Source: a virus | Taxonomy: Duplodnaviria; Caudoviricetes | Length of the DNA: 50,265 nucleotides | Reading direction: 5' to 3' (one strand) | IMG/VR virus record: IMGVR_UViG_3300031673_000073 | Coordinates: 1-50,265 of that record | In this document: one piece after another, positions 1 through 50,265 of the stretch | Numbering within the stretch: position 1 is the first letter of the stretch | How the letters are laid out: each line of letters begins with the position of its first letter | The notes under the pieces: generated by a model | What the model was told of the DNA's origin: nothing | Databases searched by the model: none | The model's input: the letters and a program-made list of their open reading frames with translations, nothing else | Program-made: the position numbers and the translations under genes

Positions 1-254
1 CTGGTGTCTGGTCTGTCATTATGATTCTCCTTTGAGTTCGTGCTTTAGACATTCTCCACCACTTTGTTGACAAATGTTTTCATCAAAGTGAGTACAGGTA
101 AAACAAGTCATGCCCTCTGCCTTCCCTGACACCTCCGTGGTGTCTATGCGGTCTATGATTGCCCTTACCTTTTCGGGCTTCCACGTGAAGATAGTTCCCT
201 CTTCAGTCATAGTGTGCATTAGATTATATAACTCGCTTATTGCCTCTTCCTTGC
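1..254. repeat. Terminal direct repeat, left copy (circular/permuted genome overlap)
   Basis: 1-254 matches 50012-50265 except T127 vs C50138; ORF 19..273 is duplicated as 50030..50265. Confidence 0.95.
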
Positions 255-273
255 TCAACGTCTTGTCCGTCAT
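19..273 (-). CDS. Small accessory protein; MTDKTLSKE start module, C-terminal Cys cluster, ends KGES
   Basis: ORF track; shares its N-terminus with 46411..46680 and the IIDRI motif with other array genes; CFTCTHF...C...C motif. Confidence 0.75.
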   Translation of the reverse strand: MTDKTLSKEEAISELYNLMHTMTEEGTIFTWKPEKVRAIIDRIDTTEVSGKAEGMTCFTCTHFDENICQQSGGECLKHELKGES

Positions 274-276
274 GGC

Positions 277-756
277 TTACACCTCGTATTTACAATCTTT
301 GCAATCTTTCACTACACATACCGATTTACCACTTCCCCATTCCTTCCATACTTTTTTGCATTCCTCGTGATCATACCCAGCTTCACATTCGCCAATATCA
401 AAACCATCACCGCAAGGCATGAGATCGTCCAGGGTACACCCACATTCATAACCCGCCAATCCTGTGTATCCGTGAGCTTTCAGCCAGTCAGAAACTATTT
501 CTTTTACAGTCATGTATTCTCCTTTCCTTTGAGTAGTGGCTTGCTCGTGGTTTTTCTTCCGATCCATTTGCTCTCTCCGTTTATCCAACCATGCCTCTTG
601 TTCATCCTCGGGTATCTCACTACAATCCTTGCTTCCGCAATTATTACAAATAGCAAATTCTCCATCAAATATATTATCACCGGCTTCTTGTACTAACTCG
701 ACACCACTTTCATCTCCATACCATCCACAATCAGGGCATTCATACATCTCGCTCAC
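277..756 (-). CDS. Cys-rich (Zn-ribbon-like) protein; probably a fusion of two small genes with an internal start at 513
   Basis: CPDC...CNNC N-half; internal AAAGGAGAATACATG (RBS+ATG) before MTVKEIV...CGC...PC. Confidence 0.7.
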   Translation of the reverse strand: MSEMYECPDCGWYGDESGVELVQEAGDNIFDGEFAICNNCGSKDCSEIPEDEQEAWLDKRREQMDRKKNHEQATTQRKGEYMTVKEIVSDWLKAHGYTGLAGYECGCTLDDLMPCGDGFDIGECEAGYDHEECKKVWKEWGSGKSVCVVKDCKDCKYEV

Positions 757-1031
757 TTTGCCCCCTTGATTAGTGCGTCTAGTTCTTCGTAAGTTGGTAT
801 GTCTCGTAATGTTTCCTCTTGGTCTTCGGGTGATAATCCGTCATTACATTCAGTCAGCTTCCTTGTCTCCTTCACCGCCTCGACTATCTTGGTGATAAAA
901 AGAGTAGCTTGTTCTACAGAATTGTTCCACAAGTTCCATTGAGCTGTCGTTTTTTTCCACGCATCACGCTTGATAATTAACTTACTCCTAAACTCCAACT
1001 GCTCTTTCAACGCTTCCAGTAGTGGCTTCAT
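753..1031 (-). CDS. Hypothetical protein ending KGAK
   Basis: ORF track; 4-nt stop/start overlaps on both sides. Confidence 0.7.
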   Translation of the reverse strand: MKPLLEALKEQLEFRSKLIIKRDAWKKTTAQWNLWNNSVEQATLFITKIVEAVKETRKLTECNDGLSPEDQEETLRDIPTYEELDALIKGAK

Positions 1032-1321
1032 TTCGCCCCCTTGATTGCGTCTCTCGCTTTAAACATTGCGGCTTGTACGAAGTCAACTTTTCTATGATCC
1101 GGTAATCCTTGCCACATCATTTCACACGCCTTTAAATCCGACATATCTCTTGGAAGTATTTGGTGTTGTAATTTTGTGCGCCCGTAAGCTATCATCACTA
1201 TACTATTACTTGACAACCCACAGTCTCTGTCTTCTCTAAAGGAACAGCATCCAGCTTTGTTAGCGCGTTCTAAAAGAAACGTTATGTCCAGTTTCATTTC
1301 AGCTGCGTTCGGCTCTCTCAT
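1028..1321 (-). CDS. Hypothetical protein ending KGAK
   Basis: ORF track; ATGA overlaps. Confidence 0.7.
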   Translation of the reverse strand: MREPNAAEMKLDITFLLERANKAGCCSFREDRDCGLSSNSIVMIAYGRTKLQHQILPRDMSDLKACEMMWQGLPDHRKVDFVQAAMFKARDAIKGAK

Positions 1322-1641
1322 TTCGCCCCCTTTCCTATTACCGCGATTTCCATATCAAACGCTTGGTGACATTCCGTGCATTTCAATGTCGCCATATATC
1401 TCCCAGTTGGGTCTAAATAATGTTTTGTTGCTGGTCTGCGTCCTATGTGTCCGCATATATGACAATGGCTGATGTCACAAGGCGGTGGTTCTTTTCCGAT
1501 ATTGGGAGTCTGTATTTGCATTTCTATTATTACACCTTCCGCATACTCCGTGGCAGATTGTCTATTACGCTCGGGATAGTCAAGAGGTAATATAATATCA
1601 GTTATCTTTTTAGCCGCTTCCTTTATTGTTTTCCTGTTCAT
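1318..1641 (-). CDS. Zn-finger-like protein ending KGAK
   Basis: CHIC...CTEC; ATGA overlaps. Confidence 0.7.
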   Translation of the reverse strand: MNRKTIKEAAKKITDIILPLDYPERNRQSATEYAEGVIIEMQIQTPNIGKEPPPCDISHCHICGHIGRRPATKHYLDPTGRYMATLKCTECHQAFDMEIAVIGKGAK

Positions 1642-1952
1642 TTCGCCCCCTTGATTATCTGCTTCAACTGATAGATATCTTCCCCGGTCTCGTTTGCCAG
1701 AGATACCAATATAGCCGTGACCGCTAGATCCCCATGCGACTTCGCCGCTTGAGATAATGCCAACCGTACATCCTGCCGCTTCTTCAAAACAGACACAAAG
1801 TTTTTAACCTGCTGTACGTTTACAAGTCCGAACTTTTCCTTTTCCATGTTATCCATCCTTTCACTTTTACCTAGTTCTATCTGTGCTTGAAGTTTAAGCT
1901 TCATAAGAATGCTCTTCCCATTTGCCAATCCCCCAAGAGTAAGTTCCGACAT
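1638..1952 (-). CDS. Hypothetical protein ending KGAK
   Basis: ORF track; coupled to both neighbours. Confidence 0.65.
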   Translation of the reverse strand: MSELTLGGLANGKSILMKLKLQAQIELGKSERMDNMEKEKFGLVNVQQVKNFVSVLKKRQDVRLALSQAAKSHGDLAVTAILVSLANETGEDIYQLKQIIKGAK

Positions 1953-2365
1953 TAATCTTCCTTCCTTTTTTCAAGCGCTTCCGCAGCCGTTAATAATGCT
2001 ATTTGTATTATGGCCTCGCCATATGCTTTGGACGGGCTTTCTTTCATCGGGCAACATACTACGGCACGATCATCTACATATGCACACGCCATAGGCTTCC
2101 CGGGTTTAATGTGAAGATCATCATATGTCATCTTGTTTCCGTCAAGCCACGCCCGTATTATGCGCTCTGATATCCTGTGTTTTCCGTTCAAATCATTTAT
2201 CCGCGCGGTATGGATTATAATGTGATATCCCTCGCGTTTCAATTCCCTTAAGAATCCCCGGGATCCATTAATGGGTTGACCAATATGATCCACACCTCTC
2301 CATCCCGTATATGTTGCTAACACTCCATCAAGATCTATGGCTACCGTTTTCCCGTACTTACTCAT
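1952..2365 (-). CDS. HAD-superfamily phosphatase (phage PNK-phosphatase/5'-nucleotidase-like)
   Basis: AIDLDGVL motif I, HTAR motif II, KP, YVDDRA motif IV. Confidence 0.85.
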   Translation of the reverse strand: MSKYGKTVAIDLDGVLATYTGWRGVDHIGQPINGSRGFLRELKREGYHIIIHTARINDLNGKHRISERIIRAWLDGNKMTYDDLHIKPGKPMACAYVDDRAVVCCPMKESPSKAYGEAIIQIALLTAAEALEKRKED

Positions 2366-2807
2366 TTATCTCCTTGGCTTTATATCGTTCGTAATCTATT
2401 TTATAAAAATAACCCATTAACTTCTTAGAGATCCATATTACGGGTATTACTATTTTTAGCGCAGTACACATATTCCACATTACTCGATCAACACTATTAG
2501 TTTCCTGATCTTCATCTCGAATAAAATTATCATTAACATACACACTAAGTATCCATATCATAATTGTAGATAAAGTTCTATGTACCTCTCCCTCATGTAC
2601 CCGGCGTTCAAGATCTGCCATACGCTTATCAGGATCTTTAAGAGTATAAGAAGGGCCAGTTGTCACACATCCGATGAACATTGTTACCGCGATAATTATA
2701 ACAACCAGCCTCTTCTTATTAATTATTAGCGATAGCCTCCGGGCTTCAGGTACATCCTGAGGTTGAGATCCCACATGTCTTATTATCACGGCGAGGCTAT
2801 CGCTCAT
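2358..2807 (-). CDS. Putative membrane protein (possible lipoprotein)
   Basis: Hydrophobic LVVIIIAVTMFIGC segment plus two further hydrophobic stretches. Confidence 0.5.
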   Translation of the reverse strand: MSDSLAVIIRHVGSQPQDVPEARRLSLIINKKRLVVIIIAVTMFIGCVTTGPSYTLKDPDKRMADLERRVHEGEVHRTLSTIMIWILSVYVNDNFIRDEDQETNSVDRVMWNMCTALKIVIPVIWISKKLMGYFYKIDYERYKAKEINE

Positions 2808-3000
2808 TTATTATCTCTACCTTTATAATTTTATATCCCCTTAATGCCTTGTCGCCTTTGATCCACTTCAGCGCTTCCATCCTGGCCCTGCTCTCGTTGA
2901 TTTCCTCTATATCCGCATCCTTTTCATCATATCCCTTGGGGTATTCCCCGGTAAATGGATTCTTTTCTCCCTTGGATATTATTATCCTGAACTTAGGCAT
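2797..3000 (-). CDS. Hypothetical protein
   Basis: ORF with GGAGG RBS; overlaps its neighbour. Confidence 0.6.
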   Translation of the reverse strand: MPKFRIIISKGEKNPFTGEYPKGYDEKDADIEEINESRARMEALKWIKGDKALRGYKIIKVEIINER

Positions 3001-3121
3001 CCCGATCCTCCGATATCTTTTTAAAATACATATCCATCTTTTCCCGCATTACCATTCTAAAGAACCATCTAGTATCATTTCCGTTCCATGTGATCGCACT
3101 CATCGTTTATCCTTCAGTTTA

Positions 3122-3493
3122 TTATTCCGACATTATCACCAGGACATCATCGAATACCCCGGTGCCTATTAGCGAGTGATCCTTGGATACTGCCTGACGA
3201 GTATCACGTACTATCCCATCCCTTTTTATGACGATCTGCTGGATGTTTCCGCGCAACTCCACCTCCCAACTAAATGGCGTTATCCTCTTTTGATGTGGCA
3301 TCTTCTTGTCAACACCCTTCACGATATCTGATGCTTCCTTGATAGATGCCTGCGCTATTTCTTCTGATAAATCAGCGGCACCAGATACACCCATATACAT
3401 ACAAAACATCACGATAACCACCGTAGCCAACACCACCAATATTGGAAGCACCCTGATCTCTACGTCAACGTTAATCGTTTTCTTGATTTTCAT
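3122..3493 (-). CDS. Membrane-anchored/exported hypothetical protein (start revised to MKIKKT)
   Basis: GGGGAAGG upstream of ATG 3493; hydrophobic LPILVVLATVVIVMFCMYMGVSGA. Confidence 0.55.
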   Translation of the reverse strand: MKIKKTINVDVEIRVLPILVVLATVVIVMFCMYMGVSGAADLSEEIAQASIKEASDIVKGVDKKMPHQKRITPFSWEVELRGNIQQIVIKRDGIVRDTRQAVSKDHSLIGTGVFDDVLVIMSE

Positions 3494-3610
3494 TCCTTCC
3501 CCTATCCGTATATTATATAAATTAATAATCTCGCTAATACCGCTGTAACGATTAGCATAACCAGAACAGCCGCAACCCACATCAGACCGAGTATGATCTT
3601 TTGCATTTTA

Positions 3611-3862
3611 TTATATACCGGGCTGTTCATCCTTGTCCTCCATGCGCCGTTGTACCTCGATCCTATCAGCAAGGCTTTCCGAATCATTTGCAGCTGCTTC
3701 AAGAGAGGCCACTAGATTATCTGCCTCAAGCTTCGCCTTTAGATCATTCCTGGACGTAAATCCGTCGGCTATTCCCTGGGCGATGTTCATATCAGATCTT
3801 ATTCTTATCGCCATTTCCCTTAACTTATTCGTCTCTTCCGGCATTTGCATTTCCTCGGCCAT
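3611..3862 (-). CDS. Coiled-coil hypothetical protein (start revised to MAEEMQ)
   Basis: GAGGAG RBS before ATG 3862. Confidence 0.6.
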   Translation of the reverse strand: MAEEMQMPEETNKLREMAIRIRSDMNIAQGIADGFTSRNDLKAKLEADNLVASLEAAANDSESLADRIEVQRRMEDKDEQPGI

Positions 3863-4070
3863 TTTTGTTCTCCTCAGGTTTAGGATTATCATCTATAGTT
3901 TCCACGGCTTTTAGAGCATCGGCAACTGTATCAATCTTTATATTAAATAATTGTGTGATAGCTCTATGCTTCCTAGTATCCATCTCACGATCGATACTCT
4001 TCGTTTTAGCAGTACGAAGATCCCTCATCCATTTCTCGAAATCATCTATAATGTCCTGCTTCGTCGCCAT
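3825..4070 (-). CDS. Hypothetical protein
   Basis: ORF track; colinear in operon. Confidence 0.55.
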   Translation of the reverse strand: MATKQDIIDDFEKWMRDLRTAKTKSIDREMDTRKHRAITQLFNIKIDTVADALKAVETIDDNPKPEENKNGRGNANAGRDE

Positions 4071-4075
4071 AATAA

Positions 4076-4291
4076 CTAATTACCTTTCCTCTTTGCCTCG
4101 GCCGCACGCGCACGCATCTCGTCCATTGCTTCCCTTAACCTTTTACTTGCTGCTAACTGTGCCATCTGTACCGCCTTTAGCTTTAATAGCGTAGCCCCGA
4201 ATAGGCCAGTAGCCTCTTCTAAAGCTACCGCTGCCTTACCGATCTCTTCGGCCGCCGCTGGTATCTTTTTTACTAATTCTAGATCGTCCAT
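4076..4291 (-). CDS. Helical hypothetical protein
   Basis: AGGAGG RBS; Ala-rich helix. Confidence 0.6.
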   Translation of the reverse strand: MDDLELVKKIPAAAEEIGKAAVALEEATGLFGATLLKLKAVQMAQLAASKRLREAMDEMRARAAEAKRKGN

Positions 4292-4441
4292 GTTCCCTCC
4301 TGTTTTATAGTTTTATCATTTTCGAGTTACCGCTATTCACTTTGATACCTTCCTATCGGATTTTGCGTATCTGAATTGTCATCCCCCGGATTTTGCGCGC
4401 ATATATAAAGCGAACAATTAGTTTTACTTATCATAAAAATC

Positions 4442-5074
4442 CTATTTATTTGTCGCCCATGCTAGTTCTTTTGGGCCTATCATTCTTATATTATCTTTCC
4501 AAAATACCGGGATGACCCGATCCTGATAATGATCTGTTATTTGTATGGCCCATTCGTTACACCAACCAGCTTTATATCTAGTGGCCCTGCCTATGATCAC
4601 CTGCTTGGCATCCCATAGATATTCTACTTCGGGCACTCCAAATAACGGTTCATATGAATACCAGTGATTACCTTCTGATAATATCTCGCGCCTGTATGCA
4701 TCTGATGGCCCGGTGATGCTTGCTCCAAGCCACCAGTTACCGCGCACCCATGTTTCGTCGTACTGCGGATTCTTGGTCAGCCACAAATATGTATGCCACG
4801 GGGCGCGCATTGCCGCCAGTTTAACTTGCTCTATCCATATACCTTTCATACCAGGAGAAAATATATCCCCCATGTCACAAACGAATATAACCATCGGTTT
4901 CTTTTCCTTGTATGGCTCATCCAGTTTATCAGGATGAAACTGAGGATCGAAACTACCACCATATAATCCATACCGCTTCGCTATCTTTCGAGCGTAGCAG
5001 AAGTCACAATTATGCCGGCAACCTGTCACCGGATTCCACGTCCTGTCGCAGTATTCTATTTTCGTCTCATTCAT
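4442..5074 (-). CDS. Phage Gp37Gp68 / DUF5131 family protein (CxxxCxxC, radical-SAM-like)
   Basis: TKIEYCDRTWNPVTGCRHNCDFCYA, FVCDMGDIF, LTKNP, SYEPL, VIIG motifs. Confidence 0.9.
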   Translation of the reverse strand: MNETKIEYCDRTWNPVTGCRHNCDFCYARKIAKRYGLYGGSFDPQFHPDKLDEPYKEKKPMVIFVCDMGDIFSPGMKGIWIEQVKLAAMRAPWHTYLWLTKNPQYDETWVRGNWWLGASITGPSDAYRREILSEGNHWYSYEPLFGVPEVEYLWDAKQVIIGRATRYKAGWCNEWAIQITDHYQDRVIPVFWKDNIRMIGPKELAWATNK

Positions 5075-5982
5075 TATTTATCATCCTTGCGTAGTATTAT
5101 AATGTACTCATGAACCCTGACTGATTTTCTGTTCGCCTCAAATGCTCCGGCCCGCTGCGCAGCCTGTCCAGATGCGCCCCAAAATATGAGTTCATCGTGT
5201 AACTTAAACCCGGCCGCTTCGCCCAGCTTGATAATATCACCACTGAAATGTATTAATGCTCCGCGTTTATCCCTGAAGTTTCCAACGACCCATACCGCCA
5301 GGGCCCAGGGGCGTAATGTCTTATAAGTGTTTTCCATTACTGGTCTCATCATAGCGAGGAATTCCTCATATGTTTTGGCAGCTGATAAATCGTCTGGTAG
5401 ATCTGAATATATTTCCAAGTTGTAATACGGTGGACATGTATAGCAGAAATCAAAATGATTCTCATATTCAGGGAAAGGAGGGAAGTATCTGGCATCCCCT
5501 TCCTGGAGTTCGAATCTTCGGTCAAGTTCAATCATCCTGTTCTTGATCCGATCACATTCCTCGCCCCTTATTTCCACGCCAAAATATTTATGTCCCATTG
5601 CCGTTGCAACAAATCCGCGCGTTCCGCCGCCACCGAAAGGATCATATATCTTCGCTTCGGGCGGGCAATATGCTGATAAAATCATCTGCGCTAAATGTGG
5701 ATTAAAAATAGACATCGAGTTATCGGCCCCCCCCATGTTTTCCTTATAAGAAGCGCCGGCGGTTCTAAAGTTTCCGCTTTTACTATCCATGGCTCGTGTC
5801 TGTCCCGAATCACCAATGATAGCTTTTAACTCCTTCGTTTTCGTCCAATCAGGTTGCCATACACTGACGGGGATAAAACCGATCCGATCTTTCATTGATA
5901 ACGCTTCAATTTTGTTCCCGAACAAATCGTATTGAGGTTCAGGTTTATGCGCCAGATTCTGCTTCATCATGTCGCTGCTCAT
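5074..5982 (-). CDS. DNA amino-methyltransferase (N4-C/N6-A)
   Basis: SAM motif DPFGGGGTRG followed by catalytic-type TCPPY; HEYIIILRK C-terminus. Confidence 0.85.
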   Translation of the reverse strand: MSSDMMKQNLAHKPEPQYDLFGNKIEALSMKDRIGFIPVSVWQPDWTKTKELKAIIGDSGQTRAMDSKSGNFRTAGASYKENMGGADNSMSIFNPHLAQMILSAYCPPEAKIYDPFGGGGTRGFVATAMGHKYFGVEIRGEECDRIKNRMIELDRRFELQEGDARYFPPFPEYENHFDFCYTCPPYYNLEIYSDLPDDLSAAKTYEEFLAMMRPVMENTYKTLRPWALAVWVVGNFRDKRGALIHFSGDIIKLGEAAGFKLHDELIFWGASGQAAQRAGAFEANRKSVRVHEYIIILRKDDK

Positions 5983-6520
5983 GTTTCGCTCCTTTGCTGG
6001 TTCTTTGTTTATGAACCATTTTCATATAATTATTATGATGTATAGTTATATAAAAATCCTTCGATGGATTGTTTATCATCCTGGCACAAATACTAACAGC
6101 ATTTTTCTTACCCACTACGACTTCTAGCGCTCGGCGATGCGATATATACGCCGGCCTTGATCCTTTATATTTGAAACATGGGAAATGAATATATCGGTGT
6201 CTAATGACTAACGTGTCGTTATCGTTGATAACAAAAGGCGATGCTTTGCACCCCCATGGTTCTTGATGATCGGCGTGTATGATACAGAGATTTTCCTGAT
6301 TTTTAAACGGACAGCGTCCTTGAGTTTTAATGATACCATGTTTAACTATAATATCGTGTTTCCTAATACGATGTTCTTCGTCTGGTAATATGCTTACTAC
6401 AGCAGGCCCATCCGAATTCTCACAACAACGTCCATGACACACATTTTTAATAAACCTTGGATCACATTCCTTAAAAGATGCCTTCATCCACTTAACTGAT
6501 ACCTTGATCTTTTTGCTCAT
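5945..6520 (-). CDS. YkgJ/CxxCxxCC-type cysteine-cluster protein
   Basis: C...CHGRCC, CPF....C.IH....P.GCKASP pattern. Confidence 0.75.
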   Translation of the reverse strand: MSKKIKVSVKWMKASFKECDPRFIKNVCHGRCCENSDGPAVVSILPDEEHRIRKHDIIVKHGIIKTQGRCPFKNQENLCIIHADHQEPWGCKASPFVINDNDTLVIRHRYIHFPCFKYKGSRPAYISHRRALEVVVGKKNAVSICARMINNPSKDFYITIHHNNYMKMVHKQRTSKGAKHEQRHDEAESGA

Positions 6521-6779
6521 TTTTCCTCGGTTTTTCGTTTTTGCGTTTTGCTTTCATCTTTGCCCGCTTAACCTTCAATTCATCTATCTCAGTCAACCAT
6601 ATCCGTAGTGATTCTATTTTGATTCTAAAATAGCTCCCTGATCCATCATATTTATTAAAGTGCTTTGTACCCTTCCAATGATCTGCGAATACCAAATCGT
6701 CGCCTTGTCGTTCTGCGCTTTTTGTACTATGGTAATGGTTATTATGCTCATCGCTTTCTTCCGTATGTTTTAATTTCAT
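6492..6779 (-). CDS. Hypothetical protein
   Basis: ORF track. Confidence 0.55.
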   Translation of the reverse strand: MKLKHTEESDEHNNHYHSTKSAERQGDDLVFADHWKGTKHFNKYDGSGSYFRIKIESLRIWLTEIDELKVKRAKMKAKRKNEKPRKNEQKDQGIS

Positions 6780-6857
6780 AATATTTAGCGGCCGTGGGTT
6801 CGATTAGCAACTCCGGGGGCACTATACAGAGAAGCTAACCAGCCCCCACGACCTATA

Positions 6858-7055
6858 TTAATTATCACCTGAATTTCGTTTATCTTCCTCGATTCCTTTT
6901 TCAATTATATCACGCGCTTCATCGGAAAGTGTCCTTCCAACCTTCCGTCCGGCCATCCCTTCAAGATAAGTTTTCCATTCCTTCGGAACCCATACATTGA
7001 TATTATCCATCGGTTGCTTTCCGTACTTTGATTTAGATCCACCTTTTGCGACCAT
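6858..7055 (-). CDS. Ribbon-helix-helix (Arc/CopG/omega-like) DNA-binding protein
   Basis: beta-strand NINVWVP, helix KEWKTYLEGMAG, GRTLSDEARDIIEKGI; AAGGAG RBS. Confidence 0.75.
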   Translation of the reverse strand: MVAKGGSKSKYGKQPMDNINVWVPKEWKTYLEGMAGRKVGRTLSDEARDIIEKGIEEDKRNSGDN

Positions 7056-7119
7056 GCTATCTCCTTTGTTTAATGCTTCCTGATGGAAGCTGACTAATTA
7101 ACCGATTGTCTCGAATATA

Positions 7120-7195
7120 TTAGAATGTTTAGAATATTTAGAAAGTCCATTCTGAACATTCTGAGCATTCTGAGCATTCTGAACATTCTGAACAT
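7120..7195. repeat. Array of 9-bp repeats in two orientations upstream of the RHH gene
   Basis: TTAGAATGT/TTAGAATAT/TTAGAAAGT at 7120-7146, then CATTCTGA(A/G) x5 at 7148-7192. Confidence 0.9.
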
Positions 7196-7256
7196 ATCAA
7201 ATCGTATATTTATATTTTTGTTGATAATTTTAAACTCCTTATCTATTTCGCTTTGA

Positions 7257-7427
7257 TTAAACGCCGATAGCGTTCAATGCTTCGGCTACACATTGAAATG
7301 GTTCCCATGTACCGTCTGCGTAATCAACCCTAAAGAACAACCCTCCCAAAATAGTATCCGTGATCACAATACCGGCATTCGACTTCGCTACCGTTTCGCC
7401 TTCTTTCCATGTTGTCTTTTTCATCAT
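7257..7427 (-). CDS. Small early protein (start revised to MMKKTTW)
   Basis: AAAGGAGGGGATG RBS/start. Confidence 0.7.
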   Translation of the reverse strand: MMKKTTWKEGETVAKSNAGIVITDTILGGLFFRVDYADGTWEPFQCVAEALNAIGV

Positions 7428-7438
7428 CCCCTCCTTTG

Positions 7439-7609
7439 TTAAAGGTTGTTCAGTTGCTCTACTCTCCATGAGTGCCACATCTCCAAATCGCACCACAAGT
7501 CCTCACATAAATCAATGGCAGACACATCCGCCATTACTCCGCGATTGACGGCATTAGATATTTCTTTAAGTTTTTTTAAGATACCACTTTTTAATTCTGC
7601 GTTCTCCAT
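7439..7609 (-). CDS. Small early protein, 56 aa, not in the ORF track (MENAELKSG...EQLNNL)
   Basis: AGGAGGGG RBS; open frame fills the gap between its two neighbours. Confidence 0.7.
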   Translation of the reverse strand: MENAELKSGILKKLKEISNAVNRGVMADVSAIDLCEDLWCDLEMWHSWRVEQLNNL

Positions 7610-7628
7610 GTCATCCCCTCCTAGTTAG

Positions 7629-7823
7629 TTACTCAATTAGTCCTAGTGCCTGAGCATTTCCAGTTGGTATCGTATATTCTTTCCCGCTCTCGTCTTTAAC
7701 AACCGTATCTGAAAAAGTTCCGAATACCATTGCTACTTCATTTACCTTACCAACAACCGTGTACTTTCCTGGATCTAAACCTAAAACCTTATCAATTACT
7801 TCAAATTCAGCTACCATTGTCAT
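7629..7823 (-). CDS. Small early protein (start revised to MTMVAEF)
   Basis: AAAGGAGGGGATG RBS/start; first gene after the promoter. Confidence 0.7.
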   Translation of the reverse strand: MTMVAEFEVIDKVLGLDPGKYTVVGKVNEVAMVFGTFSDTVVKDESGKEYTIPTGNAQALGLIE

Positions 7824-7857
7824 CCCCTCCTTTGTTTGGTGTTCCCTTGTTGTATGA

Positions 7858-7916
7858 AATATACCATAAACTAGGAGGCGTGTCAAGTCTTTTTTTACTT
7901 TTTTTTACTTTTTTTT
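7858..7916 (-). promoter_or_regulatory. sigma70-type promoter with A-tract UP element
   Basis: TTGACA(7886-7881), 17 nt, TATATT(7863-7858); three phased A7-8 tracts upstream. Confidence 0.9.
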
Positions 7917-7921
7917 AAGTG

Positions 7922-8227
7922 CTAAATAGGGCAATCATCACCGGCTGATCCACCGGGTACAATATCCTCTATAGAGCTTTGATCGACCGGTTGCGGTTTA
8001 CCAGACCAACTTTTCCAAAACGGAAGATAAATCTTACCCTTTAACCGCGACCATCTGCCGCAACTGTCTTTACCATTACCTGCATTGCACTTCCACTGTT
8101 CATAAACCTTGTCGGTCGGCACTTCGCCTTCCTTGGCCTTCGGAGCATACTCCGAATATTGCGTCGCCTTACCGCACACTGGACATACATCTAGCTCCTG
8201 TTCCGTCTTTGCTTGTAAATCACTCAT
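7922..8227 (-). CDS. Zn-ribbon protein with acidic SSB-like tail (GDDCPI)
   Basis: CPVC...C...C; acidic C-terminus resembling DDIPF. Confidence 0.55.
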   Translation of the reverse strand: MSDLQAKTEQELDVCPVCGKATQYSEYAPKAKEGEVPTDKVYEQWKCNAGNGKDSCGRWSRLKGKIYLPFWKSWSGKPQPVDQSSIEDIVPGGSAGDDCPI

Positions 8228-8229
8228 GG

Positions 8230-8991
8230 TTATACTCCGTATGATGACCTATTTACCTGATACGCTTCTATCCCTGGTACGGATAACGTATCCTTCTCTA
8301 TCTTCGCCAACGAGTTTAATGCTGATTGGTTGATAGTAACTAGATTAACGGAAGCCTTTCCTCCCGCTATGGCCTTGACCAGATCCATCATATTAGTTAC
8401 ACGTCCCTTCCAAGGACGATTGACTACCGTGCCAGATGTAGCTACCGGAGCCGCAACTTCCTCTATCGGATCTGTGACAACTGGTTCTTCTACCTCCGCT
8501 TTTAAATCATCAACTTCTTCCTGAGCATCAAGGGCGGCCTGCTCCGTTTGATCCGTGACATCCTGATCCCTGTCTTGCGTGGCTTCATCGGCTTCTTGCC
8601 TTAGCCTTTCCGCTTCTTCTTCAGCTTCGATTATCTTCCGTTCCTGTTCTTCCTTTAACCGCTTTGCCTCATTAGCTTTTCGGAGTTGATCCTCAAACCA
8701 TTTAGATCTCGCCCCCTCGACATTGGCAAACGCTAGCATAAGCGGGGCGAGGCATTCTTTTTCCTTTGTAGTTATTGCTTTGTGTGCCTCGTTTGCCTTT
8801 TTCTTTAGGGGGCCAAATAGATTCTCGATGTCTTTGATACGCCTCTTTATATCCTCCGAGAACTTAGCGGCCGCATCATAGCTCGCCTGATCGATCACCT
8901 TAACATCTACCACTTGTTGAGCCACTAGCTCCCTGGTTTTTTTCAGTTCGTCTTCTTGTTCTAAACTGATTACTGCGTTTTCTTCGTTCAT
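8230..8991 (-). CDS. Phage coiled-coil protein (Gp157/Gam-like), paralog of 9271..10506
   Basis: VIDQASYDAAA...F.P and C-terminal W...V.N...LVKA.A.G...N...LN..A......VPG shared with its paralog. Confidence 0.6.
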   Translation of the reverse strand: MNEENAVISLEQEDELKKTRELVAQQVVDVKVIDQASYDAAAKFSEDIKRRIKDIENLFGPLKKKANEAHKAITTKEKECLAPLMLAFANVEGARSKWFEDQLRKANEAKRLKEEQERKIIEAEEEAERLRQEADEATQDRDQDVTDQTEQAALDAQEEVDDLKAEVEEPVVTDPIEEVAAPVATSGTVVNRPWKGRVTNMMDLVKAIAGGKASVNLVTINQSALNSLAKIEKDTLSVPGIEAYQVNRSSYGV

Positions 8992-8999
8992 GCTACTCC

Positions 9000-9239
9000 T
9001 TATACCAGATTTAATATCTTTTCTTTCGCCTCATTTGTTATCAAGTTATCCAGGTGATCACCCGTCAAATCCTCTACCAACTGCGCGGTATTATCATTGG
9101 TATCGAATCGTTCAAGCTTACTAAGTATCACCGCCTTCTTCGACTTTTCGATGGCTGCCATTATCTTCGTATCCAGCCAGTCATAAATCTTCTCGCCTAA
9201 CTCGTCGGCTCTTTCGACAATTTTGTTTGTTACGATCAT
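9000..9239 (-). CDS. Hypothetical protein
   Basis: AAGGAG RBS. Confidence 0.65.
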   Translation of the reverse strand: MIVTNKIVERADELGEKIYDWLDTKIMAAIEKSKKAVILSKLERFDTNDNTAQLVEDLTGDHLDNLITNEAKEKILNLV

Positions 9240-9270
9240 AATTCTCCTTTGCGTTTTGGTTAATATGTTA

Positions 9271-10506
9271 TTACTTCTTGCTGCCAGTGATGCTTACCGG
9301 ATCCGTCGACTTGCGCGCGGCCCCGCCCATTATCTCCCTCGGCTCGGATACAACACCGGGAACGGCCAACTCTCTTTTGTGTTCCCCCGCCATTTCGTTC
9401 AATACCTGCATATTAGGAAGTAGAACAGAGATGTCCACACGCCCCGCCGCAACTGCTTTTACCAGTTCCGTGAAGTTGATAACCCTTGCTTCCCATTTTT
9501 GGTGAGCAGTAACGCCGTCATGCAGAGGGTTCGGTCTACGTTCCTTTACCTTTTCGGGGATTATCTCTTCCAACGAAAGCGCTTCACGGTCTTCGTTAGT
9601 GTTTTTAACATCCCGTTCTAACCCAACGGCCTCTTCCTTCTTCTCGTCGACCTTATCCTGCAATCTGTCTGCCCTCTCTTTTTCCTTGGCAGCTTGAAGA
9701 TTAGCGGCCGCGATCTCCTTCTTCGCCTCCTCGGCTTTGATAACAGCCTTACGCTTCTCCTCTGCCATCCTTTTCTTTGCCTCCTCGGCAGCGTGATCCG
9801 CTCGTATCTTAGCCTCCTTGGCTTCGCGCTGTGCTGCCTCAGATTTTTCTTTTTCCTGCTCCTTGGATTTTTCCGCCCTAACTTTCGCTGCTTCCGCCTC
9901 CTCCTTTGCTTCCCGGATCTTTCGCTTTTCTTCCTCTGCCTTCTCTAACGCTATTCGCTTCGCCTCTTCGGCTTGACGTTTTACTACTTCAATTCGTTCC
10001 TGCGCGATCCGCTTTGCTTCTTCGGCTTTACGCTTTGCCTCCTCGGCAATCAGGCGCCTCTTCTCTTCTGCCTCACGGGCCCGCTCGGCAGCCTTGCGCT
10101 TTCGCTCAGATTCTCTGCGTAGCTCTTCAAGTTCAGCTTCGCGTTTTTCCTGAGCCTCGCGTTCCTTCTTCGCGCGTTCTTGACGTTCTTGTTCTTCAAC
10201 AATCAACCGGCGCTTGGCTGTGTATTTGGCTAGTGCCGCTTTTATCTGCTCCTCGGCTTCCCGGGGGCCGGCAATGATTTCGTTCAAGATAGCTCTAGTC
10301 CCATTCATCGCTTCGCGTTGCTTAGTGATGATGGGATTAAACCTATCCGTATACTTTTTAATATGAGTCTTTACATCCTTGAGGAGTTCGGCATATTCCT
10401 CATAATCTTTTTGGTTGTTTACAACCATTTTCGCCGCCTTGCTCACCAATACACTTGCTTCCCGAACAACTTTTTTTCGTTCAGTCAATTCCATCACGTG
10501 ATTCAT
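9271..10506 (-). CDS. Long coiled-coil protein, paralog of 8230..8991 (start revised to MNHVMEL)
   Basis: AGGAGG RBS; E/A/K/R-rich central coil; shared terminal domains. Confidence 0.7.
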   Translation of the reverse strand: MNHVMELTERKKVVREASVLVSKAAKMVVNNQKDYEEYAELLKDVKTHIKKYTDRFNPIITKQREAMNGTRAILNEIIAGPREAEEQIKAALAKYTAKRRLIVEEQERQERAKKEREAQEKREAELEELRRESERKRKAAERAREAEEKRRLIAEEAKRKAEEAKRIAQERIEVVKRQAEEAKRIALEKAEEEKRKIREAKEEAEAAKVRAEKSKEQEKEKSEAAQREAKEAKIRADHAAEEAKKRMAEEKRKAVIKAEEAKKEIAAANLQAAKEKERADRLQDKVDEKKEEAVGLERDVKNTNEDREALSLEEIIPEKVKERRPNPLHDGVTAHQKWEARVINFTELVKAVAAGRVDISVLLPNMQVLNEMAGEHKRELAVPGVVSEPREIMGGAARKSTDPVSITGSKK

Positions 10507-10522
10507 CGTTTCCTCCTTTTGA

Positions 10523-10975
10523 TTAACACCCAAACGGGTGCTTGAGATCCGTCAACGATCTCATTTCAATTATTAATTCTACCAACCTATCCTCCAAACT
10601 CACATCCCTTAAACGATCCCAACTTTCGTCTGTCCACCACGGTATTCCCTTTTGTAAATATTCCACGTCTTCGGTTGTAGCTTCTCTGAACATGACTTTA
10701 ACTGCAAATAGTCTAAGCATTATCTCGCCATCGCTCTCCGCCGGGCTGTGCTCCCTGTGCGCCCATCCCATATGACAAGGGTTATGTGCTAATGGATAAT
10801 AATTCGGTCGTTCAAAAACTATCCCGCTACCATGTCTTATTTCATGGACAACGGCTTTACCACATCTACAAAACATCCACCTACCATGAATCATTATTGG
10901 TCTAGCGCACCTTGGATGTGAACGCTCGTATTCTTCGCGTTCTGGTTTTGCTTTTTCTCTATTAGATCTTGCCAT
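10523..10975 (-). CDS. HNH-like/His-Cys nuclease-domain protein
   Basis: RC...CGKAVVHEI...N..PL...CH...H pattern; start revised to MARSN. Confidence 0.5.
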   Translation of the reverse strand: MARSNREKAKPEREEYERSHPRCARPIMIHGRWMFCRCGKAVVHEIRHGSGIVFERPNYYPLAHNPCHMGWAHREHSPAESDGEIMLRLFAVKVMFREATTEDVEYLQKGIPWWTDESWDRLRDVSLEDRLVELIIEMRSLTDLKHPFGC

Positions 10976-11426
10976 ATGCCTCGCCTTTAATAGTATATTC
11001 TGCCTCATGATCAAACCAGTCCATGATAATTGCCGCATTATTTGTCTCACGTAGTTTCCAAAAACGTATTACATAAATGGCTATCAACCTATCATTTTTT
11101 TCATTATCACTAAGTATAAAACCTACACCTAACAGCGCGTTATATTTTTCCATTTCAACTCTCTGCAAATTACCAAAAGCTGTATCAGCTTTAAAAGTCA
11201 AACCCTTCCGCGTTCTGGCCTTCACTACTTTCATTTCCAAACAATCCGTTGTCCAGTATAAATCTATTGGATTACCTACGCGCACAGTGCTTCCATCGTT
11301 TGCTGTCCCTAATCCATCCCTGGGCTTTACAAATCTCCCGGGCATAGTACCTAGTTGTAAAGCTTCGATAGCCAAGGGATTATTTAGATCCCGCATTACT
11401 TTTCTATAAAGATCCCGCTCGTTCAT
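10962..11426 (-). CDS. PD-(D/E)XK nuclease, Holliday-junction-resolvase-like
   Basis: MNERDL N-terminus, PID...LEMK, downstream Q helix. Confidence 0.6.
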   Translation of the reverse strand: MNERDLYRKVMRDLNNPLAIEALQLGTMPGRFVKPRDGLGTANDGSTVRVGNPIDLYWTTDCLEMKVVKARTRKGLTFKADTAFGNLQRVEMEKYNALLGVGFILSDNEKNDRLIAIYVIRFWKLRETNNAAIIMDWFDHEAEYTIKGEAYGKI

Positions 11427-11710
11427 TGAATCTCCAATACCGTTTGCCCCGTGGCGGCTACAAGAGTATACCTATAATTTCTTTTTGTTATCTTAGTAGC
11501 AATACATAACCACTTTCCTCCCTGATCTACTAATCTCTCGCGATACTTAGCCATTGCCCTATGATATTCGGCCCATACGCGGGTAAATTGAAAGTCCGCC
11601 GTGCAGCATCCACCTGGACGAGAAACCATCCGTTCGATAATATCCGTTTGCGTCTCATCGTTCATGTCTTCAAACCTCTGTTCAGGCTGATCATCTGCTA
11701 ATGTAATCAT
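11423..11710 (-). CDS. Hypothetical protein (possible winged helix)
   Basis: AAGGAG RBS; ATGA overlap. Confidence 0.6.
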   Translation of the reverse strand: MITLADDQPEQRFEDMNDETQTDIIERMVSRPGGCCTADFQFTRVWAEYHRAMAKYRERLVDQGGKWLCIATKITKRNYRYTLVAATGQTVLEIQ

Positions 11711-11736
11711 TTTTCTCCTTTATTTTTTATCTATAA

Positions 11737-11928
11737 TCATTTTCTTAGTCCCACGTGATACGCCAGTGAATTATCCAATGTTATTTTCCCACCGTTATGT
11801 TCTTTACAGGCCGCAATAATCTTGTGTTCAATATAAAGATCCAATGCGTTCATAAAATCTCGCCCAACTCTCCGCCCGTGTTCCTTTGCCAAATCTTTAA
11901 TAGCCTTTTTGTTGATAAACGACATCAT
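11737..11928 (-). CDS. Prokaryotic histone-fold protein
   Basis: a1 KKAIKDLAKEHG, L1 RRVG, long a2 DFMNALDLYIEHKIIAACKEH, L2 GGKITL; 63 aa. Confidence 0.65.
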   Translation of the reverse strand: MMSFINKKAIKDLAKEHGRRVGRDFMNALDLYIEHKIIAACKEHNGGKITLDNSLAYHVGLRK

Positions 11929-12212
11929 CCCTCCTTTTTAAGTATATCTGATAGCTTTATCCTCTTCCCGGATTGTAATGCCGCAAATGTTGCTCTGGCT
12001 ATCTTCTGTTCTCTTTCCGTCATAGTTTCCAATTTCTTAGCTTGCGCATTTAATTCTTCGACGCTCACATCAACCTTCCAGTTGCCACCACATTTCTTTC
12101 CGCTTATAATTTCCCCACATTTACTATCAACTATTTTCACAAAAGATTCCTTCGGATTTTCTTTTCTTCTTTTCCCGCATACACTACATATTAAATTTCT
12201 GTCAATTTCCAT
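11925..12212 (-). CDS. Zn-finger protein (start revised to MEIDRN)
   Basis: CSVC...C...C; GAGGT RBS. Confidence 0.6.
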   Translation of the reverse strand: MEIDRNLICSVCGKRRKENPKESFVKIVDSKCGEIISGKKCGGNWKVDVSVEELNAQAKKLETMTEREQKIARATFAALQSGKRIKLSDILKKEG

Positions 12213-12225
12213 GCTACCTCTCAAA

Positions 12226-12334
12226 AGACTTTAGACTTTAAGACTATAGACATAAGACTTGAGACTTGAGAAGAAGTTTAGGTACTACGTTTACTAATAT
12301 GTTTAGTAATACGTTTAGTATTGCCTTTAGTAAT
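12226..12334. repeat. Iteron-like repeats (candidate replication origin)
   Basis: Six AGAC cores at ~7-nt period (12226-12268) and four degenerate 12-mers, consensus AGTAATACGTTT (12281-12328). Confidence 0.7.
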
Positions 12335-12691
12335 TTTATCTCTAAGCCTCTTCTTCCGCGCGTTTGCTTTCACCCTTTCCAGGTGATCAAAATATTTTCT
12401 TTGTTCTTCCTCCCACTTAATAAGTAAAAAGCATCCATTTTTTCTGCCAAGTTCACGAGCTATCTCTAACTCCCCTATAAGTTCCCTGAACTTTCCTAAT
12501 GGTATCCTCATTAACAAGGCAACTGATTCTTCGTTATCACCTAATCCGTCAAACGTCAGCAACCCATCCTCTAAGTTCTTAATGGCCGCTTGCCTACGGA
12601 GACGGTAAAGTAATCCGGTTGCCTCTAATGAAATACTCATAGTTGGATCTTTCCTCGGATCATCGTCAACTGACCAGTAAAAGAATTTCAT
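12278..12691 (-). CDS. Phage replication-initiator/replisome-organizer N-terminal-like protein (start revised to MKFFYW)
   Basis: KFF...D....S.EATGL..RL pattern, wHTH-like body, repeats at the 3' end, position after recombination genes. Confidence 0.55.
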   Translation of the reverse strand: MKFFYWSVDDDPRKDPTMSISLEATGLLYRLRRQAAIKNLEDGLLTFDGLGDNEESVALLMRIPLGKFRELIGELEIARELGRKNGCFLLIKWEEEQRKYFDHLERVKANARKKRLRDKITKGNTKRITKHISKRST

Positions 12692-12698
12692 AAATGCC

Positions 12699-14036
12699 TT
12701 ATTTCTTACGACGTTTGCTTTTAACAACCAAACGCCCATCTGGGGTGTACTTAGGCTCGGCCGGCTCTTTTCGCTTGTTTTTGGGGCTACCTGACACTTT
12801 TTTCGCACCTTCTAACAGACCCTTGTCGCTGGTTTCTAACTTATCGCACTTGAGGACTGTCGATGGTGTCATTTCAACCAATAGCGCAGCCTCCGCCTTA
12901 AACTTTGCAGCGTTTTTATCATTGAGATTTTCTAGAGTTTTACGCCACATCATGTCATATGTGCTAGCAAGTAATTGAAGTTCGGGTACTAAGTCCTGTG
13001 AATATTTTTGAAACAGTTTTATAAACTTCGGAGTATCACTAAAATCTCTCCCTGATCCTTCTTTGTAATGCCATACCTTTTTACCCTCGGCGTCTTTGAC
13101 TTGAACCGGGCCACGGCGTTCTACGACGTGTCCTATGAACGCTTTAATATCAGCTTGACGGATCTGTAGGAGTTTTATTGTTTTTGAAATCTTGTTGTAT
13201 TCATCATGGGCGCTTTGAGGATTTTTTATGTTCTCATTATTGATCACAAACCTACGCTTATACTCCTTACAACTTCCGTGGCGCGGGCAATTATGGCAAT
13301 ACTGATTTACTCTCTCTGGGAACAAACCCGCACGGATCCCGGCAACTACGCTATCAATATAATCCTTGATATACATAACGTCGTCGACGTTTATATCGAC
13401 ACTCTTGAACTTTCCTGTTCTAAAATAATATTCAGATAATCGTATTCGTTTAATCGGCTTTCCTGTTCCCCGAAGCATTTCAAGTTCACCCCATCCATAT
13501 GTATTTAACTGTGGTGATTCCCTCAGTTCATCTTTGGTTTTGATCCATCTGGAGTTCTTGAGGTCGATTATCCAAATACCATCATCCCCCAGCGTTAGAG
13601 CAATATCTGGGATCATTTTCAAATATAGATCTTTGTCATATTGAATCAACGCATCACTTTCAACTGATATTATAGATTGAGCATGTTGGGATATATTCCA
13701 TGCGTATGTTTTTAAAGAAGATATCCCGGCTTGAATATCATGAGGCTTTACACGCGCGGGCCCGTGCTCCTCTATAACACGCTTACCATTAAGTGCGTTT
13801 AAATACGCAGTACGACAATCGATCTCTATCTCAAGATCTTGATCACGCATCAGCTTTATACCTATTTCCTCGGCGGCTATATGAAGAACCGTTCCTAATA
13901 ATGCGTCATATCCTTTTTCGTCCTTCAGATTTTTGTAATATAGCCACCAATATAATTTAGGACACGTAGTATAGATATCGCATTGTGAAGCACTAACCCA
14001 TTTTTTAGGCATTTCCAATATAGATTTATTTACCAT
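12699..14036 (-). CDS. PD-(D/E)XK exonuclease (RecB/AddB/Cas4-like, Cys staple)
   Basis: SASQ...CP, GTVLH, PD...IIDLK, QL..Y, YCHNCP....C. Confidence 0.85.
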   Translation of the reverse strand: MVNKSILEMPKKWVSASQCDIYTTCPKLYWWLYYKNLKDEKGYDALLGTVLHIAAEEIGIKLMRDQDLEIEIDCRTAYLNALNGKRVIEEHGPARVKPHDIQAGISSLKTYAWNISQHAQSIISVESDALIQYDKDLYLKMIPDIALTLGDDGIWIIDLKNSRWIKTKDELRESPQLNTYGWGELEMLRGTGKPIKRIRLSEYYFRTGKFKSVDINVDDVMYIKDYIDSVVAGIRAGLFPERVNQYCHNCPRHGSCKEYKRRFVINNENIKNPQSAHDEYNKISKTIKLLQIRQADIKAFIGHVVERRGPVQVKDAEGKKVWHYKEGSGRDFSDTPKFIKLFQKYSQDLVPELQLLASTYDMMWRKTLENLNDKNAAKFKAEAALLVEMTPSTVLKCDKLETSDKGLLEGAKKVSGSPKNKRKEPAEPKYTPDGRLVVKSKRRKK

Positions 14037-15015
14037 CTTGGCTCCCTGGTTTATAATCCTTAGATGTTTTCAACATCGCCGCTAGCTTATCTGCCGGGAT
14101 ATCGAGCCACGATTCGAACCCGTGATTTTCGGCAATGGATTTTCGTACAGCACCAAGAGCGTGTCCTTTATCTTTGAGGATCCGGACTATATCACTTACT
14201 ATTTCAAGCCTTTTAATTAAATTACCTAAATCATCATCCGGTATATTAGTTGCCGATTCTTTCTTAAAATTGAGTTTTAGCCAACTTTTCACAAACTCCT
14301 TCGACTCTCCGGCTTCGGTACATAGCGAATAAAACCTTCTAACCCCGTGGGTTTTTGCATTCGGGTCTTCTTTTTTCTGTTTGTTCTCGTTTCCTTGATC
14401 GTCCTTGTCTTCAATGTCCTGTGTGAACCATTGCGATGAACGAGTTGCCATAATTATTGCCCCGACATATGCCCGCTTCTGTCCCATTTTCAAAACTGTG
14501 TTCGAAGGTTTACCTATAAAGTTGGATTCCAAACTATTGGCCGCTCCCTCACATTGAGCGATGCTTTCAGCACCGGGGGGATCACTTAGCCTAAATATTT
14601 CACATCTGTATGTATATGCAAACAATCCTTTCGCAAAATCCTCGGTATGCCGCACGCATACCATCTTTGTTCTATACTGATAAAACTCACCAAGCTTTTC
14701 AGCACCCGGCTTGAATAATGACCGCTTATCGCTAACCTTACTCCCGTCCTTCCTATAGATAAATCCATAATCCTTATCCGGGCCTTCCACTAAATAGTCC
14801 TTTGTGAACTTTTTTAATATAGCAAGGTTTTGTTTGAATTCAACGAGACTCAAACCGCCCTTGACAGCATGTCTTCTTTCAATGGCGGGTAATTGCTTTT
14901 TCTTAACAACGATAGCTAGAGCGGTAGATTTCTTTTTGACCTTTTTATTCACATCCTTTTTTCGTATCACTTTATTTTTTCGCTTCATAAGTTTCTTCTT
15001 AGTAGCCTTGCTCAT
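14026..15015 (-). CDS. Putative single-strand annealing recombinase with Lys-rich N-terminus
   Basis: LFKPGAEKL and NTVLKMGQKRAYVGA motifs; adjacent to the exonuclease. Confidence 0.6.
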   Translation of the reverse strand: MSKATKKKLMKRKNKVIRKKDVNKKVKKKSTALAIVVKKKQLPAIERRHAVKGGLSLVEFKQNLAILKKFTKDYLVEGPDKDYGFIYRKDGSKVSDKRSLFKPGAEKLGEFYQYRTKMVCVRHTEDFAKGLFAYTYRCEIFRLSDPPGAESIAQCEGAANSLESNFIGKPSNTVLKMGQKRAYVGAIIMATRSSQWFTQDIEDKDDQGNENKQKKEDPNAKTHGVRRFYSLCTEAGESKEFVKSWLKLNFKKESATNIPDDDLGNLIKRLEIVSDIVRILKDKGHALGAVRKSIAENHGFESWLDIPADKLAAMLKTSKDYKPGSQDGK

Positions 15016-15282
15016 TTATTCCTCCCCGGTTAGTTCTAAATATTCTTTTTTTATCCTACTTTCAACTTCAGCTTTGAACTTCTGATCCGTACATTTAACA
15101 GTATCAACCCAGCGCTTGCTCGGCAGCTGACGCTGGGGCCACGCTATAAATCTCCCTCCGTTTTCCTGAACAACTATATGAAACCCCCAGACCATTATAA
15201 TATCATCAAATGTTACTAGGGCAGTGGCTTTGAGATTCGAGGATCCATCAAGTAAGTTAATAGCAATATTAGTTATGCGCAT
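15016..15282 (-). CDS. spoVG: SpoVG-family nucleic-acid-binding protein (start revised to MRITNI)
   Basis: MRITNI...LKATALVTFDD..V.GF.IV....G.FIAWP; AGGAGG RBS. Confidence 0.85.
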   Translation of the reverse strand: MRITNIAINLLDGSSNLKATALVTFDDIIMVWGFHIVVQENGGRFIAWPQRQLPSKRWVDTVKCTDQKFKAEVESRIKKEYLELTGEE

Positions 15283-15297
15283 TATTCCTCCTTGGGA

Positions 15298-15389
15298 TGG
15301 CGGGGAGGGCGAGGATTCGAACCTCGCATCCATGCAGTTTCCCATTAGGTAATCTCGCTAGAACTCTAACCATTGAGTGTTACCTCCCC
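15298..15389 (-). ncRNA. tRNA-like RNA (92 nt, CCA end) lacking a canonical anticodon arm
   Basis: GGGGAGG/CCTCCCC-G-CCA acceptor; ACTC-AATGGTTA-GAGT D arm; GCGAGG-TTCGAAT-CCTCGC T arm. Confidence 0.7.
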
Positions 15390-15400
15390 GTGAAATAAAA

Positions 15401-15463
15401 GACGGCGCACGGTGCAGACAAGGGTTAGTTGACGCGGAGGACTCCGCAAGCACCGTGGCCGTC
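15401..15463 (-). ncRNA. Structured RNA element (long closing stem, inner hairpin, U-rich tail)
   Basis: GACGGC-CACGGTGC pairs with GCACCGTG-C-GCCGTC; inner GCGGAG/CTCCGC; followed by TTTTATTT. Confidence 0.55.
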
Positions 15464-15504
15464 AATAATAAGTTTTTATAATTGATTACCCTCGTCATGC
15501 CGAC

Positions 15505-15561
15505 AATATACAACGTCAAGAATACAATGTCAAGTCTTTTTTTACTTTTTTTTACTTTTTT
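15505..15561 (-). promoter_or_regulatory. sigma70-type promoter with A-tract UP element
   Basis: TTGACA(15533-15528), 17 nt, TATATT(15510-15505); 34 nt identical to 7881-7914. Confidence 0.9.
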
Positions 15562-16622
15562 ATTCCAAAGAATCTCCTGGGATTTAGGCAGGCTATCATG
15601 GCGAACATCTCTTCCCCGATAAACGAGATAAGCTTTAAGCAAAACTCCCGTTCGGATATTTTCTGAGTTGCCATGTAGAAATCTGTTCCGAATAGAACAT
15701 TATTTCTTATCGTTTTGTCTTTAAGCATATTCAAGAGCACGGGATGGAATCTATCGTTAGCCATAGTAAAAGAAGTATCCGTATAGATATTATTAGGATA
15801 CAATCTGATGAGTTTTTTTATATCATTGAACCAAGTATCTTTATTTGGTCCAAATGATGTATTTAAATATTTATCGACCTCACTCCCGCCCCCCATATGA
15901 GCTAGGCATATTTTGAGTTTCGGGAAACGATTTACAACTCCGATATATTGAGATGGTTCCCCAAAATAATTCCATAGGTTTTTATATCTTTTTCTCGATT
16001 GGTCTACCTGATTAAGAAGTTTTTTAATATTACCTCTCGCGTGTACCGCTCCATCAATACCGCAATGGGATATAATGGGAAGATTGTTTTCCTCAGCGAA
16101 CTTATAAATAGGATCCAACCTTCTATCCCCGGGATAATATCCTAACGCGGGATATAATTTAATACCGGCGAACCCGGCGCCGGCCGCCCACTTAACTATA
16201 TTTAATATATTATCCCTTCTCGGATCTACGCAAACCATCGGCATAATCTTATTACCATATATCTCTTTAAGGTGCGCTAGTTCCGCAAGCTGTCCTTCAA
16301 GATATTTCTGCTTAACTTTACCAGCGCCCATATACGCCATGTCCATAGAGCATGTACCAAAATTAAAATTATCGGGATAGTATCCAATCATCTCATCGAA
16401 TATTGCTTTCTGGTTCGGGTAATTTCCTGTATTAAGAAATGTCATAAACCTATCAAATATATCATTATTGCTCCACCAAGTAACTTTATGAAGTACTCGG
16501 GCGAGACCTCTCGAAAACTTGGGCTTACTAAGCCATTTAGTTATAAACGGAATAAATCCATCTGGAACGGATTCACTAGTTTCGATATGAGTGTGACAAT
16601 TAATATATTCATCTTTGTTCAT
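15552..16622 (-). CDS. Metal-dependent amidohydrolase (Amidohydro_2 TIM barrel)
   Basis: INCHTH, CVDPRR, GIKLYP, HCG, LAHMGG, YTDTS, LFGTDF motifs. Confidence 0.9.
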   Translation of the reverse strand: MNKDEYINCHTHIETSESVPDGFIPFITKWLSKPKFSRGLARVLHKVTWWSNNDIFDRFMTFLNTGNYPNQKAIFDEMIGYYPDNFNFGTCSMDMAYMGAGKVKQKYLEGQLAELAHLKEIYGNKIMPMVCVDPRRDNILNIVKWAAGAGFAGIKLYPALGYYPGDRRLDPIYKFAEENNLPIISHCGIDGAVHARGNIKKLLNQVDQSRKRYKNLWNYFGEPSQYIGVVNRFPKLKICLAHMGGGSEVDKYLNTSFGPNKDTWFNDIKKLIRLYPNNIYTDTSFTMANDRFHPVLLNMLKDKTIRNNVLFGTDFYMATQKISEREFCLKLISFIGEEMFAMIACLNPRRFFGIKK

Positions 16623-16631
16623 TTTGGCTCC

Positions 16632-16877
16632 CTATTTTTTTAGCGATTTTATAACATCCATTATTTTACTTGGCCCCTTAGCGTGTTCTTTCATATTACC
16701 ACCAACAAAGATACCAAATAAAGTTACTATTACCCATCCGATCGTCGTAGTAACTTCAACCGTTAAAGATAATATCAATACCACAATAAGAGTAGCCAAG
16801 AAGGCCTTCAGTTTTCTACTACCTTTTACTGATCTCTTTGTGATCACTTTATTTATATTAATATCTTTTTCTACCAT
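16632..16877 (-). CDS. Holin-like two-TM protein
   Basis: SRK followed by two hydrophobic segments and a basic tail; in the lysis region. Confidence 0.65.
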   Translation of the reverse strand: MVEKDININKVITKRSVKGSRKLKAFLATLIVVLILSLTVEVTTTIGWVIVTLFGIFVGGNMKEHAKGPSKIMDVIKSLKK

Positions 16878-17488
16878 GTTTTCCCAAACCTTTCCTCTGT
16901 TTTTTTATCTACCATTCTCTCGAGATCACCAACCGAATATGTATCATATATCCCGGCAATGCCCCCATGATTCCCAGACCAATAATATTCACGCCAGTTA
17001 TTTTTTCCGCTCTTTATCGGACTCCACTTATAACAAAGGAACGCTATAAACGGATACTTCATACTATACCATTTCTCCTGCGTCCCCTTATCCATAGCGA
17101 AACGTTTCTGGTTAAGGGCTATAAGATATGCGGCCCAATAAGCTTGACTAAAATATGGGTGACGTTTTTCTATCGCCGCATTCCTTCCCTGTATACCCAT
17201 CTCCATATTCCGACGTCCCATCTCGAGCAAACGAATTACGAGCCAGAGTTTATAATCAACGATATACTCATCACATGCCATGCGGCCAGCTTCTCTAAAT
17301 GTTGTAGGAATTATCGATGGAGTAGATATAGGCCCCGGGGGATCTAGAACAACATTTATTATCTTTGGCTCGGCAATAACTTTAGTTCCGAACCAGATAC
17401 CGGCCATAACGGCTAAAGCCGCTACGGCCGGTAAAGCATATGTTGTTCTCAATAATATTACAACTTTTGCGATTGTAGCTATTTTCAT
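16871..17488 (-). CDS. N-terminally membrane-anchored protein
   Basis: Hydrophobic ALPAVAALAVMAGIWFG, Pro-rich linker, helical domain. Confidence 0.6.
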   Translation of the reverse strand: MKIATIAKVVILLRTTYALPAVAALAVMAGIWFGTKVIAEPKIINVVLDPPGPISTPSIIPTTFREAGRMACDEYIVDYKLWLVIRLLEMGRRNMEMGIQGRNAAIEKRHPYFSQAYWAAYLIALNQKRFAMDKGTQEKWYSMKYPFIAFLCYKWSPIKSGKNNWREYYWSGNHGGIAGIYDTYSVGDLERMVDKKTEERFGKTW

Positions 17489-17934
17489 TTATTATCAAGT
17501 TTTCTCGCTACACTAAGATTTAATCTCGCCTTTTCTATTCGCGCCTTAGCGTCACCATCGGAAGCATTACTGTTAATCTCGATACTCTTCTCGAACATAC
17601 TAATAGCCAGACCGAATTCTCCAAGAGATATAAATACAACTCCGAGATTATTATAAGACCAATATTGGAGCGGATCGTTCTCTATCGCGCTCTCATAAAG
17701 TTTTCTGGCTAAATTAATATTACCAGATTTATACTCCTGATAACCCTGCGCGTTTAGAGCGTTCGCTTTTCCTACGCTTGTAGTGGCGAGCTTAACAGCC
17801 GATGAATAATTTTTTGATGCAAAGGCTATCTCGAACTCCTTGCTCTCCTTCTGGTATTCTCCGGCTATACCATAAGGCCCTTGGCATCCCGACACTACCG
17901 CTACAACAAGCATCGCCATAAATAACTTTCGCAT
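17485..17934 (-). CDS. TPR-repeat lipoprotein
   Basis: MRKLFMAMLVVAVVSG-C lipobox; ALNAQG...Y..AI..DP...SYNNLG...FEKSIEIN TPRs. Confidence 0.85.
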   Translation of the reverse strand: MRKLFMAMLVVAVVSGCQGPYGIAGEYQKESKEFEIAFASKNYSSAVKLATTSVGKANALNAQGYQEYKSGNINLARKLYESAIENDPLQYWSYNNLGVVFISLGEFGLAISMFEKSIEINSNASDGDAKARIEKARLNLSVARKLDNK

Positions 17935-17957
17935 CTTTCCTCCTTGTTAAAATTATC

Positions 17958-18536
17958 CTACGCTCCCGACTTTAACTTTATAAAAAGATTTGATATATTC
18001 TTGCGAAGATTGATTAAATTTTCAGGATACTCCGGATCAGTTGCCCATTTATATTTCCCTGATACTAATTTTTTGTAGAACTCATCGGGGTTTCCGCGTT
18101 CTACCCAGGCTAACGGGTATACTCTTTTTATTAATCCAATCCAATATTTTAAAGCTTCCGATTCTAAATACCAATCACAGAACTCGTCTAATAGATGAGC
18201 ACCTATTATCTTGGATCCTTTTTTCGTTTTACTTCTTTTAATCTCGAAAACTTTATCCGAATTTTTATTATAAAAAGTGATAAAGCTATCTAAATTTTCT
18301 TCAAGGAACCATTCCCAAGTGGGAACTTCTACCTTCTTGCCATCCCATTCAATTTTATTTGGAGTTTTTATTCCCCAAAAGTTATTCCAACCAATAATAC
18401 GTTTAAATCCTCCTGTCTCATGATAAGCCTGAACCATTACAGAATCAGGATGTACTCCAAGTGGAACTGCTATTAACTCAACCTGAGTTAATAATTGTTC
18501 ACCCTTCGTATTAAGCTTCCTATCGGTAACTGGCAT
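17958..18536 (-). CDS. Endolysin, glucosaminidase (GH73/FlgJ-like)
   Basis: QAYHETG, NNFWGIK, WATDPEY motifs. Confidence 0.88.
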   Translation of the reverse strand: MPVTDRKLNTKGEQLLTQVELIAVPLGVHPDSVMVQAYHETGGFKRIIGWNNFWGIKTPNKIEWDGKKVEVPTWEWFLEENLDSFITFYNKNSDKVFEIKRSKTKKGSKIIGAHLLDEFCDWYLESEALKYWIGLIKRVYPLAWVERGNPDEFYKKLVSGKYKWATDPEYPENLINLRKNISNLFIKLKSGA

Positions 18537-18537
18537 A

Positions 18538-18915
18538 TTATTTTCGCCTCCCATTAAAATGCTTGCGCATTATCTTCGTCTGTTCCTTTGTTTCATCTAA
18601 CTGCTGTTGCTGAATACTACCATTCTTTATTGATTGTTCTGTAAGCTTACCAAGTGCATCCTCTAATCGTCCGTGATCACCTCGTAATACGGTTGCTTCC
18701 GTTCGTATCGCTTCGGTATTTGATCTAGCAACTTTAGCATCATCAATTAATGTAGATGGTATAAATTGTGTGGTAGATGGTTGCATTATACCTATACCTT
18801 CCGGGAGAACGGTTCCGTTACGTTTGGCCTTTAACCAATCGTATACAATCTTAAAGTTTAATCCTACTAACGATAACGCTATTGCGCTCTCTAGTACCGT
18901 TCTTATACCTTCCAT
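18538..18915 (-). CDS. Single-TM coiled-coil protein (holin/antiholin-like)
   Basis: N-terminal hydrophobic segment, KRNG, coiled coil; directly precedes the endolysin. Confidence 0.55.
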   Translation of the reverse strand: MEGIRTVLESAIALSLVGLNFKIVYDWLKAKRNGTVLPEGIGIMQPSTTQFIPSTLIDDAKVARSNTEAIRTEATVLRGDHGRLEDALGKLTEQSIKNGSIQQQQLDETKEQTKIMRKHFNGRRK

Positions 18916-18941
18916 GAATATTTTCTCCGTATTTAATATTA

Positions 18942-19208
18942 TTATATTTCAATTACATTTACTCCGCTATCTTTTAATATTTTAATGTGTTTTTTTATAC
19001 GTTCATCCACCTCTTTATCACTTTCGATTCTAAATGATGCATCACATACATTTCTGGTATTAATAAAACGTCCATTGCCGGCATCAAATAATATATTCCC
19101 AGTCATAGATTTATTATATTCATTTATTGCTGCCCCGATTGTTTTATATATACTAGCATCATATATTTTAACTTCTCGACTATTATATGTAATTATTATC
19201 GTTATCAT
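18942..19208 (-). CDS. Hypothetical protein (AT-rich)
   Basis: AAGGAG RBS. Confidence 0.6.
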   Translation of the reverse strand: MITIIITYNSREVKIYDASIYKTIGAAINEYNKSMTGNILFDAGNGRFINTRNVCDASFRIESDKEVDERIKKHIKILKDSGVNVIEI

Positions 19209-19219
19209 AATTTCTCCTT

Positions 19220-19582
19220 TTATGTTATTTTTATTCCTGATACGTGAATAAAGAAACTAATACTATCTGCCCCGGCTCCGGCGGATCTCATATTAATAGT
19301 AAACCCATCACCTAAATGATATATTTTATTAGTAAGTTCTGGAACATATACAATTTGGCTATCGAGATTAGCGAACGTAACTGGATTAGCTACTGCTTTA
19401 ACTGCATTACCTAATCCGATTTCTAATTGCATCCAAGCGGGAGCACCCACTACTGTTATTGGATAAAAAAATATATGTTTGAATATAAAACCATGTGTAT
19501 CATTATACAATTGATAAAACCAACTATTACCAGTATTAAGTGCCGTAGCCGTTTCTATTAATCTTACCGCTTCGTATTTCAT
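19220..19582 (-). CDS. Small beta-rich tail-associated protein
   Basis: Follows the tail fiber gene; AGGAGG RBS. Confidence 0.55.
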   Translation of the reverse strand: MKYEAVRLIETATALNTGNSWFYQLYNDTHGFIFKHIFFYPITVVGAPAWMQLEIGLGNAVKAVANPVTFANLDSQIVYVPELTNKIYHLGDGFTINMRSAGAGADSISFFIHVSGIKIT

Positions 19583-19597
19583 TATTCCTCCTTTTAA

Positions 19598-20830
19598 TTA
19601 AAGATTAATCCACGCAAACAAATCCGGAACCGCATTTACACCTTCTGCTGTACCATCATCATCTATGGTTATTAATGTTGGATATTGAAACCCTCTCACT
19701 TCCAATCCTCTTACTAATTGTATTCCGTCTATAAATGCTACAATTGATGATGTTTTTACGGTACGAGTATCTGGAAATATCCTTAGTTCTAAAGCCGTTA
19801 CATCATTATCAACATAAGCTTGTAGGACTAGACGTATCCAATCCTTTTCGTTTGCAATGGCTTCCACGAAAGTTGATACCGCCGGAGCCGCTCCGGTCTG
19901 TATTAATTCCATAGCTGCTGTTATATTACCTGCGGCTGATAAGCGTATAAATGCAGTTATTGTTATCTGTTTATTATGATATGTAGTCGGATTATCTATA
20001 ACCTGGCTCACATAATGGAGATTACTACTCCCGTCATTTGTTATCTCCAAAGACGCATTTCCATATTTTACAGGTGTAGTTACGGTAGTTATTGTCGCAT
20101 TAGTACCAGACCAATCAGAAGTATCGTTTAAAAAAGCTGGATTCTTAATAGTATTAATTTGTGTCGCTTCTGGTCTTTCGCCTCTCTCTAAATATAAAAA
20201 TCTATCGTTTTTTAAAATTATAAAGCTATCTGTTCCATTACTGAAATCTCTGATTGGATTAGGAACATTCGGGTTCCCGCCACTTGGTTCTAGCCAAAGC
20301 TTAGCTATTTCCAAAGTGTTTGATGGTATTTCTTCAGGTATAGGATTTACCGCCGGGAGACCAGTAGTTACGGCTACACTTCCATCGGCAGATATGTGAA
20401 CTACATCTATACGTGGATTAGTAATTCCCAGCGCAAAATCGGATGGATCTACTACCTGGGCCCCCGTCTCTCTGAATAGTGATCCATTAACAAATCCCTG
20501 TCCAGTTCCAACTTCTACTTTATCATCAGGAGTACCGCTCGCAATAGTTTTACATTCATTTGAAACTCCTGCGAATATTCCATAATAAACATCCTTCTGG
20601 CTATCTACTATTCTGGTTTTAAGATCTGTAGCCTCTTCCCGGGCAGCTATAACTTCCGCGCTAGAAGAAGCTGGGGGGGATCCACCTGATTCAAGCGCCT
20701 CTATAGAAGCGGCATGATCGGCCGTAGCTTGAGTAACTTTTTCAAAATTATCCCTAAGTGGATAACTATCTATATCATCCTGAAATATTATCTCATTAAG
20801 TTGATTAGAACCCTCTAATCTCGTCGCCAT
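19598..20830 (-). CDS. Tail fiber/receptor-binding protein with a CBM4/9-like domain
   Basis: AEVIAAR motif, NPRIDVV baseplate-type segment, N.IKNPAF...W...IDGIQL carbohydrate-binding pattern. Confidence 0.65.
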   Translation of the reverse strand: MATRLEGSNQLNEIIFQDDIDSYPLRDNFEKVTQATADHAASIEALESGGSPPASSSAEVIAAREEATDLKTRIVDSQKDVYYGIFAGVSNECKTIASGTPDDKVEVGTGQGFVNGSLFRETGAQVVDPSDFALGITNPRIDVVHISADGSVAVTTGLPAVNPIPEEIPSNTLEIAKLWLEPSGGNPNVPNPIRDFSNGTDSFIILKNDRFLYLERGERPEATQINTIKNPAFLNDTSDWSGTNATITTVTTPVKYGNASLEITNDGSSNLHYVSQVIDNPTTYHNKQITITAFIRLSAAGNITAAMELIQTGAAPAVSTFVEAIANEKDWIRLVLQAYVDNDVTALELRIFPDTRTVKTSSIVAFIDGIQLVRGLEVRGFQYPTLITIDDDGTAEGVNAVPDLFAWINL

Positions 20831-20839
20831 ATTCCCTCC

Positions 20840-22339
20840 CTATAGCTTTGTTATAACAGCTCCACGAAAATTAGTATTACCCTGACTAGGATCTCCCACA
20901 TCTGCGGTTTCATCATATATTCTTCCAATGTCATATGTAAATCCAATATCATATTTTTGGTCAATCTCAATTAGACCAGCATATTCTGTAACAACTCTTG
21001 ATCTTAATGTCGCTTGTTCAGATAAATATGAATGATTTAATCTCGCCATATGATACAACCTTTTATCATTAGAATATTTTTCCACGACTCTTACAAGATC
21101 GTTAATCTCACCTAGGAGCCATCCTGTACCTATATTAAACTCCGCTCTAACTCTTTCAGAAAATAGATTTAATCCAATAGTATCTGCCAGTGATTTAGCT
21201 TCATTCGAATTTTGAATAAATCTATTAATAATATCCCGAGATTTTCCTCTAGCCAATCTTATATTTTCTCCAGATGCCGCTTCGCCTGCCACCCCCGCGA
21301 ACTTATCTCCGAATACGCTCGCCGACCAATTTCCGGTCGCAGCCGGAAATCTTCTATCAAAAGTTACCGAAGTAATCGTGCGCGCAGTCTCGATTATTTC
21401 TAAAGTATCAGCGACTCCAGAGACCCAATTGACTCTCACGGCTGGCCCATCTGTATAATTATGAACATATGGTAAAACCGTCTCGTTTCCAGATGGAGTT
21501 CCTTGCGGCTTTCCGGCAGTTACGGCGGGATTCGCGGCATTAAATATAGTTATTCTCCGTAGAAGTTTAAGTGTATCATCTGTTCTTCGATATGGAGCGG
21601 ATATATGATTTATCCAATGAAATACAAAATCTGCATCGAGCACATCTATCTTAGCAATCTCCATAGTAATTACATCAGATCTATTAACTAATCTATAATT
21701 ATCTTCAAGTTGTAAATATTCTATTACTTCACTAAGAAGTTCGGAAGCAGATTCATTATCTATTACAGGTGTATTTGTAAGCGTTGTAGTAGTTACCGGA
21801 ATATTATATTCCGATGGCTTTACACCTATACGTTCAAGGATTTTTATAATATATTGATCGGCAGATATAGAAACTTCTGTCGCAAGCGATATAGAATTGT
21901 CAGCTATTATACCGAATAGATCTCGTGCTGTAATATTTACGATCGCTCCGGGGCTTACATCAAATGAAGGATCATCTGCTATAAATGTTCCCTGGGGAAA
22001 AAACTCATCAACGCCATCTACTTTGTGTCCTAGTTCGGCTATAAATCTTCTACCCCTCTTAACTACACCATCATATATTCCGCCAAAACCAGTCGTAAAC
22101 TGTTTTGATTCATTACTAAGTTCAATAGTTAATATTCCAGCTGGAGGAATTAGAAGAAATATACCTTCGCGTTCATCATCTCGGTCATATGTTATGCTAA
22201 AAGATAAAACTTGTTCGTTTATCGTCTGTTCAACATCATTATCATCAATATATTTTAATCTAGCTACGGGGTGACTAACTGGCCCTCGTAGTATATTAAA
22301 ATATTTTTCTAATACCGCTGTTGAACTTGCATCTTTCAT
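20840..22339 (-). CDS. Tail tip/hub protein
   Basis: Second gene after tape measure; FFPQGTF...ITARD pattern. Confidence 0.65.
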   Translation of the reverse strand: MKDASSTAVLEKYFNILRGPVSHPVARLKYIDDNDVEQTINEQVLSFSITYDRDDEREGIFLLIPPAGILTIELSNESKQFTTGFGGIYDGVVKRGRRFIAELGHKVDGVDEFFPQGTFIADDPSFDVSPGAIVNITARDLFGIIADNSISLATEVSISADQYIIKILERIGVKPSEYNIPVTTTTLTNTPVIDNESASELLSEVIEYLQLEDNYRLVNRSDVITMEIAKIDVLDADFVFHWINHISAPYRRTDDTLKLLRRITIFNAANPAVTAGKPQGTPSGNETVLPYVHNYTDGPAVRVNWVSGVADTLEIIETARTITSVTFDRRFPAATGNWSASVFGDKFAGVAGEAASGENIRLARGKSRDIINRFIQNSNEAKSLADTIGLNLFSERVRAEFNIGTGWLLGEINDLVRVVEKYSNDKRLYHMARLNHSYLSEQATLRSRVVTEYAGLIEIDQKYDIGFTYDIGRIYDETADVGDPSQGNTNFRGAVITKL

Positions 22340-22342
22340 TAT

Positions 22343-22780
22343 CTAAACCTCTTGTAACGTTATTGAACACCTGTATATTTGTTTGCTATCATGTTGACCA
22401 GTTCTCGACCATCTTAATCCTGCTATATAACAGGTGACTGCTCCGCCACTATAAGCATCTAAATTAGCACGTCCTATTATCTCAATAGAATGAACATATG
22501 TAACAGTTACCGTTCTATCTCCAGAACCGGCTCTTATAGCATATAATCTTTCTGGTACATTATTAGTAGGTTCAAACCAAGTAATAGTAAATCTATATTT
22601 ATCATCCTCGGCCTGTTTCTTTTTCTTATCTCCTAAAGTAGTAAACTCTCTAATATTTTCTACGGCTTCATCTAATCCTGGTGCCGTTGCATAATCAAAA
22701 GTAAACTCAACCGTATCAGACCCACCTATAATACGTGGATTATATGTTCTAGTTTTTACTATAGCCTCCTGGGATTCCAC
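22343..22780 (-). CDS. Distal tail protein-like
   Basis: Immediately after tape measure; ends ITLQEV. Confidence 0.6.
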   Translation of the reverse strand: MESQEAIVKTRTYNPRIIGGSDTVEFTFDYATAPGLDEAVENIREFTTLGDKKKKQAEDDKYRFTITWFEPTNNVPERLYAIRAGSGDRTVTVTYVHSIEIIGRANLDAYSGGAVTCYIAGLRWSRTGQHDSKQIYRCSITLQEV

Positions 22781-25224
22781 TATATACCTCCCGCTGATCG
22801 ACGCTTAGCTTCCTGTATAACTCTAAATATTTCCTGTTTATCTTCTCCGTTTAATCTTCCAGTAAGTGATTGGATGGTAATATTAATAGTATCTCCTACG
22901 CCGCCTACACCTCCACCAATGCTTGCAGAAGTATTAATGGCATTAACCGCAGGTGCTCCACCTATAGATGATACAGCCGCTCGGCTAAGAACGGCCTCGC
23001 CCCGCTGAACTCCTATAAGCATATCTTCACCACGTGGTAATAATCCGTTCTGTGCTCCAATAATTCCACCATCTTTGAATCCTAATATAAACTTACCAGC
23101 AGCTTTACCTTCCAATGAGCCAGGTAATTTTATACCCAAAAATCTTAATGCTGACATTATTGCGAGAAATACAACGGCTCTTGCTATCATACCTGTTATA
23201 GCTGATATAAATGCCGATTTCATATCATTAAAGAAACTCTTCATAGCTTCGGTAGAAGTTTTAGCCCCCGTGGCCATATCATTAAAAGCTTTTCCGAGTG
23301 CATTACTAACGGTACTCGTTACAGTCATAACTATATTCTGCCAACGCTGCCAACGCGCTGCATCTTCATCGTTAAACTTAGTCCCTTCATTTGCTAAAAA
23401 TAAATAAAACTCTTCCCAGGTAATCTTATTAGTTAATACTAGATCTCGCATGGCCTCTTTTCTTAATTGAAATAGTTCGAACTCTTTTTCGGAAAATCCT
23501 CGTGCGGCTTCTATTAATGCTTCATCGGAGAGAGCCTTTTCAACAAAGATCGTTTCATCCTGTAATCGTTGAGCGGCTATCTTTGTTTCGGCTACTTCAT
23601 TTGCTAGCCTTTTCTCTTCCTCTGCGGAAGTCTTTATCTGCGATCTTCGATCCTCTTCTTGTTTTATAAGTGTAGCCCCGACTCTCTTCATTTGTTCCGT
23701 TGCTTTAGTAACATCATTGATACTTTTTAATCTAAGTGGTAATCCGTTCTTCGCTAATATTTTATTGATATTTCTTAAAGTTTTTTCTTTATCTGTAAGA
23801 TTCTCTATTTCCTCAGCACTCTTCGTCCAGCTTTCCGCTAGTTTAAAATTAGTATTCGCCAAACTTGCTGCCGCATTCTTTGAATCTGCGAGTTTATCAA
23901 AATATGCTGTCGATCTTTCGACAACTATTGCGAGCGCTGCCGCTACTGCGATCCACGGTGACGCTAAATTGAGAGCTGCCATCGCTATTTTTACCGCCTT
24001 AATAACCGCAATGACTTTTGTTATAGCGGCCGCCGCTCCAAGTGTTGCCGTTAATAGCAGAAGTGTTTCACCAGTAAATCGAATTATTGTTGTTACCAAA
24101 ACATTGTTCGCCTTAAACCATTCAATAGCAGATTTGGTTATGTCGGTAAATGTTTTTGCTATCTCTCTCGCATATGGAAGAAGTTCCGTACCTACCTCTA
24201 TGGCGAACGCCTCGGCGGCTGATTTCAAGAGTTTTATTTGAGAGTTAAAAGTATCGAGTTGTTTGGCTGCTATACGAGTGGCACTATCAGTTCCAGTTAC
24301 CGAATCTCGTAATTTCTCCATATCGTCCACACCACGTCGGAGAATAAAAAATGCTCCCAAAGCTCTAGCCCCGAATATCGTTTGGGCTTCTGCACCAGAT
24401 AAGTTCGCGTCTCTAAGCGCCTTAGTTAAAGCTATTGGATCTTTCATGAGCTTACCTAGCCTTTCGGTGGTAAGCCCAACCCTATTTAGTATTACCGAAG
24501 CATCCCCTACTGGTTTCTGAAGACGTAAAAATATATTCCGCAGAGCCGTACCGGCTTCCTCCGCTTGGAGATTACTATTGACAAGAGTACCAAGCGCAGC
24601 AGTAGTATCTTCTATTGAAACTCCAAGAGCACCAGCCAGAGGAGCTACGGGACGTAAAGCATTTGTTAAACGTTCCATAGTTAAAGCCGAGTTTTCGTTT
24701 GCAGCAGAAAATACATTTGCAACACGACCGGCTTCTCCCATACCAAGACTAAATGCTCTAAGGTTTCCTATAACCGCTTCGGTAGTAGAAGCTATTTCGG
24801 ATTGAGTTGCCGCCGCAAGATCTAATGCTGGTTTAAGAACATCTCGGAAATCCTCGGCGGTTTTTATACCCTGTGATCCAAGCGCAAACATAGCGGCTCC
24901 AGCCTGGGATGCCGAGAAGATTGTCGCCTTACCCATCTCGACTGCAATATCTGATAATTCTTTTAAACTATCTCCAGTAGCCCCCGTAACCGCCCCGACG
25001 TTTGCCATAGTTTGTTCGAAAGCTCCAGCGACTTTAATAAGCCCAGCGAGCGCTAGACCAAAGGCGGCCGTAGCAACAGCGGCTCCTTTAAATCCGGCAC
25101 CTGCTAATGCTATACCTTTTTGTAATTGTCCAGCTTGAACTTGTGCTGCCTTTATAGCCGCAGAAAATTGCGTGGCATCTAACTTAAGACGAGCAAATAG
25201 ATTACCAACAAAACTCTCAGCCAT
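22780..25224 (-). CDS. Tape measure protein (TP901-type core)
   Basis: VGNLFARLKLD, FEQTMANV, FSASQAG, AGTALR; Ala-rich; FKDGG near the C-terminus. Confidence 0.95.
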   Translation of the reverse strand: MAESFVGNLFARLKLDATQFSAAIKAAQVQAGQLQKGIALAGAGFKGAAVATAAFGLALAGLIKVAGAFEQTMANVGAVTGATGDSLKELSDIAVEMGKATIFSASQAGAAMFALGSQGIKTAEDFRDVLKPALDLAAATQSEIASTTEAVIGNLRAFSLGMGEAGRVANVFSAANENSALTMERLTNALRPVAPLAGALGVSIEDTTAALGTLVNSNLQAEEAGTALRNIFLRLQKPVGDASVILNRVGLTTERLGKLMKDPIALTKALRDANLSGAEAQTIFGARALGAFFILRRGVDDMEKLRDSVTGTDSATRIAAKQLDTFNSQIKLLKSAAEAFAIEVGTELLPYAREIAKTFTDITKSAIEWFKANNVLVTTIIRFTGETLLLLTATLGAAAAITKVIAVIKAVKIAMAALNLASPWIAVAAALAIVVERSTAYFDKLADSKNAAASLANTNFKLAESWTKSAEEIENLTDKEKTLRNINKILAKNGLPLRLKSINDVTKATEQMKRVGATLIKQEEDRRSQIKTSAEEEKRLANEVAETKIAAQRLQDETIFVEKALSDEALIEAARGFSEKEFELFQLRKEAMRDLVLTNKITWEEFYLFLANEGTKFNDEDAARWQRWQNIVMTVTSTVSNALGKAFNDMATGAKTSTEAMKSFFNDMKSAFISAITGMIARAVVFLAIMSALRFLGIKLPGSLEGKAAGKFILGFKDGGIIGAQNGLLPRGEDMLIGVQRGEAVLSRAAVSSIGGAPAVNAINTSASIGGGVGGVGDTINITIQSLTGRLNGEDKQEIFRVIQEAKRRSAGGI

Positions 25225-25494
25225 TTTCGGAGATCTCCTTTATTCTTTGCTCTATACCTTGACGCATTTTTCTTCGGTTTCCACCTTTAAGATCCAAAAC
25301 TAAATTAGCAAGGTTGAGAAACTCCGCTTCCCTATTGAGTTTATCTTTTTCACGGAGCCTCTCAATCTCTTCTTGTATAAGTGGTATCTCCTCATCATAT
25401 AAATCCAAAACCTGTTGCTTAGAATATCCACAATAATAACCGAAATAAGCTATTAACTTTTGGAGCCACCTAGGCCGTTTACGCCTTTTTTTTT
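25217..25494 (-). CDS. -1 frameshift extension of the tail assembly chaperone (GT-like)
   Basis: The -1 frame opens at the A9 run (25494-25486) and runs to 25217: KRRKRPRWLQKLIAYFGYYCGYSKQQVLDL... Confidence 0.75.
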
Positions 25495-25914
25495 ATTAGC
25501 GGTTGCGGCGAACCCCTTCATGGTTTCAGTGAAGCCATTAGCTTCCCAGATATTCTTAAACACCGTAACGAGATCTTCTAATTCAAAATCCAATTCAAGT
25601 AATGCGATATCTATATCAGTACAATCCTTGACGATAGGGATATACTGATTTTCCACTACTCGAAATACTTCTGGTAATTTACCCAGCACTAAACCTATCA
25701 GTTTATCATCGCTTGTAATCTCGGAGAACGTTAATTTTTCGTCTCCAATTACTGCCTTTATTATTTCACCAAAAAACTCACCGAGCATTATTCTTTGACC
25801 AAGTTTTACTCGGAAGGCATTATAATTCCTTCCCCGGATAGTGAACTTTACACTAGTCCGGGGAAGGGACGCATCTACACTGACATCTCTTTTATCGTTC
25901 GGTTTCTCGCTCAT
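25453..25914 (-). CDS. Tail assembly chaperone (G-like)
   Basis: Between tail tube and tape measure; slippery A9 near the 3' end. Confidence 0.8.
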   Translation of the reverse strand: MSEKPNDKRDVSVDASLPRTSVKFTIRGRNYNAFRVKLGQRIMLGEFFGEIIKAVIGDEKLTFSEITSDDKLIGLVLGKLPEVFRVVENQYIPIVKDCTDIDIALLELDFELEDLVTVFKNIWEANGFTETMKGFAATANKKKGVNGLGGSKS

Positions 25915-25932
25915 TCGTTTCTCCTATTATTT

Positions 25933-26799
25933 TTATGCGGTTGTAAAATCAGATGAGAAAATCGCCGTCTGGACGTTTCCGTTCGTATCAACTAGCCCGG
26001 TTACGACTACCCGATGTTTCGTAGCGGCCGAGAGATCGCTAGTCGGATTTAGCGTGATTTTCTTAGACGCGGAAGCCCAGCTTAAAGCCGCTGGGATTAT
26101 CGCGTCATTAGAATCGTCAATCAGCATCACCGCATTCGCAACCATCGAACTTTCGCGCAAATCATCGGCGACGAGTATTATCTCAACATTCACACCAACT
26201 GCCTGAGCGGCCGCACCATCTACTGGTGTAATACTTGCGACGCTCGGGGGAGTTACATCAGCCAATGCTGTTGGATCACCAATAGAAAATAGGTGATTCC
26301 CCTCGGACTTAGCTTCATCAATAAGACAGCGCCACACTACGCTATAACTGCGAACGCCATTGTGAATAAAAGCGAACGCAACTGCGTCATTAACGTAGGC
26401 TTTGTGGAAAGTCACATCCTCGGTAACATCCGCAACGGCATTAACTATAGGATGAAGCGTAAGAACACCAGCATCGCTCCGCGCGCGGTATCCAGCGGAT
26501 CTTCCGATCGAGACATACTCTTTCGCTCCGTCCACAACTTTAATTGCACCACCTAAAACTAACTGAAGATTAGTAAGCGTAAACTCAGATAGGATTGTGG
26601 TACAAGTTACGATTTGAGATTCAAGAATAGCATCTATAGGAGTCGAACCAAACTGGTCGACTACTATATCCGCCCACGTCGGCTCTTCACTCACCTCCTG
26701 TCCATCCTGGGTAAATCCAAGCGTTACACCTTTAAAGACGAGCGAACATGGGCCCGCCTTTAGATTAGCTACTGTTCCGCCTTGCGTTGCCTGAACCAT
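25933..26799 (-). CDS. Major tail (tube) protein with C-terminal Ig-like (Big_5-type) domain
   Basis: LGFTQDG, VDQFG tube motifs; DVTPPSVASITPVDGA...LNPTSDL...FTT Ig domain. Confidence 0.85.
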   Translation of the reverse strand: MVQATQGGTVANLKAGPCSLVFKGVTLGFTQDGQEVSEEPTWADIVVDQFGSTPIDAILESQIVTCTTILSEFTLTNLQLVLGGAIKVVDGAKEYVSIGRSAGYRARSDAGVLTLHPIVNAVADVTEDVTFHKAYVNDAVAFAFIHNGVRSYSVVWRCLIDEAKSEGNHLFSIGDPTALADVTPPSVASITPVDGAAAQAVGVNVEIILVADDLRESSMVANAVMLIDDSNDAIIPAALSWASASKKITLNPTSDLSAATKHRVVVTGLVDTNGNVQTAIFSSDFTTA

Positions 26800-27014
26800 T
26801 AGTCGTTCCTCCTTTCAATAACTGGTTTATCATTAATAGTTATTCTACTTAGCCTTGAGAACTCCTCTTGGCTTACTACCCCCTCGGTTGCGTTTTCAAG
26901 ATAGGGGATCCATACATCGACTATCTTACGAACTTTAATCCCCTCTAGTGGTTTCGCTACTTCGGATATCGGAGCGCGCTTATCCACCTTACGCTTTGCT
27001 TTTTTACCTCCCAT
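26799..27014 (-). CDS. Small hypothetical tail-region protein
   Basis: AGGAGG RBS; TAATG coupling. Confidence 0.6.
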   Translation of the reverse strand: MGGKKAKRKVDKRAPISEVAKPLEGIKVRKIVDVWIPYLENATEGVVSQEEFSRLSRITINDKPVIERRND

Positions 27015-27025
27015 ATTAACCTCCT

Positions 27026-27430
27026 TTATATAATTGCTCCTCTAACAAAAGCCATGAAGTTCATACCCCACTGGACTCTATTTTTCTCATCAACACCTAA
27101 TAAATATGGTGCCGATGATATATCTACGATATTAAATACAAGTATCGTCGCGAGTTGTATTCCGTTTTGCGCGTGTAACAGAGTTCGTATATCCCCAACC
27201 TTGCCTTCCGATTCGGATGTGTCTTCCGATGAAGCAATTACCTGAAAGGCTTTATTAGTAGTTGGTATCTCCCGTTCTCCCGCTGTAGGCGTCGGGGTTA
27301 ATACGATTACTTTATTCATATTACCGGGGCGCCTCGCTACAAATATTCCCCATCCAGTATCAGTATCTAGACCAACTGTCCCTATTCCACCAGTAGCAAG
27401 ATGATCTGCTAGTTCGATTAAAAAGCTCAT
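27026..27430 (-). CDS. Tail terminator/minor capsid-like protein
   Basis: LADHLATGGIG, FQVI, LGVDEKNR...NF motifs; position. Confidence 0.75.
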   Translation of the reverse strand: MSFLIELADHLATGGIGTVGLDTDTGWGIFVARRPGNMNKVIVLTPTPTAGEREIPTTNKAFQVIASSEDTSESEGKVGDIRTLLHAQNGIQLATILVFNIVDISSAPYLLGVDEKNRVQWGMNFMAFVRGAII

Positions 27431-27813
27431 AATATTTCCTTAATTCTCTTACCAATTCTATTCAAGAGTTCCGGGGCCTGTTCGTTTATCGGGTCAGATA
27501 AAAACCCTGCTTTACCATGTTTATAATTAATAAATCTATTCTCGTGAACCCTAAGAGCATAATCTCTTGTATATCTTATACCAGAAACAAATGTATTTCC
27601 TTCTGCTCTCGCAGGTTCGAGTATTGCCGAAGCCCTAAGTGCTCCCGTCTTTACCGGAACCTGTTCTTGCGATTGTCGAAATACTTCCTCTGTATGATCC
27701 TGTAGTCCTTTAATTATTTGTATACGAGTAGCAGCCTCAAGGGTGCCGAGCCTTCTAAAGAAATCAGTGACATCTACGACTTCAAACCGCGCATTCATTA
27801 ATGGAATACTCAT
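27427..27813 (-). CDS. HK97 gp10-like tail completion protein
   Basis: VPVKTGALRAS, YALRVHE, GKAGFL. Confidence 0.85.
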   Translation of the reverse strand: MSIPLMNARFEVVDVTDFFRRLGTLEAATRIQIIKGLQDHTEEVFRQSQEQVPVKTGALRASAILEPARAEGNTFVSGIRYTRDYALRVHENRFINYKHGKAGFLSDPINEQAPELLNRIGKRIKEIL

Positions 27814-28121
27814 TAAACTATTACCTCTTTATGATGTATAACCCCATTACCACCTGGCACACTTTCAACTCTTATTACATCTTCCTCCCTGCCATCCGGG
27901 AGAACTACTCGATCATTAGAAGTTATCACTACACTTGGCTGTAGAAATATTCTCGCTATAGTTTTAGTAATCTTTCCGGATACATCAAACATCTCCTCAT
28001 CAATATATTCTATCCTCGCTGAGTAATTTACCACAGATCCGAATCCCTTATCTCCATATGCGCTATTACTACTTCGCGTCTTAATACCTACCGTCTGATT
28101 TATAAGAGAATCAAATGACAT
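27813..28121 (-). CDS. Head closure protein
   Basis: Size and position; ends HHKEVIV. Confidence 0.7.
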   Translation of the reverse strand: MSFDSLINQTVGIKTRSSNSAYGDKGFGSVVNYSARIEYIDEEMFDVSGKITKTIARIFLQPSVVITSNDRVVLPDGREEDVIRVESVPGGNGVIHHKEVIV

Positions 28122-28732
28122 TATGTACCTCGCATAGATGATTCTATATCTCGACGTTTATAATCTTCAATCATAGTCCAAATATTTTTTGGAATATATG
28201 TACTCTCCTTAACTGCGTTGGGATCTTTTCTGTATTGATAATTACCAATCTTCTCAGAAATAATCTCCGATGATACGACCGTTGGATTATTAACGATATA
28301 TCCAACCATTAATATTGCCGCAAAGTTTACTTCGGCCGGTATCGTTGTATACCCTGCCGTATATATTATCTCATAATTTCTGTCTCCCCGAGTAAAAAGT
28401 GGTAAAGATCGATATATCCTCGGAGTATCATCTGTAACACTTTTAATTTTTATAATACCTTCAATCAAATACGTGGCTATGGATTCAAGATCTACCGATA
28501 TATCATCCTCCTTGATGCTGGTAATAGAGATAATCGGATAATTATAAAGTCGGATACTCCTCGAATCAGTTCCGTCCCGAACTTCGGTATAAACCGTTTC
28601 GCGAAGATCGCGATCAAGCGCTCTATTAAATATAGCTGTAACCCTCGGGATATCAGCAGTTATAGCGACATCTTTGCTCGCATCAAACCCGAAGTGAGCC
28701 TTGACTTCTGCTATCGCACAATAGTCGGACAT
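28121..28732 (-). CDS. Head-tail connector (gp6-like)
   Basis: Y....EVK, YP..SITSI, YTAGY..IP..V..A, SEKIGNY. Confidence 0.85.
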   Translation of the reverse strand: MSDYCAIAEVKAHFGFDASKDVAITADIPRVTAIFNRALDRDLRETVYTEVRDGTDSRSIRLYNYPIISITSIKEDDISVDLESIATYLIEGIIKIKSVTDDTPRIYRSLPLFTRGDRNYEIIYTAGYTTIPAEVNFAAILMVGYIVNNPTVVSSEIISEKIGNYQYRKDPNAVKESTYIPKNIWTMIEDYKRRDIESSMRGT

Positions 28733-29241
28733 TACACTCCCTTCTTACCTTTCTTATTCCCTGGCTTTTTATCACCAGTATCATTATCTTTTGGATCTTT
28801 TGGGATTTCCTTTTTTCCCGTTCCGGATAATTCACCCTTAATTAATTTCCATCCTCTCCGAATTAGATCTCGAACATTGGATTCTTTTCTTACATAAGCA
28901 ATACGTTTTACTACCGGCGCAACTTCAGTATAAAAATATTCAGTCCAGTTAGTACCAGGTTCCTTTTCTGGAGCCTCGATCTGATATGGATATTCTAAAT
29001 AGTCCATATTTTTCTCGGGAATTTTCTTCTTCTTCGGCTCTACTTTTTTTAATGATTCTGGATTGGTAGATTTATCCACTGGTTTAATACCAGGATCATT
29101 AGTTGATGTTTCATTCGGAACACGATTAACATTCTTTTTATCTCCCGTACTTTTCACAGCACTATCTTCAGTTTTCTCTTTCGGAATGGGTTTGCTAGTG
29201 TTTTCTGTGTTCTCGATTTTAGTCGTTTTGTCTACCATCAT
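28732..29241 (-). CDS. Lys/Pro-rich hypothetical protein
   Basis: GAGGAGG RBS; TAATG coupling to the connector gene. Confidence 0.6.
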   Translation of the reverse strand: MMVDKTTKIENTENTSKPIPKEKTEDSAVKSTGDKKNVNRVPNETSTNDPGIKPVDKSTNPESLKKVEPKKKKIPEKNMDYLEYPYQIEAPEKEPGTNWTEYFYTEVAPVVKRIAYVRKESNVRDLIRRGWKLIKGELSGTGKKEIPKDPKDNDTGDKKPGNKKGKKGV

Positions 29242-29252
29242 ATCCTCCTCTT

Positions 29253-29699
29253 TTATTTACCTTCGGTTGTAATAAATACCGCCGCGCGGTCTTTTATCGT
29301 AGTTAAATCCGGAAATTCAATCTCTTCTATTAATTCTCTATCTGGTGTAATAAGCATCAATGTATCATCGGCATTAATTCTTTTGACGATCTCAGCGACG
29401 TTCTCTATTGGTACTACCATTATTATTAAACACGAAGTAGCCGGAGATCCGTCTTTGTCTGAATCATATGTGACGGTATCGCTACGTCGCAACATTCTAA
29501 TTTGATAAGATATCTTTGGTATCAGTCTTCCAGGTTTGATATCCACAGGAGCGCGGATTATGATTATAACATCATCCGCTTGCACAACTGATTTAGTGAG
29601 ATCTACCATTTCAGTATCATTTAACTTTACCACCGTTCCAGCTGTTACTGAATATGATATAGCGGTAAACAATAATATCAGCAATAGTAATTTACGCAT
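29253..29699 (-). CDS. Exported protein (signal peptide)
   Basis: MRKLLLLILLFTAISYSVTA|G. Confidence 0.75.
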   Translation of the reverse strand: MRKLLLLILLFTAISYSVTAGTVVKLNDTEMVDLTKSVVQADDVIIIIRAPVDIKPGRLIPKISYQIRMLRRSDTVTYDSDKDGSPATSCLIIMVVPIENVAEIVKRINADDTLMLITPDRELIEEIEFPDLTTIKDRAAVFITTEGK

Positions 29700-29711
29700 G
29701 TTCCCTCCACG

Positions 29712-30734
29712 TTAAAAACCAATTCCCATCATCATCAACGATCCGCGTGGCAACGATATTATCGACGGATATTCATAAGCGCCCATATCAAAATTACTGT
29801 TTTGTGGTCTCGTAGTTCCTTCGATGTCCGGTGTTATTCCGGTGGTATCACCAGCATCTATGTTCGCTTGGTCGCCGGCCATTTGCCATCCAGTAGGTAT
29901 TGCCGTGGATATTCCGGTGAATGTGATCGATGTAGCAAACAAATTTCCCGTTCCCCATCCACCAGTGTCAGTCTGTTGTTCGAAACAATTATAAGTATAA
30001 TTAGCTTTTGTTGGAGTACCACCAATATCAGTAGTATTGTCTTGATATAAATTATGTTTTATAATATCAGCCGCCCCGCCCGTTCCGGTTCCGACACTGC
30101 AATTCCTTATCGTATTACAGTTTATATTGAGCGTTGAACCAGCTGCTCCTAAAAAAGATATCCCAGCATCAGATATGTCATGTATATAATTCGTGCGTAT
30201 CGAATATGTCGAACCTGCATTTGAATTCGTGATAACTATTCCCGACTTTCCAGTTCCCAAAATATTGCAATTCTTGAACGTGAAATTGATAGCGCCAGAA
30301 CCAAGAATATTCGTGGTGTTGTTATTAGCTTTAGTGCAATCCAATGTCACATTGTCGATTACAACGACAACATTATTCGTTCCGGCATATCCGATTGGAT
30401 GAGTTGCCGCGTTCGTGAATGTAAAATCTGTATTATCGCCTTGCCCGAGTATAGTGATCGGTCCAACGCCGGCATTACCAAAACCAACGGCTCTGACTAT
30501 TGGAGTATTCCCTAGTTTATTCCGTAGAGTTCTCTCGCTACTAGGTAACCACGTTTCTGCATAAGTCCTGTCATCCTGGATTTCTAATATGTCGCCAGCC
30601 AATGAAACTGCTTCGGCAGGGGCAATAGCAGTATATCCACAACCACTTAGGCATATTGTTCTCAATGTAGGAGCACCGAACATTGATACACCGATCAACA
30701 TCGATAATAGGAACGCATAGATATTTTTAAACAT
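29712..30734 (-). CDS. Exported right-handed beta-helix (pectin-lyase-like) protein
   Basis: Signal MFKNIYAFLLSMLIGVSMFG|A; N/I/G-rich coils; IDAG...PDIEG..RPQ...DMGAYE. Confidence 0.75.
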   Translation of the reverse strand: MFKNIYAFLLSMLIGVSMFGAPTLRTICLSGCGYTAIAPAEAVSLAGDILEIQDDRTYAETWLPSSERTLRNKLGNTPIVRAVGFGNAGVGPITILGQGDNTDFTFTNAATHPIGYAGTNNVVVVIDNVTLDCTKANNNTTNILGSGAINFTFKNCNILGTGKSGIVITNSNAGSTYSIRTNYIHDISDAGISFLGAAGSTLNINCNTIRNCSVGTGTGGAADIIKHNLYQDNTTDIGGTPTKANYTYNCFEQQTDTGGWGTGNLFATSITFTGISTAIPTGWQMAGDQANIDAGDTTGITPDIEGTTRPQNSNFDMGAYEYPSIISLPRGSLMMMGIGF

Positions 30735-31621
30735 CAGTAGTCTCCTATCGTAGGATATGAAGTCCCGAGCGAACTCCTGAATCTAATGGAATCGATCCAG
30801 CAATTACATTCAAGCGTTCCATCTGATTTTGCTCCAACATAACTGACTTGATTTGTCGGTTGTGTCGTTGCCGCGCTTGTTAATCTTTCTGTACCATCGA
30901 CCAATAATTTAGTTCCATATCCAACACCGCCCATTTCAAGCTCGAGGTGATACCATGTGCTTTCATTTATTCCAGTCCACCAGCCAGGAGCGCCGTTATT
31001 AAATGACAGCTGGCTCCAAGCCGCAAGCAAATTATTGCTTCCGGATTCCCATATGCGTTTAAAGTTTCCGTTCCAAGCAATAGCTCCACGATTGAACCAC
31101 ACCTCAACAACGTATATTGTTTCTGTTATAGCAGATGATGAATAAATATAATCACCACCACCTTCTAATATAGGTCCAAAGGCATATGATCCTTCTTTGA
31201 CAGTAACCGCATCGAATGGCACAGTTCCGTTTTCAGTCCACGCATACACTCCTTTAAGATCTGAAAAATCATTTTCCGCCAACATCATTGCCAGCGTTCC
31301 TTGCCTGACTACCTTTGTAGGAGTATTAATATCATCAACTATGTAATCGTAAGTATCTGAATTGATAGAATTGGCAATCCAATCGGTGAGCGTAATTGAT
31401 ACCGCTATATCAAGAACGGCATTAGAACCTTCGCAAGTAACCGCTCCCGTTTCAGCGCTTGACCATGTAACCCCGGCATCCCTCGCGACCACCACTGTAG
31501 ATATACAATGATCGCACGTTCCTGCATCAATGATATAACAGAGATCTACTTCCGAAGTGGCAGCCATAGCCGCACCTGCGACCATGACCGCCATTAAAGA
31601 TGACCATATTTTTTTAATCAT
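30734..31621 (-). CDS. Exported protein with C-terminal LamG/ConA-like domain
   Basis: Signal MIKKIWSSLMAVMVAGAAMA|A; VEVWF, WYHL, LLVDG, IDSIRF. Confidence 0.75.
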   Translation of the reverse strand: MIKKIWSSLMAVMVAGAAMAATSEVDLCYIIDAGTCDHCISTVVVARDAGVTWSSAETGAVTCEGSNAVLDIAVSITLTDWIANSINSDTYDYIVDDINTPTKVVRQGTLAMMLAENDFSDLKGVYAWTENGTVPFDAVTVKEGSYAFGPILEGGGDYIYSSSAITETIYVVEVWFNRGAIAWNGNFKRIWESGSNNLLAAWSQLSFNNGAPGWWTGINESTWYHLELEMGGVGYGTKLLVDGTERLTSAATTQPTNQVSYVGAKSDGTLECNCWIDSIRFRSSLGTSYPTIGDY

Positions 31622-31629
31622 ATTTCTCC

Positions 31630-33432
31630 TCAGTCAACCAAGATATATGTGAAACTTCCATCACATGATACCGCTCCGCTCAACTCCATATTCAATAAAG
31701 TATTCGTTCCGGTTTCAAACCATCCTAGCGGATTGTAAGGTAGAACGAATCCCTCGTTTGCTATGAGTTCCATCTGACCTGTCAATGCAGTTCCCCCTGC
31801 TCCGCTCTCGAACCTAACAGTTACCGCGCCAGCAGCGACCATGAATAATGATAGCACTCTGATCTTTTTCCCGGCAACAGCAGTCTTTAATGTATTATCA
31901 CCCGCTCCTGCATAATCTATGATCGCTCTCGCTGAAGCAATAACAGTAGTTCCCTGCATCAATCCGTCCGTACTAACCAGCGCGGCAACGGCATCAGTTG
32001 TAGCGGCCAATGCCGGGCTTGATTCTACATCTACCTGTACTGCCCCGCCAGCATCCACTTTAACGGTTTGTATATTACCACCGGTAGTTCCGGAAATAAG
32101 AATCGGATCGCCAGCCGTTCCAATTGCCGCACCGTCCGCACCGGAACCCTGAACAATTGCGGCATCAGATCCCGTTGCATTATCTATTATAGTAGTAACC
32201 GGAGCTTGATCACTCGCTATCACTACTGGCAAAGATGCTGCCGATGCAGCTGCACCCTGGGAAGGTATCTTTGTGTCAAGCGATGTTGTGTCACCTGCTA
32301 TCACTCCCGTATCTGTATCTATTGTCGCAAGAGTTGCTTGAGTAGCAAGAGCGACACCACCATCCCCCGATACTTCGAGATCACCCGTTCCGGAAAGGCT
32401 TGACATATTAGTTCCATCAGTCAACCGGACAAGAATTCCATCATATACTGCGCCATTATCTATCATCATGCTTTCAGATCCATCGGTGAGACCAACGGAT
32501 TGTCCCGCTGCTATACTGACAGCTTCCGTGAATCCAATATCACCATCAATTGTTAAACTATTCCCTCCATCCTGAATATTAACAGCGGATCCCGCCCCGG
32601 CATTATTGATAGTTACATCTCCGATATCAGTTCCGCTAACAAGCTTCCCATCTATACTTGATAAACTTCCATTACCAGTCGTTTGATTAGCTGATGTAGC
32701 TGCACCAGTAGGTAGAGATACAGTTCCGGAAACATTCGTTATGTTCCATGTTCCACTTTGAGTTGCAGCGACCGATCCATCAACTGTAAGCGATCCTCCG
32801 TTATCGTCAACGCTGAGCAACCCTGTTGAATCAGTTGGCAACGTAACCAATATTGCAGATGCTTCCAATCCTCCGCCGACTGATATCTTTCCATCAATCG
32901 AAGTCGTATCTCCCGATATTACTCCAAGAGCTGTATTTGTAACTGTAACACCTGCATCGATCGCATCTAGGGAAGCGTTCCCAACTGTAACGCCAGCATC
33001 GATCGCATTCAATGATGTGTTAGACACTGTAACTCCTGCGTCAATAGCATCAAGAGAAGTATTTGCGATAACCTGATTAGCAGATGTTGCTGTTATAGTG
33101 TTGAGTTGAGCAGATATAACTCCTAACCATCCGTTGCCAGTATTCGATCTCCAATCAAGTTGAGCCAGAGTTTCTTGTTCTGCCGGATTGATAGTATTAC
33201 CTAGTGCATCAAGTATATATGATGCAGTTGGTAATGTATTACCTCCAGCCGAAATTATAAGATATCCTTCGTCGGTCATGCGCTGATTTCGCATTTCACC
33301 GCTGGCATTTATGCCTCCGTTACCAACATTGCGATTTGCGTCTCTCTTTAATATTTCCTCGGTCGCCTGTAAACCATTAGTCGTAAACAAGACCAGGCCG
33401 GCGACCAACACGCCTATAATTAATTTTCTCAT
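31630..33432 (-). CDS. Exported fiber-like G/T/A/S/D-rich protein with 14-aa repeats
   Basis: Signal MRKLIIGVLVAGLVLFTTNGLQA|T; N(T/A)SL(D/N)AIDAGVTV x3; globular C-terminal domain. Confidence 0.75.
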   Translation of the reverse strand: MRKLIIGVLVAGLVLFTTNGLQATEEILKRDANRNVGNGGINASGEMRNQRMTDEGYLIISAGGNTLPTASYILDALGNTINPAEQETLAQLDWRSNTGNGWLGVISAQLNTITATSANQVIANTSLDAIDAGVTVSNTSLNAIDAGVTVGNASLDAIDAGVTVTNTALGVISGDTTSIDGKISVGGGLEASAILVTLPTDSTGLLSVDDNGGSLTVDGSVAATQSGTWNITNVSGTVSLPTGAATSANQTTGNGSLSSIDGKLVSGTDIGDVTINNAGAGSAVNIQDGGNSLTIDGDIGFTEAVSIAAGQSVGLTDGSESMMIDNGAVYDGILVRLTDGTNMSSLSGTGDLEVSGDGGVALATQATLATIDTDTGVIAGDTTSLDTKIPSQGAAASAASLPVVIASDQAPVTTIIDNATGSDAAIVQGSGADGAAIGTAGDPILISGTTGGNIQTVKVDAGGAVQVDVESSPALAATTDAVAALVSTDGLMQGTTVIASARAIIDYAGAGDNTLKTAVAGKKIRVLSLFMVAAGAVTVRFESGAGGTALTGQMELIANEGFVLPYNPLGWFETGTNTLLNMELSGAVSCDGSFTYILVD

Positions 33433-33466
33433 TTTATACTTCCTCCTTAATGTTGGTTGCCGGCCT

Positions 33467-33489
33467 GGGGGACGGATTATCCGTCCCCC
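33467..33489. other. Perfect GC-rich intergenic hairpin
   Basis: GGGGGACGGAT-T-ATCCGTCCCCC; no U-tract on the minus strand. Confidence 0.7.
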
Positions 33490-33498
33490 TTAACCAGA

Positions 33499-34563
33499 TT
33501 AGTCCCTTATATCACATTCGATATCTGCCGTCTGAGTTGCACTTGATTTTAACCGGGCCCATCCATTAAAGCCACTATAGGCCGGAACTATAAAAATTTC
33601 GGGCGTTGTCGCCGTAGCCGAAGTTATCGTAACGGCTGAATCAATACTCCTTATTAGCGCGGGATTAAGCGCCTCTTTGGCCTGTGTGTAATGCGTTTCT
33701 ATTTCTGTAAGCGTAGGTGAATCACCTAAGACCATCTCGACACTATCGATCTTTCCGGCGAAAGTAGTCGTAGCTGATTTCGCAGCGCCCACGTTAAGCG
33801 ATACTGCATTACTAAGCGTTAGAGCGGCATTAGTTACCGTAGCTGTTGCGGCCAATACACCATCAACATTAATGGTAAGAGCCGTTCCCCTACGGACGAA
33901 CCATGCTAAATGCCATACGCTGTCATCGTACTCGGTGGTAGTCGTAGCCACATCGGTAGTCGCTCCGCTATCATCGCTGATACTAAATACCAGCGTACCC
34001 GTAGCACTTAGATAAGCTTCATACCCGGTCTCATTTCTGCTTGTACCATCTTTCTTATTAAAGAGATGGTCGATATCGGCACTCGTTGTATGATTAAACC
34101 ATACACCTAATGCAAAGTCTCCCGTCCCTACATCAAAATAAGCATTATCTGGTACAGTCAACCAGGTATTAGCTACGGCCGTCAGATCGAACCCGAGCCC
34201 ACCTACACCAGCGGTTGTCGACATAACGGTAGTGGTATTCGATGCGAAATCCGCACCGTTTCCGTGATTCCCTACAACCGTTGATACGGCCGCTTCCGAG
34301 CAATATAGATGAACACTATATGCCGAATCGGAAACCCCTGGTAATATTGGCATCGCCCCAGATCCGAGATTTGCACGAGTATATTCTACCGTAATGGCAG
34401 AACTCACCCTAGTAGGAACTCGAACCGAGAACGCATTACCAGATACGTATGCGGAACTCGATACCGTAGGATCCTTGCTAACATCGAACGTAACGATATC
34501 GGCAAGGACTATGCTTGGTAACGCAAATAGAAGCGCTACCAAAAAACAAGTCACTTTTCTCAT
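33499..34563 (-). CDS. Exported LamG/ConA-like lectin-domain protein
   Basis: Signal MRKVTCFLVALLFALPSIVLA|D; GDFALGVWF, DDSVWHL, NVDG, FAGKID. Confidence 0.8.
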   Translation of the reverse strand: MRKVTCFLVALLFALPSIVLADIVTFDVSKDPTVSSSAYVSGNAFSVRVPTRVSSAITVEYTRANLGSGAMPILPGVSDSAYSVHLYCSEAAVSTVVGNHGNGADFASNTTTVMSTTAGVGGLGFDLTAVANTWLTVPDNAYFDVGTGDFALGVWFNHTTSADIDHLFNKKDGTSRNETGYEAYLSATGTLVFSISDDSGATTDVATTTTEYDDSVWHLAWFVRRGTALTINVDGVLAATATVTNAALTLSNAVSLNVGAAKSATTTFAGKIDSVEMVLGDSPTLTEIETHYTQAKEALNPALIRSIDSAVTITSATATTPEIFIVPAYSGFNGWARLKSSATQTADIECDIRD

Positions 34564-34584
34564 CTTACTATCCTCCTTTTTTTA

Positions 34585-34614
34585 GGCGGGGGGAGGTTTA
34601 TCCTCCCCACCACC
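34585..34614 (-). other. Hairpin downstream of the major capsid gene
   Basis: GGTGG-T-GGGGAGG-ATAAA-CCTCCCC-CCGCC on the minus strand, followed by an A-run rather than a U-run. Confidence 0.55.
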
Positions 34615-34639
34615 GATTAACTATACCAGTTTCGTAAAA

Positions 34640-35563
34640 TTACGCCGCTGGGATTATCCTTTTGATCTGCGAAGTCTTTACAGGGTTCTTATAAACGAGG
34701 GTCAGATCCTCAAATATTTCGAACGCATCGAATTGCGATGAGGTTTTAGCGAGATTAACAAACGTCAACGGAGTCAATTCACCAATAAAAACCTCGGTAG
34801 TATCGAGAATATAAATCCTCGATTCGTTTCCGCCACCTTCTGTTATTGAAATAGAATTGGATGTATAGATCGGGATACCATCATAAGTTTTCAAGCGGAA
34901 ACCGCCATTAACTTCAATGATATCATTAAAGCGCTGTTTGCTCTGATTCAGGGCATTAAGTTCCCGAGCAGTACGTTTTGATGTAATGATCATATCAGCG
35001 TTGCCTTTCACAAGGTCAATCGCCTCATCCATCGCCGCGAGAGTAAGTTCGGTTCCTAACAGATCGAGTGTCTGTCCGGCCTGCGCATCAAGTAGGATTT
35101 TAAGACCATCGTATTCTTTCGGGGATCCGGTTGCATCGCCATTTATTAAAGCATCCTCCTCGAGATCCTTAATAACCTGCATACCGTTTTCGATTTCATC
35201 CATCAAAAGATCTCCGAAAGTTCGACCAACCGCCTGGGCCTTCCTCGTTACCTGGCCCTGAAAAGCAGGGGTCTTGTACGGGAAAGCAGTCCGAGTATAC
35301 GTTCCGTTAGAATTGTTAAGCGTTTCTGTATCATTAACAAACGCTCCTGCTCCACGATCCGTTCTGCGAGTAACGTTCCAGTTCTCGCCGCTCCCACCTT
35401 TACGCATTAGATTCTGACGTAGCGGGTTACGGACTTCGATAAGATCGGCTATGACGACATCGATCTCTTCTACGGTAAGAACACCACTAACCGCAGCCTG
35501 ATCAAGCGCTTTAGCGACCTCGTCCTGATTTATCCGTGTATTCCAAATATCGTTTCTCCACAT
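34640..35563 (-). CDS. Major capsid protein (HK97 fold)
   Basis: Follows protease; NPLR, EEDALING...EYDGL, YDGIPI, LAKT motifs; GGAGGTGA RBS. Confidence 0.9.
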   Translation of the reverse strand: MWRNDIWNTRINQDEVAKALDQAAVSGVLTVEEIDVVIADLIEVRNPLRQNLMRKGGSGENWNVTRRTDRGAGAFVNDTETLNNSNGTYTRTAFPYKTPAFQGQVTRKAQAVGRTFGDLLMDEIENGMQVIKDLEEDALINGDATGSPKEYDGLKILLDAQAGQTLDLLGTELTLAAMDEAIDLVKGNADMIITSKRTARELNALNQSKQRFNDIIEVNGGFRLKTYDGIPIYTSNSISITEGGGNESRIYILDTTEVFIGELTPLTFVNLAKTSSQFDAFEIFEDLTLVYKNPVKTSQIKRIIPAA

Positions 35564-35592
35564 TCTGAATCACCTCCGTTTCGTTAATAATA

Positions 35593-36690
35593 TTACCAAA
35601 GTTTCTCACCCTGACGTCCCATCGTCTTAGCGATAAGATATACCAATCTATTCCCGGCGGGTATATCAGCCGCTTTAAGAACAGGAGCCTCGGTTTCCAC
35701 CTGGCTCGTTTCACCTTTCGGTTTCGCGAGTGCCTTAGCAACCTCGGCCGCTACGCGCGCCTCAAACATCTCCGGAGTAATAGCCTGAACCGTAACCGAT
35801 TCATTCGTCTTTGCGGATTCCGTGATAGTCTTAACCGCATCAACGACCGCCGGCTTTTTACCAGATAGAATATCTATCTGTGCCGTAAGGGCCTTAAGCG
35901 TATCACCTATAACTGATAATGCTTTACCACTTTCGTCCGGTTTCACTTCCGCAGGAGTTACCGCAGGATCTTCGACCGGAGCTACTGTTGAATCTACTAC
36001 CGGAGGAGTTCCCTCTGTCTTTACCGGCGGAGTTTCAACTGGCTGTCCACCTTCAGGCGCTCCCTCTTCGTTCTTGTTCACTACTTTTGACATTTTTTCC
36101 TTACCTCCCTCCATGATTGAATGATTTGCTATTGACTTACTGATCGCCGAGGCAAAGGACTTCTCTGCCTCAACTCTTTCGAAGCCCGTTACTCTCGCGG
36201 CGCGATTAGCGGCGATAGAAACGAGCGACACTTCCACGAGATCTATCTCATGGATTATAAATATCATTTCGTTTTTTGATTCATCCATCTTTCTCTCGAC
36301 CTTTAACGCTCTACCCCGGATCGAGAACTTAGATATAATACCTTCTTCGATCTTTCTCCGAATAGTGGGTTCAGTCTTAGATATACTAATTTTTACTTTA
36401 AGCCCCTTACCCTCGATGGCTTCCGCTTCTTCGATCTTCCCGATAGGCTTATCAGGATCATGGTTAAAAAGAGCGGTCGAGTTTTTCAATAAGCCTTTCG
36501 CCGCCTTCTTTAAAGCGTTAAATGTTATTACATCTCCCTGCTCGTCGAGATCCGATGTAGATGCAAACCCTTCTACAAAAAAATCATCTTCATCGATTTC
36601 CCCAAGCATCTGCTTTTTAATATCGAACTGAACATCTATCGGAAACACCCCCTCTAATACACCTATTTCTTCTACTACTGCCATCGACAT
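35593..36690 (-). CDS. HK97-type prohead protease with C-terminal scaffold-like region
   Basis: VEGFAST..LD.QGD, FNHD...PIG, FSI.G, LVEVSLVSIAAN. Confidence 0.92.
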   Translation of the reverse strand: MSMAVVEEIGVLEGVFPIDVQFDIKKQMLGEIDEDDFFVEGFASTSDLDEQGDVITFNALKKAAKGLLKNSTALFNHDPDKPIGKIEEAEAIEGKGLKVKISISKTEPTIRRKIEEGIISKFSIRGRALKVERKMDESKNEMIFIIHEIDLVEVSLVSIAANRAARVTGFERVEAEKSFASAISKSIANHSIMEGGKEKMSKVVNKNEEGAPEGGQPVETPPVKTEGTPPVVDSTVAPVEDPAVTPAEVKPDESGKALSVIGDTLKALTAQIDILSGKKPAVVDAVKTITESAKTNESVTVQAITPEMFEARVAAEVAKALAKPKGETSQVETEAPVLKAADIPAGNRLVYLIAKTMGRQGEKLW

Positions 36691-36693
36691 TTC

Positions 36694-37347
36694 TTACCTC
36701 CCTTTTTTAGAAGCAGTACCAACTAACGCGGCGAACTGCTTTGATAATCCATTAAGATCATCGTCCGGCGGCCCGTGTTGTATTTCTCTCTCGGACATCT
36801 CGGAAATTAATTCAACGTGCCTTTCTATAATATCCTTAACCGATTTTTCGGACTTGCCAATGACGACTTTATCGCCAGATGATCTCCGCTCATAGAAAAC
36901 GTGTATTAATCTATGAGCTTGCATTAACGTCCTCTCATCATACGCACCCTCATCCTTAAATAACATTTCAAGTGTTTTATAATAATCATCACCCTTAAAT
37001 ACTATATCCGGGACTATTGTGCGAAGCGCTTTTTCCCTGAATACTCTTCTCGGGGGATCCCAACGTTCTATTAATTTAAACTCAAAACCCCATAGTGTCT
37101 CAGATTTTTCCCACCATCTACGACGTTCATTATCAGATATACGATGATTACTGTCATATTTGGAGAACACATCAACGCTCATTCTTTCTCGGGATATTAA
37201 TTTAATTATTCCTAATCCTATATCTCCCTGTAAAAGTGTAAGATTTTCGCCAAGCTCTTTACTGAGAGGAATATCTTTTATAATCAAAGTCTTTGATCCT
37301 TCGATTAATAGATCACCGTGAGGAAAAGCTAAAACTATGCCTTTCAT
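36694..37347 (-). CDS. ASCH/PUA-like domain protein with His-rich helical C-terminus
   Basis: GIVLAFPHGDLLIEGSKTLIIK resembles the ASCH GxKxxExR strand; H..IH...H...EM..R...H. Confidence 0.55.
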   Translation of the reverse strand: MKGIVLAFPHGDLLIEGSKTLIIKDIPLSKELGENLTLLQGDIGLGIIKLISRERMSVDVFSKYDSNHRISDNERRRWWEKSETLWGFEFKLIERWDPPRRVFREKALRTIVPDIVFKGDDYYKTLEMLFKDEGAYDERTLMQAHRLIHVFYERRSSGDKVVIGKSEKSVKDIIERHVELISEMSEREIQHGPPDDDLNGLSKQFAALVGTASKKGR

Positions 37348-39548
37348 TCTCCTGCCTCCTCGAGCGCCTGTTGCGGTGTCTTTCCGCTGGCCTCGCTCTT
37401 AGATGATGGGACGATCGTGCATCGGCAATTAGGATGAACCGGAAGCAATCCTTCGGCATCCGCTATTTCATATGGCCCACTGGCAGCTAAAGATATACAC
37501 TGTTCTTCTGCTCCGGTTGTAAGTTGTATATCAAAAAGTAATATGCCTTGAGATTCAAAAGCTGATTTCCTCGCGGAGTTAAACGCCCTAAGTGTTTCAG
37601 TCCTGGCTACTAATGTCGCCCACGCCTCGGCAGATAATGTTCTGGTCGCAGCTGCTCCGTTGCGTATATAATTATATGTAATAGCTTTATCCCATACGCT
37701 TCCGATCCTTTCCGCTATCTTATCTATCCCCTCGCCTGCCTGAATACCATCGCGAATAGCAGAGCGTAGTTTTAGTTTAATATCTTCCTTAAACTTAACA
37801 GTTATGGCCGATGTTCTTATATCAATATTCTCAAAATCCCCCGGAGATGGGCCCCACGCTTTAGGATCTAATCCCGCCTCTATGAGCCCGTTCTTGCCAC
37901 CCCACTCGAAAGACTTTTTAGTTTGAGTTGATAATATATCTTCAAGCCTACCTTCATCAATTATCCTAGCTAGATCTTCTGCCGGGCTCTTTTTAATGTC
38001 TAATGATTTTGGGATATCGGCTCTCCGTATTTCACGGATAGCTAAAGTTTTCCATCTGATAAGTTCACCAAGTACCGCTTCCTTAGTTGCGATAAACCTC
38101 TCGTTATTTTCAAACCAGTTAGCATCCCTATAAGGTTTTGGTGATCCTTTTGATATTTTCATTTTAGTATCATCCACCTTTTCTAATTCGCGTAGACTAG
38201 GATCACGCTCTGGCCCTTCGCCTCGTCTTTCCCGCGCCTTCCCTCTATCTACTTGAACCGGCTTAGTATCGAACTTAATCTGAGGAACCGGGCCTTCAAT
38301 TCCGAGCTTTGCGCGCGCTTCTTCGACACTAATTACTCCTTTTTCAAGTAAAACACCTACAGCTTTCGCCATAATCTCAAATGTTTCGGTCTTGGTTTTA
38401 GCAATATCCGATTGTTCTTTCTCGGATTGAGTATCTATGGGATTCCAGAAAAACTCTACATCATAAATACTAAGCGCTCCTTCTATAAAGAACCTATTGA
38501 TCCTCGCTGATACTCGCGTCTGTTTTGGCTCAACGGTCTCTTTTTTATAAGTCTTATCCTGTTGTTCGCCACTACCTGCTCCAATATTTCCTGTTTCGAT
38601 GATAGATACTTTAGATGGCGGGACACCGTAAACGGCTAATATCTCATCTCGGTCGAAACTACGCAACTCGAGGAAGCCTGCCTCTTTCGGATTCGCCTGG
38701 TTACTTTGAAATTTCGTCTTCCCCTCGAGTATCATAAACTTATGGGAGTTTCCGGATCCCTTATGTTCCTGATCTATATACTCTCTATTACGGCGAACAA
38801 CATCACTTGGAGCGCCCTCCATGTCTATTATCCCGCCAGGTGATGCATCGTTTTTAAAGAATCCAAGATTATAATTTTGGGCGTGTATATCTGTAGCAAT
38901 AGGCATCTCGAGAGACTGCAAAGGAGATATTCCTTTCGTAGATGATCCCTTTGTCGATAACGGGAAATATATAACTTCCCACGGTTCGAATTCGATCTTT
39001 TTTCCGCCCTTGGTTTTTTGGACAAATTTCTCGATCTTGCCATTCTTGTCAGTTTTAGGTTCGGTCGTTACCGGATCAAGTGTATACATAGCGACCACCG
39101 GATCCGTTCTCTCTCCCGCGCCGCTCCTTACCAATTCCCAAAAGCCTCTGCCAAAGATCTCGTTATCCTCGAAGATATTAACAAATAGTTCGATGCCATC
39201 ATCCTGGTTATTTGGACGATGTAATATCGCTTTAACTATTTCGCAGTTCTGAATAGCGCCTTTTGATTTCTCGTATCCCTTTTTCGGGCGTACTCCCCAG
39301 CCTCGGCCCGTGGCGGTTCTGGTTATTGAATTAACGCAAGCGCGAACCCATGAAACCCTTAGATATATGTCCCAAAGAGTCGAGGGTGGTAATATATTAT
39401 TTGAGAACTGGATGCCCGCCCCCTCGATCTCACCTCTTGGCCCATTAGTATCTCTATTGCGCCCGCGCGCGGCATCACGGGCGGCAATAGAAATTGCCGC
39501 ATCCTGTTTTGGGGCGAACATATTAGATATTTTTTTAATTATGTTCAT
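37344..39548 (-). CDS. Portal protein fused to a MuF/SPP1 gp7-like head morphogenesis domain
   Basis: GISPL, FFKNDASPGG, ILAVYGVPP, EEARAKLG portal motifs; ARTE...PVHPNCRC C-terminus. Confidence 0.92.
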   Translation of the reverse strand: MNIIKKISNMFAPKQDAAISIAARDAARGRNRDTNGPRGEIEGAGIQFSNNILPPSTLWDIYLRVSWVRACVNSITRTATGRGWGVRPKKGYEKSKGAIQNCEIVKAILHRPNNQDDGIELFVNIFEDNEIFGRGFWELVRSGAGERTDPVVAMYTLDPVTTEPKTDKNGKIEKFVQKTKGGKKIEFEPWEVIYFPLSTKGSSTKGISPLQSLEMPIATDIHAQNYNLGFFKNDASPGGIIDMEGAPSDVVRRNREYIDQEHKGSGNSHKFMILEGKTKFQSNQANPKEAGFLELRSFDRDEILAVYGVPPSKVSIIETGNIGAGSGEQQDKTYKKETVEPKQTRVSARINRFFIEGALSIYDVEFFWNPIDTQSEKEQSDIAKTKTETFEIMAKAVGVLLEKGVISVEEARAKLGIEGPVPQIKFDTKPVQVDRGKARERRGEGPERDPSLRELEKVDDTKMKISKGSPKPYRDANWFENNERFIATKEAVLGELIRWKTLAIREIRRADIPKSLDIKKSPAEDLARIIDEGRLEDILSTQTKKSFEWGGKNGLIEAGLDPKAWGPSPGDFENIDIRTSAITVKFKEDIKLKLRSAIRDGIQAGEGIDKIAERIGSVWDKAITYNYIRNGAAATRTLSAEAWATLVARTETLRAFNSARKSAFESQGILLFDIQLTTGAEEQCISLAASGPYEIADAEGLLPVHPNCRCTIVPSSKSEASGKTPQQALEEAGE

Positions 39549-39554
39549 AACTTC

Positions 39555-40850
39555 CTATCCAGCAAAGCTAACGGCTGGTTCAACGTATTCGCCTTCTTCG
39601 TCTCCGATGGCCGTTGCCATTACACAGTCATCGTGATATCCGCTCGGGGCCCCGTACTTCACATTCCCTCTGCTTGATGTCATATATTCATACAATTCCA
39701 GTTCGGCTACTAACTCCGGCCAGTCCGGATATAATATTTCTCCATTCTCGACCGCCATTGCCAGCTTTTCTATCATCCTATTCTTGTTTCCACCATCTCG
39801 ACCGCCTGCTACAAACACTCCTTCCACAAATACTCTCGGTAAATCCCGCCGCAAGTTATCTATCAGAGCATCACCTATCGAGTTCTGCTCCGCTTTTACC
39901 TTTGATGGTCTCCAGTTGGTTATCATATTCTTGAGACGATCGAGTTGAATATTGTAATCGACCTTGCTGATCCGGTCATAGGCAACTATCATCCTCGGAG
40001 TTTCTGTTACATCGATAACAACAAAGACCGAAAAGTCTCGGCGCTTCCCCCAATCAACGCTGATTATATAAGTCCGCCCAGGCATCGGATGTTTAAGCGG
40101 CAAGAAGTTTCGTATATTATCCCGGACGTTCCTAAAAACACCTCCTGCATCCGCTATAAACTCCGCCAGTATCTCCTGCCGATAAACCATCTCGTTCATT
40201 CCTGATGTAAGTTCCTCGATAGCTTGAGGTGATAGGGTAGTATTTGCGTGTGTCGGGAATCTCCATGATGCCCACGTCGGATATTGTGGATCTTGCCCTC
40301 GCGTCCAATGCCTGAAGAAAAAGTTCCTACCCTTCGGTGTCGTTAGCCCGACCAGTTTTCCTTCTTTATCTGCCAGCGCCGGCCAGATCGCAGATTCGAA
40401 CGCTGATTCTTTCCACATCGCCATCTCGTCGCAAACGACAAAGTCAAGTCCCTCGCTCCGGAGGTAATCTTCGTTATCCGCTGATCGGCATTCGAGTTCG
40501 CTCCCGTTTTTTAACTTAATATACATATCCGTCTTCGAAAAATCTTCGATGGCCCATTGCGGAACCAGAGGAACTATCTTTTTCCATCCTACCCGGGATA
40601 TTTTATATATCGGGGCGACCCACCAGTTAATACTTCCAGGTTTCATTACCGCCGCCTTATACATTTCCGGGGCCGCGCTCTCGCCCTTGCCTAACCTACG
40701 GCCTCCGCAAACCAGACGAAATCTTGCCTGGCTATCGTGGAAGCCCGGGCCGTCCTTCAAAAATGATCCCGACCGATTATCGTATCCCGATGATCGTGTC
40801 CACTCTAACGGCTTATAAGGTATTACTGTCTTTACTGCTTCGGCTTGCAC
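39555..40850 (-). CDS. terL: Terminase large subunit
   Basis: GGRRLGKG Walker A, VVCDE Walker B, TTPKG, QEILAEF, VDWG, HDDCVMA. Confidence 0.95.
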   Translation of the reverse strand: MQAEAVKTVIPYKPLEWTRSSGYDNRSGSFLKDGPGFHDSQARFRLVCGGRRLGKGESAAPEMYKAAVMKPGSINWWVAPIYKISRVGWKKIVPLVPQWAIEDFSKTDMYIKLKNGSELECRSADNEDYLRSEGLDFVVCDEMAMWKESAFESAIWPALADKEGKLVGLTTPKGRNFFFRHWTRGQDPQYPTWASWRFPTHANTTLSPQAIEELTSGMNEMVYRQEILAEFIADAGGVFRNVRDNIRNFLPLKHPMPGRTYIISVDWGKRRDFSVFVVIDVTETPRMIVAYDRISKVDYNIQLDRLKNMITNWRPSKVKAEQNSIGDALIDNLRRDLPRVFVEGVFVAGGRDGGNKNRMIEKLAMAVENGEILYPDWPELVAELELYEYMTSSRGNVKYGAPSGYHDDCVMATAIGDEEGEYVEPAVSFAG

Positions 40851-41131
40851 CGTTCTATTTCCCTCTTTTTTAACTCCGCTTCTACTAACTCAAGTATTTT
40901 TGTGTTCGTCTCCGATCCCATCGTCTTATCTGTTGTATCAAAAAGCGGGATCCGCTCGCCCTTATCTCCACGGCCGGAAGGTGGATATACTTTCAACCCC
41001 CATCCTGCTCCGTCTGGAAAAACTCCAAACCCCCGTACCGTCAAAATCCCGTCGATCTCTATCTCGGCGGTCGCTATCCGTCGTCCGGCATCGGGCGAGT
41101 CCAATTTGATACTTATTTTCGTTATCTTCAT
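40832..41131 (-). CDS. Second SpoVG-like protein
   Basis: MKITKI...IATAEIEIDG..TVRGF.V...GL.V.PP. Confidence 0.7.
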   Translation of the reverse strand: MKITKISIKLDSPDAGRRIATAEIEIDGILTVRGFGVFPDGAGWGLKVYPPSGRGDKGERIPLFDTTDKTMGSETNTKILELVEAELKKREIERCKPKQ

Positions 41132-41322
41132 TAACCGGCCCTCCTCGGGCTCGCTTCTTTAAGTTTCCTCGCAACACGTCTCGATACAACCCCCGCGACC
41201 TTCTCGATATCCCCTCCTGTTACCTGATGGACAATAGTTATTCCGTCAGGCCCAAGTACCGATAATACTCTCACCCCTGGGGTAATCCCTTCGCACGCCT
41301 TATTGTTAAGCCCCGTCTTCAT
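41131..41322 (-). CDS. Hypothetical protein
   Basis: AGGAGG RBS; TAATG coupling. Confidence 0.55.
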   Translation of the reverse strand: MKTGLNNKACEGITPGVRVLSVLGPDGITIVHQVTGGDIEKVAGVVSRRVARKLKEASPRRAG

Positions 41323-41482
41323 CTCATCCCTCCTGTTATCGCAACTAAAAAAGCGCCCACGGCTACCACCGTAAACAGTACTCCGATGACCACGCCAGCG
41401 ATAACACCTCGGCGCTCACCGTCGCGCCCGGCACGCCCGCAGGCCTTCAGCATCTCCGGCCCGGTATATTTCTTGGCTACCA

Positions 41483-41758
41483 TTATGATTTCCTCCCCGG
41501 CGCTATCTTATCGCTCCGCTTAAACTGCTCATCGGTGAGCTTGACCGCGCTGGCTACCGCGTTCCATCCTGACCCGCACTCTTCAGACCCGAGCATCGCT
41601 ACCCCCTCGCCCAACTCCACCGCTTGCCTCACGCCCGCCGCCAAAGTCATCCCCTTCGCCATACACGCCTTCATTATCTCATAACAATTCTGGCAGATCG
41701 CTCCCGCTTCACTTGCACCGCATAGCTTACAATCCGGCATCACAAAATCATCGCTCAT
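41483..41758 (-). CDS. Cys-rich hypothetical protein
   Basis: CKLC...CQNC; GGAGG RBS; ATGA overlap. Confidence 0.6.
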   Translation of the reverse strand: MSDDFVMPDCKLCGASEAGAICQNCYEIMKACMAKGMTLAAGVRQAVELGEGVAMLGSEECGSGWNAVASAVKLTDEQFKRSDKIAPGRKS

Positions 41759-42423
41759 ATTCCTCCCCCCGCGCTTTGCGCTTCCTCGTTTTCCACACCC
41801 ATCGTCGCCACCATCCCCCGAACACCATCAACCGTCACACCCCTCGCCCCCGTACCTTCCGCCCCACGCTCAACCCCCTCACGCCTCCCGCCTCCGTCAC
41901 CCATCTCAACTTCGCCCCCCGGCTCCCCTCCCCCTTCCGCAACGCCCGCAACCCCCCGCCCCACACACTCCTCCTCGGTACCACATGCCCCAAGTTTATT
42001 CCCTGCCAATTTATTTGAGGGAGGATAGTGGGGGGCCCCATGCGATATTTTTTCACGGTCGCCGATATTCTCAGCTTGCTTTGCCTCGGCCCGGTTGACT
42101 AATTTAATATTATCTACTCTAAACTCCTCTACCAGCTGATACTCCTTGCCATTACTGTCCTTGGTAATGGTTGATCTTAATATCTCGCCGTGCATCTCTA
42201 TTCCAATGTCCTCTGGGGTTATCCCTAATGGGAAGTAAACATTGGCTACAAGTTCTCCTCCCGTATACTTTAAACCCAGCACCATCCCATGACGCTCAGG
42301 TCGTTGTCCTATTGTGGATTCCCTGGCCGCGCCTGCTAGGGCCCCGGGTGAATAGATACGTCCTTCTTTATCTAGCTCACCCGCGCGCTTAAGTATTCGT
42401 TTTACTCCTTTAACCTTTGGCAT
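41755..42423 (-). CDS. Hypothetical protein with Gly/Glu low-complexity C-terminus
   Basis: GGAGG RBS; ORF track. Confidence 0.55.
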   Translation of the reverse strand: MPKVKGVKRILKRAGELDKEGRIYSPGALAGAARESTIGQRPERHGMVLGLKYTGGELVANVYFPLGITPEDIGIEMHGEILRSTITKDSNGKEYQLVEEFRVDNIKLVNRAEAKQAENIGDREKISHGAPHYPPSNKLAGNKLGACGTEEECVGRGVAGVAEGGGEPGGEVEMGDGGGRREGVERGAEGTGARGVTVDGVRGMVATMGVENEEAQSAGGGI

Positions 42424-42435
42424 CCCTGGCCTCCG

Positions 42436-42861
42436 CTATACTGGTTTCATCCCGTGATCCCTTACCCACTTCTCTGCTGTCTTTGGAGTCCATCCTTTAA
42501 CCCTGGCAAAGAGTATGCTCTGGTTCGCCGTTGTCGTTTTACCCTTGAGTCTTCCGATAACCGCCTTGATCCCTCTGCTCTTATCCAAGACGATTGTCCT
42601 AAAACTCCTTGGCTGGAATTCCCCGGGCTGCCGCACCCTTACCCTCACATAATCCGCTGTAACCTCTATTGCCTTGGCAACATATCCTTCCATCTCGGCT
42701 GCCGACTTCCATGTCCCATCATCCTTCCTCCAACCGAATGACTCGGCTACATCCCATGCCCCCTTCTCGGCCACGCACTCCGCCTGATCCTGTGTGCCTG
42801 CTATAAAGGATGCTTCAAGTAACCTGTTTAGTTCTATCGCTCCATCCTTTACACTTGGCAT
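42436..42861 (-). CDS. Hypothetical head-module protein
   Basis: GGAGG RBS; compact C-domain RVRQP..F...SFRTI.....GIKAVIG.LKG......QS..F.....WT...A.KW...H. Confidence 0.6.
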   Translation of the reverse strand: MPSVKDGAIELNRLLEASFIAGTQDQAECVAEKGAWDVAESFGWRKDDGTWKSAAEMEGYVAKAIEVTADYVRVRVRQPGEFQPRSFRTIVLDKSRGIKAVIGRLKGKTTTANQSILFARVKGWTPKTAEKWVRDHGMKPV

Positions 42862-42872
42862 AACGTCCTCCC

Positions 42873-43253
42873 TTAGTTGCTTAACTCGCCCCTGGTGTCT
42901 ATGTTACACGCTCGGCTAATGATATCGTTCATCCCTGGTATCAACTTTGCCAGCCCCTTGGCTCCATCCATCCCTCGTGTAAACGATATACCCTTCAATG
43001 CTCCGCGCGCTGTTTGTATCTGTGCTGTTATTATTATCTTATGCTCAACGTATGGCGTACACCGGCAGTTAATCTTTTCTGTCTTTGGAAACCCGGCAAG
43101 ATCACCTGGCCCTATCATCTCCCATCTTCTGTACTCCTCCAACTCCCTCCGCGCCCTGGCTATCTCTGATATCGACAAATCATCCTTGCTGATATCCCCT
43201 GCCTCCAGCGCAAGCCCTACCTCTACCCACTTTGTTTTATCGCTCGGCTTCAT
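42873..43253 (-). CDS. Hypothetical protein containing an INCRC motif
   Basis: ATGA overlap with terS; motif resembles the MuF C-terminal Cys motif. Confidence 0.55.
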   Translation of the reverse strand: MKPSDKTKWVEVGLALEAGDISKDDLSISEIARARRELEEYRRWEMIGPGDLAGFPKTEKINCRCTPYVEHKIIITAQIQTARGALKGISFTRGMDGAKGLAKLIPGMNDIISRACNIDTRGELSN

Positions 43254-44125
43254 AACTCCCCCGGCTTTAACTCTACCGTCGTCGTCCTACCACCTGATAA
43301 TCTCCGCCCCCCGCGCGCGCGTATGCGTCCGCTACCCGCTTCTACCTTATCACCACCATCCGTGTCTTTAACATCCCCCCGAGCAATCGCTATTGGATCG
43401 CCTTTTCGCCCCTCGCCACTACCTAACACCCCCTGCGATTCTGCCGTATTATCAAGAAACGCCGGGCGCGTATATCTCGGGGTTCTACCTTCTGCTATCG
43501 CTTCCGCTATATCCCCAGGTAATGCGTCATCATCTAGCCCCGTGATCGCCGGCCTACTGCTATAACTATCCTCTGATAAATCTATACCCCTTATCGGTAT
43601 CGCTCCCCTTGGTTCTGAATCAGGCGTCGGCGCCTCCCATGCCATCAACATCATCTCCGTCCGCTGTGTCGCCTCGCCCCTTAACAACGCCAGCGCCTCC
43701 AGTATCACCGTCTTAGCCTTCAATAATCCCTCAAGGCTCTTCGGCTTCACTTGATGCTTGATTTTATCGATCAAATTAAGATCTTCTTCCAAACTTTGGA
43801 TCTTGCGAATTTTCCAGTCTGCCACGCCGGGTGCTAGCTTAGCCCCGACAAGGCTTGCGGTTTCGGATTCAAGATCAAGCCATCCGTCTTTGCTTCTCCA
43901 GTTTAGAATAGTGTTTCTTGATTTATTAAATTTTGCGGCGAGCTTTGTTGACGACGTACATAGTCCCGAAATAAAAAGAAGCGCTGCTTCAATGCGCATC
44001 TCCGAATTCTTCCCTACTATCCGTCTTCTCAGTAACGTTCTTTGTGCCTCTGAAGCACCAACTATTTCTTTAGCACTTGGCGGTTCAATTAACTTTCCGC
44101 TTGGCGTATACTGCTTTTTGTCCAT
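43250..44125 (-). CDS. terS: Terminase small subunit (HTH)
   Basis: STKLAAKFNKSRNTILNWRSKDGW HTH followed by a coiled coil; first gene after a terminator, upstream of terL. Confidence 0.75.
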   Translation of the reverse strand: MDKKQYTPSGKLIEPPSAKEIVGASEAQRTLLRRRIVGKNSEMRIEAALLFISGLCTSSTKLAAKFNKSRNTILNWRSKDGWLDLESETASLVGAKLAPGVADWKIRKIQSLEEDLNLIDKIKHQVKPKSLEGLLKAKTVILEALALLRGEATQRTEMMLMAWEAPTPDSEPRGAIPIRGIDLSEDSYSSRPAITGLDDDALPGDIAEAIAEGRTPRYTRPAFLDNTAESQGVLGSGEGRKGDPIAIARGDVKDTDGGDKVEAGSGRIRARGGRRLSGGRTTTVELKPGEL

Positions 44126-44234
44126 CGTTCCTCCTGGTTGCTATAATGTATAGTATCAATGGTCTGTTGTAAAGCATTAATTTCGTTTTATTTTACTTAT
44201 TTTACATTGCCTATTTCTCCTTATTTTTGCATAT

Positions 44235-44263
44235 AAAAAGGCCCGTAGCTTTCACTACAGGCC
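44235..44263 (-). terminator. Intrinsic terminator ending the accessory-gene transcript
   Basis: GGCCTGTAG-TGAAAG-CTACGGGCC-TTTTT on the minus strand. Confidence 0.85.
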
Positions 44264-44340
44264 CTTTGTTCTTATCTGGTGTTATCTTACTGTGTCTTAT
44301 AGCTTTCTCTCTCTCGGATTCCTCTTCGCTTCCCTGCTAC

Positions 44341-44505
44341 CTAGCTTATAGCACGCTCTATCTTTTGTGCTAGCTCGTTCATGTTACCGGATAGCTTCAC
44401 GCCTTCCTGTACTACTCCTTCCGTATTCCCGGCTTTAATGTTTATCTGCATTGTCACCGTCCGCTCTTCCATCACCTTTAGTAACGCTATCATGTCCTCG
44501 TGCAT
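44341..44505 (-). CDS. Small hypothetical protein, 54 aa, not in the ORF track (MHEDMIALLK...)
   Basis: GGGAG RBS before ATG 44505; open to TAG 44341. Confidence 0.55.
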   Translation of the reverse strand: MHEDMIALLKVMEERTVTMQINIKAGNTEGVVQEGVKLSGNMNELAQKIERAIS

Positions 44506-44671
44506 TAACTACTCCCTGATGTTTAACGCTTACCTAATAACCACCTGATGCATCCCGCCGCCCACTTACACGCTGTAACGATATGGTCTATCGTCTTGTC
44601 CCACTCCTGCATTAGAAGATCCTGTAGCTCGCGTACTGCTTCACGGATATATTACCTCTTTGGGTTCTAGA

Positions 44672-45187
44672 TCAATTGGCTCGTCGCTGGGCCCGTCCAC
44701 CGGATCCCCTCCCGCGCTTGTTCTTGCTTACGCTGACATAATTAGCTACAGCCCGCAATGCCTTCCACGCCTCCGCATCATCCTCCCTGATATGGTAGAC
44801 GTTGTCCCATATGGTTACGGCTCGTGTCTTCGTCTCTTCCCTTGGTTCCTCTGGCATGTTATCGCCTCCTTTTTCTTCCTCGGTTTTATCCTTAGTCATA
44901 TCTACTAGATCCCCGCTCGTAGGTATCTCGCCTATAGGGATATATTCGTTACTATATTCCTCGGCGCCTTGCATAAACGTATCACGGCATCTTCTTATCC
45001 GTAGAGTATTTATCGCCTCGCAGATCCGGCCGATACTCTCCTGGTATATATCCGCTATAGTATCCATCGAGTTCCCGTGCTTAAAGGGCCCCGTCTCGGC
45101 CTCGCGCATTTGCTCGGCGGTTCTTCTCGCGTCATCTCTACAACTAACTAATCCCGTTACTAATTCTCTTAATGGGCTATCGTTCAT
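44672..45187 (-). CDS. Hypothetical protein
   Basis: ORF track; internal AGGAGG-ATG (MPEEP) suggests a fusion. Confidence 0.55.
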   Translation of the reverse strand: MNDSPLRELVTGLVSCRDDARRTAEQMREAETGPFKHGNSMDTIADIYQESIGRICEAINTLRIRRCRDTFMQGAEEYSNEYIPIGEIPTSGDLVDMTKDKTEEEKGGDNMPEEPREETKTRAVTIWDNVYHIREDDAEAWKALRAVANYVSVSKNKRGRGSGGRAQRRAN

Positions 45188-45668
45188 TACTCATCCTCCT
45201 CGCTAGATCTATTGCTCGCTCAAGAGCGTCACCACATTTTAACCATTCTATAGCGGCGTTACGTTTACCGACCTTCTTAATCATTAAACAGTCCTCTATC
45301 TTATCTGCTGGAACCAACCATCTGCACTCTGCCGGTCTATCTTTAAGCTCTAGCTCGCAACCTTCATCGGTTAGGAAGGTACACTCGCCTCCCCATCCTG
45401 CGTAACGTAGTTTATCTATAAATCCCTTTATCGCTGGCCTTAAGAAGTATGCTATCTGTCCAGGTTCTAGCTTTCCATCTGTCGGATCGCCTTCCCACCA
45501 ATCTACAATCCACCTGCCAGTAATCAGTTTATTAGCTATAGTTCGTGGATGTGCTCCGTAGTCCTGGGGTAATGCTACTCCTGGATTACGCTTACAACAG
45601 ATACCGCCACACGCCGTACATAGTTCCCGATCTTCTACTCCAAGCTTCAAATCAATTTCGCTATTCAT
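45177..45668 (-). CDS. YkgJ/CxxCxxCC-type cysteine-cluster protein
   Basis: CTACGGICC, CTFL...GC.L....RP.EC. Confidence 0.85.
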   Translation of the reverse strand: MNSEIDLKLGVEDRELCTACGGICCKRNPGVALPQDYGAHPRTIANKLITGRWIVDWWEGDPTDGKLEPGQIAYFLRPAIKGFIDKLRYAGWGGECTFLTDEGCELELKDRPAECRWLVPADKIEDCLMIKKVGKRNAAIEWLKCGDALERAIDLARRMSNER

Positions 45669-45688
45669 TACCCCTCCTTTGTCGTCCC

Positions 45689-46015
45689 TTACTTTTTTAT
45701 GGCTTCCTTAAATGCAGTTACGATTAACATATCTACCGCGCGTAATACCTCGGGCCCGTTGATACATAGTATATGAGCTAAAGTATCATCTTCATCTCCT
45801 TGGCCTCCTGATTTTTCACAGGTCATGCTCACTGCTCCCGTTGACAATATCTCTATTTCAAACTTCATGCCGGCATGTAAAAGCCCCCTTGCCATGTTTT
45901 CTACTTCGGCGGATCTGTCTATCACGATCTCCATCGTTTTTCCATCAGGTAATAGATATTGAGTGAATGGGATCGATCTTAATGTACTATCTTTGAATCC
46001 GTGTATTTCATCCAT
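45689..46015 (-). CDS. Hypothetical protein
   Basis: ORF track; IPFTQYLLPDG. Confidence 0.65.
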   Translation of the reverse strand: MDEIHGFKDSTLRSIPFTQYLLPDGKTMEIVIDRSAEVENMARGLLHAGMKFEIEILSTGAVSMTCEKSGGQGDEDDTLAHILCINGPEVLRAVDMLIVTAFKEAIKK

Positions 46016-46017
46016 TA

Positions 46018-46329
46018 CTACCTTCCTTCCTTGAGTGCTTTGAGGACATGATTGATACCTTCTTTAAATCGTCCATCTTTCCTCTTGACCTCAATTAATC
46101 CAGTTCCATCACAAAATATACACCCATCAGCTACACCATAACCACATTTATGCTTCACGGTTTTATAATCCCTTAAACGCTCCACCTTCTTGATTATCTC
46201 GGAGTTGTCGGGTTCTCCCGTGCGGGTGTTCCAAAACTTAATTGCGCCTTCGCCATCTTCCCCCCAATATTTCCAATCGGTATTCATGCCACATATTTTA
46301 CATGACACTTTGTTATTGCCGTCCATCAT
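46018..46329 (-). CDS. Lar-like (restriction alleviation) Zn protein fused to the PDNSEIIKKV module; 5' end appears decayed
   Basis: VSCKICG...AIKFWNTR; the frame continues upstream as EKLKPCNCG without an ATG. Confidence 0.6.
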   Translation of the reverse strand: MMDGNNKVSCKICGMNTDWKYWGEDGEGAIKFWNTRTGEPDNSEIIKKVERLRDYKTVKHKCGYGVADGCIFCDGTGLIEVKRKDGRFKEGINHVLKALKEGR

Positions 46330-46410
46330 ATCTATGGTTAAATCATCTCTGCTAGCTCCACAATTACACGGCTTTAGCTTCTCTATCTGAGATCTTATGA
46401 AATTTCTCGA

Positions 46411-46680
46411 TCACTCTTTTTCTCCTTCGAGTATTTTCCGGATATCCTTCTCGAAATCTCTGTGTTCGGATTCCTTCAATCGTCCGATGAGTCTTACATC
46501 TGTTGCTATTCGCCCCATCACCTTCTTGATTATCTCGCCGTTATCGGGCTGTGTGCGGTCTATGATACCACCTAGCTTATCCCTCATCTCCTGCCACACC
46601 TCCCTTGCGTGTTCGTTCTCCGGCTCGCTTCCGTATATCAGGTCTAGTGCATCTTCCTTGCTCAATGTCTTGTCTGTCAT
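46411..46680 (-). CDS. Mosaic accessory protein (MTDKTLSKEDALD...PDNGEIIKKV plus unique tail)
   Basis: First ~54 aa nearly identical to 47833..48105. Confidence 0.75.
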   Translation of the reverse strand: MTDKTLSKEDALDLIYGSEPENEHAREVWQEMRDKLGGIIDRTQPDNGEIIKKVMGRIATDVRLIGRLKESEHRDFEKDIRKILEGEKE

Positions 46681-46685
46681 GGCTT
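46519..46685. repeat. Dispersed repeat copy A (copy B at 47947-48110)
   Basis: Manual alignment: 9 mismatches plus one 3-nt indel over ~165 nt. Confidence 0.9.
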
Positions 46686-46892
46686 ACTCTCCTTTTCCTT
46701 TTCAATAGTGTTTTTCAATGCTTCTTTAGCTGCCTTAAAATAATAGTCATAATGACTTTCCAAATCGTCCACGTGTCGTTGTTCGGAGAAGCTATATTTT
46801 TTTCCATTCACTCTAACCTCAAAAAACAATTCTTTCAAGCTATCCCCATAGAAAGATGGTCTAATTTCAAACAAAAAATATTCAATCTTCAT
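46677..46892 (-). CDS. Hypothetical protein ending KESKP
   Basis: AAGGAGG RBS; ATGA overlap. Confidence 0.65.
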   Translation of the reverse strand: MKIEYFLFEIRPSFYGDSLKELFFEVRVNGKKYSFSEQRHVDDLESHYDYYFKAAKEALKNTIEKEKESKP

Positions 46893-46917
46893 CACTCCAC
46901 CTCCTTTGTTTTAGCTG

Positions 46918-47310
46918 TCATGGCTTCTCCTTTGGTGGTGTTATGCCCGAACTTTGATACATGACCGCTAACCGCCCAGACATCCAGCCTTCCCAACCGT
47001 ATTTCTTTGCCTTCTCTAAAAGCTCGAATGTATCTTTAATATCACGGTCGCAAGACTCAAAACCTCGCAACCAAACTTCTGCTTCTCTCTTTGCCTGTTC
47101 AATGGTTTCGGTATAACCCCAAGAAGGACACCCAACATGACCATCGTTATAACGTATCTGCCACATCCACTTAACTGCTTTTTTCTTCTCGTCCACTGTA
47201 TTAAATTGTTCTTCGAGTACGGCACATAAATTACGAACTGGCCCATACTCCCACGGATAAGCGTTTTTGTGCCTTGGCTTTTTCCATTTAAGCTTCTCTA
47301 TCTCTGGCAT
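46918..47310 (-). CDS. Hypothetical protein (MPEIEKL start, ends KEKP)
   Basis: Flanked by connector sequences. Confidence 0.7.
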   Translation of the reverse strand: MPEIEKLKWKKPRHKNAYPWEYGPVRNLCAVLEEQFNTVDEKKKAVKWMWQIRYNDGHVGCPSWGYTETIEQAKREAEVWLRGFESCDRDIKDTFELLEKAKKYGWEGWMSGRLAVMYQSSGITPPKEKP

Positions 47311-47615
47311 TATGATTCTCCTTTCTTGTTTCTCTTATCGCACTCTGCTTGTGCTTGTTTCTTGGTTGGGAACATATCATCCTTCGGCAATGAAGTCCCA
47401 TGACTTGCTCGATATTCTGTCCAATGTTGTGCGTTTGTATTTTTCTCTTTACGCCAATTAGCAGAAATCCCACATATTATAAAAGAATCGTCTATCTCCC
47501 ATACCAATTTATCTACTTTCAATTCGATACCACATGAATCACATTTTTTATATTTAACAGACTCACGTATCAACCATACCTTATCCCCTATATCAAACTT
47601 GGTCTTGATGTTCAT
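47310..47615 (-). CDS. Hypothetical protein (MNIKTKFDIGDKVW, ends KGES)
   Basis: Start revised to the ATG of the AAAGGAGAATCATAATG connector. Confidence 0.75.
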   Translation of the reverse strand: MNIKTKFDIGDKVWLIRESVKYKKCDSCGIELKVDKLVWEIDDSFIICGISANWRKEKNTNAQHWTEYRASHGTSLPKDDMFPTKKQAQAECDKRNKKGES

Positions 47616-47833
47616 TATGATTCTCCTTTGGTTATCCAATTCCACGCTTTTATTGCTTGAGATTTACCTTTGTGGGTAATGTTGGGATATGCAAACCCTA
47701 TTCTTCCGCAGAGTTTACAATATGCCCACGACCATTTCTTCCCGTCATCTGTTGTAAATACATATTCATTGGTACTACATTTCGGGCAACAAAAAGGATT
47801 ATGTTTCGCAAAGCACGTTGGACACGTTTCCAT
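47615..47833 (-). CDS. Lar-like Zn-finger protein (ends KGES)
   Basis: CPKC...CKLCG...AIKAWN; start revised to the connector ATG. Confidence 0.65.
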   Translation of the reverse strand: METCPTCFAKHNPFCCPKCSTNEYVFTTDDGKKWSWAYCKLCGRIGFAYPNITHKGKSQAIKAWNWITKGES

Positions 47834-48246
47834 TATGATTCTCCTTTGAGGATTGAGAGGATTTTGTTCGCCTTTGCGTCCATTAGTACAACGTACTTTG
47901 CGTCTGTGAACTTCATGTTTTTTATCAAGTCGCACAACTCCGACTCCACCTTCTTGATTATCTCGGAGTTGTCGGGCTGTATGTGGTCTATGATACCACC
48001 TAGCTTATTCCTCATCTCCTGCCATGCCTCCCTTGCGTGTTCGTTCTCTGGCTCGCTTCCGTATATCAGGTCTAGTGCATCTTCCTTGCTCAACTTGTCT
48101 GTCATGGCTTCTCCTGTGTTAGTGCGGTCTAGATTGCCTTTTGCTAGTTCTCTAAACTTTACTAACGCTTTCTCCATATCTTCAGGAGTTAGTTTTATGC
48201 CTAGCTCTTCGAGTTTCTTTCTTATCTCTTCTTGTTTGTCTGTCAT
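47833..48246 (-). CDS. In-frame fusion of two MTDK-start modules (internal start 48105), ends KGES
   Basis: Internal GGAGAAGCCATGACAGACAAG connector read as GEAMTDK. Confidence 0.75.
   Translation of the reverse strand: MTDKQEEIRKKLEELGIKLTPEDMEKALVKFRELAKGNLDRTNTGEAMTDKLSKEDALDLIYGSEPENEHAREAWQEMRNKLGGIIDHIQPDNSEIIKKVESELCDLIKNMKFTDAKYVVLMDAKANKILSILKGES
47947..48110. repeat. Dispersed repeat copy B
   Basis: See copy A; 47944-47976 is also identical (33 nt) to 46180-46212. Confidence 0.9.
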
Positions 48247-48602
48247 GGCTTCTCCTTTGGATTTTCTTGTGCCACTCCCGTTACGCCAAGTGCCTCACCG
48301 AGTTTAGTTAAGGCAATACCCCATTCATCAGATGATGGTCTTCCTTTGTCGGTGACGTTAATATCTCGGTCGTGCAGATAATAAAGTTCCCGTGATGCTT
48401 TTTCTATCTCGCTGTTGTCGGGCTGTATGCGGTCTATGATACGCTGAAAATCCTTCACTACCATGCTTGATAAATCATCCTTTGGGTGTGTGACGAAGCA
48501 GGCGGGGTCTTGGTAATACGCCCGTATTTCGCTCGCTAACTGTTTTGCGCTCCTGTCGTTGTCGTACTTTGTTTGTTCTTCCTTCGTTAGCTTCTCCGGC
48601 AT
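48243..48602 (-). CDS. Mosaic accessory protein (MPEKL start, IIDRIQPDNSEI module, ends KEKP)
   Basis: Flanked by connectors; shared internal module. Confidence 0.75.
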   Translation of the reverse strand: MPEKLTKEEQTKYDNDRSAKQLASEIRAYYQDPACFVTHPKDDLSSMVVKDFQRIIDRIQPDNSEIEKASRELYYLHDRDINVTDKGRPSSDEWGIALTKLGEALGVTGVAQENPKEKP

Positions 48603-48853
48603 TATGATTCTCCTTTAGTTAGTTCTCGTATCATTAACAGTCTGATAATAGCGTGGTCGATGCTAGGTCGTCCGCTGTCTGGGTCTATATGTCCTCCTAT
48701 TGAGTTCCATCTATCGAAATGCCCGTGAAACTTTGTGTAATGAACACTCAAGTCTTTCTCCCGCCACCCATTGTCGCCGTGCTTGCCCTTACCTTCTTGT
48801 ATGAGTAGGTCGTCTAGTCCTTGAAGGTTAAAGAACTTTGTTAGTAGTTTCAT
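48602..48853 (-). CDS. DUF5664-like dATP/dGTP diphosphohydrolase domain protein (ends KGES)
   Basis: G..KHG..GW......Y......H...W......DPDSG...I.HA; start revised to MKLLTK (ATGA overlap). Confidence 0.65.
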   Translation of the reverse strand: MKLLTKFFNLQGLDDLLIQEGKGKHGDNGWREKDLSVHYTKFHGHFDRWNSIGGHIDPDSGRPSIDHAIIRLLMIRELTKGES

Positions 48854-49992
48854 GTTAAACCTCCTAACCTTTTGAACGCTTCCCTCGCACACTGCGGAAC
48901 CACGCTGTTGCCAAGGCATTTAAGGCGGTCGTTTCTAAAGGGTAGCCCATTAACCACTCTACCCACGTTGGGTTCAGTTGGCCAGTAATCCCCTCCATCG
49001 CGTTCACCTTGTCCGGCAAGCTGTTGTTCTCGTTCCTCCCTGCCGCTTCTAGAGTTTCTTGATTTCTGCCGCCTTTGTAATCCCTTGCCGCCGGGGTTGG
49101 ATATGTCTGTTTGTGTATCACTTCTGGTAGCCCTTGTTGATTGCTGTTCGGTCCGCGGCGTTTGTAATCCTGTTTCGTTGGTGTCGGCCACATCTGTGTT
49201 TTCCCTTCCACCAATTCCGCCAGCCCCCTTCCGTATCCTACCGTTGTCCTTCCCGGCTCTTGGCTTCTTGGTGTTGGCCACATCTGCACCGCTTGACTTA
49301 GATTTACACTGTGCATTGACCCTTCTTTCTGCTGGCTCGACTTCAGTTTGTCTGTGAAGGTGTCTGCTGTTGTTGGTGTCGGCCATGTCTTTGGTGTTTT
49401 GACTTGCGCACTTAAACTCCCCGCACACTTGTCCGTCCTGTTGCCCATTCTTTTCACGAAGTTGTCCGTGTTTTCTCCTGTTTCCGTTGCTCTTGGAGTG
49501 AGCCAGCAACCACCACCTTTCTCGTCTGTGCGGCGCTCCCATGTCGAAAGCTGATAGCAAGCCCCATCTACAATCATACCGTAACTCGGCCAACACTCCG
49601 GTAACTTCAGCAAGTCCTCGAAAAGTGATAGCTGGCACATTTTCCAAGAAGATGAACTCTGGTCGTAGTTCGCTAGACAACCTAACGATTTCGCCAAATA
49701 GTCCACTTCGCTTTCCCGCCAAGCCCGCTCCACTTCCCGCAATACTAATGTCTTGACAGGGGAAGCCACCGCTGATGATGTCGATTTCTGGGAGGTCTTT
49801 TCCTTTGAGTGTGGTAACGTCATCCCAGATAGGGGCGTTGTCAATCTCACCTCTTGACATTCTTGAAAGTAAGACGGCTTGAGCGTATCGCTCGTTTTCA
49901 CAATAGGCGACTGTGCCGACCCATGGCGAAAGGGCTTCGCTGATTCCTCCAATTCCGCTAAATAAATCCAAACCATTTAACTTCTCCTTCAT
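48850..49992 (-). CDS. C5 cytosine DNA methyltransferase, alpha frame (motifs I-VIII and X)
   Basis: DLFSGIGG, DV, GGFPCQD, ENV, HRRER, RLKCLGNSVVP. Confidence 0.93.
   Translation of the reverse strand: MKEKLNGLDLFSGIGGISEALSPWVGTVAYCENERYAQAVLLSRMSRGEIDNAPIWDDVTTLKGKDLPEIDIISGGFPCQDISIAGSGAGLAGKRSGLFGEIVRLSSELRPEFIFLENVPAITFRGLAEVTGVLAELRYDCRWGLLSAFDMGAPHRRERWWLLAHSKSNGNRRKHGQLREKNGQQDGQVCGEFKCASQNTKDMADTNNSRHLHRQTEVEPAERRVNAQCKSKSSGADVANTKKPRAGKDNGRIRKGAGGIGGRENTDVADTNETGLQTPRTEQQSTRATRSDTQTDISNPGGKGLQRRQKSRNSRSGREEREQQLAGQGERDGGDYWPTEPNVGRVVNGLPFRNDRLKCLGNSVVPQCAREAFKRLGGLT
48864..49976 (-). CDS. Nested +1-frame ORF; beta-like methyltransferase subunit with WPTP repeats and motif IX
   Basis: 370 open codons; AAGGAG 7 nt upstream of the ATG; five (W/Y)(P/L)TP repeats; LNPTWVEWLMGYP. 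Confidence 0.8.
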   Translation of the reverse strand: MVWIYLAELEESAKPFRHGSAQSPIVKTSDTLKPSYFQECQEVRLTTPLSGMTLPHSKEKTSQKSTSSAVASPVKTLVLREVERAWRESEVDYLAKSLGCLANYDQSSSSWKMCQLSLFEDLLKLPECWPSYGMIVDGACYQLSTWERRTDEKGGGCWLTPRATETGENTDNFVKRMGNRTDKCAGSLSAQVKTPKTWPTPTTADTFTDKLKSSQQKEGSMHSVNLSQAVQMWPTPRSQEPGRTTVGYGRGLAELVEGKTQMWPTPTKQDYKRRGPNSNQQGLPEVIHKQTYPTPAARDYKGGRNQETLEAAGRNENNSLPDKVNAMEGITGQLNPTWVEWLMGYPLETTALNALATAWFRSVRGKRSKG

Positions 49993-50011
49993 TTAATAAC
50001 CTGCCGTTCCT

Positions 50012-50265
50012 CTGGTGTCTGGTCTGTCATTATGATTCTCCTTTGAGTTCGTGCTTTAGACATTCTCCACCACTTTGTTGACAAATGTTTTCATCAAAGT
50101 GAGTACAGGTAAAACAAGTCATGCCCTCTGCCTTCCCCGACACCTCCGTGGTGTCTATGCGGTCTATGATTGCCCTTACCTTTTCGGGCTTCCACGTGAA
50201 GATAGTTCCCTCTTCAGTCATAGTGTGCATTAGATTATATAACTCGCTTATTGCCTCTTCCTTGC
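50012..50265. repeat. Terminal direct repeat, right copy
   Basis: 253/254 identical to 1-254. Confidence 0.95.

Follow-up and report, generated by a model that had tools for sequence, protein, structure and literature searches.

Five consecutive genes with predicted export signals in the head module of a tailed phage

The head module of this tailed soil phage carries five consecutive genes whose products are predicted to be Sec-exported proteins of the signal-peptidase-I type, and the gene content of the locus changes between relatives. The window (the whole stretch of DNA analyzed, 50,265 nucleotides) is a phage genome rated 100% complete, and the five-gene block makes up about 10% of its 50 kb. 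At a probability of roughly 0.4, we propose that the cassette encodes Sec-exported glycan-binding proteins that would act on the host envelope late in infection. To our knowledge, assembly of tailed-phage particles is considered to be entirely cytoplasmic, and the exported proteins known from phages are mainly factors for lysis or exclusion.

Layout of the locus and predicted export signals

All five genes lie on the minus strand in one orientation, namely, A (33499..34563, 354 aa), B (31630..33432, 600 aa), C (30734..31621, 295 aa), D (29712..30734, 340 aa), and E (29253..29699, 148 aa). The upstream flank is the major capsid protein (MCP) gene (34640..35563, minus strand; SU10_MCP PF17236, E 2e-9; phrog_212, E 5e-18), and downstream lies a head-tail adaptor gene (28121..28732, minus strand; phrog_442, E 5e-24). 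An earlier note on this DNA had placed five consecutive signal-peptide genes between the capsid and head-tail genes; its coordinates were confirmed, with one extra gene, for a Lys/Glu-rich 169-aa protein without a signal peptide (28732..29241, minus strand), standing between E and the adaptor gene. The gaps measure 76 nt between the MCP gene and A, 66 nt between A and B, 8 nt between B and C, 12 nt between D and E, and 11 nt from E to the next gene, while C and D overlap by 1 nt, and a Shine-Dalgarno-like motif precedes the start ATG of every gene in the block. Promoter-like matches were no more common than in shuffled sequence (24 versus 24.2), in agreement with the note's description of co-oriented, tightly spaced genes (no gap exceeds 76 nt) that lack a visible separate promoter. 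A GC-rich hairpin without a U-run directly follows the MCP stop codon (34585..34614, minus strand; z -3.7). After the stop codon of A comes a 10-bp hairpin, which likewise has no U-run, and then a long-range stem. This region (33395..33489, minus strand; z -5.4) was matched in stability by 0 of 200 shuffles, and the Shine-Dalgarno motif and the ATG of B lie in the loop of the long-range stem. In a complete relative (G001/L126), hairpins are found at the position equivalent to the post-MCP one and also 3' of the A homolog.

All genes judged real in this genome lie on a single strand. As read from its genes (HK97-type head, portal, terminase, tape measure, and tail tube), the virion plan is of the siphovirus type, assembled in the cytoplasm. 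The tail module already has ordinary tip or receptor-binding candidates (20840-22339 and 19598-20830), both of which are kept in G001, and the lysis genes are located at 16.6 to 18.9 kb, 10 kb from the block. A further gene that bears on the history of the locus encodes an Amidohydro_2 protein without a signal peptide (15552..16622, minus strand; PF04909, E 1.3e-21). No integrase, resolvase, or reverse transcriptase was found in the genome, which argues that the block is not a lysogenic add-on; the phage is seemingly virulent.

Signal peptides were called with our own n-h-c/(-3,-1) heuristic, which looks for a positively charged n-region, a hydrophobic h-region of 7 to 15 residues, and small residues at positions -3 and -1. 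Among 105 minus-strand ORFs of at least 50 aa, it flagged six: A to E and one lipobox-bearing TPR protein (17485-17934). The same heuristic flagged 37 of 2,059 ORFs (1.8%) in 124 other phage or metagenome loci, so a run of five flagged genes is far beyond chance. A simpler hydropathy scan flagged four of the five block genes plus the 17485-17934 lipoprotein, with C just below the threshold. By inspection, neither a lipobox Cys nor a twin-arginine motif occurs in any of the five N termini, and the note's reading of all five starts as Sec/signal-peptidase-I-like stands as a prediction.

The note had also proposed checking whether homologs retain these signals, and they do: the heuristic flagged six of six homologs of A, two of two of D, and the one homolog of E, as well as the copy of D on another contig described below (L082). 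Relatives of C were flagged less often (7 of 24); among the four that share its N-terminal domain, two were flagged and the other two appear signal-like by eye. Identity to homologs is lower in the signal region than in the mature part for A (57 versus 74%), C (9 versus 40%), D (32 versus 62%), and E (39 versus 71%). From these alignments, the export signal is kept as a feature in the homologs while its sequence drifts faster than the mature part.

Domain content and turnover of the cassette

Gene A consists of a signal peptide of about aa 1 to 21 (predicted cleavage between VLA and D), an N-terminal domain, a LamG domain at aa 132 to 276, and a conserved C-terminal region. The LamG assignment comes from Laminin_G_3 (PF13385, E 4.3e-14), with PF13385 and PF02210 both above their curated cut-offs (53.3 bits versus 27.6 and 31 versus 22.9, respectively) and with profile matches to neurexin and pikachurin LamG. 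Its homologs comprise five close sequences (57 to 81% identity), in which Ala followed by Asp or Glu forms the cleavage context when they are aligned with A, and one distant LamG match (26%). Gene C has a signal peptide (predicted cleavage between AMA and ATS), a Cys-rich N-terminal domain, and a ConA-like lectin domain at about aa 105 to 290. It has no Pfam match; the AF2 model of aa 105 to 290 (pLDDT about 90) is a ConA-like beta-sandwich, a fold-level match only, for which Foldseek returned AbnA domain 4 (5hon_A; E 5.6e-6, TMt 0.61) together with trans-sialidase lectin domains and the generic lectin-like subdomain of clostridial neurotoxin binding domains. In the relatives of C, modules are shuffled behind signal peptides.

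Gene D combines a signal peptide with a right-handed beta-helix containing 7 Cys and a choice-of-anchor-Q motif. The Beta_helix profile (PF13229) scored 18.1 bits, below its cut-off of 25.9, while choice_anchor_Q scored above its own, and one homolog of D has a precomputed PF13229 match. The Atlas model (pTM 0.81) aligns at TM 0.79 to a DUF1565/Pel9A-like cluster and at 0.6 to 0.7 to NosD and pectinesterase clusters. The protein ends in a hydrophobic tail (29715..29753, minus strand; LP.GS.MMMG.G followed by F or L) that is conserved in three of three sequences, has 8 hydrophobic residues and no basic end, and is possibly an anchor or sorting signal, to judge from its sequence; a comparison with known sorting-signal families (LPXTG, PEP-CTERM, T9SS, and others) matched none of them and returned only choice_anchor_Q. 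Gene E has a signal peptide (predicted cleavage between VTA and G) and a small domain with no family or PDB match and a low-confidence Atlas model. No catalytic motif or ligand was identified for any of A to E, nor was any muralytic or membrane-spanning lysis-type domain. Cys makes up 1.0% of residues in A to E versus 0.32% in 15 other structural proteins. The lectin, beta-helix, and fiber content named in the earlier note was borne out by profile for the LamG domain of A, by fold for the ConA-like domain of C and the beta-helix of D, and by fiber repeats in B.

The relative G001 (49,997 bp) has the same synteny, with a TerL 68% and a capsid protein 65% identical to those of this phage. At the same locus, it carries four genes with hydrophobic N termini, three of which were flagged by the heuristic: a homolog of A (57%), a short B-like gene, and two unrelated genes. 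One block protein of 484 aa has a long Thr/Pro-rich linker, and a homolog of the 169-aa protein sits at the matching position. Homologs of C, D, E, and the 15552..16622 amidohydrolase were not found in G001. With only A and part of B in common, the locus is best described as a variable cassette rather than a recent insertion, and the retention of genes with hydrophobic N termini in G001 refutes the possibility, raised in the note, of a recent host-derived insertion absent from relatives. On contig L082, C, D, and E lie directly before an amidohydrolase gene (L082:1879-2952; 57% identical to the 15552..16622 protein), with no adaptor gene adjoining; the copy of C is 90% identical over its last 136 aa, and the copy of E is 67% identical with a diverged signal retained. 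The block is thus a mosaic of modules and not one fixed apparatus, since C-D-E is missing from G001 and stands beside an amidohydrolase gene in L082, and the note's view of it as a single apparatus or complex was not upheld. An unrelated phage fragment (L094) has three signal-bearing fiber-like genes after its presumed capsid gene. Close homologs are few (five for A, two for D, and two full-length for C) and were found only on phage-like or short metagenome contigs.

A proposed envelope role and the alternatives

In the mechanism that we favor, five preproteins would be made late in lytic growth by expression of the structural operon, as gene order suggests, and would then be threaded through SecYEG and cleaved, consistent with the n-h-c signals kept in homologs. 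Folding would take place outside the cytoplasm, presumably with disulfides in the Cys-rich C and D, after which the lectin domains (A and C), the beta-helix (D), and the fiber (B) could bind to or modify polysaccharides in the envelope or matrix of the dying host, with E as a possible helper protein. Receptors would be masked or stripped, or the matrix loosened, so that progeny would not be lost on debris or trapped. The polysaccharide step is drawn by analogy with receptor-masking proteins (T5 Llp) and receptor-destroying enzymes, and gene content may turn over between relatives because the targets are variable surface glycans.

Several observations count in favor of this envelope role: five of just six flagged ORFs among 105 fall in the block, each behind a Shine-Dalgarno-like motif; the signals are conserved as a feature; and the domains (LamG, ConA-like, and pectate-lyase/NosD-like beta-helix) are typical of bacterial exoproteins. 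We also count the choice-of-anchor-Q motif with its hydrophobic tail, the Cys content, the Thr/Pro linker, the module shuffling in relatives of C, the retention of the locus in G001 while its content varies, the mobility of C-D-E, and the presence of tip or receptor-binding candidates in the tail module. Against it stand the position in the head module, the usual site of decoration or head-fiber genes, and the family of B, which is mostly signal-less, near capsid genes, and cement-like in its jellyroll. The lack of an identified enzymatic site or ligand counts against it as well. A Sec signal alone delivers a protein only as far as the periplasm in a diderm host, and receptor masking is usually early or lysogenic, not late.

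The position of the block and the nature of B carry the main alternative, which we regard as possible but doubtful, that the proteins are virion parts matured outside the cytoplasm. They would fold in the periplasm, with disulfides and perhaps glycosylation, and dock on finished capsids at lysis, once the action of holin and endolysin has joined the two compartments. The cement-like jellyroll would anchor B to the capsid, and the other four proteins would be attached either to B or to the capsid itself, giving lectin-tipped head fibers. Gene B, the second gene after the MCP gene, has a signal peptide of about aa 1 to 23, a lineage-conserved N-terminal module (over the first 61 aa, identity to the B-like gene in G001 is 43%), fiber-like repeats that include a 42-nt (14-aa) tandem repeat of about 3 copies (32941..33066, minus strand), and a C-terminal jellyroll at aa 465 to 600 (31633..32040, minus strand; AF2 pLDDT 92). 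It has no sequence similarity to any solved structure. The best PDB match of the jellyroll is the KHP40 trimeric cement protein (7dou_4; TM 0.48/0.52, 15% identity), and Pam1 capsid chains also match, but the similarity is no more than modest (TM about 0.5) and the jellyroll is a generic fold, with near-equal matches to Ena pilins, the STMV coat protein, and CBMs. In BFVD, many uncharacterized Caudovirales proteins of 105 to 125 aa match it.

Among more than 1,600 fiber-like homologs of B, a signal peptide was present in 13 of the 119 matches listed (106 lacked one) and in 0 of 80 family members in viral loci. Stand-alone, signal-less forms of the jellyroll (about 117 aa) occur in viral loci, and signal-less relatives of B, stand-alone and fiber-fused, lie near capsid genes, one to five genes downstream of verified MCP genes in three loci (L085, L090, and L073). 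Across the family it is the C-terminal domain that stays constant, as expected of an anchor. This cement-like modeled fold and these neighbors point to a virion role for B. As an ordinary cytoplasmic cement protein, B would have no export signal, and a signal peptide is predicted here. The family is absent from cultured phages in GenBank, where a single uncultured record was found, and a search for the domain in a 185,579-species genome set returned nothing beyond 9 MAG contigs.

The decoration proteins lambda gpD, T4 Hoc and Soc, and phage L Dec bind finished capsids in vitro, which we count in favor of docking, together with the block kept at the G001 locus and the three genes after the presumed capsid gene in L094. 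However, the relationships of the C-terminal domain of B do not follow those of the capsid protein: identity is 50 to 70% between phages with capsid proteins that phmmer does not relate, and in G001, with its 65% identical capsid protein, the domain has diverged almost beyond detection. The jellyroll is also missing from A, C, D, and E, C-D-E lies away from an adaptor gene in L082, and no tailed phage is known to import exported proteins into its virion, the portion of the literature covered by our search having shown none. Two-compartment virion assembly, which would be new to Caudoviricetes and present in no fewer than two lineages (that of this phage and G001, and that of L094), is a tentative proposal that we judge somewhat unlikely.

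We consider it improbable that the N termini are uncleaved and the proteins cytoplasmic or membrane-tethered, with the usual assembly and the helix serving as a membrane-inserting fiber tip or tether. The head-module position would suit this explanation, as would the Ala/Gly-rich, weakly hydrophobic h-region of C and the fourth block gene of G001 (222 aa), whose hydrophobic core follows a neutral n-region with no net positive charge. Yet all five N termini show the full n-h-c pattern, with K/R n-regions, h-regions of 10 to 15 residues, and small residues at -3/-1, a pattern typical of export signals and rare elsewhere among phage ORFs, and conserved mature sequence begins at the predicted cleavage site in homologs of A, C, D, and E.

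It is likewise rather unlikely that these are accessory lysis or exit factors, a sub-case of the envelope role in which D would be an enzyme and the proteins, secreted before lysis, would degrade a sheath, a capsule, or an outer layer of polysaccharide from the inside. Published excerpts cited below establish Sec export for late phage endolysins and spanins, the beta-helix fold of D is common to pectate lyases and pectinesterases, and D co-occurs with the amidohydrolase; the distance from the lysis genes, the failure to identify a catalytic motif, and the retention of the locus in G001 without D speak against it. Moron-type cargo that a prophage would express to its host's advantage, as with lambda lom and bor, is very improbable: morons are signal-bearing envelope proteins embedded in late operons, hairpins flank A, and in tetranucleotide composition the block ranks with the more atypical parts of the genome (of 45 windows, only 4 lie farther from the genome mean), but the complete genome has no integrase or resolvase and a single coding strand, promoter-like sites are at shuffle level, the hairpins have no U-runs, GC and GC3 are inside the range of neighboring genes, and homologs are rare and confined to phage-like or short metagenome contigs, with the B domain in the 9 MAG contigs.

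Comparison with known systems and implications

T5 Llp, phi80 Cor, TP-J34 Ltp, and lambda Lom and Bor are phage envelope proteins that mask receptors or exclude superinfection. Like the proteins proposed here, they are phage encoded, carry an N-terminal Sec-type signal, and act at the envelope rather than in the virion; they are, however, single small genes, mostly for lipoproteins or outer-membrane proteins, and their expression is either early or from a prophage, whereas this block encodes five large lectin, beta-helix, and fiber proteins with signal-peptidase-I-type signals and no lipobox, in a head module of a phage with no integrase. The jellyroll cement proteins of KHP40 (7dou) and Pam1 (7eel) resemble B in that their genes adjoin the capsid gene, and among solved structures the KHP40 protein is the best, though modest, match of the B jellyroll. 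Bordetella phage BPP-1 also has a jellyroll capsid cement protein, and phi29 gp8.5, T4 Hoc, and lambda gpD are head fibers or decoration proteins. These known cement and decoration proteins lack a signal peptide and join the capsid in the cytoplasm, while B has a predicted signal and reaches a TM of about 0.5 only.

Excerpts of published work describe Sec-exported lysis proteins, including signal-peptide and SAR endolysins and the spanins Rz/Rz1 (PMC7143992, PMC8541568, PMC6139136). The block proteins would likewise be late lytic-cycle proteins using host Sec before lysis, but endolysins and spanins are encoded in a lysis cassette and target peptidoglycan or the outer membrane, and the present block is 10 kb away and has no muralytic domain. 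The coat proteins pIII and pVIII of filamentous phages and proteins of membrane-containing phages are Sec-signal virion proteins assembled outside the cytoplasm (compare PMC4823517). Assembly in those phages occurs at or through the membrane, in contrast to the HK97-type siphovirus plan read from the genes here. In their signals, folds, Thr/Pro linkers, and Cys richness, the block proteins are similar to bacterial secreted or surface LamG, beta-helix, and choice-of-anchor proteins; they differ in that the genes are virus encoded, close homologs are few, and the tail of D matches no known sorting signal. Within the part of the literature that our search covered, we found no precedent for an exported lectin/fiber cassette in a phage head module, consistent with the earlier note's statement that it knew no characterized system with such a layout.

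In summary, this locus is a turnover-prone head-module cassette of predicted exported glycan-binding proteins; a relative retains the feature, and an unrelated phage has an echo of it. If the envelope role is true, the proteins would make up a class of late factors for exit or receptor masking in soil phages, and the locus would be a marker of the arms race fought over surface glycans. If a virion role is true instead, the one-compartment rule of assembly would be broken, and the locus would offer a natural means of displaying proteins that have folded in the periplasm, with their disulfide bonds, on the capsids of tailed phages.

Genome context and predicted export signals of the five genes

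The window comprises an entire IMG/VR virus record with a completeness rating of 100%. Its ends (1-254 and 50012-50265) form a direct repeat with 253 of 254 bases identical, despite the record class of "linear, no end repeats." We regard the genome as probably complete, carrying either terminal redundancy or an assembly overlap, and its unique length is ~50,011 bp. In the ORF listing, all long ORFs and every assigned gene lie on the minus strand, and the plus strand holds only short overlapping ORFs. The gene order runs from the terminase gene (39555-40850, minus strand) in the same orientation through the portal gene, a 217-aa gene, and the prohead protease/scaffold gene to the major capsid protein (MCP) gene (34640-35563, minus strand; SU10_MCP, phrog_212). 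Genes A to E follow; the next gene encodes a 169-aa Lys/Glu-rich protein and precedes those for the head-tail adaptor (phrog_442), tail tube, tape measure, and tail tip and, farther downstream on the minus strand, a lysis region that includes a glucosaminidase-type endolysin. One tail-tip protein (19598-20830) gave weak matches to DUF4815 and to the GTA "head spike fiber" model NF048003, the latter at 31.7 bits against a cut-off of 36. The endolysin gene adjoins a gene for a lipobox TPR protein (17485-17934, minus strand); at the equivalent place in G001, a complete related phage genome, the protein encoded at about 2138-2572 lacks a lipobox and has an SPase-I-type signal. Among the lysis genes, no spanin pair was clearly recognized, and a scan of the window found no tRNA, integrase, resolvase, or reverse transcriptase. 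All MCP matches among GenBank phages were distant, with none above 37% identity. DNA near-identical to 28000-36000 (54-100% of sampled words) was present in three soil-metagenome DNA runs from three studies, and the record may derive from one of these runs.

The five genes, all on the minus strand, are A (33499-34563, 354 aa), B (31630-33432, 600 aa), C (30734-31621, 295 aa), D (29712-30734, 340 aa), and E (29253-29699, 148 aa), with gaps of 76, 66, 8, -1, 12, and 11 nt from the MCP gene through A to E and on to the 169-aa gene. Each start ATG is preceded by a Shine-Dalgarno-like motif. Every N-terminus begins with Lys/Arg, continues with 10 to 15 hydrophobic residues, and has small residues at -3/-1, giving predicted cleavage junctions of VLA|D, LQA|T, AMA|A, MFG|A, and VTA|G for A to E, respectively; neither a lipobox nor a twin arginine occurs in any of the five. 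These signal calls come from our own heuristics, a hydropathy scan and an n-h-c/(-3,-1) rule, and not from SignalP. The hydropathy scan flagged four of the five genes plus one lipoprotein, with C slightly below threshold, and the n-h-c/(-3,-1) rule flagged 6 of the 105 minus-strand ORFs, namely, A to E and the lipobox TPR protein. The same rule flagged 37 of 2,059 ORFs (1.8%) in 124 other fetched loci, where only two runs of consecutive flagged ORFs occurred; compared with this background, five flagged genes in a row are not a chance result. The earlier note had claimed five consecutive, co-oriented signal-peptide genes after the MCP gene with no visible separate promoter. The first point was confirmed by the coordinates, gaps, and n-h-c pattern; promoter-like consensus matches in the window, like terminator-like ones, were no more frequent than in shuffled sequence.

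Two very stable RNA structures lie at the start of the block on the minus strand: a GC-rich hairpin without a U-run directly 3' of the MCP stop codon (34585-34614, z -3.7) and a 10-bp hairpin after A followed by a long-range stem with the ribosome-binding site and ATG of B in its loop (33395-33489, z -5.4). Hairpins occupy the two equivalent places in G001 (L126, its locus, about 9935-9975 and 11070-11100). These structures may reflect attenuation, transcript stabilization, or translational control. Taken together, the expression signals suggest that a single late transcript may be expressed in a graded manner along its length. Cysteine makes up 1.0% of A to E together versus 0.32% of 15 other structural proteins, with 6 Cys in C and 7 in D that could form disulfides after export. 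A pairwise BLAST search for a shared docking motif among A to E and the other structural proteins found no common module beyond low-complexity matches.

Domain content and homologues of A to E

The lectin, beta-helix, and fiber content proposed earlier was supported by Pfam for A, by structural models for C and D, and by the repeats and fiber-like homologues of B. A is a LamG protein (PF13385, E 4.3e-14; neurexin and pikachurin by profile). Its five close homologues are 57-81% identical, all six matches, including a distant one, are flagged, and in the close homologues the predicted mature sequence begins at a shared ..A|D/E junction. For C, Pfam gave no match; its AF2 model, built from 23 sequences and confident over aa 105-290, matches ConA-like lectin domains (AbnA domain 4 and trans-sialidase lectin domains) as well as the generic lectin-like subdomain of clostridial neurotoxin binding domains. 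We rejected a toxin reading both for this match, which is at the fold level only and uninformative on toxicity, and for a weak Toxin_R_bind_N match in A, since each concerns the generic ConA-like subdomain. D scores below the Pfam Beta_helix cut-off and has a choice-of-anchor-Q motif above the NCBIfam cut-off; its Atlas model predicts a right-handed beta-helix (TM 0.79 to a DUF1565/Pel9A-like cluster). After this motif, the last 13 residues of D (29715-29753, minus strand; LP.GS.MMMG.G plus F/L) are kept in all three known sequences and match no known sorting signal, and they may represent a new short anchor or sorting tail. E received no family, PHROG, or NCBIfam assignment and no assignable fold, its low-confidence Atlas model having only weak, ACT/CutA-like neighbors. 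A PDB search by sequence returned no match for B, C, D, or E, and several of these structural inferences are based on shallow alignments.

Conservation of the signals was clear for A and for D, whose two homologues (64% and 61% identical) are both flagged. It was less clean for C, with 7 of 24 matches flagged in an exhaustive search; among the four relatives that have the N-terminal domain of C, the rule flags two, and the other two are signal-like by eye only, and many relatives of the lectin domain alone carry no signal. The signal region is less conserved than the mature part in A (57 versus 74% identity), C (9 versus 40%), D (32 versus 62%), and E (39 versus 71%), and this faster drift, judged from the alignments, is the usual behavior of signal peptides.

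B contains a 14-aa tandem repeat and has >1,600 fiber-like homologues. Most of those listed begin with a conserved signal-less N-terminal domain, 13 of the 119 listed carry a signal, and none of the members in 80 viral loci is signal-bearing. The central repeat region is constant in the family, as are the last 130 aa in about one-third of the matches listed; this C-terminal domain also occurs in stand-alone proteins of ~117 aa. It is modeled as a jellyroll (pLDDT 92), and among solved structures it best matches the trimeric cement protein of Helicobacter pylori phage KHP40 (TM 0.48/0.52), with Ena pilins, satellite-virus coats, Pam1 capsid chains, and a carbohydrate-binding module as close runners-up. 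In BFVD, it matches many uncharacterized 105- to 125-aa Caudovirales proteins. Three fetched loci (L085, L090, and L073) have B-family members one to five genes downstream of a PHROGs-verified capsid gene. In GenBank, the family was not found in cultured phages, the C-terminal domain matched one uncultured record, and the N-terminal 464 aa matched nothing among phages. The jellyroll domain also lies on MAG contigs (L084-L092; 40-63% identity to B) labeled Pseudomonadales, Dongia, Gammaproteobacteria, Alphaproteobacteria, Anaerolineae/Chloroflexi, Pseudanabaena, Pyrinomonadaceae, and a Methanosarcinales archaeon. Taken from these labels, several bacterial phyla and one archaeon, its taxonomic spread appears very wide for a well-conserved domain.

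Gene turnover at the locus

G001 (49,997 bases, IMG/VR, with direct terminal repeats) was reached via the A alignment only, after which the whole genome was compared; single-protein patterns for MCP, C, or D and an alignment of C returned no close relatives from IMG/VR. Gene order is the same as in the window, and TerL (68%), portal (48%), MCP (65%), adaptor (45%), tape measure (45%), and two tail-tip proteins (62% and 48%) are conserved, which by sequence makes G001 a true relative of this phage. Four genes lie between its MCP gene and the homologue of the 169-aa gene, and three of them pass the signal rule. The first is a homologue of A (57% identical). The second, read from an internal ATG with a Shine-Dalgarno motif 3' of the hairpin, encodes a 297-aa B-like protein that is 43% identical to B over its first 61 aa and has a diverged C-terminus. 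The third (222 aa) has a hydrophobic core but a neutral n-region and fails the rule, and the fourth (L126:12691-14145) encodes a signal-bearing 484-aa protein with a Thr/Pro-rich repetitive region of ~250 aa. The N-terminal domain of this last protein is fused to C-type lectin domains in the metagenome proteins P0138, P0142, and P0153, which shows module shuffling. No C, D, E, or amidohydrolase was found in the whole G001 genome. The locus and its predicted export character are thus conserved while gene content turns over.

The earlier note had allowed for a recent host-derived insertion absent from relatives. That case falls away, given that G001 keeps the locus with its predicted export character and that the block is unremarkable in GC and GC3; in tetranucleotide profile it ranks among the more deviant stretches, 4 of 45 windows lying farther from the genome mean. 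We also ruled out the block as a target of a diversity-generating retroelement, since no reverse transcriptase was found.

Copies of C (90% identical over the last 136 aa), D (61% identical), and E (67% identical) lie on L082, a metagenome contig of 3.4 kb, where D and E are flagged; there, the stop of E and the start of a 357-aa Amidohydro_2 gene (L082:1879-2952) overlap. The window has a 57% identical Amidohydro_2 gene without a signal peptide (15552-16622, minus strand), 13 kb downstream of C-D-E and after the lysis genes. C-D-E are therefore not tied to the position between capsid and adaptor, and the presence of all four genes together twice (window and L082) and their joint absence once (G001) give a weak hint of a functional link.

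Similar layouts occur elsewhere. L094, a fragment (36% complete) of an unrelated phage, has in order terminase, portal (phrog_156), a scaffold-like gene, a presumed capsid gene that PHROGs did not confirm, a 108-aa gene, and three consecutive flagged genes (L094:8695-12973; 390, 373, and 661 aa), of which the middle one has the repeats of B (E 5e-8). In L090, a flagged 161-aa gene (L090:10337-10822) with a weak Phage_depo_C match directly follows the stand-alone jellyroll gene, and two consecutive flagged genes lie at L045:2793-4564.

Candidate roles of the putatively exported proteins

The computation establishes the gene structure, the signal pattern and its retention in homologues, the domain folds, and a conserved locus with variable content; export, cleavage, disulfides, glycan binding, and any biological role are inferred. 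We favor, at a probability of roughly 40%, the reading that A to E bind glycans and, once exported by Sec, act late in infection on the envelope or matrix of the host, where they would mask or strip receptors or ease release. Their repertoire resembles that of bacterial exoproteins (lectins, a beta-helix, a choice-of-anchor motif with a hydrophobic tail, a Thr/Pro linker, and Cys richness), modules are shuffled downstream of signal peptides, C-D-E relocate without the head genes, and the tail already has ordinary receptor-binding candidates, all of which argue for an envelope role. An enzymatic exit role for D would be a lesser variant of it. The main rival, which we consider somewhat unlikely, is that A to E undergo maturation in the periplasm and attach to capsids when the cell lyses. 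The position of the block in the head module and the cement-like, family-constant C-terminal domain of B favor such docking. However, phages with no detectable relationship between their capsid proteins share this domain at 50-70% identity, and in G001, with a capsid protein 65% identical to that of the window, it is nearly unrecognizable; both points argue against B as a capsid anchor. That A to E stay uncleaved as membrane tethers seems improbable, and a lysogenic-conversion moron is highly improbable given that neither integrase nor resolvase was found and that promoter-like sites were at shuffle level.

Phage proteins that leave the cytoplasm include the exclusion and receptor-masking proteins Llp, Cor, Ltp, Lom, and Bor, as well as the coats of filamentous phages. 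In titles and abstract openings from a full-text literature search, export is established for endolysins and spanins (PMC7143992, PMC8541568, PMC6139136), and no description of a layout like this one appears, in line with the initial view that no characterized system shares it. None of these known exported proteins forms a multigene lectin/fiber cassette in the head module of a tailed phage. We doubt that the block represents two-compartment virion assembly, which would be categorically new, and instead rate it as belonging with the phage-encoded exported accessory proteins.

Follow-up and report, generated by a model that had tools for sequence, protein, structure and literature searches.

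Diversity-generating retroelements and invertase shufflons place variable C-terminal parts on a constant protein body. In T4-type phages, small ORFs are described as being reshuffled by recombination between short repeated cassettes (PeSLs), each consisting of an intergenic promoter and terminator stem-loops (PMC2839356). The account of temperate phages attributes their mosaic genomes to homology-driven exchange that tolerates divergence (PMC3945230), and in the CDI/Rhs polymorphic toxins orphan C-terminal modules are reported to join at the VENN-encoding sequence (PMC3150448). Here we describe a soil phage in which tiny genes share exact in-frame blocks, probably because recent duplicates were reshuffled by ordinary phage recombination.

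The window, that is, the whole stretch of DNA analysed (50,265 nt), is an entire siphovirus-like record of ~50,011 bp in which positions 1-254 repeat 50012-50265 with one mismatch (position 127). The region of interest, from which the terminase genes lie a few kb downstream, is best explained as part of an accessory gene block between the DNA-methylase and packaging genes, organised as a single minus-strand operon. Promoter-like sites (8 vs 9.5 expected) and terminator-like sites (5 vs 5.2 expected) were not in excess, and Rfam gave 0 matches, consistent with a single translationally coupled operon. In G001, the nearest phage (TerL 68%), neither the genes of this region nor comparable repeats were found, indicating that the region is hypervariable. 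The neighbouring Dcm gene contains a conserved second reading frame.

The 137-aa ORF (47833..48246; on the minus strand, like the five ORFs described next) consists of N1 (residues 1-47; 48246..48106), the M1b domain (48105..47947) and the tail T1 (47943..47833), and it has an internal Shine-Dalgarno sequence and ATG at 48105. The 89-aa ORF (46411..46680) carries a second copy of the domain, M1a (46680..46519), followed by an unrelated tail, T2 (46518..46414); T1 and T2 gave no BLASTP match. The 84-aa ORF gA (19..273) has a diverged M1-like N-domain and a Cys-rich tail. Because positions 1-254 repeat 50012-50265, gA is the same gene as 50030..50263 and therefore adjoins the region on a circular or terminally redundant map. 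The IIDRI and MTDKTLSKE blocks had been seen to recur in this gene, and both are present, ATCATAGACCGCATA at 145-159 and the start block at 227-280 (83% identity over 54 nt to 46634-46687 by self-BLAST). The likeness is not a mere two-patch match, however, as the first 54 residues of gA are homologous to M1 throughout, with 36% identity in an alignment of 56 columns (within-genome E 3e-5). The 119-aa ORF (48243..48602) contains the IIDRIQPDNSEI block at 48405-48442. Its N-terminus, MPEKLTKEE, looks like MTDKLSKED by eye with different codons, and the gene may be a fourth member of the M1 family.

Two further ORFs have a zinc-ribbon-like CxxC...CxxC pattern like that of the Lar family (PF14354, TIGR03655, phrog_599). 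The first (72 aa; 47615..47833) lies between the two M1 genes and scored 17.9 bits against PF14354 and E 0.0049 against phrog_599. The second (46018..46410) follows the TGA of the 89-aa gene in that gene's frame; its Lar-like domain is succeeded by an exact copy of a 33-nt block (46180-46212) and by T3, a tail rich in Cys. This ORF matched PF14354 over residues 11-64 (20.7 bits), TIGR03655 over residues 12-64 (18.5) and phrog_599 (E 8e-6). The curated cut-offs are 28.6 bits for PF14354 and 39.6 for TIGR03655; since all these matches fall below them, "Lar-like" denotes resemblance only. The domain of the second ORF is without a canonical start because its match begins before the first ATG (46329). 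The best explanation for this gene is that it gained an 11-codon M1 piece plus a third tail.

The M1 genes probably represent a lineage-specific family of small helical proteins in which a ~55-residue M1 N-domain is followed by unrelated C-terminal tails (T1, T2 and the Cys-rich tail of gA). The tails and neighbours matched no family in Pfam, PHROGs or NCBIfam, and the M1 genes themselves had no NCBIfam match. A PDB profile search gave a best E of 0.13, and the top ESM Atlas scores (0.86-0.87) were below the 0.9 bar. Modelling weakly suggests that the 137-aa protein is all helical; its AlphaFold model had a mean pLDDT of 47.9 and was unusable. A DUF1380 identity (ESM Atlas 0.80-0.86) was rejected, as Pfam gave it no support. 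Since the neighbours of the M1 genes are two DNA methylases and the two Lar-like ORFs, our guess is that the family comprises host-takeover or anti-restriction accessory proteins.

All blocks listed in the sequence-only reading were recovered at their positions. The long M1 repeat pair (47947-48110 vs 46519-46685) is real, with 92.8% identity over 167 aligned columns including a 3-nt indel (self-BLAST, E 1e-56) and 94% over the 147 nt of the ungapped part. Similarity between M1a and M1b runs from 5 nt before the ATG and ends abruptly after the IIKKV codons, as had been proposed; beyond them the alignment drops to random level. The 33-nt block at 47944-47976, which codes for PDNSEIIKKVE on the minus strand in the 137-aa gene, is identical to 46180-46212 (33/33 nt), and the third repeat, at 48405-48442, matches both 46531-46568 and 47959-47996 (each 92% over 38 nt). 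All block copies are direct, on the minus (gene) strand and in one shared reading frame. With up to 2 mismatches ATCATAGACCGCATA had 5 matches, which reduce to 4 loci when the redundancy of the window ends is taken into account, compared to a shuffle mean of 0.10 (0/100 shuffles reached 5); CCCGACAACTCCGAGATA with up to 3 mismatches had 4, compared to a mean of 0.05 (0/100 reached 4). The 15 nt of ATCATAGACCGCATA are identical in gA and the 119-aa gene, synonymous sites included, though these genes are otherwise far apart. Elsewhere in the genome, self-BLAST found just two unrelated pairs of long repeats. M1a and M1b differ by 9 substitutions and one codon indel (dS 0.105, dN 0.048, dN/dS ~0.46), indicating a young duplication or conversion. 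Their longest exact run in the genome is 44 nt, or 56 nt with the 3-nt indel taken out.

The genes are linked by two kinds of near-identical translational-coupling (ribosome-site/start) cassettes, each present at 5 sites. In the class A junction cassette (AAAGGAGAATCATAATG; 47831..47852, minus strand), a gene stop overlaps the start of the next gene; further copies are at 47308-47329, 47613-47634, 48600-48621 and 50028-50049 (= 17-38). The class B start cassette (GGAGAAGCC ATGACAGAC...) is at 48091..48110 (minus strand), within the 137-aa ORF, and again at 259-278, 46666-46685, 46907-46926 and 48232-48251. Two minus-strand mini-ORFs are read as start-cassette stubs: the 9-codon MTAKTKEVE (46892..46921), behind a class B cassette, and the 13-codon MTDQTPEERQVIK (49989..50030), between gA and the Dcm gene. 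In front of the second Lar-like ORF lies a decayed class A cassette with an IEKLK start block (46373..46400, minus strand); it shares 79% identity with the beginning of the 130-aa gene (47288-47315) and has AAG at the ATG position. The 20-nt class B cassette was found at 6 loci in metagenome_contigs, none otherwise like the window. Two of these are in a bacterial flavoprotein gene, and L090 and L092 are unrelated small phage-like genes that likewise begin with this ribosome-site/MTDK element and finish in ...KEKP.

Relatives were limited to two, P0001 and P0002, in ~15 billion proteins. P0001 (97% identity to the 137-aa protein), from an independent assembly, has the same in-frame N1-M1-T1 order. 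In protein-level comparison, N1 and T1 are retained in P0002 (66%), which also keeps the in-frame fusion, around an unrelated middle of equal length. Near-identical flanks round an unrelated segment are the expected trace of a homologous-recombination mosaic allele. The expectation that relatives would hold other N/C combinations was thus borne out once, by P0002; as there are two relatives, the table of combinations reaches just three rows. Contigs from two other soil runs, X2 and X3, point the same way; their stretches without cover were left out of the evidence. One contig in each run recodes the N1 end to the P0002 form (48116, 48119, 48132, 48136, 48143), one in each recodes D to S at 47879-80, as in P0002, and X3 record 22 matches 48080-48257 and continues with 136 letters unlike the window, the distance to 47944. 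Together, P0002 and these contigs indicate that module exchange does occur. In a single X2 contig of depth 4.07, whose shorter side has 24 letters, 46414 is linked to 46896 through an intervening GATTCTCCT. In run X1, depths of 19.7 over 44000-46209 and ~13 beyond, together with a 6.4-depth contig with a 20-letter side, hint at a second strain; these depths do not rank the explanations.

Other searches, in collections that may omit the window's own or near-identical records, returned no relatives from the phages database (blastn), 0 confirmed of 8 pattern matches in viral_contigs with the 89-aa protein and 0 confirmed of 253 in metagenome_contigs with the 137-aa protein. Degenerate patterns for PDNSEIIKKVE, MTDKxLSKE and the 27-nt core each gave 0 matches in viral_contigs, and a homologous-protein search with the second Lar-like ORF and the 119-aa ORF returned the window's own proteins alone. 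The match to P0004, a giant adhesin-like protein of 6831 aa (29 stretches), was rejected as chance similarity inflated by repeats.

We consider it reasonably probable that the blocks arose by duplication and by ectopic or inter-phage recombination at identities of 15-56 nt, filtered by selection. Tandem duplication would have come first, followed by homologous recombination, whether unequal or ectopic, or by template switching, both inside the genome and among co-infecting relatives, with a few recent events leaving the blocks as footprints. Selection may then have retained only in-frame, foldable hybrids, which would explain why the borders coincide where a predicted helix begins. Such events could have produced the tail swaps, the middle swap, the in-frame N1-M1b fusion, the stub mini-ORFs and the start-less Lar-like gene. 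The phage has a PD-(D/E)XK nuclease (12699..14036) and "exonuclease" PHROG matches; no single-strand annealing protein (Rad52-like, RecT or Erf) was recognised, and several replication-region proteins match nothing. On this reading the locus shows ordinary phage mosaicism, with no new diversification machine or mechanism, and the block pattern is best explained with nothing programmed. As a counterpoint, random illegitimate joins would not be expected to give borders this regular. In three independent comparisons (the 89-aa with the 137-aa gene, the 137-aa with the Lar-like gene, and P0002 with the 137-aa gene), similarity ends no more than one codon from KKV(E), in agreement with the proposed crossover at a common motif. 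The claim that the proteins are combinatorial mosaics accordingly stands for these sharp in-frame borders; it fails where the sharing is plain homology, gA being a diverged paralog.

The strongest rival, though on balance unlikely, is plain paralog divergence, in which the blocks are the best-conserved motifs of one family, the M1a/M1b duplication is the sole recent event, and sub-gene recombination is not required. The alignment of gA with M1 across its N-half, the differing codons in the M1-like N-terminus of the 119-aa gene and the M1a/M1b dN/dS all fit it. So does codon usage among the copies: the serine of PDNSE is TCC in two copies and AGC in the third, which points to selection acting on the peptide and not simply to a recent origin, and another copy has glycine (GGC). 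Against it, the 33/33-nt block of the Lar-like gene is flanked 5' by the Lar-like domain and 3' by an unrelated tail, and therefore at least this gene is a chimera. The M1a/M1b likeness also stops within one codon, with T1 and T2 giving no BLASTP match, and P0002 is a clean middle replacement.

A less probable elaboration, which we would give only a slim chance, is that the IIDRIQPDNSEIIKKVE-coding block acts as a VENN-like in-frame linker. Ordinary recombination in a phage population would then reload a constant N-domain with tails kept elsewhere in the operon, an example being the Cys-rich tail now behind the Lar-like ORF, and so produce a polymorphic group of small proteins for host takeover or anti-defence; the start cassettes would act alike for whole genes. 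No tail-loaded variant was seen.

The sequence-only reading had gone further and proposed a recombination-based diversification system, with neither reverse transcriptase nor invertase. In such a dedicated system, tails would be exchanged at high rate by recombination at the in-frame block, a reading we regard as very unlikely. The coincidence of three borders at KKV(E) and the position of T3, which is preceded by the exact block and sits downstream like a stored cassette, speak for it, as does a 12-bp hairpin across the block/T1 junction (dG -25.2, z -3.9, 0/200 shuffles as good). The hairpin was not found in the other three block copies, however, and 3/4 copies fold no better than shuffles. 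The absence of a reverse transcriptase or invertase was correct: none was found among 85 proteins (17 + 51 + 17) scanned with PHROGs or 42 scanned with Pfam, and the same scans gave no integrase, resolvase or named recombinase. Since the repeats are all direct, recombination between copies would delete DNA rather than switch it; the 8 inverted pairs in 44000-50265 are weak (12-19 nt, 78-92% complementary), and all of them lie away from the block borders. Adenine bias is absent between M1a and M1b, with 4/9 substitutions at an A of one copy and the others T/C, C/T, G/T and G/C. No joint of 1428 or 1764 nt was among the 9 listed, which says little because runs X1-X3 consist of contigs, from which rare recombinants would drop out, and unitigs break inside repeats; ongoing recombination, not seen in them, could thus escape notice. 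The closest phage is also without these genes. On these grounds we do not uphold the proposal of a dedicated system.

More improbable still is that the block serves at the nucleic-acid level, for instance in protein binding, in packaging or as an RNA motif, and lies in coding DNA by chance. Identity at synonymous sites across 15-33 nt in four genes and the proximity of the terminase genes would suit such an element. Yet 4/4 loci share strand and frame, coverage is staggered (the left part alone in gA, the right part alone in the Lar-like gene), Rfam gave no match, the folding of three of the four copies is no better than that of shuffles, and viral_contigs held no copy. Least credible of all is an artefact in which a metagenome assembler collapsed or wrongly chained strains and so made the repeats: X1 Logan unitigs (records 1-5) do stop inside repeats and X1 has a second variant contig of lower depth, but unitigs necessarily break at exact repeats of at least 31 nt, the unique segments between repeats are each present once at similar contig depth (11-13), X2 record 13 (46636-47097) and X3 record 20 (46502-46917) match with 0 differences, and P0001, from another assembly, joins M1b to N1 and T1 exactly like the window, fixing the pairing at both ambiguous nodes.

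Duplication followed by ordinary recombination can be set against the described systems. Diversity-generating retroelements differ in that the locus has no reverse transcriptase and no adenine-specific template/variable pair, and shufflons differ in that it has no invertase and no inverted repeats at borders. The Lar family differs in that, at this locus, an M1 block and a Cys-rich tail are fused to one Lar-like ORF, whose domain has no start codon. As in the CDI/Rhs toxins (PMC3150448), a short conserved in-frame motif divides a constant N-part from variable tails, and a motif-preceded tail lies downstream, so that recombination at the motif would load it by deletion. The proteins here are 84-137 aa, in contrast to the described toxins, with no toxin/immunity pair and no large secreted N-part. 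The common borders point to domain limits in proteins outside known families, which would be useful should these be tested as anti-restriction or host-takeover factors.

The replaced segment of P0002 between near-identical flanks resembles the products of relaxed, Rad52-like homologous recombination (PMC3945230). The scale differs, being 130-170 nt within a gene here and gene blocks in the account of temperate phages, and the phage has no recognisable Rad52-like, RecT or Erf protein. The locus is also similar to the PeSL regions of T4-type phages, where short repeats border small non-essential ORFs in a variable region (PMC2839356). The insertions, deletions, replacements and small circles described for PeSLs would likewise be expected from direct repeats lying 1428 nt apart, as here. 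The repeats themselves are different: they are ribosome-site/start cassettes and coding blocks that lie in frame, promoters and terminators are not in excess, and the repeated translational-coupling cassettes constitute ready-made microhomology. Compared to PeSL shuffling as described, exchange in this phage extends inside genes, and the locus provides a compact case, with breakpoints placed to the nucleotide, of mosaicism below gene level through 130-170-nt modules, an in-frame fusion and stubs of 9-13 codons.

The mosaic genes sit in an accessory block flanked by the packaging genes and the C5 methylase gene (48850..49992). Comparing the unique genome with itself by BLAST revealed seven repeat pairs, five of which lie within this block. 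The segment 47947-48110 matches 46519-46685 at 92.8% over 167 columns (E 1e-56), 46634-46687 matches 227-280 at 83% over 54, and 47944-47976 is identical to 46180-46212 (33/33). A further segment, 48405-48442, matches both 46531-46568 and 47959-47996 at 92% over 38. Two motifs were counted against shuffled sequence: the first had 5 matches (shuffle mean 0.10) and the second 4 (shuffle mean 0.05), counts reached by 0/100 shuffles in each case. Every block copy is a direct repeat on the coding strand, and all share one reading frame. Self-BLAST, the motif counts and the frame check thus confirmed the coordinates and peptides of the sequence-only reading. At the nucleotide level, four or five copies tile a core of ~50 nt in a staggered way: gA (gene 19..273) covers its left 15 nt, the 119-aa gene its left and middle, the Lar-like ORF its middle and right, and M1a and M1b, the two copies of the shared N-domain M1, the entire core.

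M1 is a 53-54-residue N-domain encoded by both long copies. The 89-aa gene (46411..46680) joins M1a to a downstream tail, T2; in the 137-aa gene (47833..48246), an N-part of 47 residues, N1, precedes M1b and the tail T1. The two M1 copies can be aligned at the nucleotide level from position -5 relative to the ATG up to the IIKKV codons, beyond which similarity ceases. They are separated by 9 substitutions and a single codon indel (dS 0.105, dN 0.048), suggesting no hypermutation between them, on few sites and with little power. N1 continues without a frame break into a full Shine-Dalgarno/ATG cassette, whose ATG is at 48105. The fused N1-M1b frame is retained in the related database protein P0001 (97% identity) and is the same in a second one, P0002 (66%); the fusion is therefore real. 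With its internal start, the 137-aa gene could encode two products. A 12-bp hairpin spans the block/T1 junction of this gene (within 47930-48000, minus strand), where the 33-nt block's first half pairs with the opening codons of T1 (dG -25.2 kcal/mol, z -3.9; 0/200 shuffles as stable); the other three block copies lack it and fold like shuffles. Over 54-56 residues, gA shows homology to M1 (36% identity; within-genome E 3e-5). The patches that it was said to share with M1 are therefore present, but as the best-kept parts of a diverged paralog rather than as shuffled pieces. By BLASTP, the 119-aa gene has only a 12-14-residue block in common with the family; its N-terminus is M1-like by eye, with other codons used. 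In the Lar-like ORF (46018..46410), the 33-nt exact block follows a zinc-ribbon-like part and precedes a Cys-rich tail, and every family match of this ORF falls below curated cut-offs.

Two repeated cassettes serve gene starts in the accessory block. The class A cassette (AAAGGAGAATCATA-ATG, stop/start overlap TAATG) is found at five starts (47308-47329, 47613-47634, 47831-47852, 48600-48621 and 50028-50049). The class B cassette (GGAGAAGCC-ATGACAGAC, stop/start overlap ATGA) also serves five (259-278, 46666-46685, 46907-46926, 48091-48110 and 48232-48251), one of them inside the 137-aa ORF. Because of these overlaps, many block proteins end in KGES or KEKP. A further class of stop/start coupling cassette was noted at 752-771, 1027-1046 and 1637-1656, giving three classes in all, each of near-identical copies, and hence the recurring C-terminal ends KGES, KEKP and KGAK on unrelated proteins. 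The 20-nt ribosome-site/MTDK start also occurs at two metagenome contig loci (L090 and L092), in unrelated small phage-like genes whose upstream proteins end in ...LKEKP, so the cassette type may be convergent or widespread. Two mini-ORFs, 50030..49989 (13 codons) and 46921..46892 (9 codons), are start cassettes with almost nothing behind them, and we read both as putative deletion scars. A decayed class A cassette, with AAG at the ATG position within an AGATCT site, precedes the Lar-like ORF. The Lar-like match starts 16-17 residues ahead of the first ATG, no ATG, GTG or TTG was found before its domain (46330-46413), and the ORF follows the 89-aa gene's TGA in the same frame. Judged from its sequence, this ORF (Lar-like ORF 2) may be a decaying gene or may be expressed by readthrough/reinitiation or from an unusual start. 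Promoter- and terminator-like sites showed no excess in the region and Rfam gave no match, which fits one translationally coupled operon.

The phage is a siphovirus-like tailed phage. PHROG matches comprise a tape-measure protein, major head protein, protease, portal, large terminase, connector proteins and two DNA methylases; almost all genes of the window are on the minus strand, and the runs holding its sequence are soil metagenomes. The whole virus record is 50,265 bases long. In self-comparison and self-BLAST, 1-254 repeats 50012-50265 over 254 nt with one mismatch (T/C at 127/50138), giving a genome of ~50,011 bp that is circular or terminally redundant; IMG/VR classes the record, with its 254-nt terminal redundancy, as linear. 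gA is the same gene as 50030..50263+ and lies, on a circular map, just upstream of the C5 methylase gene. Elsewhere in the genome, 8230-8991 and 9271-10533 are neighbouring paralogous ORFs (24% identical across 252 residues; within-genome E 4e-20), the former matching an 'exonuclease' PHROG. The 34-nt sequence at 7881-7914 recurs exactly, in direct orientation, at 15528-15561; it is rich in T on the plus strand and ends in TTGACA on the gene strand, and may thus represent a repeated promoter region. Tandem repeats are located at 7148-7195 (9 nt, 4-5 copies) and 32941-33066 (42 nt, 3 copies, 74% identity), the latter inside a 600-aa structural ORF.

The M1 family is nearly unique. Among 5.8 billion clusters, a word-indexed search returned just P0001, P0002 and the 89-aa protein of the window itself. 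No relative was added by an exhaustive HMMER pass through 1.84 billion representatives, whose single extra match was spurious, driven by repeats. No relatives were found for the Lar-like ORF or the 119-aa ORF, and scans of viral and metagenome contigs, in collections that may leave out near-identical records, yielded nothing related. The nearest phage, G001, has structural genes and the methylase in common with the window (TerL 68% identical) and none of these small genes, no comparable repeats and no repeated cassettes. The accessory block is therefore hypervariable and lineage-specific. A different combination, of the kind that the proposal of mosaic proteins called for among relatives, was found in P0002, which has N1 and T1 as in the window and an unrelated middle of the same length between ...LSKE and ...KVE. 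P0002-matching DNA letters are present in contigs of two soil runs, X2 and X3, whose studies differ from that of soil run X1. In those contigs, five changes at 48116-48143 turn the N1 end into the P0002 form, and a change at 47879-80 replaces D with S in T1. A contig of soil run X3 (record 22) fits 48080-48257 and has, on one side or the other, 136 unlike letters, the exact distance to the block end at 47944. This pattern is the signature of replacement via exchange in flanking homology.

A lead separate from the mosaic finding concerns the C5 methylase gene (minus strand). A second frame at +1, frame B (48864..49976), is open for 370 codons and matches phrog_1008 (E 6e-29), with no match in Pfam or NCBIfam. 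Both frames are open in G001 too, and conservation against G001 is better for the methylase frame, frame A, in the first third and for frame B in the middle. The frame-B query returned at least 589 relatives in viral_contigs, and its match lay inside a frame-A methylase ORF in 79/80 kept loci (L095-L174, including L097). Where the A ORF was complete, B was at +1 in 67/67 loci, its median longest open stretch was 289 codons versus 56 in the third frame, and it was open over at least 60% of A in 65/67 loci (third frame, 0/67), an openness that is partly by choice since frame B was the route by which the loci were collected. This choice does not explain why B is never found by itself. Frame B could be an overprinted gene, or the methylase could be read in two frames. 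Among the full-text matches listed there was no paper on this second frame, which does not prove that none exists.

For how and when the observed blocks, borders, cassettes and one swapped allele arose, and for the role of selection, we infer the following. A small family was probably formed by duplication, followed by non-allelic recombination or template switching and selection of in-frame products. Tandem duplication would expand a small gene family, and microhomology would be provided by the start cassettes, the exact run at the M1 start (44 nt as in the genome, 56 nt after indel removal) and the 15-33-nt core. Host or phage recombination, or replicative template switching, would occasionally link non-allelic copies, whether these reside in one genome or in two co-infecting relatives. 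In-frame, still-folding products would be kept by selection, placing the borders at a structural seam; a low-confidence model hints that the block may begin a helix. Against this explanation, the regularity of the KKV(E) border, the 15-nt synonymous-site identity between otherwise distant genes, and the serine codons (TCC in two copies, AGC in a third) leave room for a peptide motif under selection, which we consider unlikely, or for a VENN-like linker, which seems more doubtful still. That the repeats are assembly chimeras is very improbable, as P0001, from another assembly, has N1-M1b and M1b-T1 joins identical to those of the window, fixing the pairing at both ambiguous graph nodes, and contigs of soil runs X2 (record 13, 46636-47097) and X3 (record 20, 46502-46917) show 0 differences from the window. 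Logan unitigs of X1 stop within the repeats, as k=31 graphs must, and each unique segment is present once in the X1 contigs, at similar depth. Contig depth in X1 is 19.7 for 44000-46209 and 11-13 beyond, and one contig of depth 6.4 shows a gap of 4 nt at 47321 and joins 47359 to 50024 (side 20); at contig level, these hint weakly at a second strain with other gene content upstream of 46209.

The sequence-only reading had proposed a recombination-based diversification system with no reverse transcriptase or invertase. Neither enzyme was found, nor an integrase or recognisable annealing recombinase, among 85 proteins compared with PHROGs and 42 with Pfam; PD-(D/E)XK nuclease and 'exonuclease' families are present in the phage. 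The dedicated system was not supported, given direct repeats, no recognised recombinase and no joint of the expected lengths among those listed. Because the repeats are direct, exchange would delete 1428 or 1764 nt, or make a circle, rather than switch; a skip of either length was seen in 0/9 listed joints, in contigs that would hide rare forms. Inverted repeats in the region are weak and away from the block borders. A lone X2 contig with just 24 letters on one side is a weak candidate for another joint: it runs from 46414 to 46896, missing out two genes, with 9 letters of a class A cassette in between. The defining features of DGRs and shufflons were tested for and not found.

Together, these results suggest that duplication with non-allelic recombination represents known phage mosaicism via recombination among paralogs, here at sub-gene scale. 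Close precedents are the hyperplastic regions of T4-type phages, with recombination between short repeated cassettes (PMC2839356), and homology-driven mosaic formation that tolerates divergence (PMC3945230). The VENN-bordered orphan tails of CDI/Rhs toxins (PMC3150448) are a precedent by analogy only.

Follow-up and report, generated by a model that had tools for sequence, protein, structure and literature searches.

Exact short repeats at gene junctions in the accessory-gene block of a soil phage genome

The accessory-gene array and its junctions

The window, which here means the whole 50,265-nt stretch of DNA that was analyzed, is the complete genome (about 50.0 kb) of a phage from soil, with a 254-nt end overlap: positions 50012-50265 are identical to positions 1-254 apart from one mismatch, at 127. 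Because of this overlap, positions 17 and 50028 are a single site. A chain of 18 small genes and two mini-ORFs, all on the minus strand, runs from position 3000 through the end overlap to 46411 (Table 1), and a tightly coupled, same-strand array passing through the overlap to about 1.95 kb had already been recognized in an earlier, sequence-only reading. All chain junctions fall between -11 and +5 nt, with no gap of more than 5 nt, and the 18 genes and two mini-ORFs are therefore almost certainly one polycistronic, translationally coupled unit, the coupling being what we infer from junction anatomy. This tailed phage (~50 kb) has no integrase, and the region makes up its hyperplastic block of accessory genes; neither promoter-like sites (9 found vs. 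10.8 ± 2.8 expected) nor terminator-like sites (6 found vs. 6.0 expected) are in excess inside the array. Its small genes are mostly unrelated and are joined by exact repeats of 13-20 letters, hereafter connectors, each comprising the end of one gene and the start of the next.

Table 1. Array genes and repeated connectors in the window
Feature	Positions	Strand	Remarks
89-aa MTDK-family gene	46411..46680	-	final gene of coupled chain; then 81-nt gap
AAGCCATGAC variant (…ESKP*/MTDKT…)	46676..46685	-	72-aa gene end / 89-aa gene start
72-aa AT-rich ORFan	46677..46895	-	33% GC
9-codon mini-ORF MTAKTKEVE*	46892..46921	-	bears SD of next gene; TGATG overlap
KEKP connector	46917..46930	-	130-aa gene end / mini-ORF MTAKTKEVE* start
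130-aa gene (MPEIEKL… start, KEKP end)	46918..47310	-	4 database homologues, all without both ends
KGES connector	47308..47324	-	101-aa gene end / 130-aa gene start (MPEIEKL…)
101-aa ORFan	47310..47615	-	self only, among 5.8 billion proteins
KGES connector	47613..47629	-	72-aa gene end / 101-aa gene start
72-aa zinc-ribbon gene	47615..47833	-	Lar-like, under cut-off
KGES connector	47831..47847	-	137-aa fusion gene end / 72-aa Lar-like gene start
137-aa mosaic gene	47833..48246	-	four parts
KEKP connector, other frame (…TGEAMTDK…)	48101..48114	-	inside gene 48246..47833; 46-aa module joined to 46680..46411 paralogue
KEKP connector	48242..48255	-	119-aa gene end / 137-aa gene start (MTDKQ…); ATGA overlap
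119-aa ORFan (MPEKL…PKEKP)	48243..48602	-	bears IIDRIQPDNSEI patch; self only among 5.8 billion proteins
KGES connector	48600..48616	-	83-aa gene end / 119-aa gene start (MPEKL…)
83-aa gene, KGES end	48602..48853	-	weak dGTP_diPhyd_N (formerly DUF5664) match
C5 DNA methyltransferase, two overlapping frames	48850..49992	-	alpha 380 aa; beta-like 370 aa at 48864..49976
13-codon mini-ORF MTDQTPEERQVIK*	49989..50030	-	links connector 5 to methyltransferase start; ATGA overlap
KGES copy 5	50028..50044 = 17-33	-	gene 273..19 end (…ELKGES*), then mini-ORF MTDQ…
84-aa gene, KGES end	19..273	-	MTDKTLSKE 5' module in common (40 nt at 92.5%)
AAGCCATGAC variant	269..278	-	at start of gene 273..19 (MTDKT…)
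Four consecutive unrelated genes, 104, 107, 97, 92 aa	753..1952	-	KGAK end on each
KGAK variant, 90% over 20 nt	753..772	-	next start 5 nt downstream
KGAK connector AAGGGGGCGAAATGA	1028..1042	-	ATGA overlap
KGAK connector, exact copy	1318..1332	-	KGAK block
KGAK connector, exact copy	1638..1652	-	KGAK block
Diverged sixth junction with ATCATAATG	41481..41489	-	outside array; 91-aa / 54-aa genes

Three connector families are present. The KGES connector, AAAGGAGAATCATAATG, has six exact matches, all on the minus strand (17, 47308, 47613, 47831, 48600 and 50028), which are five distinct gene junctions within 2.7 kb; 0.05 matches were expected in shuffled sequences, and six copies were reached in 0 of 100 shuffles. 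Every copy is read AAA GGA GAA TCA TAA with the ATG overlapping the stop, and the 45 nt on each side are unrelated among copies. The shorter ATCATAATG has 7 hits in the genome vs. 0.75 expected, and its sole site beyond the KGES copies is the junction at 41481. In the KEKP family (GGAGAAGCCATGA), GGAGAAGCCATGAC occurs exactly at 46917, 48101 and 48242, and allowing two mismatches adds two matches (509 and 43886), neither at a junction. At the variant 269..278 the TAA stop of the upstream gene is in another frame, 3 nt ahead of the ATG of gene 273..19. The KGAK block carries GGGGCGAAATGA at 1028, 1318 and 1638 and a variant at 753. Repeated identical connectors that supply C-terminal codons, Shine-Dalgarno (SD) sequence, stop and next start were thus found where the sequence-only reading had placed them, as was the KEKP connector that it had described as reading in frame and fusing two genes: gene 48246..47833 consists of a unique 46-aa part, this connector (48101), a duplicate of gene 46680..46411 and a unique tail that closes with KGES.

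Comparison with chance and with the closest relative

Ordinary bias in ribosome-binding sites (RBS) or codons, which the sequence-only reading had itself named as a possible undoing of its proposal, was compared with the repeats, together with convergent optimization of each junction and assembly artifact. Junctions with an SD in the C-terminus and a TAATG or ATGA overlap make up 26 of 88 in this genome and are also common in its relative G001, and many unrelated viral contigs carry the 17-mer once. Nevertheless, a position matrix derived from the remaining junctions, whose 80 members took in the fifth KGES copy mis-indexed by 2 nt, gives P = 3.1e-7 per junction, or 2.6e-5 KGES copies expected among 84 junctions, and the ten further 1-nt-overlap junctions of the genome all differ in sequence, so that RBS bias cannot explain the connectors. 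The five KGES copies also lie within just 7 of the 84 junction steps (P = 7.5e-5), and the KGAK copies are likewise clustered (P = 8.6e-4). A further 243 phage or metagenome loci (2.79 Mb) were screened for 14-mers that contain an SD and end in a start codon. Three loci have such a 14-mer in at least three dispersed copies, all within longer paralogous or tandem repeats, and none has at least five; the pattern with unrelated flanks is found in 0 of 243. As for artifact, an independent contig from the source run covers three copies unbroken (46900-47973) without differences, and parts of the region are found at 100% identity in runs X2 and X3. The matrix, the clustering and the 243-locus comparison largely refute bias or artifact, which we regard as very improbable. 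The repeated junctions are real and unusual.

In searches of viral, metagenome and genome contigs, the closest relative is G001, whose TerL is 68% identical (next-best TerL, 41%), and which is distant from the window phage (57% vs. 43% GC). Just one of the 24 array-region genes has a homologue in G001, and the position of this shared gene differs. Judged by gene content, the array region is the hypervariable part of the genome, with complete turnover between the two relatives. No copy of AAAGGAGAATCATAATG was found in G001 with up to three mismatches allowed, nor any junction families of its own; all its junctions are of the same stop/start style, but their sequences vary.

Origin and possible function of the connectors

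We propose, at slightly less than even odds (probability about 0.45), that the connectors are stop-restart coupling modules identical by descent and that those of the KGES/KEKP block mark the ends of an amplified MTDK…KGES gene family, which stayed conserved while the bodies were replaced. Each connector is a complete module: the final codons of the upstream gene contain an AAGGAG SD, followed by a fixed spacer of 5-7 nt and then by a stop overlapping the next ATG (TAATG or ATGA), and because of this overlap a ribosome that terminates could reinitiate immediately. The anatomy is seen directly, as it fits all five KGES, three KEKP and four KGAK junctions, and translational coupling is its probable consequence. 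Coupling, however, would not need the exact identity of the copies, because the ten other 1-nt-overlap junctions and those of G001 vary in sequence, and this identity may instead reflect descent. A family of small genes (MTDK… …KGES) would then have been amplified locally, with the KGES and KEKP modules as its conserved 5' and 3' ends, and the bodies may have been swapped or patched later through short-homology or illegitimate recombination while the ends remained as slot boundaries. With 15-21 nt of shared sequence, such repeated boundaries could in turn permit unequal exchange, leading to cassette loss, gain or fusion.

Several remnants are consistent with amplification and body replacement. 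An MTD or MTA start follows 6 of 10 KGES/KEKP/xKP modules, two of these being mini-ORFs of 13 and 9 codons, of which the former (49989..50030) is interpreted as what is left of the 5' end of an MTD-type gene. Connector identity extends furthest (20 nt at 100%) between the MTDK-start genes 273..19 and 48246..47833, and the 167-nt, 93% duplicate of gene 46680..46411 within 48246..47833 starts precisely at AAGCCATGAC. A near-identical 38-nt patch (92%) is found in three otherwise unrelated neighbor genes, and a 33-nt patch at 100% (47976-47944 vs. 46212-46180) likewise in otherwise unrelated neighbors. In the 130-aa protein, homology to all four homologues begins after and stops before the local junction codons, and the methyltransferase starts with MKEKL+NGLDLF in the window phage and with MNGLDLF in the relative. 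On the other side, the KGAK block has no family relics, shared N-termini or internal patches, which counts against descent, and its origin by amplification and body replacement is purely conjectural. Two KGES copies are followed by a gene that starts exactly at the ATG, without any remnant, which is rarely expected of random illegitimate joins and thus argues against body replacement. Moreover, not one of 85 nt differs among the five KGES copies, against 7% divergence in the duplicated gene segment, a hint of selection on every base that favors a sequence-specific function.

Such a function is the essence of an alternative that we consider rather improbable, in which the 17-mer and, separately, the KGAK module are binding sites through which a phage or host factor controls the level or timing of the block's translation, or serve as DNA operators, for which the stoperators of L5, themselves DNA operators, are a model. 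It would account for the invariance of 17 of 17 positions in five copies, including a 7-nt spacer that the SD does not need, for the occurrence of ATCATAATG elsewhere just at the sixth junction and for the single orientation of all copies and their location in non-structural genes only. A precedent is provided by the start-associated sequences (SAS) of Cluster K mycobacteriophages, described as having conserved positions without 16S rRNA pairing and sometimes a stop within the repeat (PMC3203893). Against regulatory sites, the copies are confined to 2.7 kb of a single operon instead of being spread over the early region, adjacent blocks use three different modules, no protein emerged as a binding candidate, the KGES copies are not surrounded by conserved structure, and the site is absent from G001, the sole although distant relative.

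Also unlikely in our judgment is that, as in the sequence-only reading stripped of its integron comparison, the connectors are recombination adaptors in active use, providing homology for cassette exchange, circle deletion and re-insertion in the phage population as a translational counterpart of the modular shuffling mediated by the PeSLs of T4. Unrelated genes in a hyperplastic region are indeed bounded by exact direct repeats of 15-21 nt; a single-crossover insertion at a junction would duplicate that junction, which fits the block-wise pattern; and the published accounts of PeSLs offer a precedent that includes mini-circles (PMC2839356, PMC4122927). Two unverified leads point the same way. 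A Logan contig of X2 joins 46414 to 46896 through 9 letters that are the reverse complement of the core AGGAGAATC, which would delete genes 46895..46677 and 46680..46411 exactly, but its depth is 4.07 and its shorter side has 24 letters, and Logan joints with a side below 30 and likeness below 95 often come from repeats or other organisms. One low-depth contig each in X2 and X3 matches 48080-48257 with 6 differences, and beyond 48080 that of X3 continues with 136 letters unlike the window, directly past the shared MTDKLSKE module. The connectors are, however, not carried by the cassettes: they are absent from 4/4 homologues of the 130-aa protein and from the methyltransferase of the relative, whose flanking junctions differ from those in the window phage. 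These two comparable cassettes speak against the "plug-and-play" exchange that the sequence-only reading had envisaged, and its view that any swap stays coupled is at odds with mosaic breakpoints that fall within genes too. The absence of the 17-mer and of junction families from G001 likewise counts against adaptors. At least 109 IMG/VR stretches match the 17-mer, with one copy each in all 80 listed, so no other contig among the listed matches has two or more copies, and two extended connector patterns matched nothing in viral or metagenome contigs. Finally, 17 nt is short for homologous exchange; of the SSAP/exonuclease pair named in the sequence-only reading, only a PD-(D/E)XK exonuclease is present, and four Pfam families found no annealing protein (SSAP) in the genome.

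Related systems and array cargo

The closest analogues of the connectors are the SAS of Cluster K mycobacteriophages and the PeSLs of T4-type phages. As described, the SAS is a 13-mer (GGGATAGGAGCCC) with 11-19 copies over half a genome, conserved cluster-wide, accompanied at roughly half of its sites by an extended inverted repeat of 17 bp and proposed to be bound by a factor controlling the level or timing of translation (Pope et al., 2011; PMC3203893). By this description, both are short asymmetric exact repeats with an AGGAG core a few nucleotides before start codons, in one orientation, at non-structural genes only and ahead of different gene families, with the upstream stop sometimes inside the repeat and with conservation exceeding the needs of rRNA pairing. 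Unlike the SAS, the connectors are three different 13-17-mers of 3-5 copies each in adjacent blocks, always include stop and start and are absent from the sole, distant relative; no inverted repeats were found upstream of them, and their sequence differs from the SAS consensus. The connectors are thus an analogue of the SAS, not a member. PeSLs are described as intergenic sigma-70 promoters with a stem-loop terminator, ending in an SD and start codon, at which unrelated sequences have been shown to be exchanged (Arbiol et al., 2010, PMC2839356; Comeau et al., 2014, PMC4122927). Both PeSLs and connectors are repeated motifs concentrated in hyperplastic regions, directly upstream of ORFans, and for the connectors a role in exchange is proposed as well. 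Compared with PeSLs so described, the connectors are much shorter, translational rather than transcriptional units, with 1- or 4-nt overlaps and without intergenic space, promoter-like excess or stem-loop.

Integrons combine the tyrosine recombinase IntI with attC sites, imperfect inverted repeats that fold as hairpins at cassette boundaries. The array shares with them promoterless cassettes in one orientation (here all minus strand), repeated boundaries and diverse cargo, but it has no recombinase or attC-type hairpins, its boundaries are coding and its cassettes lack a site of their own. Neither PF00589 (tyrosine recombinase; controls positive in 14/14 genomes) nor PF00239 (serine recombinase) matches anywhere in the genome, which agrees with the sequence-only reading that the array is integrase-free. 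Its further description as "integron-like" is not supported, as structured attC-like sites are absent at the connectors: seven folded junction windows of 67-71 nt have z-scores of -0.89 to 2.20 (five KGES) and of -2.03 and 0.47 (two KEKP) with no structure shared among them, and just one of the 5 inverted-repeat pairs in 46300-50265 flanks a connector. The missing integrase, the unstructured sites and the connector-free homologues all speak against an integron-like site-specific system. In the lambdoid model of modular evolution, conserved boundary or "linker" sequences are the proposed crossover points that give mosaic genomes; these linkers are conserved between different phages, whereas the connectors repeat within one genome and are shared by no second genome. 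Relaxed homologous recombination by phage recombinases has been described (PMC3945230, PMC2327257).

With regard to cargo, the C5 methyltransferase is matched by PF00145 at 134.6 bits (frame A, 380 aa), two Lar-like matches are under the cut-off (17.9 and 17.3 vs. 28.6 bits), one dGTP_diPhyd_N match is at the cut-off (27.6 vs. 27), and the other array genes have no profile matches. The counter-defense role suggested for the cargo is thinly supported, by one methyltransferase and the weak Lar-like matches, and as a whole the earlier interpretation is partly supported.

The methyltransferase gene is also a two-frame gene of the M.EcoHK31I type. In this type both chains are required for activity, and beta supplies motif IX. 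The published description places the second chain in another frame inside the alpha gene (PMC2836561). Here frame B encodes 370 aa and has at least 800 database homologues; the phase relation of the two frames is constant in 75 of 75 loci holding both, and 48 of 51 loci keep the off-frame open, where the expected fraction is 0.035. Along the gene, selection acts first on frame A, then on frame B and then on frame A again. A frame B profile matched no chain in the PDB, and its LNPxWVEWLMGYP segment presumably resembles motif IX.

Layout of the array and its connectors

The IMG/VR record of 50,265 nt is rated 100% complete, and nearly all its genes lie on the minus strand. Its first and last 254 nt (1-254 vs 50012-50265) are the same apart from a single T/C mismatch at 127, so that the unique genome length is about 50,011 nt. 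Given this mismatch and the 144-nt direct terminal repeats of G001 (49,997 nt, 57% GC), the closest phage by its large terminase (TerL), the overlap could reflect a genuine terminal repeat or two assembly variants rather than simple circular closure. The genome holds a glucosaminidase-type lysin; no tRNA was found in the window by ARAGORN and no Rfam family at its gathering score.

The array consists of 18 genes and two mini-ORFs; it starts at gene 3000..2797, crosses the end overlap and finishes at gene 46680..46411, with junction distances that are all between -11 and +5 nt and an 81-nt gap after the last gene. Three families of repeated junction sequence, termed KGES, KEKP and KGAK connectors, end one gene and start the next. 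The KGES 17-mer AAAGGAGAATCATAATG occurs exactly six times, on the minus strand only, where shuffles expect 0.05; the copies at 17 and 50028 are one site, leaving five KGES junctions. Every copy reads AAA GGA GAA TCA TAA, the stop being overlapped by the next ATG, and no similarity was found in the 45 nt on either side of connector copies. The sequence ATCATAATG is restricted to these five junctions and one diverged sixth junction at 41481. The sequence-only reading had pointed to exactly this repetition, and the five exact KGES junctions with unrelated flanks bear it out, as does the KEKP copy at 48101, which lies in the other frame within gene 48246..47833. From this anatomy, we infer that the connectors function in stop-restart coupling; the KGES connector would be a compact natural 17-nt coupling element that can be tested in reporters.

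Promoter-like and terminator-like sites in the array show no excess over shuffles, and no folded structure was found at the junction windows; only one of the five inverted-repeat pairs in 46300-50265 flanks a connector. The GC content of the cassettes (33-51%) stays within about 2 sd of that in 300-nt windows and so gives no clear sign of foreign origin.

Connectors, array members in transcription order and landmarks of the genome
Feature	Position	Strand	Remark
KGES connector AAAGGAGAATCATAATG	50028, 48600, 47831, 47613, 47308	minus	exact
KEKP connector GGAGAAGCCATGAC	48242, 48101, 46917		exact
shorter form AAGCCATGAC	46676, 269		additional sites
KGAK connector AAGGGGGCGAAATGA	1638, 1318, 1028		exact
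KGAK variant	753		90%
fourth, weaker junction family AGGAGGGGATGA	7424, 7611, 7820	minus	three times, before small genes of another block
array item 1			137-aa HAD-like gene
array items 2-5			four unrelated genes, KGAK end on each
array item 6			156-aa zinc-finger-rich gene
array item 7			84-aa gene, MTDKT…KGES
array item 8			mini-ORF MTDQTPEERQVIK, then stop
array item 9	48850-49992	minus	C5 methyltransferase
array item 10			83-aa gene, …KGES
array item 11			119-aa gene, MPEKL…KEKP
array item 12			137-aa gene, MTDKQ…KGES
array item 13			72-aa gene, …KGES
array item 14			101-aa gene, …KGES
array item 15			130-aa gene, MPEIEKL…KEKP
array item 16			mini-ORF MTAKTKEVE, then stop
array item 17			72-aa gene, …SKP
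array item 18			89-aa gene, MTDKT…
second DNA methyltransferase (phrog_12517 / phrog_498)	5074-5982	minus	just upstream of array
adjoining phrog_2045 protein	4442-5074	minus	just upstream of array
PD-(D/E)XK exonuclease	12699-14036		
portal	37344-39548		PHROGs
large terminase	39555-40850		PHROGs
TerS-like DNA-binding protein	43250-44125		

Connector repetition, ribosome-binding-site bias and relatives

Connector repetition exceeds ribosome-binding-site (RBS) bias. A position matrix built from the other junctions, with one connector row mis-indexed by 2 nt and placed among the 80 'others', puts the probability per junction at 3.1e-7, an expectation of 2.6e-5 copies over 84 junctions; five were found, and they are clustered, so that RBS or codon bias alone, which the sequence-only reading had named as part of what would refute it, does not account for their frequency. 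The five KGES copies fall within 7 junction steps out of 84 (P = 7.5e-5), the exact KGAK copies occupy three junctions in a row (P = 8.6e-4), and the best identity among other junction pairs, the KGAK pair excepted, is 15/17. By the ORF list made here, 1- or 4-nt overlaps occur at 26 of 88 junctions; the ten remaining 1-nt overlaps in the genome all differ in sequence. At least three dispersed copies of a Shine-Dalgarno (SD)-containing 14-mer ending in a start codon were found in 3 of 243 other loci (2.79 Mb); the repeats of loci L169 and L282 are ends of plainly paralogous genes with flanks alike, and that of L270 sits inside a 165-nt tandem array. The 15-mer GCCGCTATCCTGCGG recurs 3-4 times at close spacing near the terminase region of several distantly TerL-related contigs (L125, L165, L228, L243, L222, L255, L268 and L124); L032 carries GTTCACTGTTGACGC in 7 copies at irregular spacing.

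The TerL search returned one relative at 68%, the phage G001, which turned up both in IMG/VR and in JGI contigs (L116 and L196, one phage seen twice); runner-up matches were at 41% and, in genomes, 36%. Of 83 window genes, 27 have a match in G001, with synteny across the structural genes; between the gene at 4070 and TerS only 1 of 24 genes matched, the methyltransferase, which stands elsewhere in the order. The small genes of G001 also have K/G/E-rich, SD-holding ends and TAATG or ATGA overlaps, with varied sequences; thus the junction style is ordinary for the phage group, but its exact repetition is not. Neither the 17-mer, with up to 3 mismatches allowed, nor any family of junction k-mers occurs in G001. 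Taken together, the ten differing 1-nt overlaps, the varied G001 junctions and the 2.6e-5 expectation indicate that the connectors are probably identical by descent and not by need.

Further afield, the 17-mer occurs in at least 109 IMG/VR stretches, with one copy each in the 80 among the matches listed, and two extended connector patterns gave 0 matches in viral contigs and 0 in metagenome contigs; the virome search for connectors that had been suggested for comparing cassette content yielded only single-copy matches among those listed. No loci of the 130-aa protein were found in viral contigs, by single sequence or alignment, or in genome contigs, and an INPHARED blastn search with 44000-50265 returned only short methyltransferase pieces from 6 records.

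Proposed origin of the connectors and possible exchange of cassettes

Comparison of the array with itself revealed a 167-nt, 93% duplicate between gene 46680..46411 and the second half of gene 48246..47833, which starts exactly at AAGCCATGAC. The 5' module MTDKTLSKE (40 nt, 92.5%) is also present in gene 273..19, the patch IIDRIQPDNSEI (38 nt, 92%) is found in three genes, and a 33-nt, 100% patch links 47976-47944 with the Lar-like gene at 46212-46180. Genes after the ten KGES, KEKP or xKP modules start with MTD or MTA (6/10), MPE (2/10) or others (2/10), the two mini-ORFs start with MTD and MTA, and the longest connector extension, 20 nt, is common to two KGES genes with MTDK starts. Outside homology halts before the local junction codons: all four homologues of the 130-aa protein begin at about its residue 4-8 and are without the KEKP end, while the methyltransferase starts MNGLDLF in G001 vs MKEKL-NGLDLF in the window, where the 12-nt insert also sets AAGGAG 7 nt before the second-frame ATG. 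The patches, the MTD/MTA starts and the homology that stops short of junctions fit with resident modules and replaced bodies. We propose that the junction modules may be a property of the resident array and that, in the KGES/KEKP block, they may represent the termini of an amplified MTDK…KGES family whose intervening bodies were replaced or patched. For the KGAK block, where there are no such relics, the same origin is only what we infer.

Site-specific exchange of the integron-like kind named in the sequence-only reading is not supported, there being no recombinase and no hairpin-structured junction sites; its integrase-free character holds, as tyrosine and serine recombinases are absent from the whole genome. 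It is plausible that the connectors serve as crossover points. In the reading that we tentatively put forward, with a probability of about 0.2, the connectors would be the translational counterpart of attC sites or of PeSLs, the cassette motifs of T4-type phages: a lineage-specific 15-21-nt homology socket with SD, stop and start, at which single-gene circles are excised and re-inserted, or cassettes swapped, by phage or host recombination, the block-wise duplication being a single-crossover footprint. If so, each rearrangement would give an expressed, coupled gene with no dedicated recombinase needed. A sequence-specific factor might instead act on the connectors, as is suspected for the start-associated sequences (SAS) of Cluster K mycobacteriophages; all 85 of 85 connector bases are invariant, against 7% divergence in the duplicated gene segment, as such a factor would lead one to expect. 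SAS (PMC3203893) and PeSLs (PMC2839356, PMC4122927) are the closest systems, from which this phage differs in having three short families arranged block-wise, which always include stop and start, are without promoter or hairpin and are not shared with the sole relative.

In the population data, which rest on Logan contigs, the socket reading meets leads only. Three soil runs, each from a different study, came up in a DNA search: X1, which may be the source run, and X2 and X3, in which 51% and 34% of sampled words were present. X2 and X3 contain pieces at 100% identity to the window, and their uncovered parts are uninformative. A source-run contig crosses three connectors (46900-47973) without difference. 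In an X2 contig, 46414 and 46896 are joined across nine letters that read as AGGAGAATC in reverse complement. This joint would exactly delete the last two cassettes; with a depth of 4.07 and a shorter side of 24 letters, it is below the reliability bar. Also below the bar is an X1 joint, 47359 to 50024 (side 20, 4 letters left out at 47321). One low-depth contig each in X2 and X3, likewise under the bar, matches 48080-48257 with six differences, and the X3 record continues beyond 48080 with a further 136 letters unlike the window. The other six joints were set aside, as they lie in the methyltransferase, at high depth from other organisms.

Apart from SAS, we found no description in the literature (supplementary files aside) of unrelated phage genes joined by exact stop-start modules; the present case extends the short list of start-associated repeats, known from mycobacteriophages, to an unrelated soil phage. 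In fast-turnover accessory regions, where new genes need instant expression, such modules between ORFans offer a testable picture: slots with fixed translational boundaries would permit replacement of bodies with operon coupling unbroken and, if the boundaries double as crossover points, a recombinase-free route for cassette shuffling.

Cargo, the two-frame methyltransferase and other elements

Counter-defence, which had been suggested for the array as a whole, stands for the C5 methyltransferase (PF00145, 134.6 bits) and would be a guess for everything else, as the other hits are weak or lacking: the 83-aa protein matches PF18909 dGTP_diPhyd_N at the cut-off (27.6 vs 27), the 72-aa and 103-aa proteins match Lar_restr_allev below it (17.9 and 17.3 vs 28.6) and TIGR03655 scores 16.4 vs 39.6. 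In Pfam, PHROGs and NCBIfam the remaining array proteins have no match; those of 119 and 101 aa match only themselves among 5.8 billion proteins, and the 130-aa protein has four homologues, at 67, 61, 54 and 46% identity, among 1.84 billion representatives.

The C5 methyltransferase gene consists of two full-length overlapping ORFs of 380 and 370 aa. Frame B, which has no Pfam family, has 800 or more database homologues, relatives in more than 571 viral contigs and 0 matches in a PDB profile search; in all 75 of the 75 viral loci holding both frames, its offset from frame A is +1 nt (L348-L427, L276 and L278 examined). Mismatch rates by codon position (680 locus pairs, 46 loci) place selection on frame A to motif VIII, on frame B from about 20 codons later to about 10 before motif X, and then again on frame A; the frame A segments are motifs I-VIII and motif X, and that of frame B the WPTP repeats and LNPxWVEWLMGYP. 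With 32 of 83 sequences dropped where the motif pattern failed, frame A has no stop codon in the B-coded middle at 48 of 51 loci (expected fraction 0.035), and over the 80 codons that precede motif VIII frame B stays open at 46 of 49 (expected 0.275). Programmed -1 frameshifting was rejected as a general rule, since a slippery heptamer is present at the B-to-A switch in only 9 of 81 loci. The predicted architecture matches that of M.EcoHK31I, whose beta chain, as PMC2836561 describes, is coded in another frame inside the alpha gene; unlike in that description, the variable middle here appears to be beta-frame-coded. Frame A is annotated in GenBank MW202733.1 and OQ984150.1, and frame B is not. 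In G001 (locus L356, 93-1487 and 1497-2405), the two-frame methyltransferase immediately follows a second C5 methyltransferase, canonical and 464 aa long, and precedes a RusA-like gene, and the methyltransferase 5' DNA is nearly identical between window and G001 despite a 14-point GC difference between the genomes.

Atlas look-alikes of the exonuclease's 329-aa neighbour point weakly to Sak- or Rad52-type clusters (scores of 0.86-0.87, below the bar); with Pfam models, no match to RecT, ERF, Sak or Rad52 was obtained. A tRNA-like element at 15302-15389 (minus strand), downstream of a strong promoter, has a GCCA-ended acceptor stem and both D and T arms, the T arm carrying GGTTCGAATCC, but its anticodon region is 34 nt long; its fold is cloverleaf-like (z = -3.1), ARAGORN returned nothing for it, and in Rfam it scores as tRNA-Sec at 29.3 bits (E = 3e-4), under the gathering score of 47. 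About 34 nt are common to two intergenic regions, at about 7858-7915 and 15505-15560 (minus strand), where two A-tract units (A8GT) precede GACTTGACA and a -10 box, TATATT; both regions look like duplicated strong sigma-70-type promoter modules.
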